Source: Acidimicrobiia bacterium (GTDB lineage Bacteria > Actinomycetota > Acidimicrobiia > Spongiisociales > ZC4RG35). From it: DNA of 47,876 nucleotides. The notes below the pieces were generated by a model, which saw only the letters and a program-made list of their open reading frames with translations, was not told where the DNA came from and did not search any database. Position numbers and translations under genes: made by a program. The stretch is from contig JBGTGL010000076.1 in NCBI GenBank assembly GCA_041746755.1, forward strand, positions 1 to 47,876, read 5' to 3'. Positions 1 through 47,876 of the stretch are shown piece after piece (the stretch's first letter is position 1; the number at the start of each line of letters is the position of its first letter).

Positions 1-1109
1 ACCCCACCACCGGTGCGATTCTCACGCCGATCCACCAATCAACCACTTTCGTCCAGGACTCAGTGGACGAGTACATGTCGAAGGGGTATTCCTACTCCCG
101 CGCGGGGAACCCAACGGTCCGCGCATTTGAGGAAAAGCTGACCGCTCTGGAAGGCGGTCTCGACGCCACCGCCTATGGATCAGGGATGGCAGCAACCGTA
201 GGTGTATTTCTCGCACTCCTTCAAGCCGGTGACCACATCGTCATCGGGGACGTGGTCTACGGCGGCACTTACCGATTCGCCGATCAGTTCCTCCGCAAGT
301 TCGGAGTTGAGGTCTCTTTTGTCGATGCATCCGATCTTGATTCTGTGAAACGGGCGATCACACCTGCCACCAAACTGATCTTCACGGAAACTCCGGCCAA
401 TCCAACCCTAAAGCTGACCAATCTCGCGGCGGTTTCTTCGATTTGCAATGAGGCCGGGATTTTTCACGTCACCGACAACACGTTCCTGACCCCTTATTAC
501 CAGCGTCCCTTTGAACTCGGCGCCGACGTGATCATCCACTCCACTACCAAGTTCCTCGATGGGCACAATGCGACCTTGGGTGGAGCCGTGGTCGTGAACG
601 ACGCCTCGTTGCAGGAGAAGATTGCATTCGCTCGCATCTCCGCTGGGTTGGTGATGTCTCCGATGGTCGCCTGGCTGACCCTCCAAGGTACAAAAACACT
701 GAGTGAACGGATGGACCGCCAATCGTCTAACGCCATGGAACTCGCCCGCTGGCTCCAGGGCCACAACAAAGTCGAGTACGTCAACTACCCGGGTCTCGAG
801 GAACACCCCCAGCACGAACTGGCCTCGACGCAAGCTTCCGGTTATGGCGCAATGGTGTGTTTCGAGGTCAAGGGTGGGGTTTCCTCCGGCAAGGCTCTGA
901 TGGATGCAGTCGAGCTCTGGACACTCGCCGAGAATCTGGGCGCCGTCGAGTCGCTGATTACCCACCCGGCCACGATGACCCACGCGGCCATCCCCTATGA
1001 AGCACGCGTCGGCGCTGGAATCACAGACGGGCTGGTCAGACTCTCGGTCGGCCTCGAAGACGCAGAAGACCTCATCGCCGCCCTCGAAAAAGCGCTCCAG
1101 ACTTTATAG
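1..1109 (+). CDS. Cys/Met-metabolism PLP-dependent enzyme (cystathionine gamma-synthase/gamma-lyase family), 5' end cut by the window edge
   Basis: Track ORF 63..1109, but the same frame is open back to nt 3 (PTTGAILTPIHQSTTFVQDS), which matches the N-terminal region of this family. PLP-lysine motif HSTTKFLDGH. C-terminal LVRLSVGLED. Confidence 0.85.
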   Translation, partial: PTTGAILTPIHQSTTFVQDSVDEYMSKGYSYSRAGNPTVRAFEEKLTALEGGLDATAYGSGMAATVGVFLALLQAGDHIVIGDVVYGGTYRFADQFLRKFGVEVSFVDASDLDSVKRAITPATKLIFTETPANPTLKLTNLAAVSSICNEAGIFHVTDNTFLTPYYQRPFELGADVIIHSTTKFLDGHNATLGGAVVVNDASLQEKIAFARISAGLVMSPMVAWLTLQGTKTLSERMDRQSSNAMELARWLQGHNKVEYVNYPGLEEHPQHELASTQASGYGAMVCFEVKGGVSSGKALMDAVELWTLAENLGAVESLITHPATMTHAAIPYEARVGAGITDGLVRLSVGLEDAEDLIAALEKALQTL

Positions 1110-1173
1110 ATCGCGAAACCGGGGGTATCGACCACCTGGCCTCGCAGCATTTTGAGTCCAGAAGGGACCGGAA

Positions 1174-1569
1174 GTGAAAGGCCCGAGCCTCAAACCAAAG
1201 GTGGTGATCAGCACGGGAGTTGGTCTCCTCGCCCTTGTTGTTTTGCTCTACTCAACGGGGCCCAACCCGGAAACAGAATTCTCCGGAAGCGTCCGCCGGA
1301 TGGGTGGTCCCTGTCTCACTCTGGAGCAATGGGGGCTGCTCGGGTGGACCACCATCGGTCAGACCACCTCGATGACTCAGGCGACAACTGGCAAATGGCA
1401 GGTTCCCTCTGATGAGCTCGGATGCGATGATGTCGAGGACAGCCTGATTCTTGTGAGATTGCCGATTGGTTCAAGGCCAGACTCATATCGAATTTGCGGG
1501 GTCGCCGACGACACGGCGTGTCTGACTCTGCAGCTGGTGCCATTCGAGTCCACCGGCCCCGGACCGTAA
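1174..1569 (+). CDS. hypothetical protein with N-terminal hydrophobic anchor/signal and several Cys
   Basis: Track ORF 131 aa with GTG start preceded by GAAGGGA. Hydrophobic stretch VVISTGVGLLALVVLLY. No recognisable family. Confidence 0.35.
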   Translation: MKGPSLKPKVVISTGVGLLALVVLLYSTGPNPETEFSGSVRRMGGPCLTLEQWGLLGWTTIGQTTSMTQATTGKWQVPSDELGCDDVEDSLILVRLPIGSRPDSYRICGVADDTACLTLQLVPFESTGPGP

Positions 1570-1579
1570 CGACGCGTCG

Positions 1580-2365
1580 CTAAACGCTGATCCTCTCTGG
1601 TCCCGTATAGAGGGTGAAGCTGCCATCTCTCAGAAATCCGATGAGAGTCATGCCGAACTCCTCGGCCAGGTCGACGGCAAGACTTGATGCTGCCGAAACG
1701 CCGCACACCAGTGAAATCCCGGCGACCGCTGCCTTTTGGACTATTTCGAAAGATACCCTTCCCGATACGAGGAGCCCCAAGGGTGGCAGCGGCCATGTTC
1801 TCCTGGAAAGAGCCCCCACCAACTTGTCGGTCGCGTTGTGGCGGCCCACGACCTCGCGCGCATCGACTCTTCGGCCATCTCGATCGAAAGCGGCGGCGGC
1901 ATGGAGGCCTCCAGTGGTGCGGAAGGCCGACTGCATCTCCAACAACAATGGTGGAAGTGACAGAATCGTTCCGGCATCGACCACGGGCCCTCTCGGTGGG
2001 TATGCACCTGCAACCCGGATGGCGTCGATCGACGCTTTGCCACAAACCCCACAAGAGGAAGTCGAATAGAAGTTTCGCTGAAAGAGACCGGGATCGACTT
2101 CGACCCCATCGACGAGACGGACATCCCACCTTCCCTCACTGAGATCTTCGATAGCAGCCACCTCCTCCGGGCCATCGATGATCCCCTCGGTAATCGCAAA
2201 ACCCAGGATCAGGTCGGCGTCATCGCCGGGCGTCCTCATCAGCACCGCTAAAGGTGTTCCCGCCAGCCGAATCTCGAGTGGCTCCTCGACGACCAGGTGG
2301 TCGTCGGCAGCTTTCATTCCGTCGCGGACGCGAAAAACTCGACGTTGGGTGGTCGCCTCATCCAT
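1580..2365 (-). CDS. fdhD: formate dehydrogenase accessory sulfurtransferase FdhD
   Basis: 261 aa with FdhD-type motif SSCGVCGKASID. It is the last gene of the FDH operon and overlaps the upstream gene by 8 nt. Confidence 0.85.
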   Translation of the reverse strand: MDEATTQRRVFRVRDGMKAADDHLVVEEPLEIRLAGTPLAVLMRTPGDDADLILGFAITEGIIDGPEEVAAIEDLSEGRWDVRLVDGVEVDPGLFQRNFYSTSSCGVCGKASIDAIRVAGAYPPRGPVVDAGTILSLPPLLLEMQSAFRTTGGLHAAAAFDRDGRRVDAREVVGRHNATDKLVGALSRRTWPLPPLGLLVSGRVSFEIVQKAAVAGISLVCGVSAASSLAVDLAEEFGMTLIGFLRDGSFTLYTGPERISV

Positions 2366-3281
2366 CGTTGCCGCCGTTCACATACGCCCACCCGAACCGG
2401 CCCTTGATACACAGGTTGCCCAAGGTCACATCGTGGTCGTGAGGTGAGGTCACGTTGACGATCTCCCCGTCCTGGGTGTGGATATCGAGATTGCAACCAA
2501 CACCACAATATGAGCACACGGTGCGGGTGACTTCTTGCCGTTCCTCGGCCCACGCTCCAGTCTCGCGCATGTCGTATTCGACTTTGCCCATCAATGCCCC
2601 TGTCGGGCAGACAGCAATACAGTTCCCGCAATAGACACATGCAGAATCAGGCAAGGCGACGTCGAATTCGGTAGAAATGTGGGCATCGAAGCCGCGGCCA
2701 GCAACCGCTATGGCGAAGGTGTTCTGATGCTCTACACCGCAAGCATCGACACATCGATAGCACAGGATGCAACGTGCGTAATCACGCACGTAGAGATCAT
2801 CTTCGATTTTCGCAGGCTCGGCAACACACTCCGCCAATCCAAGGGCACCCAGCGAGTGATGGCCCGGTTCGGGGGGAAGGCGCGAAGATGGAGGCGACTT
2901 GGGCCCGAAACGATCCGGATCTGCACCAACAACATCGATCCACCCGGCCACATCGGCCCCCGACCTATCGAGCTCACTGGCAGATCCCAGTAGTTCCATC
3001 ACCAAACGCCGGCTGTGTTCGGCCCTCGTCGAATTGGTGTTGATCACCATCCCTTCCTCGAGCACTCGCGAACAAGAAGGGATCAGAGTGCGGGAGCCTT
3101 CGACCTCGACCACACAGACGCGGCAAGCGCTGGCGGCGGTCATGGTCGGGCCAAAGCAAAGTGTGGGGATTTCTACACCTGCGTTTCGGCACGCATCGAG
3201 GACGGTGCTGCCATCGGGGATGGCTATCGCAAGCCCATCGACGGTCGCACTCACACTTCGTGAGGCAAATTCGGTAGTCAT
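2358..3281 (-). CDS. formate dehydrogenase Fe-S module (N-terminal part of an FdsA/NuoG-like alpha subunit, encoded as a separate gene)
   Basis: Likely start is ATG at 3281 (MTTEFASRSV), overlapping the upstream stop as ATGA. 2Fe-2S-type Cys (CRNAG..LCFG..ACRVC). Two ferredoxin 4Fe-4S motifs (CILCYRCVDAC, CVYCGNCIAVCP). MopB N-terminal cluster CSYCGVGCNLD...LCIKG, then the protein ends. Confidence 0.8.
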   Translation of the reverse strand: MTTEFASRSVSATVDGLAIAIPDGSTVLDACRNAGVEIPTLCFGPTMTAASACRVCVVEVEGSRTLIPSCSRVLEEGMVINTNSTRAEHSRRLVMELLGSASELDRSGADVAGWIDVVGADPDRFGPKSPPSSRLPPEPGHHSLGALGLAECVAEPAKIEDDLYVRDYARCILCYRCVDACGVEHQNTFAIAVAGRGFDAHISTEFDVALPDSACVYCGNCIAVCPTGALMGKVEYDMRETGAWAEERQEVTRTVCSYCGVGCNLDIHTQDGEIVNVTSPHDHDVTLGNLCIKGRFGWAYVNGGNDG

Positions 3282-5059
3282 TGCGACACCCCGGCGAGTC
3301 CCAGACGGATCGCTGACTGGATCGCCGAGGCCGCTGTCTGTCCTAGCCCACAAATCGAAGCGTCGGTCATCACCTTCGCCAGATCATCGAGACGAGCGCG
3401 TTCATCCTGAAGAGTCCCCAGCGTCCGCCCTTCGCTAATCCGGTGTAAGGCCTCCTCCTGGCGCACCGTCCCGATGCGACAGGGAACGCATTGTCCACAC
3501 GACTCGTCACGGAAAAACCGAGCAATGCGCTGCAATACCCGAACGAAATCGGTGGTCTCGTCAAAAACGACAATGGCACCCGACCCCAATGTGGTGTTCG
3601 CCTCGCGCACTCCCTCGAAGCTGAGCGGAATGGCTCCCATGCCTTCCGTAACGAAACTCCCCGCCGCTCCTCCCATGAGAACTGCACGTGTACCGCCGGC
3701 TCCAGATAGTTCGAGGAGTTCCCCCAGGGTGGTGCCGAAGGGGACCTCAAACACCCCGGGTCGGGCGACATCACCAGAAACACAGAACAACTTCGTCCCC
3801 TTCGACTGCTCTGTTCCGATGGAAGCAAAGGCCTCGGCCCCGATACTCAGAACTTCGAGGACGGCGACCAGGGTTTCGATGTTGTTGATCCCGGTGGGTT
3901 TCCCGAACAGCCCACTCTGGGTTGGAAATGGCGGCTTCTGACGGGGCTCACCCCGATAACCCTCGATCGAAGCGAACAACGCCGTCTCCTCGCCACAGAT
4001 GTAGGCGCCGGCACCCCTTCGCACCTCGAGGTCGAAGGCGAAACCGGCTCCTGCCACGTCATTGCCCAACAGGCCTGCCTCATATGCCTGTTCGATGGCG
4101 CCAACAAGTCGCCTTTCGGCCGTTGGATATTCACCCCGCACATAGATGTATCCGTGGTCGGCACCGGCTACGTACCCATAAACGGTCATCGCCTCGACCA
4201 CCGCAAACGGATCACCCTCCATCAAGACCCGGTCCTTGAAAGTCCCCGGCTCGGATTCATCGCCGTTGGCAACCACATATTTCTCGGTGCCCGAAGCATC
4301 TCTCAGGCCTCGCCACTTGGTGCCGATCGGGAAGGCGGCCCCACCCCTTCCCCTCAATCCGGAAGCCTCGAGTTCTGTGATCGTCGCTTCGAAACCCAAC
4401 TCCAGGGCCCTGCTCAAACCCAGGTAGCCTCCCGCATCTTGATAGGCAACGAGACTGGCCGGGTTGACCTCTCCGATCCGACGCAGCAGTCGCAACTCGG
4501 ATCGGTCCTGATGAATCACCGCACCGGGCAGGTCACCAATCGGGACCTCCCCGAGCCCTCGTGGCCCCACCGGGGCATCGGGCGTACACCCTTGCCCGGC
4601 AGCCTGATACATCACAGCCGGAGCCCGATCACACTGACCGAGACAGGGGCTCAGTTCGAATTCGAATGAGTGCTGCTCGGCTTGGGCCAAAACTTCGTCT
4701 GCCGCACGAGCGCAGACGATGTCGTCACAAACGTGTACCACCGGTTTTGCGCTCCGACCGGCGCGAAACAAGGAGTAGAAAGTGGCAACGCCGTATACCT
4801 CGGCGGGCGGCACCGTGAGCCGTTCCGAGATGTAGCCAAGAGCCCCCTGGGTGATACTGCCGGTGGCGTCCTGCACGGCATGTAGCGCCGGAAGCAGCAG
4901 GTGACGCCGGGCGCGAGCGGCTTGACCCCCGTAGGCGACATGGCCGTCCAAACGAGAGAATTCCCCACCGGTCCAGCCCGACTCGGGGGGACCGAGGACA
5001 AGGTCAACCGCCGATCGCTCCACCTCGTTCGGTTGGACGAGGAGTGAGCGGATGTCCAT
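3278..5059 (-). CDS. NuoE-like/NuoF-like fusion protein (FdsG-FdsB type NAD/FMN diaphorase subunit)
   Basis: Track ORF 3278..5488. The realistic start is ATG at 5059 (MDIRSLLVQ), which shares one nt with the upstream stop (TGATG). NuoE-type Cys VCDDIVC...SPCLGQC. NuoF motifs GLRGRGGAAFPIGTKW and ESCGQCVPCRIGT. Confidence 0.85.
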   Translation of the reverse strand: MDIRSLLVQPNEVERSAVDLVLGPPESGWTGGEFSRLDGHVAYGGQAARARRHLLLPALHAVQDATGSITQGALGYISERLTVPPAEVYGVATFYSLFRAGRSAKPVVHVCDDIVCARAADEVLAQAEQHSFEFELSPCLGQCDRAPAVMYQAAGQGCTPDAPVGPRGLGEVPIGDLPGAVIHQDRSELRLLRRIGEVNPASLVAYQDAGGYLGLSRALELGFEATITELEASGLRGRGGAAFPIGTKWRGLRDASGTEKYVVANGDESEPGTFKDRVLMEGDPFAVVEAMTVYGYVAGADHGYIYVRGEYPTAERRLVGAIEQAYEAGLLGNDVAGAGFAFDLEVRRGAGAYICGEETALFASIEGYRGEPRQKPPFPTQSGLFGKPTGINNIETLVAVLEVLSIGAEAFASIGTEQSKGTKLFCVSGDVARPGVFEVPFGTTLGELLELSGAGGTRAVLMGGAAGSFVTEGMGAIPLSFEGVREANTTLGSGAIVVFDETTDFVRVLQRIARFFRDESCGQCVPCRIGTVRQEEALHRISEGRTLGTLQDERARLDDLAKVMTDASICGLGQTAASAIQSAIRLGLAGVSQ

Positions 5060-6942
5060 CAGGAGACCGCCTCGACGCGCACAGCTGTTGCTTTGAACTC
5101 CGCGGTCCCAGACTTTGGATCCCACGCGTCGATCGTCAACACGTTGACATCGGTGTCGTCGGGAAAATGGACCGACATAAAGGCCAGCCCGGGGCGTAGT
5201 GACCGCTCGATCCGAACCGGAGCTTCGATACTTCCGCGTCGCGATGTCACCCTCACCCGCTGCCCCTCGGCCACACCAAGCGACACTCCGTCTTCCGGGG
5301 AAATATCGAGCACGCCATGAATGCGTCGCGGCGCCGAATACCGCCCGCTTTGTACTCCGGTGTTGTAGGAATCGAGACGACGCCCGGTGGTGAGCCGCAT
5401 GGGGAATTCCTCGGTGAGAGTGTCTACGGGAGCCGCCCACTCCACGGCGTGAAACGGCGCTGGCTCGCCCCCGATCGGACGCTCCCACAATCTGGCATGG
5501 AGATAGAGGGAACCGGGATGGGACTCATCAGGGCAGGGCCATTGCAGACCACCAGATTCTGCCAAGCGTTCGTATGACATTCCTCCATGCATGGGAGATA
5601 CCTGCCGGAGTTCATCCCACGCCTCCTCGGCAGACGGTGTCTGCCAGCTATGGCCCATTGCCCTGGCGAGCAGGGATAACAACTCGATGTCACCCTCAGC
5701 ATCACCCGGCGGATCAATTGCCTTCCGAACCCGTTGCACGCGACGCTCGCTCGAAGTGAAGGTGCCCTCGCACTCGCCCCACCCGGCCGCAGGAAGGACT
5801 ACGTCGGCCAACTCGGCGGTGGCCGTCAAGAAGATGTCCTGGACCACCATGAAGTCGAGATTCTCCAGCCTCCGTCTCATGTTTTTGCTGTCGGCTTCCG
5901 ACTGCAGCGGATTCTCACCGAGAATAAAAAGTGCTGTCAGGTCCCCCTCATCCATCGCCTCATGCATCTCGCTGATGTGCTTCCCTGCGCGGGACGGAAT
6001 CTCACTCCCCCAAACTGCTTCAAACTGAGCGCGGACCCGAGTGTCCTCGACATCTTGAAAACCGGGCAGCTTGTTGGGAAGGGCGCCCATATCTCCCCCG
6101 CCCTGGACATTGTTCTGGCCCCGGATCGGGACGAGGCCAGAGCCATAGCGGCCAACGTGGCCGGTTAGAAGTGCCAGATTGATCAAGGCGAGGACATTGT
6201 CAGTGGCGTTGTGGTGTTCGGTGATACCAAGCGTCCAACACAGTTGGGCAGTTTCGGCTGATCCATACTCATGAGCGAGTTGGCGAATCGCGTCGGCGGG
6301 GACCCGCGTAATTTCTTCGGCCCGACTCAAGGTGTATTTGTCAACGCACGCGGCGTAGTCTTCAAACCCGGTAGTGGCTGCTTCGATGAACTCCCTATCG
6401 ACCATCCGTTGTTCGATGATTTCACGACCTACCGCGTTGGCGAGAGCTATGTCGGACCCGACGTCTATCCCCAACCAAACATCAGCCCACTCTGCCGTAC
6501 CGGTACGCCGGGGATCGACGGCGAACATTCGGGCGCCGTTGTGAATCCCCTTGAGAGCATGCTGAAAGAAGATGGGATGAGCGTCGCGGGCGTTCGACCC
6601 CCACATGACGATGAGATCAGTCTGTTCGATTTCCTGATACGAACTGGTTCCACCACCCGCTCCAAACACAGCCGCCAGACCGGCGACCGAAGGAGCGTGT
6701 CAGGTGCGGTTGCAGCTATCTATGTTGTTGCTCCCCATCACCACACGGGCGAACTTCTGAGCCAAATAGTTGGTCTCATTGGTCGCCTTGGAGCAGCTGA
6801 GTAACCCGAATGCATCCCCGCGATGGGGAGCTAGACCCTCAGCAGCAACGGCAACCGCCCGATCCATCGAAGTTGGACGCAGGACGCCATCTTGACGAAT
6901 CAGCGGACGATCGAGGCGTGCGTAGTTGCGTTTCATCATCAC
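5059..6942 (-). CDS. fdhA: formate dehydrogenase molybdopterin catalytic subunit containing selenocysteine (UGA at 6700..6702 decoded as Sec)
   Basis: Track ORFs 6700..6942 and 5059..6669 are in the same frame, separated only by TGA plus 10 sense codons. The joined sequence reads NNIDSCNRT-U-HAPSVAGLAAVFG, like E. coli FdhF NNVDCCARVUHGPSVAGL. RGQNNVQGGGDMGALPN also present. Strong SD GGAAGGAGG, so the true start is probably ATG at 6939 or 6936. Confidence 0.85.
6669..6689 (-). promoter_or_regulatory. SECIS-like hairpin downstream of the Sec UGA
   Basis: mRNA sense CGGUCGCC-GGUCU-GGCGGCUG, starting 11 nt after the UGA. The 8-bp stem includes G-U pairs. The apical GGUCU matches the E. coli fdhF SECIS apex (GCAGGUCUGC). 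Confidence 0.6.
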
Positions 6943-7095
6943 CTCCTTCCTGAGCGTTGCATCGGAGAGTACAACGCCTCAGGCGAGGCGGCAGGGAGGA
7001 GAACCCTCACCCGGCGACGCTGACAACCCTGGGTTCGGAGCGTCGCCACCCGACGCTCACAGCCCACAGAACCCGGTTTGGTCAGACGCCCGGTG

Positions 7096-8616
7096 TTAGC
7101 CGAACTCGAGGCCCTGGGCGAGAGGAAGATCGTCTCCGTAGTTGATGGTCGTGGTCTGCCGGCGCATGTACGCCTTCCAGGCGTCGGAACCGGCTTCGCG
7201 CCCCCCGCCGGTTTCCTTTTCACCGCCGAAGGCGCCCCCAATTTCCGCGCCTGAAGTTCCGATGTTGACGTTGGCGATTCCGCAGTCAGATCCAACCGCG
7301 CTGAGGAACTTCTCGGCGTTGCGCATCGACTCGGTGAATATCGCTGAGGAAAGGCCCTGAGTGACACCGTTCTGGATTTCGATCGCCTCGTCGAGAGTTT
7401 CGAACTCCGTGACCCAGAGAATCGGAGCAAAAGTCTCCTGTTGGGTGATCGAGGCGCCCTTGGGCACCACCGCAATGGTCGGCTCGACGAAGAAACCGGG
7501 ACGATCGATGCGATTTCCACCAGTCACAACCCTGGCACCCTGTTCCCGCCCGATCTCCAGTGCGGTCATCATCTGTTCGATGGCTTGCTCTCCGGCCACC
7601 GGACCCATCAGTGTGCCAGCTTCTAGGGGATCGCCAATCGGGATGGTCTTGTAGGCCTCTGCGAGTCGGTCAATCATCTTGTCAGCGATGGCCCGATGAA
7701 CCAGAAGCCTGCGAAGTGATGTGCACCGTTGGCCGGCGGTACCGACCGCTGAGAACAGGGCAGCCCGTACTGCGAGGTCGAGGTCAGCATCATCCATCAC
7801 AATGACCGCGTTGTTTCCTCCGAGTTCGAGAATGCTCCGTCCCATTCGTTGCGCAACTGCGGGCCCGACGATCCGCCCCATGTTGCATGACCCGGTTGCA
7901 GAGATGAGTGGGAGGCGGGTGTCGTGATTCATCGCGTTGCCGACTGTCTTCCCATCGCCAACCACGAGATTGAACAGGCCCTCGAACCCTGAACCTTCCA
8001 TGACCTGGGCTGCGATCTTGGTAACAGCGATGGCTGTGAGCGGAGTCCGTTCCGACGGTTTCCAGACCACGGTGTCACCACAGACGGCTGCGATAGCCGC
8101 ATTCCAAGACCAGACGGCCACCGGGAAATTGAAAGCCGAAATCACGCCGACCGGGCCTAATGGATGCCAATGCTCATACATTCTGTGATCGGGGCGCTCC
8201 GAAGCCATGGTGTTGCCGTAAAGCTGACGGCTGAGACCTACGGCGAAATCACAGATGTCCACCATCTCCTGGACTTCCCCGATACCTTCGGGGAGGATCT
8301 TGCCCATCTCCAAGGTGACCAGAGCACCAAGGGTCTCCTCGTTGGCCCGGAGGGCATCGCCGAGCTTTCGGATGTATTCGCCTCGCTTGGGAGCTGGAAG
8401 CCTGCGCCACTTCAGGAAGGTCTCGGTGGAATTGGCGACCACCTTCTCATAGTCTCCAACCGAACCCATCGCCACGGAGGCGAGGACCTCCCCGGTGGTC
8501 GGGTTGACGACATCGATTGATTCGCCAGTCGCCGGTAGCCACTCGCCGGCAAAGACGCCTGAGTTGACTTCCTCGATTCCCAACTCTCCAAAGATTTGAT
8601 CTTTAGTCATCGTCAT
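7096..8616 (-). CDS. aldehyde dehydrogenase, ALDH7/piperideine-6-carboxylate (aminoadipate semialdehyde) dehydrogenase-like
   Basis: 506 aa. GEVQEMVDICDFAVGLSRQLYG (antiquitin-like), LELGGNNA (catalytic Glu), GTAGQRCTSLRR (catalytic Cys). Confidence 0.8.
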   Translation of the reverse strand: MTMTKDQIFGELGIEEVNSGVFAGEWLPATGESIDVVNPTTGEVLASVAMGSVGDYEKVVANSTETFLKWRRLPAPKRGEYIRKLGDALRANEETLGALVTLEMGKILPEGIGEVQEMVDICDFAVGLSRQLYGNTMASERPDHRMYEHWHPLGPVGVISAFNFPVAVWSWNAAIAAVCGDTVVWKPSERTPLTAIAVTKIAAQVMEGSGFEGLFNLVVGDGKTVGNAMNHDTRLPLISATGSCNMGRIVGPAVAQRMGRSILELGGNNAVIVMDDADLDLAVRAALFSAVGTAGQRCTSLRRLLVHRAIADKMIDRLAEAYKTIPIGDPLEAGTLMGPVAGEQAIEQMMTALEIGREQGARVVTGGNRIDRPGFFVEPTIAVVPKGASITQQETFAPILWVTEFETLDEAIEIQNGVTQGLSSAIFTESMRNAEKFLSAVGSDCGIANVNIGTSGAEIGGAFGGEKETGGGREAGSDAWKAYMRRQTTTINYGDDLPLAQGLEFG

Positions 8617-8993
8617 CGCGCAGCCACCACTTCCATCTCTACCAGGAACCCTCCCGGCAAGGCGCCAGCCTGGAAAGTGGACCGAGCTGGCGGTTCATCG
8701 TCGAAATAGGCTCCATATGCCTCGTTGACCTCGGCGAAAGAACCGATATCGGCAAGGAAAATGTTGGTTTTGACAATGTCGGAGTAGGACAGCCCGAGGT
8801 CGCCCAGGATGCTTCCGAGGTTTTGCATCACCCGGTGCGCTTGCGCCGTCACATCATCGGGTTCTCGTTCGCCGGTTGAAGGGTTGATCGCAACCTGGCC
8901 CGATACGAAAACGAATCCATTCGCCTCGGTGGCGACGGAGTAAGGACCCATCGGCTTCGGTGCCGACGGAGTGTTTGGGACGGTCTTGGGCAC
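8613..8993 (-). CDS. ridA: RidA/YjgF family reactive-intermediate deaminase
   Basis: 126 aa with typical RidA layout (PKPMGPYS...FVSGQVA...TNIFL...ARSTFQAGALP...VEMEVVA). 4-nt overlap with the downstream ALDH gene. Confidence 0.8.
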   Translation of the reverse strand: MPKTVPNTPSAPKPMGPYSVATEANGFVFVSGQVAINPSTGEREPDDVTAQAHRVMQNLGSILGDLGLSYSDIVKTNIFLADIGSFAEVNEAYGAYFDDEPPARSTFQAGALPGGFLVEMEVVAAR

Positions 8994-9055
8994 GAAAACT
9001 CCTTGTTGGGGGCGCGCAAATGCGGTTGGCGAAGTCTATCGGGTCGGGACGGGGT

Positions 9056-9418
9056 CTAGGAGAAGGAGTTGCCGCAGCCGCAGGAGCGAGTGACATTTGG
9101 ATTCTCGATGGCGAATCCAGCACCCATCAGTCCGTCCTTGTAATCGAGAACTGATCCCTTCACCATCTCGGCACTCTCTGGGTCGACAACAACCCTGATA
9201 TCGCCTGCTGCCTCGACGATATCGACCTCGTCGATCTCGCTGTCGAAGTACATCTCGTAGGAAAAGCCAGAGCATCCACCGGGGCGAACCGCCATCCGCA
9301 ATGCCAGACTGGTGTCTCCCTCAGCTGCGATGAGTTCGCCGATCTTGAGGGCGGCGTTGTCGGTGACAGTGACGACCTTCTGGGGCTGATTTGATTTGAT
9401 GCTTAAAACTTGTGTCAT
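9056..9418 (-). CDS. erpA: HesB/IscA/ErpA family iron-sulfur cluster insertion protein
   Basis: Track ORF 9056..9724. The family-length protein starts at ATG 9418 (MTQVLSIK). GGCSGFSYEM and C-terminal CGCGNSFS motifs. Confidence 0.85.
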   Translation of the reverse strand: MTQVLSIKSNQPQKVVTVTDNAALKIGELIAAEGDTSLALRMAVRPGGCSGFSYEMYFDSEIDEVDIVEAAGDIRVVVDPESAEMVKGSVLDYKDGLMGAGFAIENPNVTRSCGCGNSFS

Positions 9419-9496
9419 GATCTTGACCTCATTGTAACCGGCGTCCACCCTATTCAACCACCCCGGTAGGACGAATCTTCCATCTACCCTGAGAGT

Positions 9497-10636
9497 GTGG
9501 TCACAAGAGAGACCGTCCTCAAGGCACTCGAGGGAGTGCGTGATCCCGAATTGGGCGGCAACGTCGTTGAACTCGGGATGATCAGTGATGTCACAATCAG
9601 GGGAGGCGATGTGGAGATCGGCCTCGCGCTGACCGTCGCCGAGTGTCCGTTGCGCAACCAGATCGAGAATGACACCAGTCGCCGGGTTGCCAATCTTCCT
9701 GGAGTCGACGACGTAGTGGTTCACACCACAGCAATGACCAAGAAACAGCGGGCAAATCTCATGTCGGTAGCGCGGAGTCAGGCCCGAGCCAAGGCCGACC
9801 CCACGCAGGTTTCCCCGACAACTCGCGTCATCGCCGTTGGGTCCGGCAAGGGTGGCGTTGGCAAATCCTCGGTTTCGGTAAATGTCGCCGTTGCCATGGC
9901 CGCAATGGGTTTCCGGGTGGGGCTGCTCGATGCCGACATCTGGGGTTTCTCAGTTCCTCGCATGATGGGGATCAGTGGGCGGCTCGAAGCAAGCGATCAG
10001 ACCAAGTTGATCGAGCCGATACAGGCCCACGGCGTCAAGGTTGTCTCCACAGGACTGATAGTCGAGACCGAGGAAACCGCACTGATGTGGCGCGGGTTGA
10101 TGCTCTCCAAGGCCTTGGAGCAATTTCTGCAACAGGTCAATTGGGGAGAACTCGACTATCTGATCATCGATTTGCCGCCGGGGACCGGAGATGTGCAAAT
10201 GGCGCTGAGCAGGATGCTGCCTCAAGCTGAGATGGCCGTGGTGACCACACCGCAGCGGGCGGCACAGAAGGTGGCGGTGCGGGTGGCCGATATGGCTCGA
10301 CGCTCTCACATGCCCGTAGTCGGCGTTATCGAAAATATGTCCAGCTTCGACTGCTCCTGTGGCGAAATCCACCACCTATTCGGTCAGGGTGGCGGCGAAG
10401 AGTTGGCTTCGGACCTGGGGGTGCCTCTGGTTGCGAGTATTCCCCTCGACGTCCATGTAGTCCCCGGCGGGGACGAGGGGATGCCTGTTGTCCTCGGTGA
10501 CCCCGGATCGGCCGGCGCCGTCGCATTCACCAAGACGGCCGAGACTTTGGTTGCGCTGGTCCCGCCAGCAGACATGGAAACCTGCACCGGCCGGATCGCC
10601 AAGATGCTCGCCGAGTTGGACGCCCAACCGGTTTAG
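9497..10636 (+). CDS. mrp: Mrp/ApbC/NBP35 family Fe-S cluster carrier ATPase with N-terminal DUF59/MIP18 domain
   Basis: 379 aa. DPELGGNVVELGMI (DUF59), deviant Walker A GSGKGGVGKSS, CxxC (FDCSCGE). Confidence 0.9.
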   Translation: MVTRETVLKALEGVRDPELGGNVVELGMISDVTIRGGDVEIGLALTVAECPLRNQIENDTSRRVANLPGVDDVVVHTTAMTKKQRANLMSVARSQARAKADPTQVSPTTRVIAVGSGKGGVGKSSVSVNVAVAMAAMGFRVGLLDADIWGFSVPRMMGISGRLEASDQTKLIEPIQAHGVKVVSTGLIVETEETALMWRGLMLSKALEQFLQQVNWGELDYLIIDLPPGTGDVQMALSRMLPQAEMAVVTTPQRAAQKVAVRVADMARRSHMPVVGVIENMSSFDCSCGEIHHLFGQGGGEELASDLGVPLVASIPLDVHVVPGGDEGMPVVLGDPGSAGAVAFTKTAETLVALVPPADMETCTGRIAKMLAELDAQPV

Positions 10637-10780
10637 AACACCCGGTTTCGATCGGCGTCACTTTGTTCTGATCGGCGCGAATGTCTTCGGAGCCACGCCC
10701 CCCGCCTCGACCCTCGGCGGTACTCCCTCCATAAATGGAGGAAGAGAAAAGGAACCGTCCTAAACAAACAAGGGAGAGCC

Positions 10781-11251
10781 TCAGCCGGTTTTGGCGGGCA
10801 GGTACAAATCGACAGCGAAGGGCTTCTTGTCGGTGCCCTCGATAACGTAAGTGGTCATGATCTTGTCGGCAATAGTTTGCCGGTTGGTGTCCACAATCGG
10901 AAGGAACCAACCCAAGAGACAAACGATGCTGTCGACGATGTGCGCAAACTTCCTTGCGATACCCGAACCGCTCCCGATCAGCTCTCCGCTTGTGTTGACC
11001 AGCCGCGTTCCCATAACGGCCTTACCCGGCGTTTGCCCGGTGGTGCCGTCGAGGTGTCCGAGATAAATGTAGAAATAGAGGAAGCCGACGACACCCACCA
11101 GCGTTTGCAATGGCCGGCTCCAGAAGACCAGGACCTGGAGAATGAGAATGGGCAAAATATCGATCAGAAGGCCAATAGCCCGGGTCGCCCATTGCGCGAG
11201 ATTTGCCGGGGTGCCCACCGGTTGGGATTCGGGGAATTCGGGGGTGGTCAT
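10781..11251 (-). CDS. RDD family membrane protein
   Basis: 156 aa. WATRAIGLLIDILPILIL and hydrophobic segments typical of RDD domain proteins. Confidence 0.65.
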   Translation of the reverse strand: MTTPEFPESQPVGTPANLAQWATRAIGLLIDILPILILQVLVFWSRPLQTLVGVVGFLYFYIYLGHLDGTTGQTPGKAVMGTRLVNTSGELIGSGSGIARKFAHIVDSIVCLLGWFLPIVDTNRQTIADKIMTTYVIEGTDKKPFAVDLYLPAKTG

Positions 11252-11440
11252 TGGGTCCTCTCTTGGTGACTGCCGATGGCATTAAACCATCCGTCGACCG
11301 AACCTGCATGCGCGAATGGGTACTAGTCACAACGTGTCGAATCACAATCGTCCTTCCCACGCGCCCGCCTGTCGTCGATCATGGGGCGAGAACGTGCCAG
11401 GGACCGGGGGCAGTTTTGGGCATGGGAGGCTCAATGTAGA

Positions 11441-11464
11441 ACGAGGATCCGAAAGGGTCCTCGT
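11441..11464 (-). terminator. stem-loop downstream of the M23 peptidase gene (terminator-like, no clear U-tract)
   Basis: ACGAGGATCC-GAAA-GGGTCCTCGT, a 10-bp stem (one G-U) with a GNRA-type loop, 32 nt after the stop at 11496. Confidence 0.4.
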
Positions 11465-11495
11465 TTCGCGTCCGGCTTAAGAGGCCTCCGCCTCG

Positions 11496-12683
11496 CTACC
11501 CGCAGATTCCTTTCACAAGCGAATAGGGATTGACTGCCGAACCACCGCCCGGGTGATACTCGAAGTGGAGATGTGGGTAGAGATCTGAGGCGTTTCCGGT
11601 ACTCCCGACCGTTCCAATTATCTGGCCCGATGACACCGATTGACCGACGGCAAGCCCCGCCGCGTGCGTATCGAGGTGTGCGTAGTAGAACTGGTCGCCA
11701 CTTGCACTGAGCCAAATCGTCTTGCCGCCAAGATTGTTGTTCTTCATGTTCGTAACCGTGCCGGAGAAGATGGCGGCGACCGGCGTTCCTCGAGTCGCCA
11801 TCATGTCGACACCCTGGTGGCTCCGGCCCCCACTCCGGGAATCGCCCCAGGTGTCGGAGAAATAGACAGCCCCTGCCACCGGACACGAGCCATTACCCGA
11901 CGAAGGGGGTGGCGGCGGTGGGCTGGTCGCTGGGGTCGTCGCAGGTGGCGATGTCGTGTTGGTCGATCCGCCACCTGTGGTTGACGTTGTTGCTCCGGGA
12001 GCGGCCGTTGTCGCACTCGTCGAAGCCACTGTTGTAGAGGTGGCAGCCTCGGCCTCTCGCTTGAACTGCTCTTCCTCTTGACGTCTGAGCTCTTCTTGAC
12101 GCCGTGCTTCGGCCTCAATGGCCTGTTGGGATGTCAAGTCGTCGTAACGAACCTGGGCATCTGCGAGGTCGGCGTAGAGCAATGAGGCCAGTTCCTCGAG
12201 CTGTTCGGCATTCACTTGCTGCTCGGCGGAGGCTTCGGCAAGGCGAGCCGTTTGGTTGTCTAATTCGCTGCGGAAGGTTTTCAGCTCGTTGATCACGCCG
12301 GTTTCGACACCGTTGACATCCTCGAGATATTGAGAAGCGGCTTCAAAGTCTTCGTCGGTGGTCCGAAGAAGGACGGTCAACGAGGCCGTAGCCGATGAGC
12401 CCATGTACATCTCAATGGCGACATCTTCGAGCCGGGCCTCCACCTCCTCTAGCTTGACCCGGGCGAACTCGATCGACTCCTGTAGCTTGGCGATCTCGTC
12501 CTCCAGGGCAAACTGGAGGGTATAAGCCGCATCAACTTGAGCGCCGACGCTGGCGCTCTCGGACACCAACTTGTTCACTTCCTCCCGGGCGCGGGCCACC
12601 TGGTCGTCCGTTACGTCAGCTGCTGCGGGCATGGCTAAAGAGAGAACAACGAGGCCAGCGAGGATTCTGTAAAGGCGGGTCAT
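11496..12683 (-). CDS. secreted M23 family metallopeptidase with N-terminal coiled-coil and Ser/Thr/Pro linker
   Basis: Signal-like N-terminus ([15 protein letters not shown]). Long heptad-like region. Low-complexity TSTT.../PPPPPP linker. M23 motifs HQGVDMMA and HLHFEY. Confidence 0.8.
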
Positions 12684-13456
12684 GGGGTTTGGGGGGGCTT
12701 TAAGACGATGTCGTCCTTCTCTAAGGCTATACGACCCTCCTCAACTAGCAAGACCAGATGTGCCTGCACTGATCTCGCCGCCAATGGGTATAGGGATACA
12801 TCGACATCGGAATAGACGGCCTCAACGACTTCCCAAGCGGTCGTCGATCCTCCTTGGATCGATTGGAAAATCTGCTCGTGACGCTGCATCCGATGAGCTA
12901 GATACCAATCGATGACGGCATCGGGATCGTCCATTTCGTCTCCGTGGCCGGGCAAGAGCCTTTCCAGGCCGGTCGATCGAAGTTTCTCGAGAGATTCCAG
13001 GTAAGGGCCCATCGCTTCCACCATTACGGAAGACCCTCCCATGATGTGATCGCCTGTAAATAACACGTCTCCAATCCGAAAGCAGAGGTGATCATCGGAG
13101 TGGCCGGGGGTGTGGACGACTTTCATCTCAGCGTCTCCAACCTTGATCCGGGAACCGTCCTCGAGAGTCATATCCGGTTGGAACTCTGGGCCCGGCCCGA
13201 ATCCGAACGAGGCAACACCCAAGTTCTTCGCTAGAGGGTTGGCCAAAGGAGCGTGGTCTTCGTGGGTATGGGTTACCAGGACCCCGACAACCGTCCGGCC
13301 CGAAACCTGTCTGGCAATTTCTGATTCATGCGCAGCATCGACTGGTCCCGGATCGATCACGACCACCGAGCCACTTCCATCGTCGAGGAGCCACGTGTTG
13401 GTTCCCGGCCCGGTAAAGGGCCCGGGGTTGTTGGCCAGAATCCGGTCAATCTGCAT
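12680..13456 (-). CDS. MBL-fold metallo-hydrolase
   Basis: 258 aa with THTHEDH (HxHxDH) and HTPGHSDDH motifs. 4-nt overlap with the M23 gene. Confidence 0.8.
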
Positions 13457-14165
13457 AATCGCCCCGGTATCTCACCAGCAGTTCGCGGTCCTTCTCGATC
13501 GGTTCGATGATGGTCATGCCATCGGTACCACGCGCCGCAGCTTCGGCCTCGGAAACACTGCTGCGTCTCGCCAACCACCGCAGATGGGAAATCGTTGGAA
13601 GGATCATCGACCACTCATCACGCTGATACTTCTCGAGTGCCTTCTCCGGAACGATCCAGCAGTAGTCCACCAACTCATTGGAGTCGAGGACGATCTCTGG
13701 ATCGCCCTCGATCGGGACCAGATAAAAGCGGGTATCAAATCGTTTCGGAGCAATCTTCGGTGTCAGCCAGCGAGAGACGAGGGTCATCCGATCCAACCCC
13801 CAATCATCGATGGCGTCAACGGCTTCCAGGAGTTCGGCGCCACGCAGTCGGGGCGATGGCCGGGAGCCGGAGGTGGTAATCGCCAAACCCACCTCTTCGG
13901 CAGTCTCGCGAAGTCCAGCAATCCGGAAATGTCCGTCAATATCAGGGCGCCCAGACTCAGCGTCACAAGCCTCGACAGCCCCACCTGGGAAGACCATCAA
14001 ACCGCCGAAGAATCCACGAGCTGGTCGCTGCACCATCAGAACTTCGAGGAGATCGCCCTGGCGAATTATGAGCACACTCGACGCCGGGCGCGCGAGGACA
14101 GTTTTCTCCGACATCGCAAGCATCCTATGAAGACCACCCTTCATCCCCGAAGTCGGATATCCCAA
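13446..14165 (-). CDS. NUDIX hydrolase family protein (start uncertain, possibly Met18 at 14114)
   Basis: Nudix-box-like GGAVEA...RETAEEVGL. The ORF start lies only 19 nt from the divergent selA start, so an internal Met (MSEKTVLARP) is plausible. Confidence 0.65.
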   Translation of the reverse strand: MGYPTSGMKGGLHRMLAMSEKTVLARPASSVLIIRQGDLLEVLMVQRPARGFFGGLMVFPGGAVEACDAESGRPDIDGHFRIAGLRETAEEVGLAITTSGSRPSPRLRGAELLEAVDAIDDWGLDRMTLVSRWLTPKIAPKRFDTRFYLVPIEGDPEIVLDSNELVDYCWIVPEKALEKYQRDEWSMILPTISHLRWLARRSSVSEAEAAARGTDGMTIIEPIEKDRELLVRYRGDYAD

Positions 14166-14184
14166 AACCTGCGAAACTCGGAGG

Positions 14185-15531
14185 ATGAGCGAATCTGATT
14201 CCGGTTTCCGGAGCCTTCCATCTGTTGATGCGCTCGCTGCGACGATCGATGCTCCCGAGATGGGTCACGGCCAGATCGTGGAGATTGCGAGGACCGCGAT
14301 TGACCTCGCCCGCGCCCGGCTCAAGGACAATGACAACGTCGACCCCAGGGACCTAGCCGAGGAGTTGCTCGCGGCGTCACGTTCCCGGCGGCAACACGAG
14401 GTGATCAACGCAACCGGCGTACTCCTCCACACCAATCTGGGCCGTGCCCCGCTTGCCCAACACGTTGTCGAAGCAGCCTCATTGGCCGCAAGCGCCTACA
14501 CCAACACCGAATTCGACTTGTTGACCGGCGAGCGTGGCCACCGCGGTGCCAACACCACCGAACTCCTGAAGCTCCTCACCGGGGCTGAAGACGCCCTCGT
14601 CGTCAACAACAACGCTGCGGCAGTACTGCTTGCCCTGACTGCCATCGCGGGAACTCGGGGCGTTCCGGTTTCACGAAGTGAGTTGGTCGAGATAGGTGGC
14701 TCATACCGCCTCCCCGACGTGATCGGTTCCAGCGGTGCCAGGCTGATCGAGGTGGGTACCACCAACAAGACGAGGCTAAGCGACTACGAGACCGCACTCC
14801 AGATTCACGACTGCGCGATGGTGCTCAAGGTTCATCAGGCCAATTTCAAGATTCAGGGATTTACCGCATCGGTGGGTGCCGAGGAACTGGCACGATTGTG
14901 TCGGGCTCGCCATGTCCCGCTCGTCTACGACGTCGGCTCCGGTCTCCTCGATTCGGGGACGCCTTGGCTACCGCATCGGCCGGCGTGGCTGAGAGATGAG
15001 CCGGGCATCCGACAGGCGCTAGACGCGGGGGCAGATCTAGCAATGTTCAGCGGCGACAAGCTTCTCGGCGGCCCACAGGCCGGCATCGTCGTTGGCGATG
15101 CCCGTCTCATCTCAATGATGCGTGACCATCCTCTGAGAAGAGCCCTCCGGGTGGACAGTGCAACGGACGCAGCTCTGGCATCAACCCTCGACTCGTACGC
15201 TCGAAGGGACGCCGGCAGCGAGATCCCGTTCTGGAAAATGGTTTCCCTGTCGTACGAAGAGCTCAAGGGGCGCTCCGATCAGGTCGCGTCCCGCATTAAT
15301 GCATCCGTCGAAGAAGGCTTTTCGATGGTTGGCGCCGGGAGCGCACCGGGAGCCCAGATCGCTAGCCCTGTGATAAGACTCCCCGGCGGCCAACATTTGT
15401 TTGCTCAGCTCCTCAGTGGCCCTATTCCCGTTGTCGCCCGACGGGACCGGGGCGACCTGCTCATCGACTTGAGGGCGGTCGACCCTTCTCGCGACGAAAC
15501 GACAGCACAGGCAATCTTGAAATGCCTCTAG
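14185..15531 (+). CDS. selA: L-seryl-tRNA(Sec) selenium transferase SelA
   Basis: 448 aa. N-terminal LPSVDAL motif and PLP-lysine motif FSGDKLLGGPQAG, identical to the motif I recall for E. coli SelA. Confidence 0.9.
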   Translation: MSESDSGFRSLPSVDALAATIDAPEMGHGQIVEIARTAIDLARARLKDNDNVDPRDLAEELLAASRSRRQHEVINATGVLLHTNLGRAPLAQHVVEAASLAASAYTNTEFDLLTGERGHRGANTTELLKLLTGAEDALVVNNNAAAVLLALTAIAGTRGVPVSRSELVEIGGSYRLPDVIGSSGARLIEVGTTNKTRLSDYETALQIHDCAMVLKVHQANFKIQGFTASVGAEELARLCRARHVPLVYDVGSGLLDSGTPWLPHRPAWLRDEPGIRQALDAGADLAMFSGDKLLGGPQAGIVVGDARLISMMRDHPLRRALRVDSATDAALASTLDSYARRDAGSEIPFWKMVSLSYEELKGRSDQVASRINASVEEGFSMVGAGSAPGAQIASPVIRLPGGQHLFAQLLSGPIPVVARRDRGDLLIDLRAVDPSRDETTAQAILKCL

Positions 15532-17297
15532 TCGGCACTGCCGGACATGTCGACCACGGCAAGTCCACGCTTGTTCAAGCATTGACAGGGCGCGACCCTG
15601 ATCGATGGGCGGAGGAGAAGCGGCGTGGCCTGACAATCGATCTCGGATTTGCCTGGGCCGACCTGGGCCACGGAGTGGTGGTGTCGTTCGTAGATGTCCC
15701 CGGACATGAGCGTTACCTCAAGAACATGCTGGCTGGTGTGGAATCTGTAGAGATAGCTTTGTTGGTGGTTGCAGCCAACGAAGGTTGGAAGCCGCAGACC
15801 GAGGAGCATCTTGCGGTCCTCGACCTTCTCGAAGTGAGGAACGGTGTTGTCGCCCTTACTAAAACCGACATCGTCGATCATGACTTGGCCGAGTTGGAAG
15901 CACTCGAGGCAGAGGACAAACTGGTCGGCACCAGTCTCGAGGGGTCGGCCGTCATCGCGGTTTCGGCGGTGACAGGTCAAGGTCTTGAAGCTCTACGCGC
16001 TGAGCTGGCACGACTTGCCTCCCGCACGCCGATAGAAACCGGGCGTCCACGCCTCTGGATAGATCGCGTTTTCAGCGTCTCCGGCGCCGGGACCGTCGTA
16101 ACAGGGTCGCTCCTCGGTGGGAAGATTTCGGTCGGGGATGACCTCGAGCTGTACCCGGGCGGCAAAGCGCGCGTCCGAACTATTCAGAGCCACGAGGAAG
16201 ACGTCACCACCGGCGAACCAGGCCGTAGAACAGCCCTCGGACTCGCTGGTATCGACACCGGGGCTATCGAGCGGGGAACCATGATTGGCTACCCGGGCGA
16301 ATGGAACTTAAGCGACCGGTTCAGCGCGAGTGTCCGCCTGGCCCGGTATATCGACGAATTACCTGACCGCGGCGCCTATCAGATTCACATCGGCACCCTC
16401 GCCCGAAACGTGACGATCGAGGCTCGGGAGGATGATCGCGCAATCCTTCGCCTGACCGAACCGGTGCCGGTGGCAATGGGAGATCGGTTCATTATCCGCG
16501 ACAGTGGTAGGCGGATGGTGGCCGCGGGCGGGCGCGTCCTTGACCCGCATCCGGGACGAAGGAAAAGGGCATTAGCCGAATCTCGAGACTTGAGGGCTGA
16601 AGGGACTGCAGACGAGAAAGCAACTCAACTGCTTGGTTTGCGGGGTTCAGCCACCGTGGTCGACCTGGAACGGGACTCCGGCGGTGGACGGCCCTCGGCC
16701 GGGATAGAAATCGCCGGAACGGTGATCACCGATATTCAGATGGAGGAATTCCAGCAAATCGCAGTCCATCTCGTGGAAGAGGAACACTCGACGAAGCCGC
16801 TGAATCCGGGTTTGCCCTTGGCGACTCTCAGCACACGGCTCAAAGTGCCTGCAGAGATTGGCGAAGCGGTGGTGAAGCGGACAGGGTCTTTGGAGTTGCG
16901 CGGGCCCGACGTTGCGCTGGTCAGTCACAACCCGACCCTGTCCCCACAACTGGAAGAAGAGTGGGCAGCTGTCAGATCGAAACTGCAACGTGGCCTGGCT
17001 GTCCCCACGACGAACGAACTCGGTCTCGACGTCGAGACCATTCATCTCCTCCTCCGCAACCGGGACCTGGTCAGGATTAGCGATGACCTGGTATTTCTAC
17101 CCGGTCAGCTCGACGAGATCGTGACGGCCGTTGCAGAACTAAACCCCCCATTTTCGGTGGGCGATTTCAAAGAAAAGCTCGGACTGTCCCGAAAGTATGC
17201 AATGCCACTTCTGGAGTGGCTGGACAACAACAGCTACACGATCCGGCGAGGTGATCAGAGGGTTTTCGGTGGCCGACTACCTCGAAACGACCAATGA
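15522..17297 (+). CDS. selB: selenocysteine-specific translation elongation factor SelB
   Basis: 591 aa. GTPase motifs GTAGHVDHGKSTL, DVPGHERY, TKTD. Long C-terminal extension consistent with winged-helix mRNA-binding domains. 10-nt overlap with selA. Confidence 0.9.
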   Translation: MPLVGTAGHVDHGKSTLVQALTGRDPDRWAEEKRRGLTIDLGFAWADLGHGVVVSFVDVPGHERYLKNMLAGVESVEIALLVVAANEGWKPQTEEHLAVLDLLEVRNGVVALTKTDIVDHDLAELEALEAEDKLVGTSLEGSAVIAVSAVTGQGLEALRAELARLASRTPIETGRPRLWIDRVFSVSGAGTVVTGSLLGGKISVGDDLELYPGGKARVRTIQSHEEDVTTGEPGRRTALGLAGIDTGAIERGTMIGYPGEWNLSDRFSASVRLARYIDELPDRGAYQIHIGTLARNVTIEAREDDRAILRLTEPVPVAMGDRFIIRDSGRRMVAAGGRVLDPHPGRRKRALAESRDLRAEGTADEKATQLLGLRGSATVVDLERDSGGGRPSAGIEIAGTVITDIQMEEFQQIAVHLVEEEHSTKPLNPGLPLATLSTRLKVPAEIGEAVVKRTGSLELRGPDVALVSHNPTLSPQLEEEWAAVRSKLQRGLAVPTTNELGLDVETIHLLLRNRDLVRISDDLVFLPGQLDEIVTAVAELNPPFSVGDFKEKLGLSRKYAMPLLEWLDNNSYTIRRGDQRVFGGRLPRNDQ

Positions 17298-17525
17298 CTT
17301 TCGCTCGCCCTCGGTCATACCGCCCCAGATGCCGAATGGCTCCCGGATACTCAAAGCGTGACTGGAACACGGTTCCTGAACCGGACATACCCCGCAGATT
17401 GCTTTGGCCTTGATCTCGCGCCTCTCCCGATCGTCTTTACGCTCGAATGTTGACGGTGGGAAAAACAAATACGCATGATTCCCACGGCACAGTGCCCGCA
17501 ATGTCCACTCGTCCTTCTGAGACAC
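17277..17525 (-). CDS. whiB: WhiB family transcriptional regulator (Fe-S)
   Basis: 82 aa with four Cys (CRGN...C..CGVCPVQEPC) and GIWGG turn. GTG start preceded by GGGAGGAAGA. 3' end overlaps the selB 3' end by 21 nt. Confidence 0.85.
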   Translation of the reverse strand: MSQKDEWTLRALCRGNHAYLFFPPSTFERKDDRERREIKAKAICGVCPVQEPCSSHALSIREPFGIWGGMTEGERKSLVVSR

Positions 17526-17612
17526 TCTTCCTCCCTAGGTCAGTGAAGCGACATCGTCGAAACTAATCGGATGAGGCCCGCGGCACAAGGGAAAATCTGG
17601 AAGATCAGAAAA

Positions 17613-18887
17613 TCAGTTTTCGCGAGCTGCGTCCGCACCGGCCTCGATCGACAGGAAAAGTCCGTCCACTCCGGTAACTACTACGGGCGAGCCGTCTCCG
17701 ATCCCCGATTCGCGATGAGCTGTGGCCCTCCAACGTGCCCCGCCCACCTCAACCGTCCCGTCGGGGTTGAAATCGCCAATGGCAACGCCGCTTCGTCCGA
17801 TAAGCGAATCACGGCCGATCGTTTGGGTGGAGAGTCGGCTTCGCTGCACCGTTGGCATCGCCAGAAGGAAGAAGAACAGCGCGGCCAGCACCGAGAGCAG
17901 CACGAGCCACCAGCGTGGATCGATCTGGCCGGATCCTTCTATGTAGAACAGACCGGCTATCTGAAGGCCAATGGCTCCGAGAATGGTTAGTGCGAGTACT
18001 CCGCCTCGCTGATGAGCTGTTGTAAGGAGAATCCACCCAGAAATCGCGAGGGCAAGCGCCCAGGGCCGGACCGGGAGATTGACGATTCCCCAACTAGCCA
18101 ACCAGAGAGAAATGGCGGCCACCCCCGCTGCCACCCCGGGACCGAGTGCGTAGAACTCGAAGGTCACCAGAGAGAGGCCCACTACCAAGAAGAAGAAAGC
18201 GGCTTCCGGCGTCGCAGCCAACCTGAAGAATCTCGTCGTAAGAGGTGGCTTTCGGAAGGTCACCGTCTTCAGCGTGACTCCCTCCACGCCCTCATTCTCG
18301 AACGGCCGGAGTGTCTCCACCACCACAGTGCCGTTCTGGGTTGGCATGGAAGTGCCGTCGAGGTCCTGGAGGTATTGCCGGATCGACGGTTGAAGCGGAA
18401 GGTCGGTCGTCTCGAACAGAACAGCTTCGCCGTCCGCCGAAGCTGACGGAGGATCACCGGCGATTGTCGGGCTTTCCTTTCCGATGAAAGTACCGGGGGC
18501 ACCGGCGGTCACCGGTGAAACCCTCACCAGGGAAGACATCCCACCAAAAGCTGAGGCTGGTTGGGGTCCCAGCCACACTGCCACCGGTAGCGGAGGATTG
18601 ATTACCAGATCGTTCAGCCGATCGTAGAGATCCTCATCGAGCACTGCCCGTGAGTTGATTTGAAGCACCGCCATTTCCTGGCCGGTGGCCGCTGCCAATT
18701 CGATGGACTCGACCATAAAGGAGAGCGCGGAAGAATCGAGCGGACCGCTGACGTCGATCACGTCTATACCGCCACCCTCAGACGATGAGCATGCCGACAC
18801 GGCGAGAACCAAAATTGCCAAAGATGTCAGGGTCCGACGCACGAAACGCAGGTTAGGAAGCCAGTCCCGCCTACTCCATTTCGACAA
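17613..18887 (-). CDS. NfeD family membrane-bound ClpP-class protease-like protein
   Basis: 424 aa. Lipobox-like LAVSAC, N-terminal ClpP/crotonase-like region, central hydrophobic block, C-terminal NfeD OB-fold-like segment (GVAIGDFNPDGTVEVGGARWRATA...VVVTGVDGLFLSIE). Confidence 0.65.
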   Translation of the reverse strand: MSKWSRRDWLPNLRFVRRTLTSLAILVLAVSACSSSEGGGIDVIDVSGPLDSSALSFMVESIELAAATGQEMAVLQINSRAVLDEDLYDRLNDLVINPPLPVAVWLGPQPASAFGGMSSLVRVSPVTAGAPGTFIGKESPTIAGDPPSASADGEAVLFETTDLPLQPSIRQYLQDLDGTSMPTQNGTVVVETLRPFENEGVEGVTLKTVTFRKPPLTTRFFRLAATPEAAFFFLVVGLSLVTFEFYALGPGVAAGVAAISLWLASWGIVNLPVRPWALALAISGWILLTTAHQRGGVLALTILGAIGLQIAGLFYIEGSGQIDPRWWLVLLSVLAALFFFLLAMPTVQRSRLSTQTIGRDSLIGRSGVAIGDFNPDGTVEVGGARWRATAHRESGIGDGSPVVVTGVDGLFLSIEAGADAAREN

Positions 18888-18909
18888 CCTGCCCTATCAT
18901 CGCATTCCT

Positions 18910-19299
18910 ATGCGATCCGCCCTATTGGTTACCGACTCGTCCTGGGTGGAAAACGATGTGCGAACCGCACTTGCCGTAGATCCCTGGGAAATCAGCGTGG
19001 AACCAAACCCGCGTGCCGTAGCCGACTCGGTGGTCGAGACCACACCAGATGTGATTCTGGTGGACATGCAGGTTGGAAGCATGGGTGGGATGGCCGTGAT
19101 TCGATCGATAAGGGCCGCCATGCAAGACCGAAACCTGCCTCGCATTGTCCTCCTGCTCGATCGCTCAGCAGACCGCTTCCTCGCAAAGCGGGCCCTCGCC
19201 GACAGCTCCGTAGTCAAACCATTCGGTGACAGCGAACTGCGCGATGCTATCGACCCCCCGATGCTCGCAACGAGACACGCTGGCGACGAAGAGGAGTAG
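18910..19299 (+). CDS. stand-alone response-regulator receiver domain protein
   Basis: Track ORF 18685..19299. A receiver-length protein starts at ATG 18910 (MRSALLVTDSS). Phospho-acceptor-like VILVDMQV and conserved VVKPF. No output domain. Confidence 0.6.
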   Translation: MRSALLVTDSSWVENDVRTALAVDPWEISVEPNPRAVADSVVETTPDVILVDMQVGSMGGMAVIRSIRAAMQDRNLPRIVLLLDRSADRFLAKRALADSSVVKPFGDSELRDAIDPPMLATRHAGDEEE

Positions 19300-19383
19300 A
19301 ACTCGGGCGCTCTGAGTCAGCAGCGAGTAACGACTGACCCTGCCGCCATGACTGTCGTCAGTCCTTTCTGTTCCTAAGGTTCG

Positions 19384-20694
19384 GTGGTGGAACGAATCAG
19401 ATCGGTCGCCCAACGGGCGCGAGACAGCCTTTTTTTCATACCAGTCATTGGAATCCTGGTGTTCTCAGGCCTGGCCATTCTGGTTTTGTATCTGGATCGA
19501 CGTTTGACCGGTGGTGAGGGCAAAAACACACTGTTGCTGTCCGCCACCGTGGCCGGGGGAAGGTCGATTGCTACGACCGTTGCAGGAGCAACCATTACCG
19601 TCGCCGCGATAGCGTTCTCGATCACGGCCTTGTCGAGCCAGATCGCGGCCAATCAGTATTCTCCCAGGGCGGTGCGGGGCTTTTTCGAGGACAGCTTCCA
19701 ACAGGTCGTCATCGCCTTCATCGTGGGAACCTTCACGTACTCACTCCTGATCCTTGGCGGACTGAGCACGACATCGGCGGGTGCAAGCCAGCCAACACCG
19801 AGCATCGCCGTGACCACGAATGTTGTTCTCGGAGTGCTATCCGCCATCGGCATAGTGGCGTACATCGACCATTCATTGCGTCGATTTCAGGTGGATTCGG
19901 TAGTACGCCGGATATCGGAAGCCACGCTGATAGCCGTTAGGAAACAGAACAGAATTCCACGCAGCCCCGACCACAACGCCGCCCCTCCAGACGGAGAGTC
20001 GGCCGCGATCGAGGCAGATCGCTGGGGATGGATCCAGGGAATCGAGGCTGCCCGAATCGCAGAGTCGCTCCCCCGAAACAGTTCCGTTCAAATCAAGTTT
20101 CGCCTTGGAGAACACGTCATACAGGGCGATGAGCTGGCAACGGTCTGGCCTGCGAGCGGGGCCCCATCTGTGACGGAAGTGTTGAGGAAGCGAATAGCAA
20201 TCGGCAAAGACCGTTCCCTCGACGATGACCCTGCCTTCGGGATCCGCCAGCTTGTCGACATCGCCCTCAAAGCCCTTTCCCCCGGAATAAACGACCCCAC
20301 GACCGCCCGAGACGTGGTCCATCATCTCAAGTTGCCGCTCCGGGAAATTCTGATCTCCGATCCTCCTGATCGGATATTCAACGGTTCAGACGGTCAACGG
20401 GTATATCTCAGCGAAGCCCTATCGAGATCGGATTTTGTCCATGCTGCGTTCGCCGAGATTCGGATCAATAGCGCTACTCAGCCTTCGGTCCTGAGCGCTC
20501 TGCTCGAAGCAATCGAGGACCTACGAGGCCCGCTCGAGCACATGGATCTGGACGGGAGGATGGGCGCACTCAACCAGGAGTGGGACTTGACAATCGACAG
20601 CGTACGCAGCTCGGGGTTACCCGAAGCGGACATCAAACGAGTGTTGGGCAAACGCGAAAAGACAACTCCCGGCAAGGAAACCATGGAGCCCTGA
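19384..20694 (+). CDS. DUF2254 family membrane protein
   Basis: 436 aa. N-terminal TM helices (FFIPVIGILVFSGLAILVLY, ITVAAIAFSITALS) then a large soluble domain, the layout typical of DUF2254. Recognised from memory. Confidence 0.6.
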   Translation: MVERIRSVAQRARDSLFFIPVIGILVFSGLAILVLYLDRRLTGGEGKNTLLLSATVAGGRSIATTVAGATITVAAIAFSITALSSQIAANQYSPRAVRGFFEDSFQQVVIAFIVGTFTYSLLILGGLSTTSAGASQPTPSIAVTTNVVLGVLSAIGIVAYIDHSLRRFQVDSVVRRISEATLIAVRKQNRIPRSPDHNAAPPDGESAAIEADRWGWIQGIEAARIAESLPRNSSVQIKFRLGEHVIQGDELATVWPASGAPSVTEVLRKRIAIGKDRSLDDDPAFGIRQLVDIALKALSPGINDPTTARDVVHHLKLPLREILISDPPDRIFNGSDGQRVYLSEALSRSDFVHAAFAEIRINSATQPSVLSALLEAIEDLRGPLEHMDLDGRMGALNQEWDLTIDSVRSSGLPEADIKRVLGKREKTTPGKETMEP

Positions 20695-20758
20695 TCCCGT
20701 TGCGGATCGCCTCACCTTATGTTTATCAGCCCGAGGACGTAGTGAAGAGGAATAGGCC

Positions 20759-20932
20759 CTAGCCGATCTCGGCCGACTCGCCCTTCTCCGGGACCGCGCC
20801 GGCGGGAAGCAGCGGATGACCACAACCACATTTGTATTCGTCACCATGAGGGCAAGGACTCTGCACAATCAAACTGCAGTCACAGTCACGATTGGTACAA
20901 GTCAGCTCGGTTCCAGCGTCAATCATATTCAT
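20759..20932 (-). CDS. small Cys-rich metallothionein-like protein (MymT-like), 57 aa, below the ORF-track size cut-off
   Basis: Hand translation: MNMIDAGTELTCTNRDCDCSLIVQSPCPHGDEYKCGCGHPLLPAGAVPEKGESAEIG. RBS GGGAG lies 7 nt upstream of the ATG. 6 Cys and 2 His in a spacing resembling mycobacterial MymT. Confidence 0.55.
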   Translation of the reverse strand: MNMIDAGTELTCTNRDCDCSLIVQSPCPHGDEYKCGCGHPLLPAGAVPEKGESAEIG

Positions 20933-21062
20933 GGCATAACTCCCATACTTTTTCTGGCGAACAGTGGTTGATCAATACCCCGTTTCTCCTTCCTCCAATC
21001 ATGGGCGGGTTTGACCGCCGACTCTATCGGGTATCTCGATCGCAACTAACGAGGAGAACCTC

Positions 21063-21680
21063 ATGAGAGACAACGCGACTCATTACACGAGAGGCGCCCA
21101 CGTCAAGACTTCCGAAGGCGTGGAAGTAGGCACCATTGACCGCATTGTTTTCGACGCAAAAGCCCAGAAAATCACGCATATCATCGTGAAAAAGGGGCTC
21201 CTGCTCACCACGGACCGGGTGATCCCGGTTGATGCATTGGAACCCTTCGGCGACGGGGTTCGCGTTGGCGCCGACGCAGATCCCACAACGTTTCCGCAGT
21301 TCGAACAGTCGGATTACGTCCTCGACGCTCAGACCGACTTCTATGTAGCCAACCCGAGCATCGCAATCGGAGCGTACGGACCGATCGGTGCACCCAATGC
21401 CGAGCTGAAAAGGCACCGGGACCGAAACATCCCGGAGGATTCCATCGTCCTTCACGCCGACTCAGACGTCATCGCCTCCGACGGCGAAAAAGTCGGCCGT
21501 GTTAAAGAGGTGGTGGCCGATACCTCTGACGACCGCGCATTCCAACTCATAGTCGCCAGTGGCGTTGCCGATCGTGTGAAGCGTGCGATCCCGGCAAACC
21601 TGGTCATCTCTATCACCGAAGGCGAGATCCACCTCAGTATTGGCTCCGTCGACTTCGACGAGTACGCAACCCTCGAATGA
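21063..21680 (+). CDS. PRC-barrel domain protein (two repeats)
   Basis: 205 aa. Two similar segments (V.TSEGVEVGTIDRIVFD...ITHIIV and VIASDGEKVGRVKEVVAD...) typical of PRC barrels. Confidence 0.6.
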   Translation: MRDNATHYTRGAHVKTSEGVEVGTIDRIVFDAKAQKITHIIVKKGLLLTTDRVIPVDALEPFGDGVRVGADADPTTFPQFEQSDYVLDAQTDFYVANPSIAIGAYGPIGAPNAELKRHRDRNIPEDSIVLHADSDVIASDGEKVGRVKEVVADTSDDRAFQLIVASGVADRVKRAIPANLVISITEGEIHLSIGSVDFDEYATLE

Positions 21681-21761
21681 TTTCGCACAATTTGTTGTAG
21701 ACCTTCGGCCGAACAGGAATAAACTGTGGGGGCGGGAAGGTAGAGGCTGAAAGGGATAAAC

Positions 21762-22061
21762 ATGTCGGAGTACACAGGAAGTCTGCGTATCGACGGGGAT
21801 TCGGCAGCCCCTATGGGGGTTGAGATCGACCTGACCGAAGATCGAATCAAGGTCAACGCTGGTGACGTAGAAGTTGGTGACTGGTCACGCAGTGAGGTGA
21901 GGGTCAACGCCCTGCCCGATGGCTTCCATATCCGGGTGGAGGGTGAAGTTCTCGTCATCGACGTGACTGATGACGCCCGCTTCGCTCTCGACTTGGGACT
22001 TAGGACCGCACACCCCCAACTCCGACGGAGAATGTCGGCGCTGCTCCGGGACGACGCCTAA
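21762..22061 (+). CDS. hypothetical protein
   Basis: Track ORF 99 aa. Purine-rich GGAAGG/AGAGG stretch about 20-30 nt upstream, no close SD. No recognisable motif. Confidence 0.4.
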   Translation: MSEYTGSLRIDGDSAAPMGVEIDLTEDRIKVNAGDVEVGDWSRSEVRVNALPDGFHIRVEGEVLVIDVTDDARFALDLGLRTAHPQLRRRMSALLRDDA

Positions 22062-22069
22062 CCACACGG

Positions 22070-22432
22070 GTGACATTCGACGATATCTTGGAATATTGCC
22101 TTGCCATGCCCGGCGCCTGGCAGGACGAACCATGGGATGGCGACATCGTCGCCAAAGTGGACAAGAAGATCTTTGCATTCCTCGGTGGAGAAACCGTCGG
22201 AGTCAAGAGTGGAAGCGAACGCGATGAGGCCGACGAGTGGCTCCTCCGTTATCCCGAAGATGCAACGGTGATGGCATATATCGGTCGGTCTGGATGGAAC
22301 ACGCTCAGGATGAACGGTGCGATACCGGACGACGAGATTCTCGAAGCCATCGATGAGTCCTATTACCGCGTCGTAGAGAAACTACCCAAAAGCCGCCGCC
22401 CCGATGGATGGGACGAGGCAGCGAAGATTTGA
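22070..22432 (+). CDS. MmcQ/YjbR family DNA-binding protein
   Basis: 120 aa. N-terminus FDDILEYCLAMPGAWQDEPWDGDIVAKVDKKIFAFLG is typical of YjbR-like proteins. Confidence 0.7.
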   Translation: MTFDDILEYCLAMPGAWQDEPWDGDIVAKVDKKIFAFLGGETVGVKSGSERDEADEWLLRYPEDATVMAYIGRSGWNTLRMNGAIPDDEILEAIDESYYRVVEKLPKSRRPDGWDEAAKI

Positions 22433-22477
22433 GAAACCGGAGGGCCGCCAAATGTTTGGCGACCCTCTTGTTCTGAG

Positions 22478-22551
22478 TCGGGACGGCGGGACTTGAACCC
22501 GCGACCTCAGCGTCCCGAACGCTGCGCGCTACCAAGCTGCGCTACGTCCCG
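22478..22551 (-). tRNA. tRNA-Pro (anticodon CGG)
   Basis: Hand fold, 74 nt: acceptor CGGGACG/CGTCCCG, D arm GCGC-AGCTTGGTA-GCGC, anticodon arm CAGCG-TTCGGGA-CGCTG, variable AGGTC, T arm GCGGG-TTCAAGT-CCCGC, discriminator A. No encoded CCA. Confidence 0.9.
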
Positions 22552-22576
22552 TCTATTTGATTGTTCCGCTAATCCC

Positions 22577-22638
22577 CGGGACGCTGAAGCGTCATCGCAC
22601 CACGGCGCACTGTCAAGCTGCGCTACGTCCCGTCTATT
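22577..22638 (-). pseudogene. degenerate tRNA-like remnant (copy of the tRNA-Pro 5' flank, acceptor 5' strand and D arm)
   Basis: 25-nt exact direct repeat caagctgcgctacgtcccgtctatt at 22533..22557 and 22614..22638. The remnant reads CGGGACG-TA-GCGC-AGCTTGACAGT-GCGC...CGTCCCG (56 nt) and lacks anticodon and T arms. Confidence 0.5.
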
Positions 22639-22648
22639 CAGCTTACGA

Positions 22649-22697
22649 GTTCCGGGTGCTTAGGGTCCCGCTAGACGGGACCATATGCACGATGAAC
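22649..22697. repeat. imperfect palindromic intergenic element, copy A
   Basis: gttccgggtgcttagggtcccg-ctaga-cgggaccatatgcacgatgaac. The right arm is nearly identical to copy B at 30928..30947. It sits just before the asd stop, at a convergent gene end. Confidence 0.5.
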
Positions 22698-22706
22698 TGA
22701 AGAACG

Positions 22707-23735
22707 TCAGAGGAGTTCGGCGATTTGAACTGCGTTCAAGGCGGCGCCCTTACGTAGGTTGTCGCCTACCACCCACAGATTGATTCCGCCGGGTTCTCCA
22801 AGGGTGGGCCGGATCCGACCCACCAGAACATCATCGATACCCGCTGAATCGAGAGCAGTGGGCACCTTGTCACTCCAGACATCAACGCCCGGGGCGTTCC
22901 GGAGCACTTCCGTCGCGGCGTCGACCGAGACCTCCTCGTCGAAATGAAGCGTCGCTGAAACACCATGGCCGACCAACACCGGGACCCGAACACAGGTCGG
23001 TTCAACGGCCAGGCCGGGCAGGTCGAGAATCTTCCTCGACTCGTTGACCAGCTTCATCTCCTCGTCGGTGTATCCACCCTCGACCTCATTCCCGGCGAAA
23101 GGAAGTGCATTGAACCCGATCGGCCGGCTGTAAACCCGGGACACGGGTTCTTCCCAAGTTCCTGTCGTCAACCCTTCAATCTGTTGGCGAAATGAATCGA
23201 TTTGCTCGATGAGCTCATCGGAGCCGCTCTGACCTGACCCGGATACCGCCTGGTATGAACTGGCCACCACCGACCTCAGCCCAAAGGCATCGTGGAGTGG
23301 TCCGGCAGCCATCATCAGGGTCATCGTGGTGCAATTGGGATTGGCAACGATGCCGGAATGCTCACCGACGGCATCGCTGTTGACATCGACGACCACCAGC
23401 GGAACCTTCTGTTCCATACGGAAGGCAGACGAGTTGTCGATGACGACGGCACCTTGGTCCACGAAGCGTTGGGCGAACTGGCGAGAACGCTCTCCGCCCG
23501 CGCTGAAGAGAGCGATGTCGATGCCGGCAAAGTCGGCCGATGCCAGATCCTCGACGACCACGTCACCCCACCTGGTCGCCACTTCCGATCCCGCTGAGCG
23601 TTCCGAAGCGAACATCCGCAGTTGGGAGATCCCGAAATCGCGCTCAGTGAGGATTGCCAACATGGTTCGGCCCACGGCCCCCGTGGCACCGACCAGCGCA
23701 ACCGACCTAGCCGTCATCATTCTCTCCAGTGGCAC
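22707..23735 (-). CDS. asd: aspartate-semialdehyde dehydrogenase
   Basis: 342 aa. [14 protein letters not shown](P) motif and active-site NPNCTTM. Start may be an internal Met (MMTARS), because the ORF overlaps ask by 29 nt. Confidence 0.9.
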
Positions 23736-24696
23736 CGAGTCCTAGAGAGTCGTGCAAAAGCCTCATCACATTGTCCTTGTCGGCATGTTTTACCGAGAAG
23801 GTAACCAGGTTGTCGCCCTCCACGACGATCTCGAATTCGAAGCCACCAGCCGTCAGGGCACCTGAGGCGGCAGTGGCCAGGTCATCCGATGACCCGACCA
23901 CCGTCACCCAACCCAGGTCATCGCTGACCTTGCCGGCGATTCCGACCACCCCAACCGCCACCGCCGATTCACCAACCAGGGTTCCGGGCTCGAAGCTGAA
24001 CGACGAACGAACGCTTATCGGGATTCGATTCACCATTGCCAGCTCGACGGCGTGATCGACCAGGACGCCCGCGCCATTCTGAGCCAGTGCCAGCATGTCA
24101 GCATGGGAAATGTTCCCGACTTGGACTGCACCAGGCACGATCCGGGGGTCGGCTGTGAACACCCCTTCGACATCGGTGAAGATTTCACAAAGTTCGGCAT
24201 CGAGGGCGACGGCGAGGGCGACCGCGGTCGTATCCGATCCCCCCCTTCCCAACGTGGTGACCTCGCGACGGTCGGGGTCGACCCCCTGGAACCCGGCAAC
24301 GATCACGACCTTGCCCTCGGCAAGAGACTCCTTCACCCGCTCTCCTGTGATCTCTCGAATCCGTGCCTCACCGTGTGACGAGTCGGTCAGAATGCCGGCT
24401 TGCGACCCGGTATAGCTAACCGCGGGGATTCCTCTCTTGTCCAGGGCCATCGCCAGCAGCGCCATGGTGATTCGCTCCCCTGCCGTGAGGAGCATGTCGA
24501 GTTCGCGCGGTGGGGGCGAATCGGTGATTTCTCGAGCCAGACGCATAAGTTGGTCGGTGGTCTGACCCATGGCCGATACCACCACCACAACGTCGTTGCC
24601 GGCCCCCCTGGTCTTGCCGACGCGGTCGGCCACCTCGGAGATCCGCTCCGGATCGGCGACTGACGTTCCTCCGTACTTCTGGACAATCACTGGCAT
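23707..24696 (-). CDS. ask: aspartate kinase (short form, apparently a single ACT-like regulatory domain)
   Basis: 329 aa. [28 protein letters not shown] motifs. The C-terminal tail after ...[13 protein letters not shown] is only about 85 aa. Confidence 0.85.
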
Positions 24697-24782
24697 ATCT
24701 GCACAGTTTGGAAGGTTTTGGCCTCCAATACGAACATTGACCTGTCGGTTGAACCCGGACCGCCTCTAGAGTCACCCTCTCC

Positions 24783-25562
24783 ATGACCGACAAACGTCAA
24801 CGACAGAAAGAACAACGCACCGCCAAGAAGGAAGCCGAGAAGAAGGCGGCGGGCCGAAAAGAGTTGAGAAAGCGTCTCCTCACGGCATTCGGATTCGGAG
24901 CGGTGGTGGTGGGTTTCTTTGCGGTCGGTTCGATTTTCTCCAACGACGGTGAACTGCCCAAAGGGTACGAGGCATTTCGTGCACAGCCGACTGCCTGCGA
25001 TGCCGAACAACCGCCAGCCGAGACAGTCATGGAATTTGAACAGCCCGAGGTGCAAACGGACTTGGAGACGGCGACGGCTGCCACTGCGACGATCGCCACC
25101 TCCTGCGGACCGATCGTGATCGACCTCGAGCTCGAGAATACGGCGACCGCAAACTCCTTCGTATTCCTCTCCCGCCAGGGGTTCTACAACGGACAGGTAT
25201 TTCACCGCATTTTCGCCGACTACGTGATCGAGAGTGGCGACCCGTCGGCTGGTAGCGGGGGCGGCCCCGGATACCGAATTCCCGATGAGTACCCGGCTTC
25301 CGATTTCGTATTTGAAGAAGGGATGGTCGCCATGGCGAACCTGGGCAAGTCCACGACGGGGAGCCAGTTCTTCATCACGATCGGCGACAACACGAGTCGG
25401 ACCCCGACCTTCAATATCCTGGGGACGGTCGTCTCCGGCCGGGATGTTCTCGACCAGATCGCTGCCGTTCCGGTCGCTCAGCAACCTGGTTCGGTGGAGA
25501 AGAGTCTCCCGCTGGAAACCGTGTATATCGAAGACATCCAGATCGACGTAACCGGTTCTTGA
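24783..25562 (+). CDS. cyclophilin-type peptidyl-prolyl cis-trans isomerase with basic N-terminus and membrane anchor
   Basis: 259 aa. FHRIFADYVIESGDP, GYRIPDE, MANLGKSTTGSQFFIT. N-terminal Lys/Arg-rich stretch then hydrophobic FGFGAVVVGFFAVGSIF. Confidence 0.85.
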   Translation: MTDKRQRQKEQRTAKKEAEKKAAGRKELRKRLLTAFGFGAVVVGFFAVGSIFSNDGELPKGYEAFRAQPTACDAEQPPAETVMEFEQPEVQTDLETATAATATIATSCGPIVIDLELENTATANSFVFLSRQGFYNGQVFHRIFADYVIESGDPSAGSGGGPGYRIPDEYPASDFVFEEGMVAMANLGKSTTGSQFFITIGDNTSRTPTFNILGTVVSGRDVLDQIAAVPVAQQPGSVEKSLPLETVYIEDIQIDVTGS

Positions 25563-25599
25563 CGCTCCGATCGGCGAAGATCTGTGTTGTAAACAGATC

Positions 25600-26442
25600 A
25601 TGGCAATAGACCTCCACACCCACAGCACCTATTCCGACGGTTCGGCCTCGCCCACAGAACTTGTCGAGTACGCCGCCAGGATCGGGCTTTCCGCAATTGC
25701 CCTTACCGACCACGACACTCAGGAAGGCATCCCCGAGGCAAGCGCAGCTGCCAGCGTTCATGGAATCGAACTGATCGCGGGAACTGAGCTCTCGCTGCAA
25801 ACCGAGCGTGGGGGTATGCATCTGGTTGTTCTCTGGCTCGACCATACGAAGGGACCGTTGCAAGACCGTCTGTTCGAGCTGCAAAGCGCCCGCGGCGGCC
25901 GCAACCAGACAATCGTCGACGAACTGACCCGCCTCGGTATGCCGATCTCCCTGGCAGAAGTGGAAGAAGTCGCGGGAAGTGGCTCGGTGGGACGCCCTCA
26001 TATTGCAGAGGTGATGGTCCGACGTGGCTACGTCCCCGACATCAAAACCGCTTTTGACCTTTGGATTGGCAACCACGGCCCCGCCTATGCCCGCAGAAAG
26101 ACGCTGAGCCCGGAGGAGGGGATCGGCCTCGCCGTGGAATCGGGTGCAGTTCCCGTGCTCGCCCATCCTCACACCCTCGGGATCAACCGGGCCCACGAAA
26201 TGGCCGATCTCTTAGACGAGCTCAAGGGGTACGGGTTGGTGGGATTAGAAGCGAACTACCCGATCTACCGCCAGCACGAACGGTATGGATATGCCGACCT
26301 GGCGCGTCGATTCGGCCTGGTTCCGTCCGGAGGAAGCGACTATCACGGCACCTTCAAGGTCGGATTGGAACTCGGCATCGGTTACGGCGACCTGGTCGTT
26401 CCCGAATCGGTTCGGGACGAATTGTCGAGGGCGAGGGAGTGA
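25600..26442 (+). CDS. PHP domain phosphoesterase (TrpH/YciV-like)
   Basis: 280 aa. N-terminal IDLHTHSTYSDG and LTDHDT motifs, and later AHP...GGSDYHG. Confidence 0.8.
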   Translation: MAIDLHTHSTYSDGSASPTELVEYAARIGLSAIALTDHDTQEGIPEASAAASVHGIELIAGTELSLQTERGGMHLVVLWLDHTKGPLQDRLFELQSARGGRNQTIVDELTRLGMPISLAEVEEVAGSGSVGRPHIAEVMVRRGYVPDIKTAFDLWIGNHGPAYARRKTLSPEEGIGLAVESGAVPVLAHPHTLGINRAHEMADLLDELKGYGLVGLEANYPIYRQHERYGYADLARRFGLVPSGGSDYHGTFKVGLELGIGYGDLVVPESVRDELSRARE

Positions 26443-27986
26443 CCACCCCGATCCGGATGGGGACAGCTGCCGCTGTTGTTGGAGGAGGTGTCCTCCTCTC
26501 CCGGATTCTCGGGTTAGTGAGGGAAGGTCTCATCGCCGGCCTGATCGGAGTCAGCGCCGAAACCGACCTTTATCGACAGGCGTTCGCTATCCCCGATTTC
26601 CTCTCATATCTGCTCGCCGGGGCCTACCTCACCATCACCCTGATTCCGATTTTGAGCCGGCACTTGGAGAATCAGGAGCCAGAAAAGGCCAACCAGGCAT
26701 TCACCTCGGTATTCCGTTTTGTGGGGCTGGCCATTGTCGGCCTGACAATCTTGATGTGGATTCTCACTCCGCAGATTGTTGAACTGGTCTTCCCGGCCGT
26801 ACCCGACCAGGCGGCGTTGATCTCGTTGACCCGGATCGCCCTTCCAGCCCAAATATTCCTGGTCCTCGGGTCGGTACTGATGGCTGCGCAGTACACCCAT
26901 AAGCGCTTTGTTATTCCTGCCCTCGCTCCCGTTATCTACAACTTGGGAATCATTGGGGGTGGACTGGTGGGTTGGGCTATGGGAGACCCCAGCCCCGAGT
27001 CATTCCTCTGGGGTGCCGTGGCCGGTTCGGCCGTTGGCAACTTCGGCCTGCAATGGATTGGTGCCAAACGAACCAGCACACATCTCGTCCCGGTCCAAAG
27101 AGGCAACTCTGCGGTGGGCGAATATCTGATTCTGGCGCTGCCGCTCATGCTGGGACAATCGGTTGCGGTGCTTGACGAGCAGTTCGTCCGCTGGTTTGGC
27201 CAGCTCGGAGACACCGGCGATGTCTCAGCCCTCTCTTTCGCTCGCCAACTCAACATGGTCCCGATCGGAGTTATCGCCCAGGCTGCCGGAGTGGCCGCCT
27301 ATCCATTCCTGGCCAGACTCGCCGCAGGAAACAAAGTTGCCGAGCTCAACGAAACAACCGAACGGGCTGCCCGCAACACCATGTTTGTCGCCTCGGCCGC
27401 GACAGCGCTGTTGGTGGTGCTCGCCACACCGCTCGTGAATTTGATCTATCGATATGGTCAATTCAGTGCCGAGGATGCCTCCCTGGTGTCAAGCCTTCTG
27501 GTGATCTACGCATTCTCGATACCGGCTTGGGGGCTTCATCAGCTGCTGTCACGGCATTTCTACGCCAAACGGAAGATGTGGACGCCGGTGGGAATCGGAA
27601 CGGCTGCAACCGTCGTAGCTATTCCAACCTGGATACTTCTTCACAATGAGTTCGGGGTGGAAGGCTTTGCTCTCGCTTCGACTCTGGTGATGGTCGTTTA
27701 CGCCCTCGGTCTTCTCCTCGCCTGGGGCACCGACGCCGGGTGGGAGGCGGTTCGGCGGATTGGCCCCGCGTTCGGGAGAGGGGTGCTTTCTGCAGCCATA
27801 GCTGCAGTAGTTGCCATTCCGCTGGTGGACCGGTTTGACCTGGAAAACATGGGAGTCTTGGCCAACCTAGGGGTCGCCCTTCTTGGGGCGATTACTGCTC
27901 TGGCTGTATTCCTTGGAATCGCCTATCTCCTCCGGACCCCTGAATTGGCCCTTCTGAAGCGTCCGAAGCCGGTCAGCGAGGCGTAG
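26439..27986 (+). CDS. murJ: lipid II flippase MurJ/MviN
   Basis: Track ORF 26061..27986. A plausible start is GTG 26439 (overlapping the PHP stop) or ATG 26457. LLSRILGLVREGLIAGLIGVSAETDLYRQAFAIPDFL is the typical MurJ N-terminus. Many TM segments. Confidence 0.85.
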   Translation: MTTPIRMGTAAAVVGGGVLLSRILGLVREGLIAGLIGVSAETDLYRQAFAIPDFLSYLLAGAYLTITLIPILSRHLENQEPEKANQAFTSVFRFVGLAIVGLTILMWILTPQIVELVFPAVPDQAALISLTRIALPAQIFLVLGSVLMAAQYTHKRFVIPALAPVIYNLGIIGGGLVGWAMGDPSPESFLWGAVAGSAVGNFGLQWIGAKRTSTHLVPVQRGNSAVGEYLILALPLMLGQSVAVLDEQFVRWFGQLGDTGDVSALSFARQLNMVPIGVIAQAAGVAAYPFLARLAAGNKVAELNETTERAARNTMFVASAATALLVVLATPLVNLIYRYGQFSAEDASLVSSLLVIYAFSIPAWGLHQLLSRHFYAKRKMWTPVGIGTAATVVAIPTWILLHNEFGVEGFALASTLVMVVYALGLLLAWGTDAGWEAVRRIGPAFGRGVLSAAIAAVVAIPLVDRFDLENMGVLANLGVALLGAITALAVFLGIAYLLRTPELALLKRPKPVSEA

Positions 27987-28170
27987 CCGGGGGCAACGCA
28001 ATCTCACCAGTGTTGGTCAAGGCCCTCACCCACCTCGAGAGCCGATTCCCAGAAGGATCGCGCGACATCTGCTTTGCCTTTTCCTCGGCGTCGATGTGAT
28101 CGAGGACAACGGCGATTACAGCCGCCTCGAAGATCCCGGCGCCGCCCTTGATTTCAACTCCATCGCTCAT
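27973..28170 (-). CDS. small hypothetical protein translationally coupled to mce (acyl-CoA carboxylase epsilon-like pattern, speculative)
   Basis: 65 aa. Its ATG overlaps the mce stop (ATGA). IKGGAGIFEAAVIAVVL...SRW loosely recalls AccE-type small subunits. Confidence 0.3.
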   Translation of the reverse strand: MSDGVEIKGGAGIFEAAVIAVVLDHIDAEEKAKQMSRDPSGNRLSRWVRALTNTGEIALPPATPR

Positions 28171-28571
28171 CGCAATTCCACCAATTCAATCAGCGTCCCG
28201 CCCATATCAGCAGGGTGGACGAAAGCGATCTTCGCGCCGCGACCGCCGATCCGGGGAGTCTCGTCAATCAAACGGGCACCTTGCTCATGTAGATGTGACA
28301 AGGCGTGGTCGATGTTGGTTACCGCATAGGCAACATGGTGAAGTCCCTCGCCGTTCTTCTCCAAGAACTTTCCTACAGGCGAGTTGGGCGACAATGGCTG
28401 CAGGAGTTGGATGAACGAACCTCCGACCGGAATCATCGCTTCCTCGACGCCCTGCTCCTCGACGACCTCCCGATAGAGGGGCTCGACCCGATATCGCTCT
28501 CGATAGCCAGCTACCGCGCTATCCAGATCCTGAACTGCGATGGCGACATGGTCCAGATTGAGGAGTTTCAT
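28167..28571 (-). CDS. mce: methylmalonyl-CoA epimerase (VOC/glyoxalase fold)
   Basis: Track ORF 28167..29129. The family-length protein starts at ATG 28571 (MKLLNLDHVAIAV). GEGLHHVAY and AFVHPADMGGTLIELVE motifs. Confidence 0.8.
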   Translation of the reverse strand: MKLLNLDHVAIAVQDLDSAVAGYRERYRVEPLYREVVEEQGVEEAMIPVGGSFIQLLQPLSPNSPVGKFLEKNGEGLHHVAYAVTNIDHALSHLHEQGARLIDETPRIGGRGAKIAFVHPADMGGTLIELVELR

Positions 28572-28694
28572 CTTCGGACACGATAAACAAACCGTTCTGT
28601 GAGTGTCTGCATACCTCACAGGTGTATAAACCCGCACTGAACGGATGAAATAGAGACAGCGGTCACGATTAACATCTGATGTACAGGAGGTTTC

Positions 28695-29879
28695 ATGAAC
28701 AAATCTGTCATCACTGGTATCGCCCGAACACCGATCGGGAAGTACGGCGGTTCGTTGAAAGCGCTGCGCGCCGTAGACCTCGGCGGGGTAGCGATAAAGG
28801 CTGCCGTGGATCGGTCCGGAGTGGCACCGGAAGCCTTTGATGAGGTGCTGTTCGGACATGTGCTTCAGGCGGGTGAAGGACAGATAACCGCCCGACAGGC
28901 TGCGGTTGCAGGGGGCCTCCCAATGACCATCCCCTCTACAACCATCAACAAGGTGTGCCTCTCCGGAATGTCGGCAGTGGGCCTCGCCGATCGGGCCATC
29001 AAAGTGGGTGATGCCAAGTTTGTGCTTGCCGGTGGGATGGAGTCGATGACCAATAGCCCTTACGTCGTGCGAGAAGCAAGATGGGGAGCCCGCATCGGTG
29101 ACATCAACATGATCGACGTCATGCAACACGACGGCCTATTTTGCGCTTTTGACCATTGCACCATGGGCGAATCGTCGGATCACAAGAACGCCCAATTGGG
29201 AATCTCCCGCTCCGAACAAGATGAGTGGGCAGCTCGAAGCCATGAGCGCGCCGCTGCCGCCACCTCTGACGGAACTTTTGCCGGGGAGATCGCACCGGTC
29301 ACAATTCCACAAAGGAAAGGTGACCCGATTTCGATGGCTGTCGACGAGGGGATTCGGAGCGATTCGACGGCTGAGAGTCTGGGCGGGTTACGAGCGGCGT
29401 TTGTCGAGGGTGGGACCATCACAGCAGGGAACGCATCCCAGGTGTCCGACGGTGCGGCCGCCCTGGTCGTGGCCGAGGCAGGGGCAGCCGATGCTGCCGG
29501 CTCGCCGATTTTGGCCGAAATTCTCGGGTACGGTCAGATTGGCGGAATCGACGCCACGCTTCACGAAAGGCCGGCCGAAGCTCTCGCCGTAGCCCTCAAG
29601 AAAGCTGGGATCGCCCCCACCGATCTCGACGTGGTTGAGATAAACGAAGCCTTCGCAGCCGTGCCGCTGTGGTCGGCGAGGATGTTGGACATCCCGGAAT
29701 CGAAGGTCAATGTCAACGGAGGAGCAGTGGCTCTGGGCCACCCTCTCGGCGCTTCGGGCGCCAGACTGATCGTCACGTTGATCAACGCGCTCCGCACACG
29801 AGGAGGCGGAGTTGGCGCCGCGGCGCTTTGTGGCGGTGGCGGCCAGGGTGACGCGATCGTCGTTAGAGTCGGAGCCTGA
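28695..29879 (+). CDS. acetyl-CoA C-acetyltransferase (thiolase II)
   Basis: 394 aa. Active-site NKVCLSGM, NGGAVALGHPLGASG, CGGGGQG. SD AGGAGG upstream. Confidence 0.9.
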   Translation: MNKSVITGIARTPIGKYGGSLKALRAVDLGGVAIKAAVDRSGVAPEAFDEVLFGHVLQAGEGQITARQAAVAGGLPMTIPSTTINKVCLSGMSAVGLADRAIKVGDAKFVLAGGMESMTNSPYVVREARWGARIGDINMIDVMQHDGLFCAFDHCTMGESSDHKNAQLGISRSEQDEWAARSHERAAAATSDGTFAGEIAPVTIPQRKGDPISMAVDEGIRSDSTAESLGGLRAAFVEGGTITAGNASQVSDGAAALVVAEAGAADAAGSPILAEILGYGQIGGIDATLHERPAEALAVALKKAGIAPTDLDVVEINEAFAAVPLWSARMLDIPESKVNVNGGAVALGHPLGASGARLIVTLINALRTRGGGVGAAALCGGGGQGDAIVVRVGA

Positions 29880-30868
29880 TGGCCGAACCAGTTGAAAGAA
29901 ACCTCGGCCTTGACCTGGTCAGGGTCACTGAGACTGCCGCGATGGGGGCCGGTCGCTGGCTGGGGAGAGGCAACAAGGAAGCCGCTGATCAGGCAGCCGT
30001 CGATGGAATGCGCCTCCATCTCTCCACCATCGATATCGACGGACTTGTTGTGATCGGAGAGGGCGAGAAGGACGAAGCCCCGATGTTGTTCAACGGGGAA
30101 CGGGTTGGCACCGGCCAGGGTGTTGTCGTCGATGTCGCTGTCGATCCGGTCGACGGGACTTCCCTGACCGCAGCCGGCAATCCTGGAGCCATTGCGGTGA
30201 TGGCACTTTCCGAGGGGCGAGGCAGCATGTACGCCCCCGGATCGTTGGTTTACATGGACAAGATCGCCGTCGGCCCCGAGGCTGCTGGCGTGATCGATCT
30301 CGATGCTCCGGTAGCCGACAACTTGACGGCTGTGGCGAAGGCCAAGGACAAAGATGTCAACGACCTTCGGGTCCTGATCCTCGACCGGGACCGCAACCAG
30401 GGCTATATCGACGCCGTCCGCGCTGCCGGCGCGCGAATATCACTCATTCGCGATGGCGATGTCGCCGGCGCCATAGCCACTGCGCAGGACGAAACAGCGG
30501 CGGACATCCTGTTGGGCATTGGGGGCTCTCCGGAAGCGGTTCTCGCTGCTGCCGCGCTCCTTTGCATGGACGGGGAAATGCAGTGCCGGCTCTGGCCCCG
30601 CGACGAATCGGAGAGAAATTACGCTCGGGACGAGGGCCTGGATTTGGATCAGGTGATGACTACCAGTGACCTCGTCAACTCGGATAATGTCTTTTTCGCT
30701 GCCACGGGAGTCACCGGCGGCGAGTACCTCAAGGCGGTCGAATACCGGGGACACACCGTGGTCACCCACTCAGTGATCATGCGCTCCAAAACGGGTTCGA
30801 TACGCTACATGACGGCCTATCACAATCTCGACCGTCTCAACCACATCTCTGCCACCACCCTGGACTGA
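29879..30868 (+). CDS. glpX: class II fructose-1,6-bisphosphatase GlpX
   Basis: 329 aa. LVRVTETAAMGAGRWLGRGNKEAADQAAVDGMR and GEGEKDEAPML are typical GlpX sequences. Start overlaps the thiolase stop. Confidence 0.9.
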   Translation: MAEPVERNLGLDLVRVTETAAMGAGRWLGRGNKEAADQAAVDGMRLHLSTIDIDGLVVIGEGEKDEAPMLFNGERVGTGQGVVVDVAVDPVDGTSLTAAGNPGAIAVMALSEGRGSMYAPGSLVYMDKIAVGPEAAGVIDLDAPVADNLTAVAKAKDKDVNDLRVLILDRDRNQGYIDAVRAAGARISLIRDGDVAGAIATAQDETAADILLGIGGSPEAVLAAAALLCMDGEMQCRLWPRDESERNYARDEGLDLDQVMTTSDLVNSDNVFFAATGVTGGEYLKAVEYRGHTVVTHSVIMRSKTGSIRYMTAYHNLDRLNHISATTLD

Positions 30869-30902
30869 ATCCCGGACCCCCGGGTGCCTTCAGCGTCATC
30901 GT

Positions 30903-30947
30903 TCATCGTGCATGGAGTCCCGAAAAACGGGACCGTATGCACGATCA
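30903..30947. repeat. imperfect palindromic intergenic element, copy B
   Basis: tcatcgtgcatggagtcccg-aaaaa-cgggaccgtatgcacgatca, between the convergent ends of glpX (+) and a membrane-protein gene (-). Arms are related to copy A. Confidence 0.5.
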
Positions 30948-30964
30948 ATCCGCTGGGCGTGTGC

Positions 30965-31471
30965 TCAGCCAACCAGGCCGGAGCGGCGCCAGGTCCGAAT
31001 CACCCATCCACCAGCGACGACGAGAGCAGCAACACCGGCAACCCTGACCAGAAGACCGCTGGTGTCTGTGCCTGACACCAAAAGCTGCATCATCTCGACA
31101 GCTACCCCAGCAAGGAGAGCTGATGTGACTGCCCTGAGCATCACCACAAGCGGGTCGATGGGACGAACCCGCAGCGTAAATGAAATCGACGCTGTCTCAA
31201 TCACCAGAATCAGCAGCGCAGTCTGAACCCAGAGATCCGGGACAATGGGAGCGCCCACTGCACCAATCAACCCGAGGCGGAGAATAAACCCCACTGCCAC
31301 AGCAGCTACCGCCCCTTGGTGGCCGATGGCGAGGCCCAGAGCCAGCAATCCAATCGTCACCCATCCAACCAGGACCACCAACCCGGATGCAGCTTGTGGG
31401 GACGACCAGAAGTTGAGGCCCATCGCCAGCAACACCGAGAGAAGAGCTGTCAGCCGAGTTGGCGTCGCCAC
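30965..31471 (-). CDS. small integral membrane protein (last gene of the MoxR/DUF58 cluster)
   Basis: 168 aa, almost entirely hydrophobic segments. Overlaps the DUF58 gene by 22 nt. Confidence 0.5.
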   Translation of the reverse strand: MATPTRLTALLSVLLAMGLNFWSSPQAASGLVVLVGWVTIGLLALGLAIGHQGAVAAVAVGFILRLGLIGAVGAPIVPDLWVQTALLILVIETASISFTLRVRPIDPLVVMLRAVTSALLAGVAVEMMQLLVSGTDTSGLLVRVAGVAALVVAGGWVIRTWRRSGLVG

Positions 31472-32739
31472 GACATCCTCCAGAGTTCAAGTTGATGGAG
31501 AGGGACTTCCGGACTGTCGGCGGGGTCCCACAGGGCGTTGGGGATCCCTACCGCGGAAAGCCGATCACGAAGTCGGTCTCGGTCCAATCGCCAGATCCGC
31601 CGTCCCAAAGCCCTGTCTTCTCGTTGCGCCTCGGGCAATTCTCCGCTCGCATCAATCTCGATAACAGAGACATCTACGCCCGAGCGTCGGACGGCGTTGA
31701 GCAGGCCGCCCATGTTTGGGTCAAGAAGAGGAGTCAAAGCAATCACCATCGAAGGGCGCTTTGCGGCGCGCACGACGGTGCGTTCCACCGCATCCCAGAC
31801 AACCTCTCCTGGCACCACTCCAAGCAGCTGCTCCAGAAGTCTTCGCCTGTGCAATTCGCCCGTCCCCGGCCCCACCCACCGGCAGAGGCCATCGAGAGTC
31901 ACCAAGCCGAGACGGTGACGGTGACGGGCATGGCTCTGCAGCAAAGCGGCGGCCAACCGGACCGACCGGTCCACGAGGGCCCGAAGCTCCGTACCCGACT
32001 CGAGCTGTGCATCCACCAGCAATAAGACGTCTCCGTTGCGCTCCGGATGGCGTTCATTGACCCAGAGTCCTTCTGCCCGTGACGAGACCCGCCAGTTGAT
32101 GTTCCGTGGATCGTCACCTTGGCGAAATCCCCTCAGATCGGCAAACTCTGAACCCGGACCTCTGCTTTTCGAGACGAGGTCGCCAGCATGAAGGTTGGTC
32201 TCGATGGGTGCCAGCAGCCTCCGTAACGCAGTCTCTTCGGGAATCACCACCCAGCTTCGACGCTCCCCCGAGCGGTTTCTGGAATCGAACATTCCCAACG
32301 GGGACTCGGTGTAAGTCACGATGGGCCCGACATGATGTCGACCCCAGCCGCTGGTATCCACCGCCAAAAGCAGATCTCGGGTTCCATCGACTGACGGCAC
32401 GGTCAGTCGATTGTCAGAGAGCACCCGACATCCCTGAGCCGAATCGACTACCAACCCCTCACTCGCGCTTAGGTCGAGATAGGTCCGGCCGGCCCGTCCC
32501 TCTGTGGTCAATCGAATGCGAACGGTTCGTTTCTCGCCTTCGATCATCGATTGCGGCCACTCGATGACCTCCGCTGTCACAACCTGGCTTCTCCCGCCGG
32601 CAATACCTACCACGGCGATCACCAGAAGCGCCGTACCGACCATGACCGGAGCAGGGCTACCGGCGGCAAGCCCGATCGCCAGGCCAACAAGGCCGCCCGT
32701 TATGTAGGCACGGAGCCGAATACTCGGTGTGACTTTCAA
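31450..32739 (-). CDS. DUF58 domain protein (vWA-like) with N-terminal TM helices
   Basis: 429 aa. GSEFADLRGFRQGDDPRNINWRVSSR is the typical DUF58 signature. 4-nt overlap with moxR. Confidence 0.8.
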   Translation of the reverse strand: MKVTPSIRLRAYITGGLVGLAIGLAAGSPAPVMVGTALLVIAVVGIAGGRSQVVTAEVIEWPQSMIEGEKRTVRIRLTTEGRAGRTYLDLSASEGLVVDSAQGCRVLSDNRLTVPSVDGTRDLLLAVDTSGWGRHHVGPIVTYTESPLGMFDSRNRSGERRSWVVIPEETALRRLLAPIETNLHAGDLVSKSRGPGSEFADLRGFRQGDDPRNINWRVSSRAEGLWVNERHPERNGDVLLLVDAQLESGTELRALVDRSVRLAAALLQSHARHRHRLGLVTLDGLCRWVGPGTGELHRRRLLEQLLGVVPGEVVWDAVERTVVRAAKRPSMVIALTPLLDPNMGGLLNAVRRSGVDVSVIEIDASGELPEAQREDRALGRRIWRLDRDRLRDRLSAVGIPNALWDPADSPEVPLHQLELWRMSWRRQLG

Positions 32740-33719
32740 GGCATTAGATCGCTGGGCAACGCTGGAGGGGTGGCAATCTCCTCGAGGATCTCCTCGATGA
32801 CCTTTTCTTCCGTGAAATCCTGCGCCCAGTATTCGGGCCTCATGATTAGACGGTGCGCCAGAGCTGGAACCGCCACGTCCTGCACATCATCAGGGATGAC
32901 GTAGCTCCTTCCGGAGAGCAACGCCCGGGCCCGGGCCAACTTCATCAGTGCTAGCGAACCTCGTGGACTTGACCCGACCCTCACCCGACCTGATGCTCGG
33001 GTGGCAGCTGCGATGTCGACGATGTACTTCCCCACTGACTCAGCCACATGGACATCCTCCACTGCGGCTTGCATCTTGAGAATGGTCGTCCTGTCGACGA
33101 TCTGTTCCAAAATGATGTCATCGGACTTCCGATCGGCACGATCTGAGAGGATCGCCCACTCCGATTCGCGATCGGGATAGCCGAGACGAACCCGGGCAAT
33201 GAAACGATCGATCTGGGCTTCGGGAAGCGGATAAGTGCCTTCGTACTCGATGGGATTCTGGGTGGCGATAACCAGAAAAGGCGGGCCTAGTAGATGAGTA
33301 TCGCCGTCCACTGTGACCTGTCGTTCCTGCATAGCCTCCAACAACGAGGCCTGCGTCTTGGCCGGTGCTCGATTGATCTCATCGGCAAGTAGCAAGTTCG
33401 TAAATACCGGCCCGGGCCGGAACTCGGGCCGCGATGTCAGCGGATCGAGCACCATCGACCCGGTGATATCCATCGGCATAAGGTCGGGAGTGAATTGCAC
33501 CCGGGAGAACTCCATGTCGGCGACCGCGGCAAACGACCTGGCAAGCAAAGTCTTGGCCAACCCGGGCAAATCCTCGATCAACACATGCCCATCGGCGAGA
33601 AACGCCATCAATATCAGACGGAGCGAGTCCCGTTTTCCGATAACAGCCCGCTCAACCTCATCAAGGATCAAATCGGCGAGCTCTGCAGCTCGATCGGTTC
33701 CGATGGACGCGAGGGTCAT
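32736..33719 (-). CDS. moxR: MoxR family AAA+ ATPase
   Basis: Track ORF 32736..33800. A likely start is ATG 33719 (MTLASIG), overlapping the upstream stop as ATGA. Walker A LPGLAKT, Walker B LLADEINRA, ATQNPIEYEGTYPLPEAQ.DRF. Confidence 0.9.
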   Translation of the reverse strand: MTLASIGTDRAAELADLILDEVERAVIGKRDSLRLILMAFLADGHVLIEDLPGLAKTLLARSFAAVADMEFSRVQFTPDLMPMDITGSMVLDPLTSRPEFRPGPVFTNLLLADEINRAPAKTQASLLEAMQERQVTVDGDTHLLGPPFLVIATQNPIEYEGTYPLPEAQIDRFIARVRLGYPDRESEWAILSDRADRKSDDIILEQIVDRTTILKMQAAVEDVHVAESVGKYIVDIAAATRASGRVRVGSSPRGSLALMKLARARALLSGRSYVIPDDVQDVAVPALAHRLIMRPEYWAQDFTEEKVIEEILEEIATPPALPSDLMP

Positions 33720-34174
33720 AACGCTTCCAGTTTTCGCACGAGAACCTCGAGGCCTTCGGTGGTCAGGTTTTCGTCGTCGGAGTCCATGAGCATTTTCCAT
33801 TCCTCGCTTCCCATCAAGGTCTTCGCCTTGGGTGATTCCAATGTCAGTCCGTGGGCGCCCAATCGATGAGCAGCAATTCGTTGCAATGTCGGCCTGAGCC
33901 GCCGATCAGGTGCCACGTATCCAGTCGTTGCATCGATGACGGATAGTTCCATGGCAGCCAGCGTACGAGGGAGGCGGGGCGGATCGTATTTCGGCAGGCG
34001 GAAAAGCGGTTCTGACAGGGGGTCATTGCTCTGGGGGATCTTCCGATACATGAAGATCAGAAGCAGAAGCAGGAGGACCTCCCACAAAGCGAGCTCGGTC
34101 GTTCCCTGCAACTGATAGAGAATCAGCGCCGCCATTCCGGCTGCGAGAACCGCGCCGCCGAGCAGGCGGATCAT
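33716..34174 (-). CDS. small membrane protein of the MoxR cluster
   Basis: 152 aa with two N-terminal hydrophobic helices. Overlaps both neighbours by 4 nt. Confidence 0.5.
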   Translation of the reverse strand: MIRLLGGAVLAAGMAALILYQLQGTTELALWEVLLLLLLIFMYRKIPQSNDPLSEPLFRLPKYDPPRLPRTLAAMELSVIDATTGYVAPDRRLRPTLQRIAAHRLGAHGLTLESPKAKTLMGSEEWKMLMDSDDENLTTEGLEVLVRKLEAL

Positions 34175-35007
34175 GATGTCATGCTCGCTACCACCAATTC
34201 GGCGAGGCCCTCGGCCTCGATGGCGGTCGACTCGGATTGAGGAGTGAAGCCGAAACGAGCACGCCCGTAGAGGCTGCCGAGCCGTGAAACGCTGGTCGGG
34301 TCAACACCCAATTCTCGAGTCACCCTGATGGAATGCCGGTTCGCAGTCTCGGTGACGCGGCGAGGCACTCCCCGGGCAGCGGCTGTCTCTTCAAACTCCA
34401 AGTACGCCTGAAGGACCCTTGACCTGGGGTCGGTGCCCGTCGCCAGCAGGTGGTCCTGGCTCGAGGTTATCGGCGCCGGGAGCACCGCTTCTCGGGGCAG
34501 GTCGGGCTCAAGGGTCGGATCGCCATCGCGAACCGAAACGCCGACACGGGTTAGCGCCGCGGCGACAATAGCTGCCAAAAGCAGGGAAAACAGCCATGCG
34601 CTGCTTCCGCTGGAGCCGGGAGCAACCTGGTCAACGGCTTCCTCGTTTCCGGTCACGGTTTCGGGATTGAAAAAAGTGTCGGCCAGAGGGCGCACGTAAC
34701 GGAATATGAGGAAGAAGGCGATGACACCAAGAACCAATCCGAGATAGCTCCGTTTTCTTCGATCCTGGCGGGGCTTGGCTTGTTGCAAGCCCAGAGCGAA
34801 AAGCACCACTCCGACAACGGCCATCGCGACGACTATCCAGGCAAAGATCCGACTGATATCGAGGTCGAGACGGGAATTCACCTCAAAGAGGGGGTCGTCG
34901 GTCGAAGTTCCCGGTCGGGAACGAGCGGCTACGGCAACCACGAAACCGAGGAGTAGAACCGTGACTGCACCGAGTGCCATCGACACGTAACGTCGGGCCG
35001 GTGTCAT
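34171..35007 (-). CDS. DUF4129 domain membrane protein
   Basis: 278 aa with TM segments. C-terminal VLQAYLEFEETAAARGVPRRVTETANRH...LGSLYGRARFG matches the DUF4129 pattern as I recall it. Confidence 0.6.
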   Translation of the reverse strand: MTPARRYVSMALGAVTVLLLGFVVAVAARSRPGTSTDDPLFEVNSRLDLDISRIFAWIVVAMAVVGVVLFALGLQQAKPRQDRRKRSYLGLVLGVIAFFLIFRYVRPLADTFFNPETVTGNEEAVDQVAPGSSGSSAWLFSLLLAAIVAAALTRVGVSVRDGDPTLEPDLPREAVLPAPITSSQDHLLATGTDPRSRVLQAYLEFEETAAARGVPRRVTETANRHSIRVTRELGVDPTSVSRLGSLYGRARFGFTPQSESTAIEAEGLAELVVASMTS

Positions 35008-35657
35008 CGGATGTGGCCTTTGATGAATTCCACACCTTCACGCAACGAGCTGACGACGGGTGCGCCCAGCGCATCCAACGTCCAACGGTGATGAGATCCC
35101 CCGTCGTAAATCACCACCCTTGCTCCAACCGCAATCGCTGCGGCGTGGTCGTCAGGAGTATCACCAATCAGCCAAACTGAGCCCGGATCGAGCTGCATGG
35201 CGGCGAGATGAGTCTTCAGATACGACTCTTTCAGCCCTCCGTTGGCAGTGTCCAATCCGTCGATCCGACGAAAATAGCCATCGATCCCATGAGCGCGCAC
35301 CGTTGAGATCAAATGGTCCTGGGTGCTCATCGACAGGAGAGATTGTCCCCAAGCCCAATCTGCGGCGAGCTGGAGCGATTCCTCCGCGCCGGCGGCGAGG
35401 CTGATGTCGTCGACCACCTCGTAGTAGTAATCATGGAAGGTTTTGTTCAAATCGGCCCACTCCATGTCAGTGACCGGCCGATCGAACAGGTTGTCGTAGA
35501 ACCGCCGCACCGGTCTGGTGAAGTGATTCCGATAGTCATCGCCGCCGACCGGCGGAAGGCCATATCTGCCAACAGACGTACTCACTGCCCGGAGAACAGC
35601 GGGCAAATCGGCGAGAAGCGTGCCGTTCCAATCCCAAACGATGTGGACATACGCCAT
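35004..35657 (-). CDS. HAD superfamily hydrolase (phosphoglycolate phosphatase-like)
   Basis: 217 aa. DxD nucleophile motif VWDWNGTL and late motif LIGDTPDD. Confidence 0.75.
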   Translation of the reverse strand: MAYVHIVWDWNGTLLADLPAVLRAVSTSVGRYGLPPVGGDDYRNHFTRPVRRFYDNLFDRPVTDMEWADLNKTFHDYYYEVVDDISLAAGAEESLQLAADWAWGQSLLSMSTQDHLISTVRAHGIDGYFRRIDGLDTANGGLKESYLKTHLAAMQLDPGSVWLIGDTPDDHAAAIAVGARVVIYDGGSHHRWTLDALGAPVVSSLREGVEFIKGHIR

Positions 35658-35677
35658 GGCAGCAGGTTACGGGATTA

Positions 35678-36859
35678 CTACTTGATCCACACCCCGACCG
35701 CCGAAGGTTGCAGAGTCTCATTGACAATTCCAACCCAGTCGTCGGTCAAGCCGCCGACATCTGTCTGATTTTGGAGCCGGTTGGCGAAGTCCTCGACCAG
35801 CCGCTCCATGTCATATCTAGATCTGTAGAACCGGCGATCGACCCATCGCAACACCGCCCGACGAACCGGATTGAAGAGGGCCGCCACGGTCAAAGTCGCC
35901 CCGGCGACGAACAGCGGTGAGTCTCCAGCGAACCTGCTTGGCAGCCAGATGGCAACACCGATGTACACCACGGCGAGAACGCCGATCACCAAGGCGTATC
36001 CAACAGTGCGGGAGACGAATCGATCGATGTCGAAGAGCCGGTACTTGAGCACTCCGAATGCGATGGAAACGGCGAGCAGGTTGATCGACAATCCGAGAAG
36101 TGTGTCTGCCAACCCGCCGACGGCGAAACCCGAGGTGACAGCCGAGATCGTATAGATGATTCCAAAGATGAGGACAGCGACCAGCATCCATTTGATTTGT
36201 TGGCGTTCAACCCTTTGTGCGCGTTGGAACCTGAGGGTGAGGGCTGCAACTCCTGATAAGGCGAGAACGACCAGGCCGGCACTCCACACCACGACTAGTG
36301 ACCCGGCAAAGAAGTCAGTGGAGATGACACCGATTGGATTCACAACTGCCCAATCACCTTCTGATGGACCGAGCTCTACCGAGAACCAAGCGAGGAGCAC
36401 CATCACCAGAATCATCGCCGCTTCCAAGCCAACCAGAATTCTCCATCGAGACGAAAGCAATTCGCCATTGGGAAAAACCAGCATCAAATGAAAGAGGGGG
36501 AAAATCAGGAGCACCCAAGAAAATTGCTCGAAACCGAGCGCCAAAACACCCAATCCGGAAAGCGTGGTCGGCACCGGGTCCAGATCAACGTAATAGCTCG
36601 CGATAAGCGATGAGATCACAAAGCTCACAGCGGGGACTATCAATACCCAGCCGACCAAGTTTCGGGGCTGTCTGGAAAGAATCGCAGCTGAGGTCGCGGC
36701 GAACGAGATCGGGATGGCGACAAATAGTGCGGCCGCGAACCAGTCCAACAGGCTGGTCGCATCCAGGTCCGGCAAACTGACGGCAACCAGGTAGACCACA
36801 CCAGCGGCCACCGAAATGGCCGATATCCACGCCAACCGGGGAACAAAGCGCTCCATCAT
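35678..36859 (-). CDS. polytopic integral membrane protein with cytoplasmic C-terminal tail, function unknown
   Basis: 393 aa with many hydrophobic segments. The tail FNPVRRAVLRWVDRRFYRSRYD resembles the sensor N-termini of some actinobacterial kinases, but no kinase domain is present. Confidence 0.5.
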   Translation of the reverse strand: MMERFVPRLAWISAISVAAGVVYLVAVSLPDLDATSLLDWFAAALFVAIPISFAATSAAILSRQPRNLVGWVLIVPAVSFVISSLIASYYVDLDPVPTTLSGLGVLALGFEQFSWVLLIFPLFHLMLVFPNGELLSSRWRILVGLEAAMILVMVLLAWFSVELGPSEGDWAVVNPIGVISTDFFAGSLVVVWSAGLVVLALSGVAALTLRFQRAQRVERQQIKWMLVAVLIFGIIYTISAVTSGFAVGGLADTLLGLSINLLAVSIAFGVLKYRLFDIDRFVSRTVGYALVIGVLAVVYIGVAIWLPSRFAGDSPLFVAGATLTVAALFNPVRRAVLRWVDRRFYRSRYDMERLVEDFANRLQNQTDVGGLTDDWVGIVNETLQPSAVGVWIK

Positions 36860-36933
36860 CGGATTATGACGTTATCGGCGATCACCATGACGGGTGATCA
36901 TTCATCGGCACCGTTACGAATTCGTTACGAGTT

Positions 36934-37527
36934 TTACAGCTCCAAGCGTCCGCTGAGGGCCCGGCCCAGGGTGATCTCATCTGCGTAGTCGAGGTCTCCA
37001 CCCACCGGCAGGCCTGACGCGAGTCGAGATACCTTGACGCCCATCGGTTTGAAATCGCGAGCGATAAACATTGCGGTGGCGTCGCCCTCGATCGTCGGGT
37101 TGGTCGCGACGATCAGTTCGGCGATCCCTTCGTCGGCAACCCGGCCTTTCAGCTCGCTGAGCCGGAGTTGATCGGCACCGACACCATTGATCGGAGATAG
37201 GGCACCTCCGAGAACGTGGTATCTCCCCCGGAATTCCTGGGTCCGCTCCACTACGACGATGTCCTGAGGACGTTCTACCACGCAAACCACGGTGTTATCC
37301 CGCTTCCCGTCGCGACATATGGCACATTCCTCATTGGCCGAAACGTTGAAGCACCGGGAGCACTGGCCGATTTGGTCACGCATATCGCTGATGGCTGCCG
37401 ATAGGCGTCGAGCATCTGCCTCATCGACAGTCAATAGATGAAATGCCAGGCGCTGCGCCGTCTTTCCGCCGATCCCGGGGAGACGGGCGAGCTCGTCGAT
37501 CACTCTTTGTACGGGTCCTTCGAACAT
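36934..37527 (-). CDS. recR: recombination protein RecR
   Basis: 197 aa. LPGIGGKTAQRLAFHLL (HhH), Zn finger CSRCFNVSANEECAICRD, Toprim region. Confidence 0.92.
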   Translation of the reverse strand: MFEGPVQRVIDELARLPGIGGKTAQRLAFHLLTVDEADARRLSAAISDMRDQIGQCSRCFNVSANEECAICRDGKRDNTVVCVVERPQDIVVVERTQEFRGRYHVLGGALSPINGVGADQLRLSELKGRVADEGIAELIVATNPTIEGDATAMFIARDFKPMGVKVSRLASGLPVGGDLDYADEITLGRALSGRLEL

Positions 37528-37850
37528 CAGCCGAGGAGACCGCCCAAGTCGAGTCCACCGGTGACTCCTCCGAGAGATTCTCCCGCGGCGGCGATCGATG
37601 CCTCAGAGGCGCTCCGGACCGCCGCCACAACCAGGTCTTCGAGCATCTCCACATCATCGGGATCTACCACATCGGGCGAAATCTTGACCTCTACGAGCTC
37701 TTGGGTGCCGGTGACGGTAGCCTTGACCATCCCACCACCTGCGGTTCCTTCGAAGGTCCGGGCGGCCAACTCTGCCTGCGCCGCGGCCATCTGCTCCTGC
37801 ATCTTTTGGGCCTGCTGCATCAGCTGGCGCATATCGGGCTGTCTATTCAT
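37527..37850 (-). CDS. ybaB: YbaB/EbfC family nucleoid-associated protein
   Basis: 107 aa. MRQLMQQAQKMQEQM...GGGMVKATVTG typical. Sits in the canonical dnaX-ybaB-recR order. Confidence 0.9.
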   Translation of the reverse strand: MNRQPDMRQLMQQAQKMQEQMAAAQAELAARTFEGTAGGGMVKATVTGTQELVEVKISPDVVDPDDVEMLEDLVVAAVRSASEASIAAAGESLGGVTGGLDLGGLLG

Positions 37851-37928
37851 CGGACCAAGGCTAGTTGGAGGGCCGGACCAAAAAAGGGTGTGTGTCGAGG
37901 CAGGTCTGCACTACGCCCCCTCGAAGTG

Positions 37929-39653
37929 CTACCCCTCGACTTCTTCGGCGCCAAGTTCAGCGGCGAGGAGTTGGGTTGGATCAGTGGCGCTTTCGTCACG
38001 AGTCTCCAGGGTGCTGAGGTCAACTTCATCGACATCTTCGATCTGGCCGGTGGGGTCTTTGAGCCTGAATCGGACGCCCACTTCTCCTCCCAGGAGATCG
38101 CTCGCCCGAGTGGCAACTATCGCCGACACCGCGTCGTCACTCTGGAGCGACTGGTAATGGAAGTCGTGGGCCACTTCGAGCACAATCACATTTCCCTCGA
38201 CGGCCACCGGAATTGCTTCCCGAAAGTAGGCCCACCTTCGAGCGCCGAGCACGTCACGCAAGCTCCCGAAGAGACCCGACCAAACGCTCTTTAATTGATC
38301 AAATGAAACCGAAGTCGTCCCCACTTCCTTTTCTGGGTTCTTTTCCGCTGGCTCCGGGGTGGGTGTCTCGTCGATTTTCGCTCCGGCGTTCTCCGTCGGC
38401 TCCGGAGTACGTTCAGGCTGAACGGCTGTGTTGCCCTGGGGAGCCGTTGGAGCGGCCGGGGTCGGTGAGCTCACCGGTGCGACGACCTGTTGTCCGAGCT
38501 TTCGCTCCATCCGCTCGATCCTCGAAAGCAGGGCCTCAGTATCCGAGGCGGTCTCGGGACGGGTGAGCTTTATGAGTGCCAGCTCTGTCATCAAACGCTC
38601 CTCACGCCCCTCACGAAGCCGAACCAGGGCCTCGCCCAACAAGTCGACGGCACGAAGCACTTCAGTCGGCCGAACCAACTCAGCCGCCTTGCGCCACGAC
38701 TGATAGACCTCTTCCGGCTCGTCGGCGATCTCAGCGAGATTCGGCGCATAGTGGGCCAGGAACGCACCACGGAAGAATCCGATGCTCTCGGAGACAAAAC
38801 GACGGAGATCGACGCCCCGCGATGCGAGCTCCGCAACGAGCTCAAGTGCGGCCCGGGCATCTTCGGCCGCAATAGATTCAGCCAGCCTCATGAACGCTTC
38901 GGAGTCCGCAAGTCCCAGGGCACGTCGGACACCGGGTGGATCCACTACGCCCGCGCCGAGGGCGGCTACCTGCTCCAAAAGCGACAACGAATCCCGGACT
39001 GAACCCTCGGCGTGGCGCCCGATGGCGATCAGGGCCTGAGGATCGGCTTTGAAACCTTCCTGGTCGGAAATGGTGCTGAGATGCCCTGCCAATGCCTCGA
39101 TTGGCACCGGATGAAAGTCGAAACGCTGGCTACGGGATCGGATGGTGTCGAGGAGCTTGTATGGCTCTGTGGTGGCAAGCACAAAGTGAACATTGGGCGG
39201 CGGCTCTTCCAGTGTCTTCAATAATGCGTTACCGGCTGCTTTGGACAGCATGTGCGCCTCGTCGAGGACAAACACGCGTTTTGAAGTCGCGCTCGAGGCC
39301 ACCGTGGTGACGCTCACTTTGATATCTCGAATGTCATCGACCGAATTGTGCGAGGCGGCGTCGAGTTCCATCACATCAAATGAAGTACCACTTGTAATCG
39401 CTTCACAGCTGTCACACGCATTACAGGGTGATCCATGGTCGTCACGGTTCGGGCAGTTCAACGACTTGGCGAGAATTCTGGCGGTGGTGGTCTTCCCCGT
39501 GCCCCGCGGACCGGTGAAAAGGTAGGCGTGAGCTACGTGATCTTCGGCCACCTCGCGTGCGAGGGTCGTGGTCACGTGTGACTGCCCGATGACATCCTCA
39601 AACGTCTGCGGGCGATACTTCCGATACAAGGCCTGATAGTCCACGGGGTTCAA
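37929..39653 (-). CDS. dnaX: DNA polymerase III subunit gamma/tau
   Basis: 574 aa. YRKYRPQTFEDVIGQ, GPRGTGKTT, Zn module CNACDSC, VLDEAHML. Confidence 0.92.
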   Translation of the reverse strand: MNPVDYQALYRKYRPQTFEDVIGQSHVTTTLAREVAEDHVAHAYLFTGPRGTGKTTTARILAKSLNCPNRDDHGSPCNACDSCEAITSGTSFDVMELDAASHNSVDDIRDIKVSVTTVASSATSKRVFVLDEAHMLSKAAGNALLKTLEEPPPNVHFVLATTEPYKLLDTIRSRSQRFDFHPVPIEALAGHLSTISDQEGFKADPQALIAIGRHAEGSVRDSLSLLEQVAALGAGVVDPPGVRRALGLADSEAFMRLAESIAAEDARAALELVAELASRGVDLRRFVSESIGFFRGAFLAHYAPNLAEIADEPEEVYQSWRKAAELVRPTEVLRAVDLLGEALVRLREGREERLMTELALIKLTRPETASDTEALLSRIERMERKLGQQVVAPVSSPTPAAPTAPQGNTAVQPERTPEPTENAGAKIDETPTPEPAEKNPEKEVGTTSVSFDQLKSVWSGLFGSLRDVLGARRWAYFREAIPVAVEGNVIVLEVAHDFHYQSLQSDDAVSAIVATRASDLLGGEVGVRFRLKDPTGQIEDVDEVDLSTLETRDESATDPTQLLAAELGAEEVEG

Positions 39654-39755
39654 CAGTACCGCTTCGCTGTGACTTCGTCCCGGGTGTTGGCTCGTTTACC
39701 TTCCGAACCAGGGAATCTCCTTCGGTTATCCATCAAACTCGTCGATACTGTGGCA

Positions 39756-40562
39756 GTGACAGGTGTGATCAGCGAGCCCGAAACCACCCGAGAGTCCACA
39801 ACCAAACCAGCGGTGTGGGCGCGCGGTCTGGTGCGCAAATTCGGAAAGAAGGTCGCCGTCGACAATGTCGACCTCTCGATCCAAACAGGCGAGTTCTACG
39901 GCCTTCTGGGACAGAACGGTGCGGGCAAGACCACGACCATCAAGTCAATCGTTGGTCTCCTTCGCCCCTCTGCCGGCTCTGTAGGCATCGGCGAGTTCGA
40001 CACGTGGCAGCACCCGACCGAGGTAAAAAAGCGAATCGGCGTACTCCCCGAGGAGTTCAATCTCTACGAACGTCTTACCGGCGCCGAACTCCTCGACTTC
40101 ACCGCGGCAATGCACGGATTGAGTCGCGAGCAGGCCAAAACCAGGCGAGACGAGCTCCTCGACCTCTTGGACCTGGAGGCCGACCGGGCAACCCTGATCG
40201 GTGACTATTCCCGGGGTATGCGGAAGAAGGTGGCGCTTGGCGCCGCCATCATCCATCGTCCACCCGTCCTGTTCCTCGACGAACCGTTTGAGGGAGTCGA
40301 CGCCGTTTCGGCCAGGCTCATTCGCAACTTGCTGCAGCAGGCGGCGCAGGGAGGCACAACCATCGTATTCTCATCTCATGAGATGCACCTCGTCGAGAAG
40401 TTGTGCACTCGAATCGGGATCATGGTCGCCGGGCGGCTGACCATCGACGACACACCAAGGGGCCTATGCGATCGGATGGGTGTGTCCAGCGTCGAGGACG
40501 CCTTCATCATTGCCGTCGGTGGTGACCCGGCGGGGAATTCGTCTTGGTACGTCACTTCATAG
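39756..40562 (+). CDS. ABC transporter ATP-binding protein (start uncertain; frame open from 39669)
   Basis: Walker A GLLGQNGAGKTT, signature YSRGMRKK, Walker B LFLDEPFEGVD. GTG 39756 gives a family-typical N-terminus, and the earlier part of the ORF has no family similarity. Confidence 0.8.
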   Translation: MTGVISEPETTRESTTKPAVWARGLVRKFGKKVAVDNVDLSIQTGEFYGLLGQNGAGKTTTIKSIVGLLRPSAGSVGIGEFDTWQHPTEVKKRIGVLPEEFNLYERLTGAELLDFTAAMHGLSREQAKTRRDELLDLLDLEADRATLIGDYSRGMRKKVALGAAIIHRPPVLFLDEPFEGVDAVSARLIRNLLQQAAQGGTTIVFSSHEMHLVEKLCTRIGIMVAGRLTIDDTPRGLCDRMGVSSVEDAFIIAVGGDPAGNSSWYVTS

Positions 40563-42148
40563 AACTGAAAGCACGTCTTACCTGGAACGGGTTCAAGACG
40601 GATACCCAGCGCAAGGTCGGCCTTCCCGTTGCCGTCATTCTCCTCTTGTCGGCGGGCTTTTGGCTTGCCAACAAGTACACCGCTGTTTACGGATCGATCG
40701 CCACGGTGGATCAGGCTGCGGGGGCTGAGTACCTGGGGTGGTGCGCCCTTTTCGCCTTCCTCGTTTGGACGACGCTGCCCGTAATCATCTTTCCTCTCGA
40801 CGAAAATCTCGATCCCCAACAAATGGCGACCTTGCCCGTGTCTCCCAATCAGCTGGTTGCCGGGTTGACGGCAGCATCGCTGATCGCGCCATCGGTGGTG
40901 GTTCTGGCAATCGTTGGGTTCGCGAACGCCAGGATCCTGGCAGATGGCTGGTGGATGATCCCGCCTGCCTCCGTCGTCCTGATCCTGTTGTTCATCGTCG
41001 GCTCTCAGCTGCTTTCCGCAGCAGTGTCGGCAGTTCTCCGCAACCGGCGAGGCCGAGATCTGGCCACTTTCTTGATATTTGGACTTGCCGGTTCGGCCTT
41101 CTTCATCTACCGATCTGTTGACGAATTGGTCGCCGAGCAAGGATTCGTCAAGGCGGTCTTGTCTTATCCGATTCTGGACAAGGCATGGTTCCTCCCACCC
41201 GTGGCAGCACAAAGATCCATCATCGAGGCGGCGGCGGGGCAACCTTCGAACGCCGTCCTCTTCCTTCTGGTATCGATGGTTGGGGTGGCCGTGATGGCAT
41301 TAGCCTGGCGTGGCCTGACTCAGTGGATGATCACCACACCCAGTGAGGGAAGCCGCCCCGCGGCGAGGTCGAGACGCAACGGCATGGCCTCAGGCCCATG
41401 GGGAACCATCGTGACCCTGGCCCGGAAGGAGCTTCGCTTCTACGTCCGTGATCCCCGGCAACGGCTCGTGTGGACTGGCACCGTGATTTTCGTGGGTCTG
41501 GGTGTGGCTGGAGCGGTCATGGGAACCACTGGCTTTTTCGATGTGCGCGGCCAGGAGTGGGGCCCTTTGGTAGCGCCGGTGCTAGTCCTTTTCGTGGGCC
41601 TACCGATTGCACTCAACCTCTTTGGCTGGGAACGCAATGCTGCAAGCTACTTGTTCGTTCTCCCGGTCAAACCGCGGTCACTGCTCCTCGGGAAGAACCT
41701 TGCAGTCGCCACAGCCCTTATGCTCGAGACCGGAATTCTCACTCTGATTCTTGGTGCCTTCACCGGCCAATGGAAATGGGTTTGGTTGGTGCCTCCGCTC
41801 GCCATATCAGCGATCGGATGCCAGATGGCGGTGGGGAATTTCGTGTCGGTCATCACTCCCTTGCGGCTCCCGCGTGAAGGGACAGACGTCTTCGCTCAAT
41901 CTACGGAACAGGGATGTCTGGCGATCGCATCACAAACCATCTCGTTTTTCGCGATCGGGCTGCTGCTGATTCCGCCGGTCTCAGCAGTCGTCCTCACGGT
42001 GGGGTTCGGCGGAGCACTCCACCCCCTTCTCGCAGTTGTGATCACTATCGGATGGGGTGCCCTTCTATACGGATTGTCACTGTGGATTTCGGGAATCCTT
42101 CTCAGACGCAGATTGCCCGAAGTGCTCGACTGGGTACAGGTCGTCTAA
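40544..42148 (+). CDS. large polytopic membrane protein, putative permease partner of the upstream ABC ATPase
   Basis: 534 aa. TTG start overlaps the ATPase gene by 19 nt. Many hydrophobic segments. No specific motif recognised. Confidence 0.6.
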   Translation: MVRHFIELKARLTWNGFKTDTQRKVGLPVAVILLLSAGFWLANKYTAVYGSIATVDQAAGAEYLGWCALFAFLVWTTLPVIIFPLDENLDPQQMATLPVSPNQLVAGLTAASLIAPSVVVLAIVGFANARILADGWWMIPPASVVLILLFIVGSQLLSAAVSAVLRNRRGRDLATFLIFGLAGSAFFIYRSVDELVAEQGFVKAVLSYPILDKAWFLPPVAAQRSIIEAAAGQPSNAVLFLLVSMVGVAVMALAWRGLTQWMITTPSEGSRPAARSRRNGMASGPWGTIVTLARKELRFYVRDPRQRLVWTGTVIFVGLGVAGAVMGTTGFFDVRGQEWGPLVAPVLVLFVGLPIALNLFGWERNAASYLFVLPVKPRSLLLGKNLAVATALMLETGILTLILGAFTGQWKWVWLVPPLAISAIGCQMAVGNFVSVITPLRLPREGTDVFAQSTEQGCLAIASQTISFFAIGLLLIPPVSAVVLTVGFGGALHPLLAVVITIGWGALLYGLSLWISGILLRRRLPEVLDWVQVV

Positions 42149-42204
42149 CGACAGATTTATGGTGAGCGGGGTAAGTTCCAGCCGTCGCATTTCAAGGAGC
42201 CTCC

Positions 42205-42954
42205 ATGACCACCCTAAACCCGGAACAAGAAGCGCTATGCGAGCAGGATCAGTGGGATTTTTCCAAGCTGACCGCCCTTTTCATAAACACGACCCTGAAG
42301 AAGTCTCCCGAAGTCTCCAATACCCAGGGTCTCATCGATATCTCAGCTGAAATCATGCGCCGACAGGGTGTGACCATCAATGAGATCCGGGCGGCCGACC
42401 ACGATCTCCCACCAGGCGTGTGGCCGGACATGACCGAGCACGGATACGAAACCGACGAGTGGCCCGTCCTATTCGACCGGGTGATGGCAGCTGACATCTT
42501 GGTGTTGGGGACCCCGATCTGGCTAGGGGAGAAGTCATCGATATGCACCAGGGTCATCGAGCGTCTCTATGGAAACTCGGGACAACTAAATGAGGCCGGC
42601 CAGTACGCCTACTACGGGCGTGTCGGTGGGTGCCTGGTCACCGGGAACGAGGACGGCATCAAACACTGTTCCATGAACGTGCTCTACTCGCTGCAGCACC
42701 TTGGATATTCCATACCACCTCAGGCCGACGCCGGCTGGATCGGTGAGGCCGGCCCGGGGCCTTCGTACCTCGATCCTGGATCGGGTGGGCCTGAGAATGA
42801 CTTCACAAATCGCAACACCACATTCATGACGTGGAACCTCCTCCATCTTGGGAGACTGCTCAAGGACGAGGGGGGATTCCCGGTCCACGGGAACCAACGA
42901 TCCGAGTGGGACGACGGGTGTCGCTTCGACTTCCCCAACCCCGAGCACAGATAA
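42205..42954 (+). CDS. flavodoxin-like fold NAD(P)H-dependent FMN reductase family protein
   Basis: 249 aa. ADILVLGTPIWLGEKSSICTRVIERLY is typical of this family. SD AAGGAG upstream. Confidence 0.65.
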   Translation: MTTLNPEQEALCEQDQWDFSKLTALFINTTLKKSPEVSNTQGLIDISAEIMRRQGVTINEIRAADHDLPPGVWPDMTEHGYETDEWPVLFDRVMAADILVLGTPIWLGEKSSICTRVIERLYGNSGQLNEAGQYAYYGRVGGCLVTGNEDGIKHCSMNVLYSLQHLGYSIPPQADAGWIGEAGPGPSYLDPGSGGPENDFTNRNTTFMTWNLLHLGRLLKDEGGFPVHGNQRSEWDDGCRFDFPNPEHR

Positions 42955-43007
42955 GGCAAACCCGTCGCCGGTTGGAATACTCTTAGTCACGTAAGGAAGG
43001 AAACGAA

Positions 43008-43423
43008 ATGTTCTCCATGTTCAGAGACGCCGACCAGATGGAGACGGCTGAGGAACAACTCATAGCCATGCTCGCCAGCTGCCAGGACACATTCGAGCTC
43101 GGCGCCGGTGCCGTCCTCGTGAGATCGATGTCACCGAGGCAGGAAACCAACTCGGTCGAATTGACCGTGATTTGAACAAGACCGAACGTGCCGTGCGCCG
43201 CGAGATGCTGGTTCACGGAACCGTGCGCGGTGCCGAGGTAGACCACGGATTGATGCTGACGTATATGGCCGTTGCCAAGGACATCGAGCGAATCGGCGAC
43301 TACTGCAAGAACATCTGGAATCTCGCTCAGATGGGTGTCAACCTTTCCAATGGCGCCGACCGCGACGAGATATTGAGCCAGCCAAAATCCGAGGCGACCT
43401 GCGCCAGCCATAGTTTCCTGTAA
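43008..43423 (+). pseudogene. PhoU-domain protein gene interrupted by a frameshift near 43121
   Basis: ATG 43008 has a good SD (AGGAAGG). Frame A gives MFSMFRDADQMETAEEQLIAMLASCQDTFELGAGAVLV, then stops at 43173. The family-like sequence continues in the -1 frame (EIDVTEAGNQLGRIDRDLNKTERAVRREMLVH...KDIERIGDYCKNIWNLAQ) to 43423. Confidence 0.5.
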
Positions 43424-43518
43424 TCCCGGATCGCGAACAGGGTGCGAAACGAGTTCACGACCCGATACCACGCACCGGGGCGGACATCCGCAAGAAGACA
43501 AAGCTAAATGCGTACTCG

Positions 43519-43758
43519 TCACCCTCGTACGACGCGGACGACGCCAACCCGCTCCAGTGCATTGATGTGGTAGTAGAGACGTGTTGGGAGTAGATGCAAA
43601 ACGTCTGCGACTTCTTTGACTGAGCGGGGTTCGGTGAGCTGGTTCAAGATCTTGAGCCGCAGGGGGTTGTTCATCGCTTCAAGGACTCTGAGATCCTCGA
43701 CGTCCATGACATCGAGTGGGGGCGCATGTTTTTTGGCCATCCCGCCAATATGGTTCAA
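43519..43758 (-). CDS. ArsR-family winged-helix regulator, apparently C-terminally truncated (start TTG 43758 or ATG 43740)
   Basis: LRVLEAMNNPLRLKILNQL...RSVKEVADVLHLLPTRLYYHINALERVGVV is an HTH_20/ArsR core. The ORF stops right after the first wing strand (VRVVRG*). Confidence 0.6.
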   Translation of the reverse strand: MNHIGGMAKKHAPPLDVMDVEDLRVLEAMNNPLRLKILNQLTEPRSVKEVADVLHLLPTRLYYHINALERVGVVRVVRG

Positions 43759-43810
43759 ACCATTTGAACATTCAAGCGATTTGAAAGAGCTCCTCTTTCG
43801 TGAATGTTCA
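43753..43810. promoter_or_regulatory. cluster of TTGAA/TTCAA inverted repeats in an AT-richer divergent promoter region (candidate operator array)
   Basis: GTTCAA-accat-TTGAAC (43753..43769), TTGAA-ca-TTCAA (43764..43775), TTTGAAA (43780..43786), TGAA-tg-TTCA (43801..43810). Confidence 0.4.
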
Positions 43811-44417
43811 ACCGCAGATCCAATTGGTGAATTGGAATCGGGAATGGCAGGCTAGATCGGTGCAACGCCTCAGACTTGGAATCGACCTCGATGGTGTCGT
43901 CGCCAATTTCACCAAGGGGTGGATGGACTTTTACAACGCCCAGCACGGGACCGACCTGCAGGTTGAGGACTCCCGCGCCTGGAACGACCTCGTCGATCTA
44001 ACCCACTTCAAGGATGTCGGGGAGTTCTGGGACTGGTCCGCAGACCTCGATGGGAAGTCGGTGTTCTGGCATCTCGAGACATTTCCCGGTGCGATCGAGG
44101 CTCTTGAGGACTTGGCAAACGAGGGTCATCACATCGCGATTCTCACCACCAAGCCGGCTTTCGCAGTGCATGACACTCTCGAGTGGTTGGCCCGCCACCA
44201 ACTTCCGACCACCGAGATCCATATTCTCGAAGACAAATGGCGGGTTGATTGTGATGTGTATCTCGACGACGGGCCCCATGTTCTCCCGCGCCTCGCCACC
44301 GAGCGCGCCAACCGAACGATCTGCCGGTATGTGCGCCCATGGAACAGGCCTTTGCAGGGCGTGGTGGACGTCCACGACTTCGATGAGTTTCGCGAGGTTG
44401 TGTCTCGCTTGGCATAA
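43800..44417 (+). CDS. 5'(3')-deoxyribonucleotidase-like HAD phosphatase (NT5C family); start uncertain (GTG 43860 possible)
   Basis: GIDLDGVVANF (DxDxV nucleophile motif), ILTTKP, YLDDGPH. Confidence 0.65.
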   Translation: MNVQPQIQLVNWNREWQARSVQRLRLGIDLDGVVANFTKGWMDFYNAQHGTDLQVEDSRAWNDLVDLTHFKDVGEFWDWSADLDGKSVFWHLETFPGAIEALEDLANEGHHIAILTTKPAFAVHDTLEWLARHQLPTTEIHILEDKWRVDCDVYLDDGPHVLPRLATERANRTICRYVRPWNRPLQGVVDVHDFDEFREVVSRLA

Positions 44418-44490
44418 CCAACGCCACCGTGCTGTGTCCATGAACTATGGGCGAGTCGCTTGCCGCCTCGATTCACATAAGGTGTTCGAT

Positions 44491-45480
44491 ATGTCTGAAA
44501 TGTTTCGTATCACCCGCCAGATCAGGGAGCGACAAGAAAAAGACTTGGCGCCTGCGGCGTCGAGGTCGACGGAGTCTGCAGGTCGCGAACTTTCGGAGGA
44601 GCCTGACGAGTTTCGGACCTCGTTCGAGCGGGATCGCGACCGGATTATCCACACCAAGGCCTTTCGGCGTCTCAAACACAAGACGCAAGTTTTTCTCAAT
44701 CCCGATGGTGATCACTTCGTCACGAGGATGACCCACACCATTCATGTGACCCAGGTCGGGCGAGCCATGGCGAGGGCCCTTGGACTCAACGAAGCCCTGA
44801 CTGAGGCGATCTGCCTGGCCCACGATGTCGGGCACTCCCCTTTCGGCCATACCGGTGAGGACGCGCTCACACCCTTCGTCGACGGCGAATGGCTTCACTC
44901 CGAACAAGGGGTTCGAACACTTTCGATCCTCGAGCCTCAGAATCTCACTTTTGAGGTACTCGATGGGATCCGGGCCCACTCCTGGAAGATCGACCCCCCT
45001 CCGGCAACACCGGAAGGATGGCTCTGCCGATTCGCCGATCGCATCGCCTATCTGACGCATGATGTTTCAGACGCGCTCCGCGCCGGGGTCATCGAGTATC
45101 ACGACATCCCCCGAGACACCCTCACCACTTTCGGCGGTAGTGCCCGGGAGTGGATCGGGTCGATGGTGACTGCGGTAATCGAGGCGAGTTATCTCGAAGG
45201 CAAGGTAGTGATGGCGCCGGAAGATCTCGCCGTGATGGACCATCTGAGGGATTTCATGTTCGAACGGGTGTATCTGAGTCCGGAAGCCGAAGCACAGAAA
45301 GTCCGCGCCATCCAGGTGATTGGTGATTTGGTCAATTACTACCAGGAGATGCCAGGCGAGATCCCCGAGGGACTGGAGGGCTCGAATCCTCTCGCCGCCA
45401 TCGACTATGTGGCCGGGATGACCGATCGTTTCGCACTCAACGCCTGGGATGCCCTTTTCCGCCCGACTCTGAACCTGTAG
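44491..45480 (+). CDS. dgt: dGTP triphosphohydrolase-like HD-domain protein
   Basis: Track ORF 44014..45480. ATG 44491 has the SD AAGGTG 6 nt upstream; ATG 44440 is an alternative. FERDRDRIIHTKAFRRLKHKTQVF, HDVGHSPFGH, DRIAYLTHDV. Confidence 0.85.
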   Translation: MSEMFRITRQIRERQEKDLAPAASRSTESAGRELSEEPDEFRTSFERDRDRIIHTKAFRRLKHKTQVFLNPDGDHFVTRMTHTIHVTQVGRAMARALGLNEALTEAICLAHDVGHSPFGHTGEDALTPFVDGEWLHSEQGVRTLSILEPQNLTFEVLDGIRAHSWKIDPPPATPEGWLCRFADRIAYLTHDVSDALRAGVIEYHDIPRDTLTTFGGSAREWIGSMVTAVIEASYLEGKVVMAPEDLAVMDHLRDFMFERVYLSPEAEAQKVRAIQVIGDLVNYYQEMPGEIPEGLEGSNPLAAIDYVAGMTDRFALNAWDALFRPTLNL

Positions 45481-45645
45481 AGCTCGATTCGCGCCCAACG
45501 CGCGGAACCCGAGTTAACTGCGTCGCTCGCATCGAGGCAGTCGGCGTCGCTGACCGCCCGGGAACCACGACCTCGCGCCCAAATTCGCAAGGCCACCTCC
45601 CTCGATTTCTGGTCACGGCAGAATTCCCTTACCGTTCCATACCCG

Positions 45646-46533
45646 ATGTTGAAAGTTGATTCGCTAGCAAAACGATACGGCGACGTCGTAGCTCTCGATT
45701 CATGCAGCTTTGAGGTTAACCGGGGCCGGATGATGGGATTTCTCGGACCCAACGGATCGGGAAAGACCACCACCATGCGGTCCATATTCGGGCTGGTGCG
45801 ACCCGATTCTGGTCACGTCGAGTGGGAAGGAAAACCCATCGATGATGAAGCGAGGGCAACCTTCGGGTACATGCCCGAACAGCGTGGCCTATATCCCCGA
45901 ATGAAGATCCTCGACCAGGTGGTTTATATGGGCAAGATCCATGGAATGGAGAAGTCCGCAGCGCTTGACGCCGCCAACAGCTGGCTCGACCGACTCGGCC
46001 TCGAGGACCGCAAGGACCACCCGCTGGAATCGCTCTCCCATGGAAATCAACAACGGGTCCAACTGGCAGTTGCCTTGGTCCATGATCCCGACCTTCTGGT
46101 CCTCGATGAGCCCTTCAGTGGCCTCGATCCAATCGCAGCTGAAACCATGTCTCAGATCCTCACCGAAGAAGCTGCTGGCGGTAAAGCTGTACTTTTCTCA
46201 TCGCATCAACTCGATGTTGTCGAAGATCTCTGCGAAGACGTTGTCATCATCAGCGACGGGCAGATAGTCGTGCAAGGCGTGGTCCGGGAGCTCAAAGACG
46301 CCAGCCCCATTCGCCACCTCGAAATCGAGCTCGACGAGTCGACAGAAGATGTGCTCAGCTCTCTTGGAGCGGTGATCCGAGTTTCCTCTCGCGGGAATCG
46401 CCAAACAGCGATTATCGACGCCAGTACCGACGTCCGCGGGGTTCTCCTCAAGGCTCAAGAAGCCGGAACAATCCGCCACTTCACATATACGTCTCCATCA
46501 CTCTCAGACCTGTTTCGCGAGGCTGTTAAGTGA
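45646..46533 (+). CDS. ABC transporter ATP-binding protein (NatA-like)
   Basis: GFLGPNGSGKTT, LSHGNQQRVQLAVAL, LVLDEPFSGLD. Confidence 0.85.
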   Translation: MLKVDSLAKRYGDVVALDSCSFEVNRGRMMGFLGPNGSGKTTTMRSIFGLVRPDSGHVEWEGKPIDDEARATFGYMPEQRGLYPRMKILDQVVYMGKIHGMEKSAALDAANSWLDRLGLEDRKDHPLESLSHGNQQRVQLAVALVHDPDLLVLDEPFSGLDPIAAETMSQILTEEAAGGKAVLFSSHQLDVVEDLCEDVVIISDGQIVVQGVVRELKDASPIRHLEIELDESTEDVLSSLGAVIRVSSRGNRQTAIIDASTDVRGVLLKAQEAGTIRHFTYTSPSLSDLFREAVK

Positions 46534-47744
46534 CAAGTCTCGGCAAGGTCCGGCTGATCGCCGCACGCGAGATAGGAGAAAGGGGACGATCCAAGCCATA
46601 CCTCATCACGTCAGGCATAACTGCCTTGGTCGTCGTGGCCCTGATCGTCTTACCCGGACTGTTTGGTGACGAGACCTCCGAGTACGACATCGGCTCAGTC
46701 GGCACAGGCAATGTCGAGATCATCGAGACAGCGGAGATCCTGGGAAACAACAACGATGCCTCGGGGGATGCTCCGTCCGTTGCGATGACCGTTGTCGACT
46801 ATGACTCGGTCGAGGAAGCCGAGTCGGCTTTGGAGACCGGGGAAATCGATGTCGCACTCGTCGATGGCAGTCAGATATTGGTCGAACGCGAGGGCGGTTT
46901 CATTGGCGATTCCGGTGCTCTCGAGTTGTTGCAGCAAGCGGCGGCGGCGATTGCCCTGGAAGAGATCGCCTCGGAAAACGGCGAGGCCGCTCAAGACGTA
47001 ATCGACATCCTTTCATCCGACCCTCTCGAGGTAACTGCCCTGGTGGCCACAGACGAGGAAGCCGATTCCAGCAGCATCATCGCCTACTTCGGTCTGATTC
47101 TGCTCTACATGGCCATCATTCTCTATGGGACCTGGATCCTCACCGGAGTAACCGAAGAGAAGACCAATCGGGTGGTTGAAGTGATGATCTCTGCGGTTAA
47201 ACCATGGCAACTACTCGCCGGCAAGATCGTTGGAATCGGGGTGCTCGCAATCGCCCAATTCACCGCAACTCTCGCCATTGCGTATGTGGCAATCCGAGTA
47301 ATGGGGACAATCGAGATTCCCCCCGTCTCGACGGTCGGGGTGCTCAGCCTGACCCTCTGGTTCTTGCTCGGGTTCGCCCTCTACTCGGTTCTTTTCGGGG
47401 CGGCCGGTTCACTCGTCGGTCGTGTTGAAGACGCGCAAAGTGCGGCTATGCCGATGACCCTGTTCTCGGTCATCGGGTTCTTTGCCGGCTTTGCAGTCCT
47501 TGATAATCCGGATGGCACCGTTGCTGTGGTGACGACGCTTATTCCCTTCACCGCCCCATTCGTGGTTCCGATCCGGGTGTCACTCGAAGCGATACCTGCC
47601 TGGCAATTCGGTTTATCGGTTCTACTGACCCTTGGCGCGATTTATGTTTCGGTGCGCATCGCAGGCCGGATCTATGCGGGAGGCATTCTCCGGTCGGGTC
47701 AGCGGACCAAACTACGCGAGGCCTGGCGATCGGCGGAGAGCTGA
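46530..47744 (+). CDS. ABC-2 type transporter permease (NatB-like)
   Basis: 404 aa. N-terminal TM, large extracytoplasmic acidic loop, C-terminal cluster of TM segments. 4-nt overlap with the ATPase gene. Confidence 0.7.
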   Translation: MTSLGKVRLIAAREIGERGRSKPYLITSGITALVVVALIVLPGLFGDETSEYDIGSVGTGNVEIIETAEILGNNNDASGDAPSVAMTVVDYDSVEEAESALETGEIDVALVDGSQILVEREGGFIGDSGALELLQQAAAAIALEEIASENGEAAQDVIDILSSDPLEVTALVATDEEADSSSIIAYFGLILLYMAIILYGTWILTGVTEEKTNRVVEVMISAVKPWQLLAGKIVGIGVLAIAQFTATLAIAYVAIRVMGTIEIPPVSTVGVLSLTLWFLLGFALYSVLFGAAGSLVGRVEDAQSAAMPMTLFSVIGFFAGFAVLDNPDGTVAVVTTLIPFTAPFVVPIRVSLEAIPAWQFGLSVLLTLGAIYVSVRIAGRIYAGGILRSGQRTKLREAWRSAES

Positions 47745-47760
47745 CGGGTATCCTGCGCGG

Positions 47761-47876
47761 ATGGCTTACGACCAGAACCTCGCGGAACGGATCGCCGAGT
47801 ATCTCGAGTCCACCCCCGACGTGGTCGAACGGAAGATGTTCGGAGGAATCGCGTTCATCATTCAAGGCAACATGGC
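47761..47876 (+). CDS. TfoX/Sxy N-terminal domain family protein, 3' end cut by the window edge
   Basis: Hand translation MAYDQNLAERIAEYLESTPDVVERKMFGGIAFIIQGNMA, a typical TfoX_N start. Not in the track because it is truncated. Confidence 0.6.
   Translation, partial: MAYDQNLAERIAEYLESTPDVVERKMFGGIAFIIQGNM

Follow-up and report, generated by a model that had tools for sequence, protein, structure and literature searches.

Within a 47,876-nucleotide stretch of DNA from an Acidimicrobiia bacterium (GCA_041746755.1 JBGTGL010000076.1:1-47876; hereafter the window), a minus-strand region very likely constitutes an intact operon that encodes an 'FDH3'-type formate dehydrogenase, a soluble, selenium-containing enzyme of three subunits that resides in the cytoplasm and is probably NAD-linked. 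Its split layout is real but common to many bacteria, and it was described already in 2020 (Rohwerder et al., 2020; PMC7176365). We herein describe the genes, the selenocysteine codon on which the catalytic subunit depends, and the conservation of the arrangement among related loci.

Operon organization and domain content

The genes follow one another in the order fdhA-fdhB-fdhC-fdhD, all on the minus strand:

5059..6939, minus strand: fdhA, catalytic subunit, FdhA3-like, 626 aa, comprising domains II-IV (Mo/W-bis-pterin) of a formate dehydrogenase of the FdhF/FdsA type
3278..5059, minus strand: fdhB, diaphorase subunit, FdhB3-like, 593 aa, with NuoE-like [2Fe-2S] and NuoF-like FMN/NAD(H)/[4Fe-4S] parts
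2358..3281, minus strand: fdhC, Fe-S subunit, FdhC3-like, 307 aa, with a [2Fe-2S], two ferredoxin-type [4Fe-4S] and a C-terminal proximal [4Fe-4S] cluster
1580..2365, minus strand: fdhD, formate dehydrogenase maturation factor, a sulfurtransferase acting on the bis-pterin cofactor (Pfam FdhD-NarQ, 8.1e-62)

The catalytic gene meets the NuoE-NuoF gene in TGATG (5061..5057), the latter meets the Fe-S gene in ATGA (3281..3278), and the Fe-S stop overlaps the fdhD start by 8 nt (2365..2358). Besides one in-frame TGA, the window genes contain neither further stops nor frameshifts. The start of the catalytic gene is ambiguous (GTG 6942, ATG 6939 or ATG 6936, with GGAGG at 6946..6942). A consensus scan of 1100..7300 for promoters and terminators returned hits no more frequent than in shuffled sequence; hence, the operon boundaries are based on gene spacing alone.

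Pfam recognizes only Molybdopterin (3.7e-59) and Molydop_binding (3.6e-26) in the catalytic protein, and Molybdop_Fe4S4 (PF04879) was absent from it in the same scan. The protein aligns to residues 309-931 of FdsA, 61-688 of Escherichia coli FdhF and 62-709 of the FdhF of the hydrogen-dependent CO2 reductase HDCR, all from solved structures. Against the formate dehydrogenase alpha model (TIGR01591, Fdh-alpha), it scores 653.1 bits over profile positions 52-672 and misses the curated cut-off of 666.25 because its first domain sits in another gene: profile positions 1-49 fall in the Fe-S protein (48.1 bits). The two chains together would exceed the cut-off, which neither reaches alone. The Fe-S protein, in turn, carries Fer2_4 (8-84), a Fer4 pair (167-230) and Molybdop_Fe4S4 (250-302), and aligns to FdsA 24-303. 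Judged from these domain assignments, the alpha subunit is split exactly where the 4Fe-4S domain meets the molybdopterin domain.

The 593-aa fusion contains 2Fe-2S_thioredx, Complex1_51K, SLBB and NADH_4Fe-4S, ends 8 aa past the last of these, scores 425 bits against the nuoF model TIGR01959, and finds its PDB matches among NuoF/HydB/FdsB-type chains, including 7e5z_B, the beta fusion of Methylorubrum extorquens FDH1. FdhD exceeds the cut-off of its model (TIGR00129, 160.3 bits against 140.9).

An earlier note on this DNA, made from the sequence alone, had read the region as an FdsA-like alpha subunit split into two halves whose genes flank a NuoE-NuoF fusion in reversed order, and Pfam, TIGR01591 and the solved structures agree with that reading. 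It had placed, along the minus strand, a catalytic part beginning near FdhF residue 60 without the N-terminal 4Fe-4S cluster, a single NuoE-like plus NuoF-like fusion, a 307-aa module with 2Fe-2S and two 4Fe-4S motifs that ends in the missing MopB cluster, and FdhD last; the open reading frames and Pfam bear out this order, the FdhF match and the absence of PF04879 bear out the first item, both domain sets lie in one frame, Molybdop_Fe4S4 lies at 250-302, and FdhD is supported by both of its models. The three junctions are where it had put them, and the domain HMM scan that it had proposed as a check reproduces each assigned domain with Pfam and TIGR profiles.

Both the active-site signature CNRT-U-HAPSV, with its U-H dyad, and the RGQ arginine motif PIRGQNNVQG are present in the catalytic translation. 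The Sec codon, His and Arg of the proposed active site can thus be seen directly in the sequence. These motifs bear on the idea that the operon encodes another molybdopterin oxidoreductase, e.g., an assimilatory nitrate reductase (NasC/NasA-like) for which the NuoEF/Fe-S module serves as NADH-linked donor. The NasC and NasA models do match over the full length (413.6 and 363.4 bits), but these scores lie far below the respective cut-offs (1100 and 1000) and well below that of the formate dehydrogenase model (653 bits). Moreover, the U/C-His dyad and the RGQNNVQG motif are those of FdhF, fdhD is translationally coupled, every one of the best matches among solved structures is a formate dehydrogenase, and a cultured carrier of the family removes formate in a selenium-dependent manner (PMC7176365). 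We consider a nitrate reductase very improbable, and reject it on the sub-threshold NasC/NasA scores, the FdhF motifs and the coupled fdhD.

Selenocysteine codon and SECIS-like hairpin

The in-frame TGA of the catalytic gene encodes selenocysteine. The features that bear on this assignment are:

6702..6700, minus strand: in-frame TGA, Sec codon, residue 80 counted from ATG 6939
6658..6697, minus strand: SECIS-like hairpin directly 3' of the TGA, with a lower helix and a 6-8 bp upper helix
14185..15531, plus strand: selA, selenocysteine synthase (TIGR00474, 429.8 bits; cut-off 267.9), outside the operon
15522..17297, plus strand: selB, Sec-specific elongation factor (TIGR00475, 342 bits; cut-off 242.25)

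We base the assignment on the Cys codons that align with the TGA in four orthologues, on the covariation of the hairpin and on the location of selA and selB 7 kb from the operon. Among 71 orthologous loci, the active-site codon is TGA in 67 and TGC or TGT in the remaining four, and the surrounding motif is invariant across all 71. The hairpin has a minimum free energy of -28.4 kcal/mol; its apical loop GGUCU is invariant, and in 65 distinct sequences its core pairs are formed in 98-100% of cases. Compensatory changes occur as C-G to G-C in seven sequences and as U-G/C-G/U-A at another pair, and the covariation score exceeds those of all 500 shuffles and of all slid controls. All Sec forms keep GGT CTG as their loop codons, and the Cys forms are free at these positions. 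Within the 48-kb window, Rfam at gathering thresholds returned neither a SECIS family nor tRNA-Sec, ARAGORN found tRNA-Pro but no tRNA-Sec (selC), and no selD was present.

Conservation among related loci

We fetched 84 related loci with enough flanking sequence, from independent assemblies that include some finished chromosomes, at 55-81% identity. The order catalytic gene, NuoEF gene and Fe-S gene on one strand is kept in 84/84, so that the synteny comparison suggested in the earlier note recovers the swapped order throughout. Carriers include cultured Pseudonocardia, Amycolatopsis, Kutzneria and Actinomycetospora, as well as MAGs labelled as several other phyla, and the family is located mainly in aerobic Actinomycetota. 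The swapped order, in which the C-terminal half comes first, then the diaphorase and then the N-terminal half, is of ancient origin and fixed in a large bacterial family, and is no local rearrangement. Tight coupling is likewise frequent among the relatives: in 56 of 79 loci a start candidate overlaps the NuoEF stop by 4 nt, a figure biased to short gaps by the choice of the start codon nearest the upstream stop. The position of fdhD is variable among the related loci; here, it is translationally coupled downstream.

The Fe-S reading frame stops 0-40 aa past the 4Fe-4S domain in 84/84 loci, and its four remaining cluster motifs are present in all 84. The His-ligated 4Fe-4S cluster A4 of FdsA has lost all four ligands (H/C/C/C), which are replaced in the window protein, and the corresponding segment holds 0-1 Cys in each of the 84 loci. 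In the Rhodobacter capsulatus enzyme (RcFDH), A4 (His117/Cys121/124/130) lies off the Mo-to-FMN pathway (PMC7171172); therefore, its loss here should leave the electron chain intact.

These comparative data refute the alternatives of a misassembly, a recently inverted segment or a cluster of decaying pseudogenes, according to which the TGA and the truncated alpha subunit would reflect loss of function, and we give this explanation practically no credence. It could draw on the fact that gene callers break the catalytic gene at the TGA (into pieces of 78-92 aa and about 540 aa) and on the score of the catalytic protein just under the TIGR01591 cut-off. Against it stand the unchanged gene order in 84 loci that come independently from different assemblies, finished chromosomes among them, the otherwise uninterrupted window genes, the position of the TGA at the exact active-site column, where it is replaced by Cys codons only, the conserved SECIS hairpin, the full conservation of the remaining cluster ligands, and the detection of equivalent proteins by proteomics in a cultured relative (PMC7176365). 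The earlier claim of a functional unit rather than decay is thus upheld by the order in all related loci and by the Sec/Cys exchange at the active site.

Among non-split proteins, the nearest relatives in a library of 50%-identity representatives are fused Sec-type FdhA proteins (35-40% identity) truncated at their own TGA; this library holds many fragments and frameshifted calls and is useful for that purpose only. A search of a plasmid collection returned no split members, only canonical fused FdsA/FdhF at 33-35% identity.

Comparison with known formate dehydrogenases

The same three-subunit architecture, including U80, is that of FDH3 (FdhA3/FdhB3/FdhC3; WP_084681743.1, WP_018332443.1, WP_018332444.1) from Actinomycetospora chiangmaiensis DSM 45062 (Rohwerder et al., 2020, Front Microbiol 11:691, PMC7176365; Table 1, Fig. 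2C and Suppl. Fig. S4). There, FdhA3 (640 aa, U80) shares homology with FdsA in the metallopterin C-terminal part only, FdhB3 (about 614 aa) fuses NuoE and NuoF, and FdhC3, an Fe-S protein of 316 aa in its own right, is the homologue of the FdsA N-terminal part; the enzyme is predicted to be cytoplasmic and NAD+-reducing. All three proteins were detected in the proteome, 2-3 fold up on a formate-yielding substrate, and formate removal in vivo required selenite (PMC7176365). In the window, we find a 626-aa alpha subunit with its Sec at the position published for FdhA3, a 593-aa NuoE+NuoF fusion and a separate 307-aa Fe-S protein. The link to A. chiangmaiensis FDH3 is based on these sizes, on U80, on the domain description and on a congener locus (L036, A. 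rhizophila), which has the same order and products 62/54/56% identical to the window proteins. The FDH3 host belongs to the Actinomycetes, the window host to the Acidimicrobiia. Neither the swapped order nor the missing His-ligated cluster nor the family's breadth is discussed in the FDH3 publication. Keyword searches of the literature on split or permuted formate dehydrogenases, NuoE/NuoF fusions and Acidimicrobiia selenocysteine yielded nothing relevant, and a keyword search within two recent formate dehydrogenase papers yielded nothing on the split type. The earlier note had known of no described enzyme with such an arrangement, a statement that FDH3 overturns; as that note had itself allowed, a common and already annotated subtype removes the novelty and leaves the annotation untouched.

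The FdsGBACD enzymes of R. capsulatus and Cupriavidus necator (PDB 6TGA/6TG9, 6VW7; PMC7171172) have the same cofactor chain, comprising bis-pterin Mo, the proximal 4Fe-4S, two ferredoxin 4Fe-4S and the 2Fe-2S cluster and, at the diaphorase end, NuoF-type 4Fe-4S with FMN and NuoE-type 2Fe-2S, and they share the FdhD/FdsC maturation factor. Identity to the window proteins is about 33-37%. However, FdsA is one polypeptide with an active-site Cys, whereas here there are two genes in swapped order and a Sec; FdsA holds 4x[4Fe-4S] and 1x[2Fe-2S] in a single chain, including A4 (His/Cys3, at the dimer interface), which is absent here; FdsG and FdsB are separate rather than fused in one 593-aa frame; and no counterpart of FdsD was identified here.

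The NuoE-NuoF fusion is known from the beta subunit of tungsten FDH1 (Fdh1AB) of M. extorquens AM1 (PDB 7E5Z/7VW6; PMC7176365 supplement), whose 572-aa chain 7e5z_B matches the window fusion at E 2e-89. FDH1 is soluble and NAD-linked, as the window enzyme is predicted to be, but its alpha subunit holds the Fe-S domains in cis within one chain of 989 aa and has Cys and W, in contrast to the Sec found here. The closest solved catalytic domains are E. coli FdhF (FDH-H, 1AA6/1FDO; E 1e-142) and Thermoanaerobacter kivui HDCR FdhF (7QV7; E 1e-150). FdhF shares with the window enzyme the Sec followed by His and the SECIS hairpin directly after the UGA. Unlike the window subunit, both FdhF proteins have their own N-terminal 4Fe-4S domain (residues 1-60), and their partners are hydrogenase modules rather than a NuoEF diaphorase.

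The diaphorase also bears on whether the enzyme might be electron-bifurcating or -confurcating, of HylABC-FdhF2 or HydABC type, with formate oxidation reducing NAD+ and ferredoxin together. The NuoF-like half finds its best matches, at E values from 1e-114 to 1e-106, in B subunits of bifurcating hydrogenases and related enzymes (7t2r_B, 9bov_B, 7q4v_B and 8a6t_B), the match to C. necator FdsB is weaker (E 2e-95), and HydABC/HylABC complexes, too, have a separate NuoG/HydA-like Fe-S subunit. In HydABC structures, a C-terminal 2x[4Fe-4S] ferredoxin domain goes with the bifurcating B subunits. The window fusion, however, has its last residue, 593, directly behind the N3-type cluster, such a Fer4 domain is absent from its Pfam scan, and the PDB matches end at about residue 516 of B chains of ~600 aa. 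Moreover, the His-ligated cluster is missing, and aerobic Actinomycetota are the main hosts. We regard bifurcation as quite improbable, and reject it for want of the C-terminal ferredoxin domain and the His-ligated cluster.

Proposed mechanism and implications

For the probably NAD-linked FDH3-type enzyme, we infer from homology NAD+ as the acceptor, how the subunits are proportioned, whether Mo or W is the metal, and that the proximal cluster docks in trans. Selenocysteine 80 would ligate the Mo (or W) of the bis-pterin centre at which formate is oxidized. The Fe-S subunit would dock with its C-terminal 4Fe-4S domain onto the catalytic subunit in trans, and this domain would occupy the place that the N-terminus of FdhF/FdsA takes in cis. 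From there, electrons may travel via the Fe-S subunit's pair of ferredoxin-type 4Fe-4S clusters and its 2Fe-2S cluster to the 4Fe-4S and FMN of the NuoF-like half and finally to NAD+, with the NuoE-like 2Fe-2S cluster presumably off-pathway. FdhD is predicted to sulfurate the cofactor and then insert it, and SelB to decode the UGA via the downstream SECIS hairpin.

It is a tentative and rather doubtful speculation that no other branch of the molybdopterin oxidoreductases receives its proximal 4Fe-4S in trans, and that the swapped order goes back to a beta-alpha operon that was duplicated in tandem and then lost its two ends. On this view, the Sec/Mo subunit could mature separately via FdhD and dock afterwards on a preassembled NADH-diaphorase/Fe-S module, and aerobic Actinomycetota would possess a widespread, Sec-dependent and NAD-linked formate dehydrogenase, probably exposed to oxygen, that has been structurally overlooked and under-annotated by pipelines. 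The family may also represent a natural experiment suggesting that a molybdopterin enzyme can obtain its proximal cluster domain from a partner subunit and can do without the His-ligated cluster known from FdsA. Since the architecture is already published, neither point is likely to surprise specialists.

As the catalytic gene is routinely cut at its Sec codon and scores just below the cut-off, the trio ends up under nonspecific or mistaken labels (HndD, NADH dehydrogenase, '2Fe-2S cluster-binding protein'). Seeing the three as one formate dehydrogenase corrects reconstructions of C1 metabolism for many Actinomycetota, including marine Acidimicrobiia. Some database records do title the Fe-S protein 'NAD-dependent formate dehydrogenase iron-sulfur protein', and the Actinomycetospora Fe-S proteins of 310-316 aa form a 90% cluster.

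Organization of the formate dehydrogenase locus

Based on the ORF listing and its translation, the formate dehydrogenase (FDH) locus comprises four successive genes on the minus strand, listed below together with selA and selB.

Genes of the FDH locus and selA/selB in the window
6939..5059, minus strand, gene 1, catalytic subunit (candidate starts ATG 6939, ATG 6936 and GTG 6942)
5059..3278, minus strand, gene 2, NuoE-NuoF fusion
3281..2358, minus strand, gene 3, Fe-S protein
2365..1580, minus strand, gene 4, FdhD
14185..15531, plus strand, selA, above curated cut-off
15522..17297, plus strand, selB, above curated cut-off

A GGAGG motif (6946..6942) lies by the start candidates of gene 1, whose sole interruption is a TGA at 6702..6700, within NIDSCNRT-TGA-HAPSVAGL. 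Base-by-base reading of the junctions revealed TGATG between genes 1 and 2 (5061..5057), ATGA between genes 2 and 3 (3281..3278) and an 8-nt overlap between genes 3 and 4 (2365..2358). In Pfam searches, the gene 1 product showed the Molybdopterin and Molydop_binding domains, and Molybdop_Fe4S4 (PF04879) was not found in it; gene 2 encodes 2Fe-2S_thioredx, Complex1_51K, SLBB and NADH_4Fe-4S, and is therefore a NuoE-NuoF fusion; gene 3 encodes Fer2_4, a double 4Fe-4S domain of the ferredoxin type and Molybdop_Fe4S4, the last at residues 250-302 of the 307; gene 4 encodes FdhD/NarQ. The NCBIfam Fdh-alpha profile, TIGR01591, was split cleanly, with positions 1-49 in the Fe-S protein and 52-672 in the catalytic protein. 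Among solved structures, the Fe-S protein aligned to residues 24-303 of FdsA, the single-chain alpha subunit of NAD-dependent FDH, and the catalytic protein to residues 309-931 of FdsA and 61-688 of E. coli FdhF. Thus, the two genes tile one canonical alpha subunit with nothing lost, the split point being the linker that follows the proximal-cluster domain. ORFs, junctions, domains and tiling all bear out the gene anatomy proposed in the earlier note, namely an alpha subunit split and order-swapped around a NuoE-NuoF fusion.

Selenocysteine in the catalytic subunit

The in-frame TGA of the catalytic gene is a selenocysteine (Sec) codon. TGA occupies the aligned active-site column in 67 of 71 orthologous loci, and TGC or TGT is found there in the other four (Umezawaea, Nocardiopsis, A. 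azurea and Kutzneria). The RNA 3' of the TGA folds into a hairpin (-28.4 kcal/mol). Across 65 distinct sequences its core helix shows 98-100% pairing, with C-G to G-C swaps in seven of them and another pair alternating between U-G, C-G and U-A, and the covariation score was higher than in any of 500 shuffles or any slid control. The GGUCU apical loop is invariant; every Sec form uses the codons GGT CTG for it, and these codons vary in the four Cys forms (GGG TTG, GGG CTG, GGC CTG). The selA and selB genes share 10 nt (15522..15531) and are located 7.2 kb away from the FDH gene with the Sec codon; neither tRNA-Sec nor selD was found within the window (47,876 nt).

The nearest fused relatives in our protein library, P0191 and P0214, end with ...DHCARL and ...DNSARL, respectively. 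They are Sec-type FdhA proteins whose own TGA was taken for a stop by gene callers, an artefact that resembles a 'separate Fe-S subunit' yet retains approximately 80 aa of the molybdopterin domain.

Conservation of the split arrangement

More than 120 relatives of the Fe-S protein are among the matches listed with at least 70% identity; all are about 300-310 aa long with PF04879 at the end, and most come from Acidimicrobiia MAGs. Four metagenome contigs with 70-71% identical copies keep the order catalytic, NuoEF, Fe-S, FdhD seen in the window, and gene callers break their catalytic gene at the TGA. With one genome scanned for each GTDB species, at least 600 candidate loci were obtained, the best 80 of which were confirmed as split (Fe-S protein identity 55-77%). 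When the four window proteins were used as tblastn queries against all 84 related loci, the order catalytic, NuoEF, Fe-S was found on a single strand in every locus with enough flank; FdhD was variably placed (downstream, upstream, on the opposite strand or missing from the flank). The Fe-S ORF terminates 0-40 codons past the 4Fe-4S domain in 84/84 loci, and in all of them it retains the motifs for the 2Fe-2S cluster, for both ferredoxin clusters and for the proximal cluster. A start candidate with a 4-nt overlap of the NuoEF stop was present in 56/79 loci, and the gap between the catalytic gene and NuoEF was 10 nt or less in 54/67, counts that are biased to short gaps because the method takes the start closest to the stop. 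The FDH locus is a conserved unit, its gene order and cluster motifs being kept across the 84 loci, and a functional one, as the earlier note had concluded.

Cultured carriers include Amycolatopsis azurea, Kutzneria sp. 744, two Pseudonocardia species, Umezawaea, Nocardiopsis, Actinomycetospora rhizophila and Halopolyspora. MAG carriers are labelled as Gemmatimonadota, Acidobacteriota/Terriglobia, Hyphomicrobiales, Thermomicrobiales, Bacillota, Verrucomicrobiia and Eisenbacteria, labels that may include binning errors. One locus labelled 'Candidatus Micrarchaeaceae archaeon' (DATLRQ010000161.1) holds a complete bacterial-type operon (55-63% identity), and its archaeal label is probably a binning error. 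Downstream of its Fe-S gene, another locus, L034, contains an additional Sec-containing FDH paralogue that is unrelated (5962..6411; QIENQARI-TGA-HSATV).

Relation to a described enzyme

The arrangement had been presumed undescribed, which does not hold, since the same architecture was published as FDH3 of Actinomycetospora chiangmaiensis DSM 45062 (Rohwerder et al. 2020, Table 1 and Supplementary Figure S4; PMC7176365). There, FdhA3 (640 aa, U80) shows homology limited to the metallopterin C-terminal domain of the AM1/H16 alpha subunits, FdhC3 (316 aa) is 'separate but homologous' to their N-terminal Fe-S domain, and FdhB3 (614 aa), with NuoE-like and NuoF-like halves, resembles the AM1 beta subunit. 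All three proteins were found by proteomics, with a 2-3 fold increase on 2-hydroxyisobutyrate, and selenite was needed for formate removal (PMC7176365). The locus of the congener A. rhizophila (L036) has the gene order of the window, with products of approximately 646, 633 and 310-392 aa, depending on the start. Matched to FDH3 by its published description, the window locus is an Acidimicrobiia representative of a split Sec-dependent FDH type that is widespread, has already been described and is presumably NAD-linked. In databases the Fe-S subunit appears as '2Fe-2S iron-sulfur cluster-binding protein', 'NAD-dependent formate dehydrogenase iron-sulfur protein', 'HndD', 'NADH dehydrogenase' or 'formate dehydrogenase subunit alpha'.

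To the FDH3 description our analyses add that the split and swapped order are fixed across at least 84 loci in several phyla, that the SECIS hairpin has covariation support, that Sec predominates and Cys is exceptional, that a His-ligated cluster is missing throughout the split family, and that the catalytic subunit, because the alpha subunit is split, falls narrowly below curated model cut-offs. Duplication of a beta-alpha operon followed by deletions is a candidate origin that would explain the swapped order.

Predicted clusters and electron transfer

By homology with Rhodobacter capsulatus FDH (RcFDH), the Fe-S subunit would hold four clusters: its C-terminal domain would supply the counterpart of proximal cluster A1, the ferredoxin pair would supply A2 and A3, and the fourth would be A5, of the 2Fe-2S type. 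An N3-type 4Fe-4S cluster would reside in the NuoF-like half of the fusion together with FMN and the NAD(H) site, and an off-pathway 2Fe-2S cluster in the NuoE-like half; ligand motifs for all of these clusters are visible in the translations. We propose that the catalytic subunit is matured with FdhD and receives its proximal cluster in trans as the C-terminus of the Fe-S subunit docks on it, with NAD+ as the likely electron acceptor. An electron-bifurcating mechanism, which the closest solved relatives of the diaphorase (HydB-type chains) might suggest, is unlikely because the diaphorase is devoid of an extra C-terminal ferredoxin domain (Pfam).

The His-ligated 4Fe-4S cluster A4 is absent from the window Fe-S protein in comparison with FdsA, the corresponding ligand segment being Cys-poor (0-1 Cys) in 84/84 loci and in the window. 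In RcFDH, A4 sits where two FdsA subunits meet in the dimer, off the path from Mo to FMN (PMC7171172); hence, its loss should leave the electron chain intact, and probably removes an FdsA-FdsA-type dimer contact. Acidimicrobiia Fe-S proteins carry an insertion of 15-30 aa after the A4-equivalent segment (GPKSPPSSRLPPEPGHH...).

Genomic neighbourhoods

In four related Acidimicrobiia contigs (L001/L002, 9728..16930; L003/L004, 9815..16906), the genes downstream of the FDH operon encode an MFS transporter and an IclR regulator and include a cluster of MttB-family methyltransferase, MTHFR, RACo corrinoid activase and pterin-binding genes, an arrangement suggesting that formate in these hosts derives from demethylation of methylated amines. 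The window neighbourhood differs: just upstream of FDH (7096..8993, minus strand), separated from its start by a 156-nt gap, lie genes for an aldehyde dehydrogenase, which passes the L-piperidine-6-carboxylate dehydrogenase model (764.5 bits vs. a cut-off of 730), and a Rid-family deaminase on the same strand. The adjoining region (9056..10636), translated and read by eye, encodes a putative IscA/HesB-type Fe-S carrier with a C-terminal CGCGNSFS (minus strand) and a putative Mrp/ApbC-like P-loop Fe-S carrier (plus strand), 2-4 kb from an FDH operon that needs seven Fe-S clusters.

Follow-up and report, generated by a model that had tools for sequence, protein, structure and literature searches.

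Gene content of the locus

The window, that is, the whole 47.9-kb stretch of Acidimicrobiia DNA analyzed here, carries the genes of a formate dehydrogenase (FDH) on its minus strand and the selenocysteine (Sec) genes selA and selB on its plus strand (Table 1). The FDH genes are ordered Mo subunit, NuoE-NuoF fusion, Fe-S subunit, and fdhD. All four are translationally coupled: the ATG of the fusion overlaps the upstream TGA (TGATG), the ATG of the Fe-S subunit forms an ATGA overlap with the stop upstream of it, and fdhD and the Fe-S subunit gene share 8 nt. The start of the Mo (catalytic) subunit was set at ATG 6939, with ATG 6936 and GTG 6942 as alternatives; the AGGAGG motif upstream shows that this subunit is translated from a start of its own.

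Table 1. Features of the FDH locus and of the Sec genes in the window.
Feature	Position	Strand	Basis or remark
fdhD, FDH accessory sulfurtransferase	1580..2365	-	PF02634; TIGR00129 160 bits vs cutoff 141
NuoG-N-terminal-like Fe-S subunit, 307 aa from ATG 3281	2358..3281	-	PF13510, PF22117, PF12838, PF04879
NuoE-NuoF fusion, diaphorase subunit, 593 aa	3278..5059	-	PF01257, PF01512, PF10531, PF10589; NCBIfam nuoF/nuoE
FDH catalytic subunit, predicted to contain Sec, complete CDS	5059..6939	-	626 aa, U = residue 80; stop TGA 5059-5061
Predicted SECIS element, two-helix hairpin	6658..6697	-	single-sequence fold, covariation, synonymous-site entropy, sub-threshold Rfam matches
SECIS lower helix	6692-6697 with 6658-6663	-	outermost C6-G45 pair window-specific
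SECIS upper helix	6682-6687 with 6671-6676	-	in the window extended to 6689/6669
SECIS apical loop GGUCU	6677-6681	-	invariant
UGA, probable Sec codon, active-site ligand position, then conserved His	6700..6702	-	alignment to 1aa6 and orthologues
Shine-Dalgarno AGGAGG	6942..6947	-	read from sequence; upstream of the ATG start codons
selA, L-seryl-tRNA(Sec) selenium transferase	14185..15531	+	PF03841; TIGR00474 430 bits vs cutoff 268
selB, Sec-specific elongation factor	15522..17297	+	PF00009, PF25461, PF09107; TIGR00475 342 bits vs cutoff 242

The selA and selB genes, already placed in the window by the original prediction, overlap by 10 nt, with a divergent NUDIX gene preceding selA. Over its full length, SelB can be aligned with its E. 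coli counterpart (5lzb_z, residues 3-581), and it carries the C-terminal winged-helix mRNA-binding domain (SelB-wing_3). Neither selC (tRNA-Sec) nor selD was found within the window, and 60 related loci of 14 kb showed no tRNA-Sec up to 6 kb from the operon. We assume that both genes are present elsewhere in the genome.

A UGA codon at the active-site position

On the minus strand, an ORF (6700..6942) is closed by the TGA at 6700-6702. Past this TGA, in the same frame, 10 sense codons (HAPSVAGLAA) lead to a GTG at 6669, from which a second ORF (5059..6669) extends to the stop that ends the gene. The original prediction had joined the two ORFs through the TGA, and the sequence reads as it claimed: the peptide runs ...SNNIDSCNRT, then the UGA-encoded residue, then HAPSVAGLAAVFGAGGG. 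It had also put the UGA at the Sec position of E. coli FdhF. Indeed, the TGA falls in the column of Sec140 of E. coli FdhH (shown as "x" in the PDB 1aa6 alignment), and the same column holds the catalytic Cys in eight full-length actinomycete orthologues (63-65% identity; P0084-P0119), in which the motif reads NNVDSCNRTCHAPSVAGL (NNVDSCNRT-C-HAPSVAGL). Read through the UGA, the protein contains the Molybdopterin (PF00384) and Molydop_binding (PF01568) domains of Pfam and matches 7qv7_S (1e-150) and 1aa6 (2.6e-142). The expected active-site residues, namely the U-H pair and the Arg of the RGQ motif (PIRGQNNVQG), align to those of FdhH.

A TGA separating two long open stretches of one frame is not rare by itself: with the thresholds as set, we counted 44 such cases in the window, whose G+C content is 59%. 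The fold energy of the downstream hairpin was likewise unremarkable against shuffled sequence (z = -1.74). Thus, what speaks against chance is not the raw observation but comparative data and the fact that the TGA aligns with the Sec/Cys column. For the comparison, we used 80 related genome loci from distinct GTDB species, mostly labelled Acidimicrobiia and 67-88% identical, that is, 81 sequences with the window. The TGA was found at the Sec column in 80/80 loci, and their reading frames contained no stop besides it. Mean amino-acid identity to the window over these loci was 66% upstream of the TGA and 75% downstream.

Gene callers nevertheless take this TGA for a true stop. As anticipated by the original prediction, some 80-83 relatives are called in databases without their N-terminus, as proteins of ~515-552 aa (~536 aa) that cover 85% of the query. 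Read in that way, the locus would hold a pseudogene, or an 80-aa fragment next to a 536-aa, N-terminally truncated protein starting at GTG 6669. UGA is a normal stop codon of the host genome, and the failure to see selC and selD in the window would fit with such a reading. However, the truncated protein would be deprived of the metal ligand, of the catalytic His, and of ~90 N-terminal residues of the Molybdopterin domain, and GTG 6669 is not preceded by a Shine-Dalgarno sequence. Moreover, the 76 codons upstream of the TGA remain in frame across the 80 species at the level of identity given above, which would not be expected from a pseudogene, and a true stop accounts neither for the invariance of the TGA nor for the RNA constraint and covariation described below. 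We therefore regard a true stop as extremely unlikely. UGA serves as an ordinary stop elsewhere in the window, where it ends the FDH gene itself, the NuoE-NuoF fusion, the Fe-S subunit gene, and selB, indicating that the recoding is local. Public databases systematically truncate the catalytic subunit of this predicted Sec-FDH.

A conserved hairpin downstream of the UGA

We numbered hairpin positions from the U of UGA as 1. The 21-nt hairpin put forward originally, CGGUCGCC-GGUCU-GGCGGCUG at 6689..6669, starts at the 11th nt past the UGA, with its GGUCU loop starting 18 nt past it. Its fold was recovered, and its details were partly revised. The upper stem is conserved over 6 bp (positions 16-21 with 27-32), whereas just 17% of relatives form the pair G15-U33 of the original stem. 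We also detected a lower helix, likewise conserved (positions 7-11 with 40-44), that was absent from the original prediction; RNAalifold independently found both helices.

Two kinds of comparative evidence point to selection acting on the RNA. First, mean third-position entropy was 1.51 bit over 178 conserved four-fold-degenerate codons, and only 4 of these 178 sites were below 0.2 bit: +5 Val, +7 Gly, +8 Leu, and +9 Ala, all within the hairpin. The GGUCU loop itself was present in 81/81 sequences. Second, compensatory changes were found in four hairpin pairs. Pair 18-30 was C-G in 79 sequences and U-A in 2, both changes being synonymous; pair 20-28 was C-G in 72, U-G in 7, and U-A in 2; pair 9-42, counted over distinct rows, was U-A in 59, C-G in 7, U-G in 7, and G-C in 2. 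These changes stem from a handful of clades and represent perhaps 5-6 independent events, not 14. Paired cells amounted to 94.3% in the hairpin as compared with 34-63% for slid partners, and the observed covariation was reached by 0/500 shuffles.

The hairpin was also compared with Rfam models. It scored 24.5 bits with RF01989 (SECIS_3; gathering score 63) and 16.9 bits with RF01988 (SECIS_2; gathering score 70), the SECIS_3 match ranking second when the whole window was scanned permissively. Both alignments were in register, UGA on UGA and loop on loop. Because it falls short of the gathering score of every Rfam SECIS family, the hairpin is not filed in either of these two, though it would work like their members. 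Searches of the bSECISearch type look for a stem-loop that directly follows the UGA and has its G-containing apical loop at ~16-37 nt; the loop found here lies at such a distance and comes with RNA-level selection. We take the hairpin to be a conserved, predicted Sec insertion element under RNA-level selection.

A control was provided by four Cys-type orthologues with the same peptide. There, the Gly codon is GGC and GGUCU is thus absent, and the wobble sites frozen in the Sec clade are all variable; the compensatory changes are missing there too. This bears on a sequencing or assembly error, by which a real TGC or TGT (Cys) codon would have been turned into TGA. A single-base difference would be enough, as the cultured actinomycete orthologues with an identical surrounding peptide use TGT/TGC. 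Yet the TGA is present in all 80 independently assembled genomes, which come from many studies, and Sec-specific hairpin features go with the TGA and are missing from the TGT/TGC genes. An error is, in our view, extremely unlikely.

The UGA could also be read through with a residue other than Sec, either Cys or Ser carried by tRNA(Sec) or Trp or Cys inserted by a near-cognate tRNA, the hairpin then acting as a general stimulator of read-through. Mis-acylated tRNA(Sec) can put Ser or Cys at UGA under selenium scarcity, and the failure to find selD in the window may be counted on the same side. Set against this is an intact selA next to selB, its product passing the equivalog cutoff, and the only known role of SelA is to convert Ser-tRNA(Sec) into Sec-tRNA(Sec). 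Besides, a lineage using only Cys could employ TGY as its sister lineages do, with no need for a hairpin and two dedicated genes. This makes insertion of another residue very unlikely. We conclude that the in-frame UGA is almost certainly a genuine Sec codon, decoded as selenocysteine. Such recoding is of a well-known kind, FDH being a well-documented bacterial selenoprotein.

A split NuoE/F/G-type formate dehydrogenase and its relation to known systems

The original prediction had lined up the active site with that of E. coli FdhF, a likeness that holds for the catalytic domains and not for the overall architecture. Neither a Molybdop_Fe4S4 domain nor an N-terminal [4Fe-4S] (FS0) was found in the catalytic subunit by Pfam or in the FdhH alignment. 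The subunit matches TIGR01591 over model positions 52-672 with 653.1 bits, below the curated cutoff of 666.25, and the Fe-S subunit, encoded separately, matches model positions 1-49 with its C-terminus. The Fe-S subunit carries sites for one [2Fe-2S] and two ferredoxin-type [4Fe-4S] clusters and a C-terminal Molybdop_Fe4S4 (FS0; PF04879 at aa 274-326 of 331), and is collinear with FdsA residues 24-303 (6tg9_A, 9wxb_B). The His-ligated [4Fe-4S] motif of NuoG and FdsA (HxxxCxxCx5C) was absent in 68/68 family members. In the NuoE-NuoF fusion, we identified a [2Fe-2S] thioredoxin-like domain, an FMN/NAD(H)-binding domain, an SLBB domain, and a [4Fe-4S] domain; its PDB matches are NuoF-type subunits, including the FDH beta chains 6vw7_B, 6tg9_B, and 7e5z_B. 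Together with the catalytic subunit, the locus thus encodes the NuoF-like FMN/NAD(H), NuoE-like [2Fe-2S], and NuoG-like Fe-S modules of a NuoEFG-type FDH. From its gene content, the enzyme is predicted to be a three-subunit, NAD-linked FDH of the NuoE/F/G type with a split alpha subunit. Assignment to the single-chain, hydrogenase-linked FdhF/FDH-H type of E. coli was considered and rejected, since the chain is devoid of FS0 and its neighbours encode the NuoE-NuoF fusion, the NuoG-like subunit, and FdhD.

In the mechanism that we propose, the ribosome translating the catalytic-subunit mRNA would arrive at the UGA and meet, a few nucleotides further, the lower helix, an internal loop, the 6-bp G+C-rich upper helix, and the GGUCU loop centred ~20 nt downstream. 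By homology, the winged-helix domain of SelB, whose gene lies 8.6 kb away beside selA, would bind this structure. The product would be a 626-aa Mo- or W-bis-PGD subunit whose selenium, likewise predicted from homology, would be carried by Sec80. This residue, followed by His81 and together with the conserved RGQ arginine, would ligate the metal and oxidize formate to CO2. On the model of homologous enzymes, electrons would exit via the FS0 [4Fe-4S], given in trans by the C-terminus of the NuoG-like subunit, and pass through the ferredoxin-type clusters of that subunit to the FMN of the NuoE-NuoF fusion and from there to NAD(P)+. Catalysis in the opposite direction may also occur. FdhD would sulfurate the cofactor.

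With E. coli FdhF, the catalytic subunit shares homologous Molybdopterin and Molydop_binding domains, the RGQ arginine motif, and the column in which the Sec-His pair stands. It differs in that it begins at about FdhF residue 61, with no FS0 in the same chain, and in having NuoE/F/G-like rather than hydrogenase-3 genes as neighbours. The RNA element resembles the E. coli fdhF SECIS as well: in either case, the loop GGU coincides with the Gly codon in ...SVAGL..., equally far from the UGA, and both have a two-helix architecture. The identity of GGUCU with the E. coli loop, claimed originally, holds for the string, which occurs in the SECIS_2 consensus, and not for the loop. In the consensus, the last U pairs, leaving a GGUC tetraloop, whereas here C21 and U26 cannot pair and the loop is 5 nt long. 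In addition, the pairing register of the upper stem is shifted here, and there is no bulged U17.

Within the same phylum, Actinomycetota, certain mycobacteria are predicted to have FDH as their sole selenoprotein, and its gene is also split at the UGA by annotation pipelines (PMC13449736). The mycobacterial SECIS is a stem-loop with bulges that resembles the E. coli element (PMC13449736). However, the mycobacterial enzyme belongs to a different FDH family, being ~1064 aa long and of the FDH-O/N (fdoG/fdnG) type, and selC lies immediately upstream of selA-selB (PMC13449736), whereas here selA follows the divergent NUDIX gene and the window showed no tRNA-Sec.

The same set of modules makes up FdsGBA(D) from Rhodobacter capsulatus and Cupriavidus necator (PDB 6tg9, 6vw7) and Fdh1AB from Methylobacterium extorquens (7vw6/7e5z): a NuoG-like Fe-S N-terminus, FS0, Mo/W-bisPGD domains, and NuoF-like and NuoE-like modules, with fdhD adjacent. 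In M. extorquens Fdh1, too, NuoE and NuoF are fused in the beta subunit. A single FdsA chain is tiled by the Fe-S subunit (residues 9-301 on FdsA 24-303) and the Mo subunit (9-622 on FdsA 309-931). In contrast to FdsA, two polypeptides make up the alpha subunit here, the break falling exactly between FS0 and the Mo domains. The genes also follow a permuted order (Mo subunit, flavoprotein, Fe-S subunit), and the His-ligated cluster motif is missing.

The Cys-type orthologues of Thermopolyspora flexuosa (P0097), Streptomyces sp. 840.1 (P0119), and Kutzneria buriramensis (P0100), 63-65% identical over the full length, share both the surrounding active-site peptide and the split architecture. Their source databases name them "NAD-dependent formate dehydrogenase catalytic subunit". 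The gene order of the window, fdhD included, recurs in 3/4 Cys-type loci (Thermopolyspora, Streptomyces, and an uncultured Actinomycetes contig); the Kutzneria locus has the same three structural genes with no adjacent fdhD. Unlike the window gene, these orthologues have TGT/TGC for TGA, no GGUCU, and variable wobble positions. Taken together, the Acidimicrobiia enzyme and its Cys-type orthologues might make up a structural subclass of NAD-linked metal-dependent FDHs not yet described in biochemical terms, the Cys-to-Sec switch included, a tentative reading that we find plausible while stopping short of calling it probable. Its features would be an FS0 given in trans from the NuoG-like C-terminus, the absence of the His-ligated cluster, and the permuted gene order. 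Were this reading true, a class-level, presumably aerobic, and mostly uncultured lineage would have exchanged the active-site Cys for Sec by means of a minimal SECIS of invariant sequence. To our knowledge, the characterized proteobacterial NAD-linked FDHs use Cys, whereas the Acidimicrobiia clade would use Sec.

An in-frame UGA at the selenocysteine position

On the minus strand, ORF 6700..6942 closes at TGA 6700-6702, after which ten sense codons in the same frame lead to GTG 6669 and the frame stays open to the stop 5059-5061. Translation confirmed the original prediction that this TGA joins two ORFs lying in one frame, with the peptide that it had stated, ...MGSNNIDSCNRT*HAPSVAGLAAVFGAGGG...; the tryptic peptide predicted across the Sec codon is T-U-HAPSVAGLAAVFGAGGGTSSYQEIEQTDLIVMWGSNAR. 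The strong Shine-Dalgarno sequence in front of the ATG (Table) indicated that the N-terminus of the formate dehydrogenase (FDH) subunit is a genuine translation start. The raw observation was thus real, but alone it was not significant. Indeed, a crude scan with our own thresholds yielded 44 in-frame TGAs flanked by long open stretches in this window of 59% G+C, and the 66-nt region at the UGA folded only marginally better than shuffled sequences (z = -1.74). Since the latter value was unconvincing, the case rests on comparative evidence. As to other TGA-interrupted genes, the candidates inspected (upstream of selA, the aldehyde dehydrogenase gene, and murJ) overlie genes in other frames or strands and showed no supporting homology. 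A genome-wide reassigned code, in which UGA would be a sense codon, was ruled out because UGA serves as an ordinary stop elsewhere in the window, terminating the FDH gene itself, the NuoEF fusion, the Fe-S subunit, and selB.

We compared the read-through protein with PDB sequences by phmmer. The top match was 7qv7_S, the FdhF subunit of the hydrogen-dependent CO2 reductase complex (1e-150), followed by E. coli FdhH (1aa6, 2.6e-142) and then by further FDHs. In the alignment to 1aa6, the UGA codon fell exactly on the "x" (Sec140) of ..nnvdccarvxhgpsvagl.., the conserved His came directly after it, and the Arg of PxRGQNNVQG was also conserved. The predicted placement of the UGA at the active-site Sec position, followed by this His, was therefore borne out.

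The ~83 closest database relatives (73-97% identity, ~85% query coverage) all carry calls of ~515-552 aa with the truncation at one common point, as expected if gene callers mis-split the gene. The tier at 63-65% identity consisted of full-length proteins of 633-661 aa from cultured Actinomycetes (Nonomuraea, Streptomyces, Thermopolyspora, Kutzneria, Saccharopolyspora, and others), whose active-site peptide reads NNVDSCNRT-C-HAPSVAGL. We then scanned one genome per GTDB species and took 80 loci of the ~573 relatives in GTDB genomes, mostly labelled Acidimicrobiia MAGs and 67-88% identical, with tblastn matches that cross the stop. TGA occupied the Sec column in 80/80 of these loci (80 of ~573 relatives), and none contained a further in-gene stop. 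Mean identity to the window was 66% over the 76 residues that precede the UGA and 75% beyond it. A pseudogene, two independent genes, and a sequencing error are all incompatible with this invariant TGA, the lack of any other stop, and the two-sided identity. Both the position of the codon and its lineage-wide conservation are established. Incidentally, the frame upstream of the Sec codon was open for 349-660 codons in four related loci (L020, L023, L033, and L038) vs 79-170 in most, which hints at another gene fused in frame with the catalytic subunit or abutting it.

The hairpin downstream of the UGA

We aligned 81 sequences and counted positions from the U of UGA. The apical loop G22-G-U-C-U26 was invariant, and the core G16UCGCC21/G27GCGRC32 was nearly so. 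Because the hairpin overlaps a conserved peptide, we measured synonymous variation. Mean third-position entropy was 1.51 bit over the 178 conserved four-fold-degenerate codons of the FDH gene, and only 4 of the 178 fell below 0.2 bit, namely +5 Val, +7 Gly, +8 Leu, and +9 Ala, that is, the upper stem and the loop. As a negative control, four Cys-type orthologues (actinomycete FDH genes with TGT or TGC at the Sec column) encoding HAPSVAGL(A/S)A differed from one another at every frozen wobble site; their Gly codon is GGC, so that no GGUCU loop is present.

Where the helices varied, the changes were compensatory. Pair 18-30 was C-G in 79 sequences and U-A in 2, both changes being synonymous; pair 20-28 was C-G in 72, U-G in 7, and U-A in 2; and pair 17-31 was U-G in 58 and U-A in 23. 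A lower helix joins positions 7-11 with 40-44 and is supported by pair 9-42, in which both positions are wobble positions (U-A 59, C-G 7, U-G 7, and G-C 2, counted over distinct rows). In the two-helix structure, 94.3% of cells were standard pairs, vs 34-63% when partners were slid by 1-3 columns. Double changes occurred at four pairs and came from few clades, representing roughly five or six events; the covariation observed was reached in 0/500 column shuffles. RNAalifold independently predicted both helices. Selection and covariation at the RNA level are established by these data. The GGUCU loop and the upper stem of the original prediction thus stood, but its G15-U33 pair did not: these positions paired in 17% of sequences only, and the conserved upper stem is therefore 6 bp long, not 8.

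In the window, no SECIS was found at Rfam gathering thresholds, and sub-threshold matches came from permissive scans alone. SECIS_3, a bacterial FDH model, scored 24.5 bits (gathering threshold 63) and aligned in register at both the UGA and the loop. When the whole window was scanned blindly at permissive settings, only the tRNA-Pro outranked this match.

An FDH with a split alpha subunit

Features of the window discussed in the text
Feature	Position	Strand	Remarks
fdhD	1580-2365		follows the Fe-S subunit gene
Fe-S subunit, 307 aa	2358-3281	-	NuoG-type [2Fe-2S] domain, two ferredoxin-type [4Fe-4S] motifs, FS0
NuoE-NuoF fusion, 593 aa	3278-5059		between the Mo- and Fe-S-subunit genes
Mo subunit, 626 aa	5059-6939	-	U at residue 80
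Shine-Dalgarno AGGAGG	6942-6947	-	strong; upstream of ATG 6939/6936
Aldehyde dehydrogenase gene	7096-8616	-	
RidA/L-PSP gene	8613-8993	-	
HesB/IscA-like gene	9056-9724	-	
Mrp/NUBPL-type P-loop Fe-S carrier gene	9497-10636	+	
selA	14185-15531		above NCBIfam equivalog cutoff
selB	15522-17297		above NCBIfam equivalog cutoff; 10-nt overlap with selA
tRNA-Pro (CGG)	22477-22551	-	sole tRNA of the window

The Mo subunit corresponds to FdhF from about residue 61 onward, and its only domains are Molybdopterin and Molydop_binding. The missing Molybdop_Fe4S4 domain, FS0, which carries the proximal [4Fe-4S] cluster, forms the extreme C-terminus of the Fe-S subunit, encoded two genes downstream. Accordingly, positions 1-49 of the NCBIfam model TIGR01591 matched the C-terminus of the Fe-S subunit, and positions 52-672 matched the Mo subunit with 653.1 bits, narrowly short of the cutoff of 666.25; this curated Fdh-alpha model misses its cutoff because FS0 lies on another protein. 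Among NAD-dependent FDHs of solved structure, FdsA 24-303 (6tg9_A, 9wxb_B) was matched by residues 9-301 of the Fe-S subunit, and 9wxb_B 309-931 by residues 9-622 of the Mo subunit. As judged from these alignments, the two proteins tile one FdsA chain, a clean gene fission with permuted order. In the window and in loci L081-L084, the split fell exactly at the boundary between FS0 and the Mo domains. We rejected the 193-aa ORF 6939..7520, directly upstream, as carrier of the Fe-S domain, as it has no Pfam match and overlaps the aldehyde dehydrogenase gene.

The junctions of the FDH operon (TGATG, ATGA, and an 8-nt overlap) indicate translational coupling of its genes. The gene order, which runs from the Mo subunit through the NuoEF fusion and the Fe-S subunit with its terminal FS0 to FdhD, recurred in Thermopolyspora flexuosa, Streptomyces sp. 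840.1, and an uncultured Actinomycetes contig. In Kutzneria buriramensis, the three structural genes are likewise present, but fdhD is not adjacent. Since cultured Actinomycetes with the Cys form share the arrangement, the split architecture is a property of the family and not an assembly artefact. Both the domain content and the conservation of the operon are established. The motif HxxxCxxCx5C, which provides the His-ligated [4Fe-4S] cluster of NuoG N5 and FdsA type, was absent from 68/68 Fe-S subunits extractable from loci L001-L084. In its place, at about residues 90-165, stands a Cys-free linker, …RHSRKxVLELLASSxDLS…, which leaves one cluster fewer than in the electron-transfer chain of FdsA. 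Within 1300-9200, a promoter and terminator scan gave nothing above shuffled expectation.

The FdhF-type assignment did not hold: with FS0 on a separate protein and NuoE-NuoF and NuoG-like partners, the enzyme is no FdhF-type monomer. The description that fits best is an FDH of NuoEFG type whose alpha subunit is split and which is presumably linked to NAD(P). This layout, with FS0 in trans, is unusual for a Mo/W-bisPGD enzyme, and no solved structure of it was found among the PDB matches.

On the strand of the operon, the aldehyde dehydrogenase and RidA/L-PSP genes directly precede it, at a gap of about 150 nt. An Fe-S cluster biosynthesis pair (HesB/IscA-like and Mrp/NUBPL-type) lies nearby; the two genes overlap as called, which suggests that one start or both are probably placed wrongly. 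ORFs 24687-25628 (-), 35678-36859 (-), 40544-42148 (+), 42983-43522 (-), and 21452-21958 (-), of 168-534 aa, gave no hit in Pfam; the one of 534 aa comes after an ABC ATPase gene, whose permease it may encode.

Selenocysteine machinery and comparison with known systems

The predicted presence of selA and selB was upheld. SelB could be aligned from end to end with E. coli SelB in its ribosome-bound form (5lzb_z) and carries a SelB-wing_3 domain at its C-terminus. No selC was detected in the window by ARAGORN, nor by Rfam at permissive settings, whether near selAB or across the window; ARAGORN found no tRNA-Sec within 6 kb of the FDH operon in 60 related loci, and no AIRS-domain protein, which would mark selD, occurred among 40 window ORFs searched with Pfam. 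In the flanks of selAB (13446-14185 and 17297-17613), a divergent NUDIX gene lies 5' of selA at a gap of only about 20 nt.

By homology to the E. coli system, SelB would bind the GGUCU hairpin and bring Sec-tRNA(Sec) to the UGA. Sec80 would then ligate Mo or W, and electrons would pass from the FS0 cluster in trans to the ferredoxin-type clusters, FMN, and NAD(P)+, as homology to E. coli and FdsABG suggests. The recoding of UGA is here canonical, and our data support the original interpretation, once corrected to a split NAD-linked FDH.

FDH is a long-established, well-documented bacterial selenoprotein. In Actinomycetota, Sec use is documented for mycobacterial FDH-O-type enzymes (PMC13449736). 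Current understanding is not overturned by our findings. Less ordinary is that the Sec form extends across an entire lineage of class rank, made up of mostly uncultured bacteria, and that its truncation in databases is uniform. In the literature searched, we found neither the split NAD-FDH of actinobacteria nor any use of Sec by Acidimicrobiia described, which is no proof of novelty. In source databases, the Cys orthologues are entered as "NAD-dependent formate dehydrogenase catalytic subunit," so annotators already recognise the family. In at least 80 species-level Acidimicrobiia-type genomes and dozens of public protein clusters, the gene stands as a truncated ~536-aa "molybdopterin oxidoreductase," and given that the Fdh-alpha model just misses its cutoff, automated Sec-aware annotation will probably go on failing. 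Formate oxidation and selenium dependence will be under-called wherever the metabolism of these abundant soil and marine Actinomycetota is reconstructed. The Sec and Cys clades, otherwise identical in active-site peptide and operon, offer a clean natural pair for assessing the benefit of selenium in NAD-linked FDH.

Mycobacteria carry selC immediately upstream of selA (PMC13449736), whereas no tRNA-Sec stands upstream of selA here. The likeness to the E. coli fdhF SECIS, part of the original prediction, was partial. Pairing is out of register by one position, the loop has 5 nt, the bulged U17 is absent, and SECIS_2, the model of the E. coli fdhF type, scored 16.9 bits against a gathering threshold of 70, albeit in register with the UGA and the loop. 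Yet the loop GGU falls on the Gly codon that carries it in E. coli, and its spacing from the UGA is identical.
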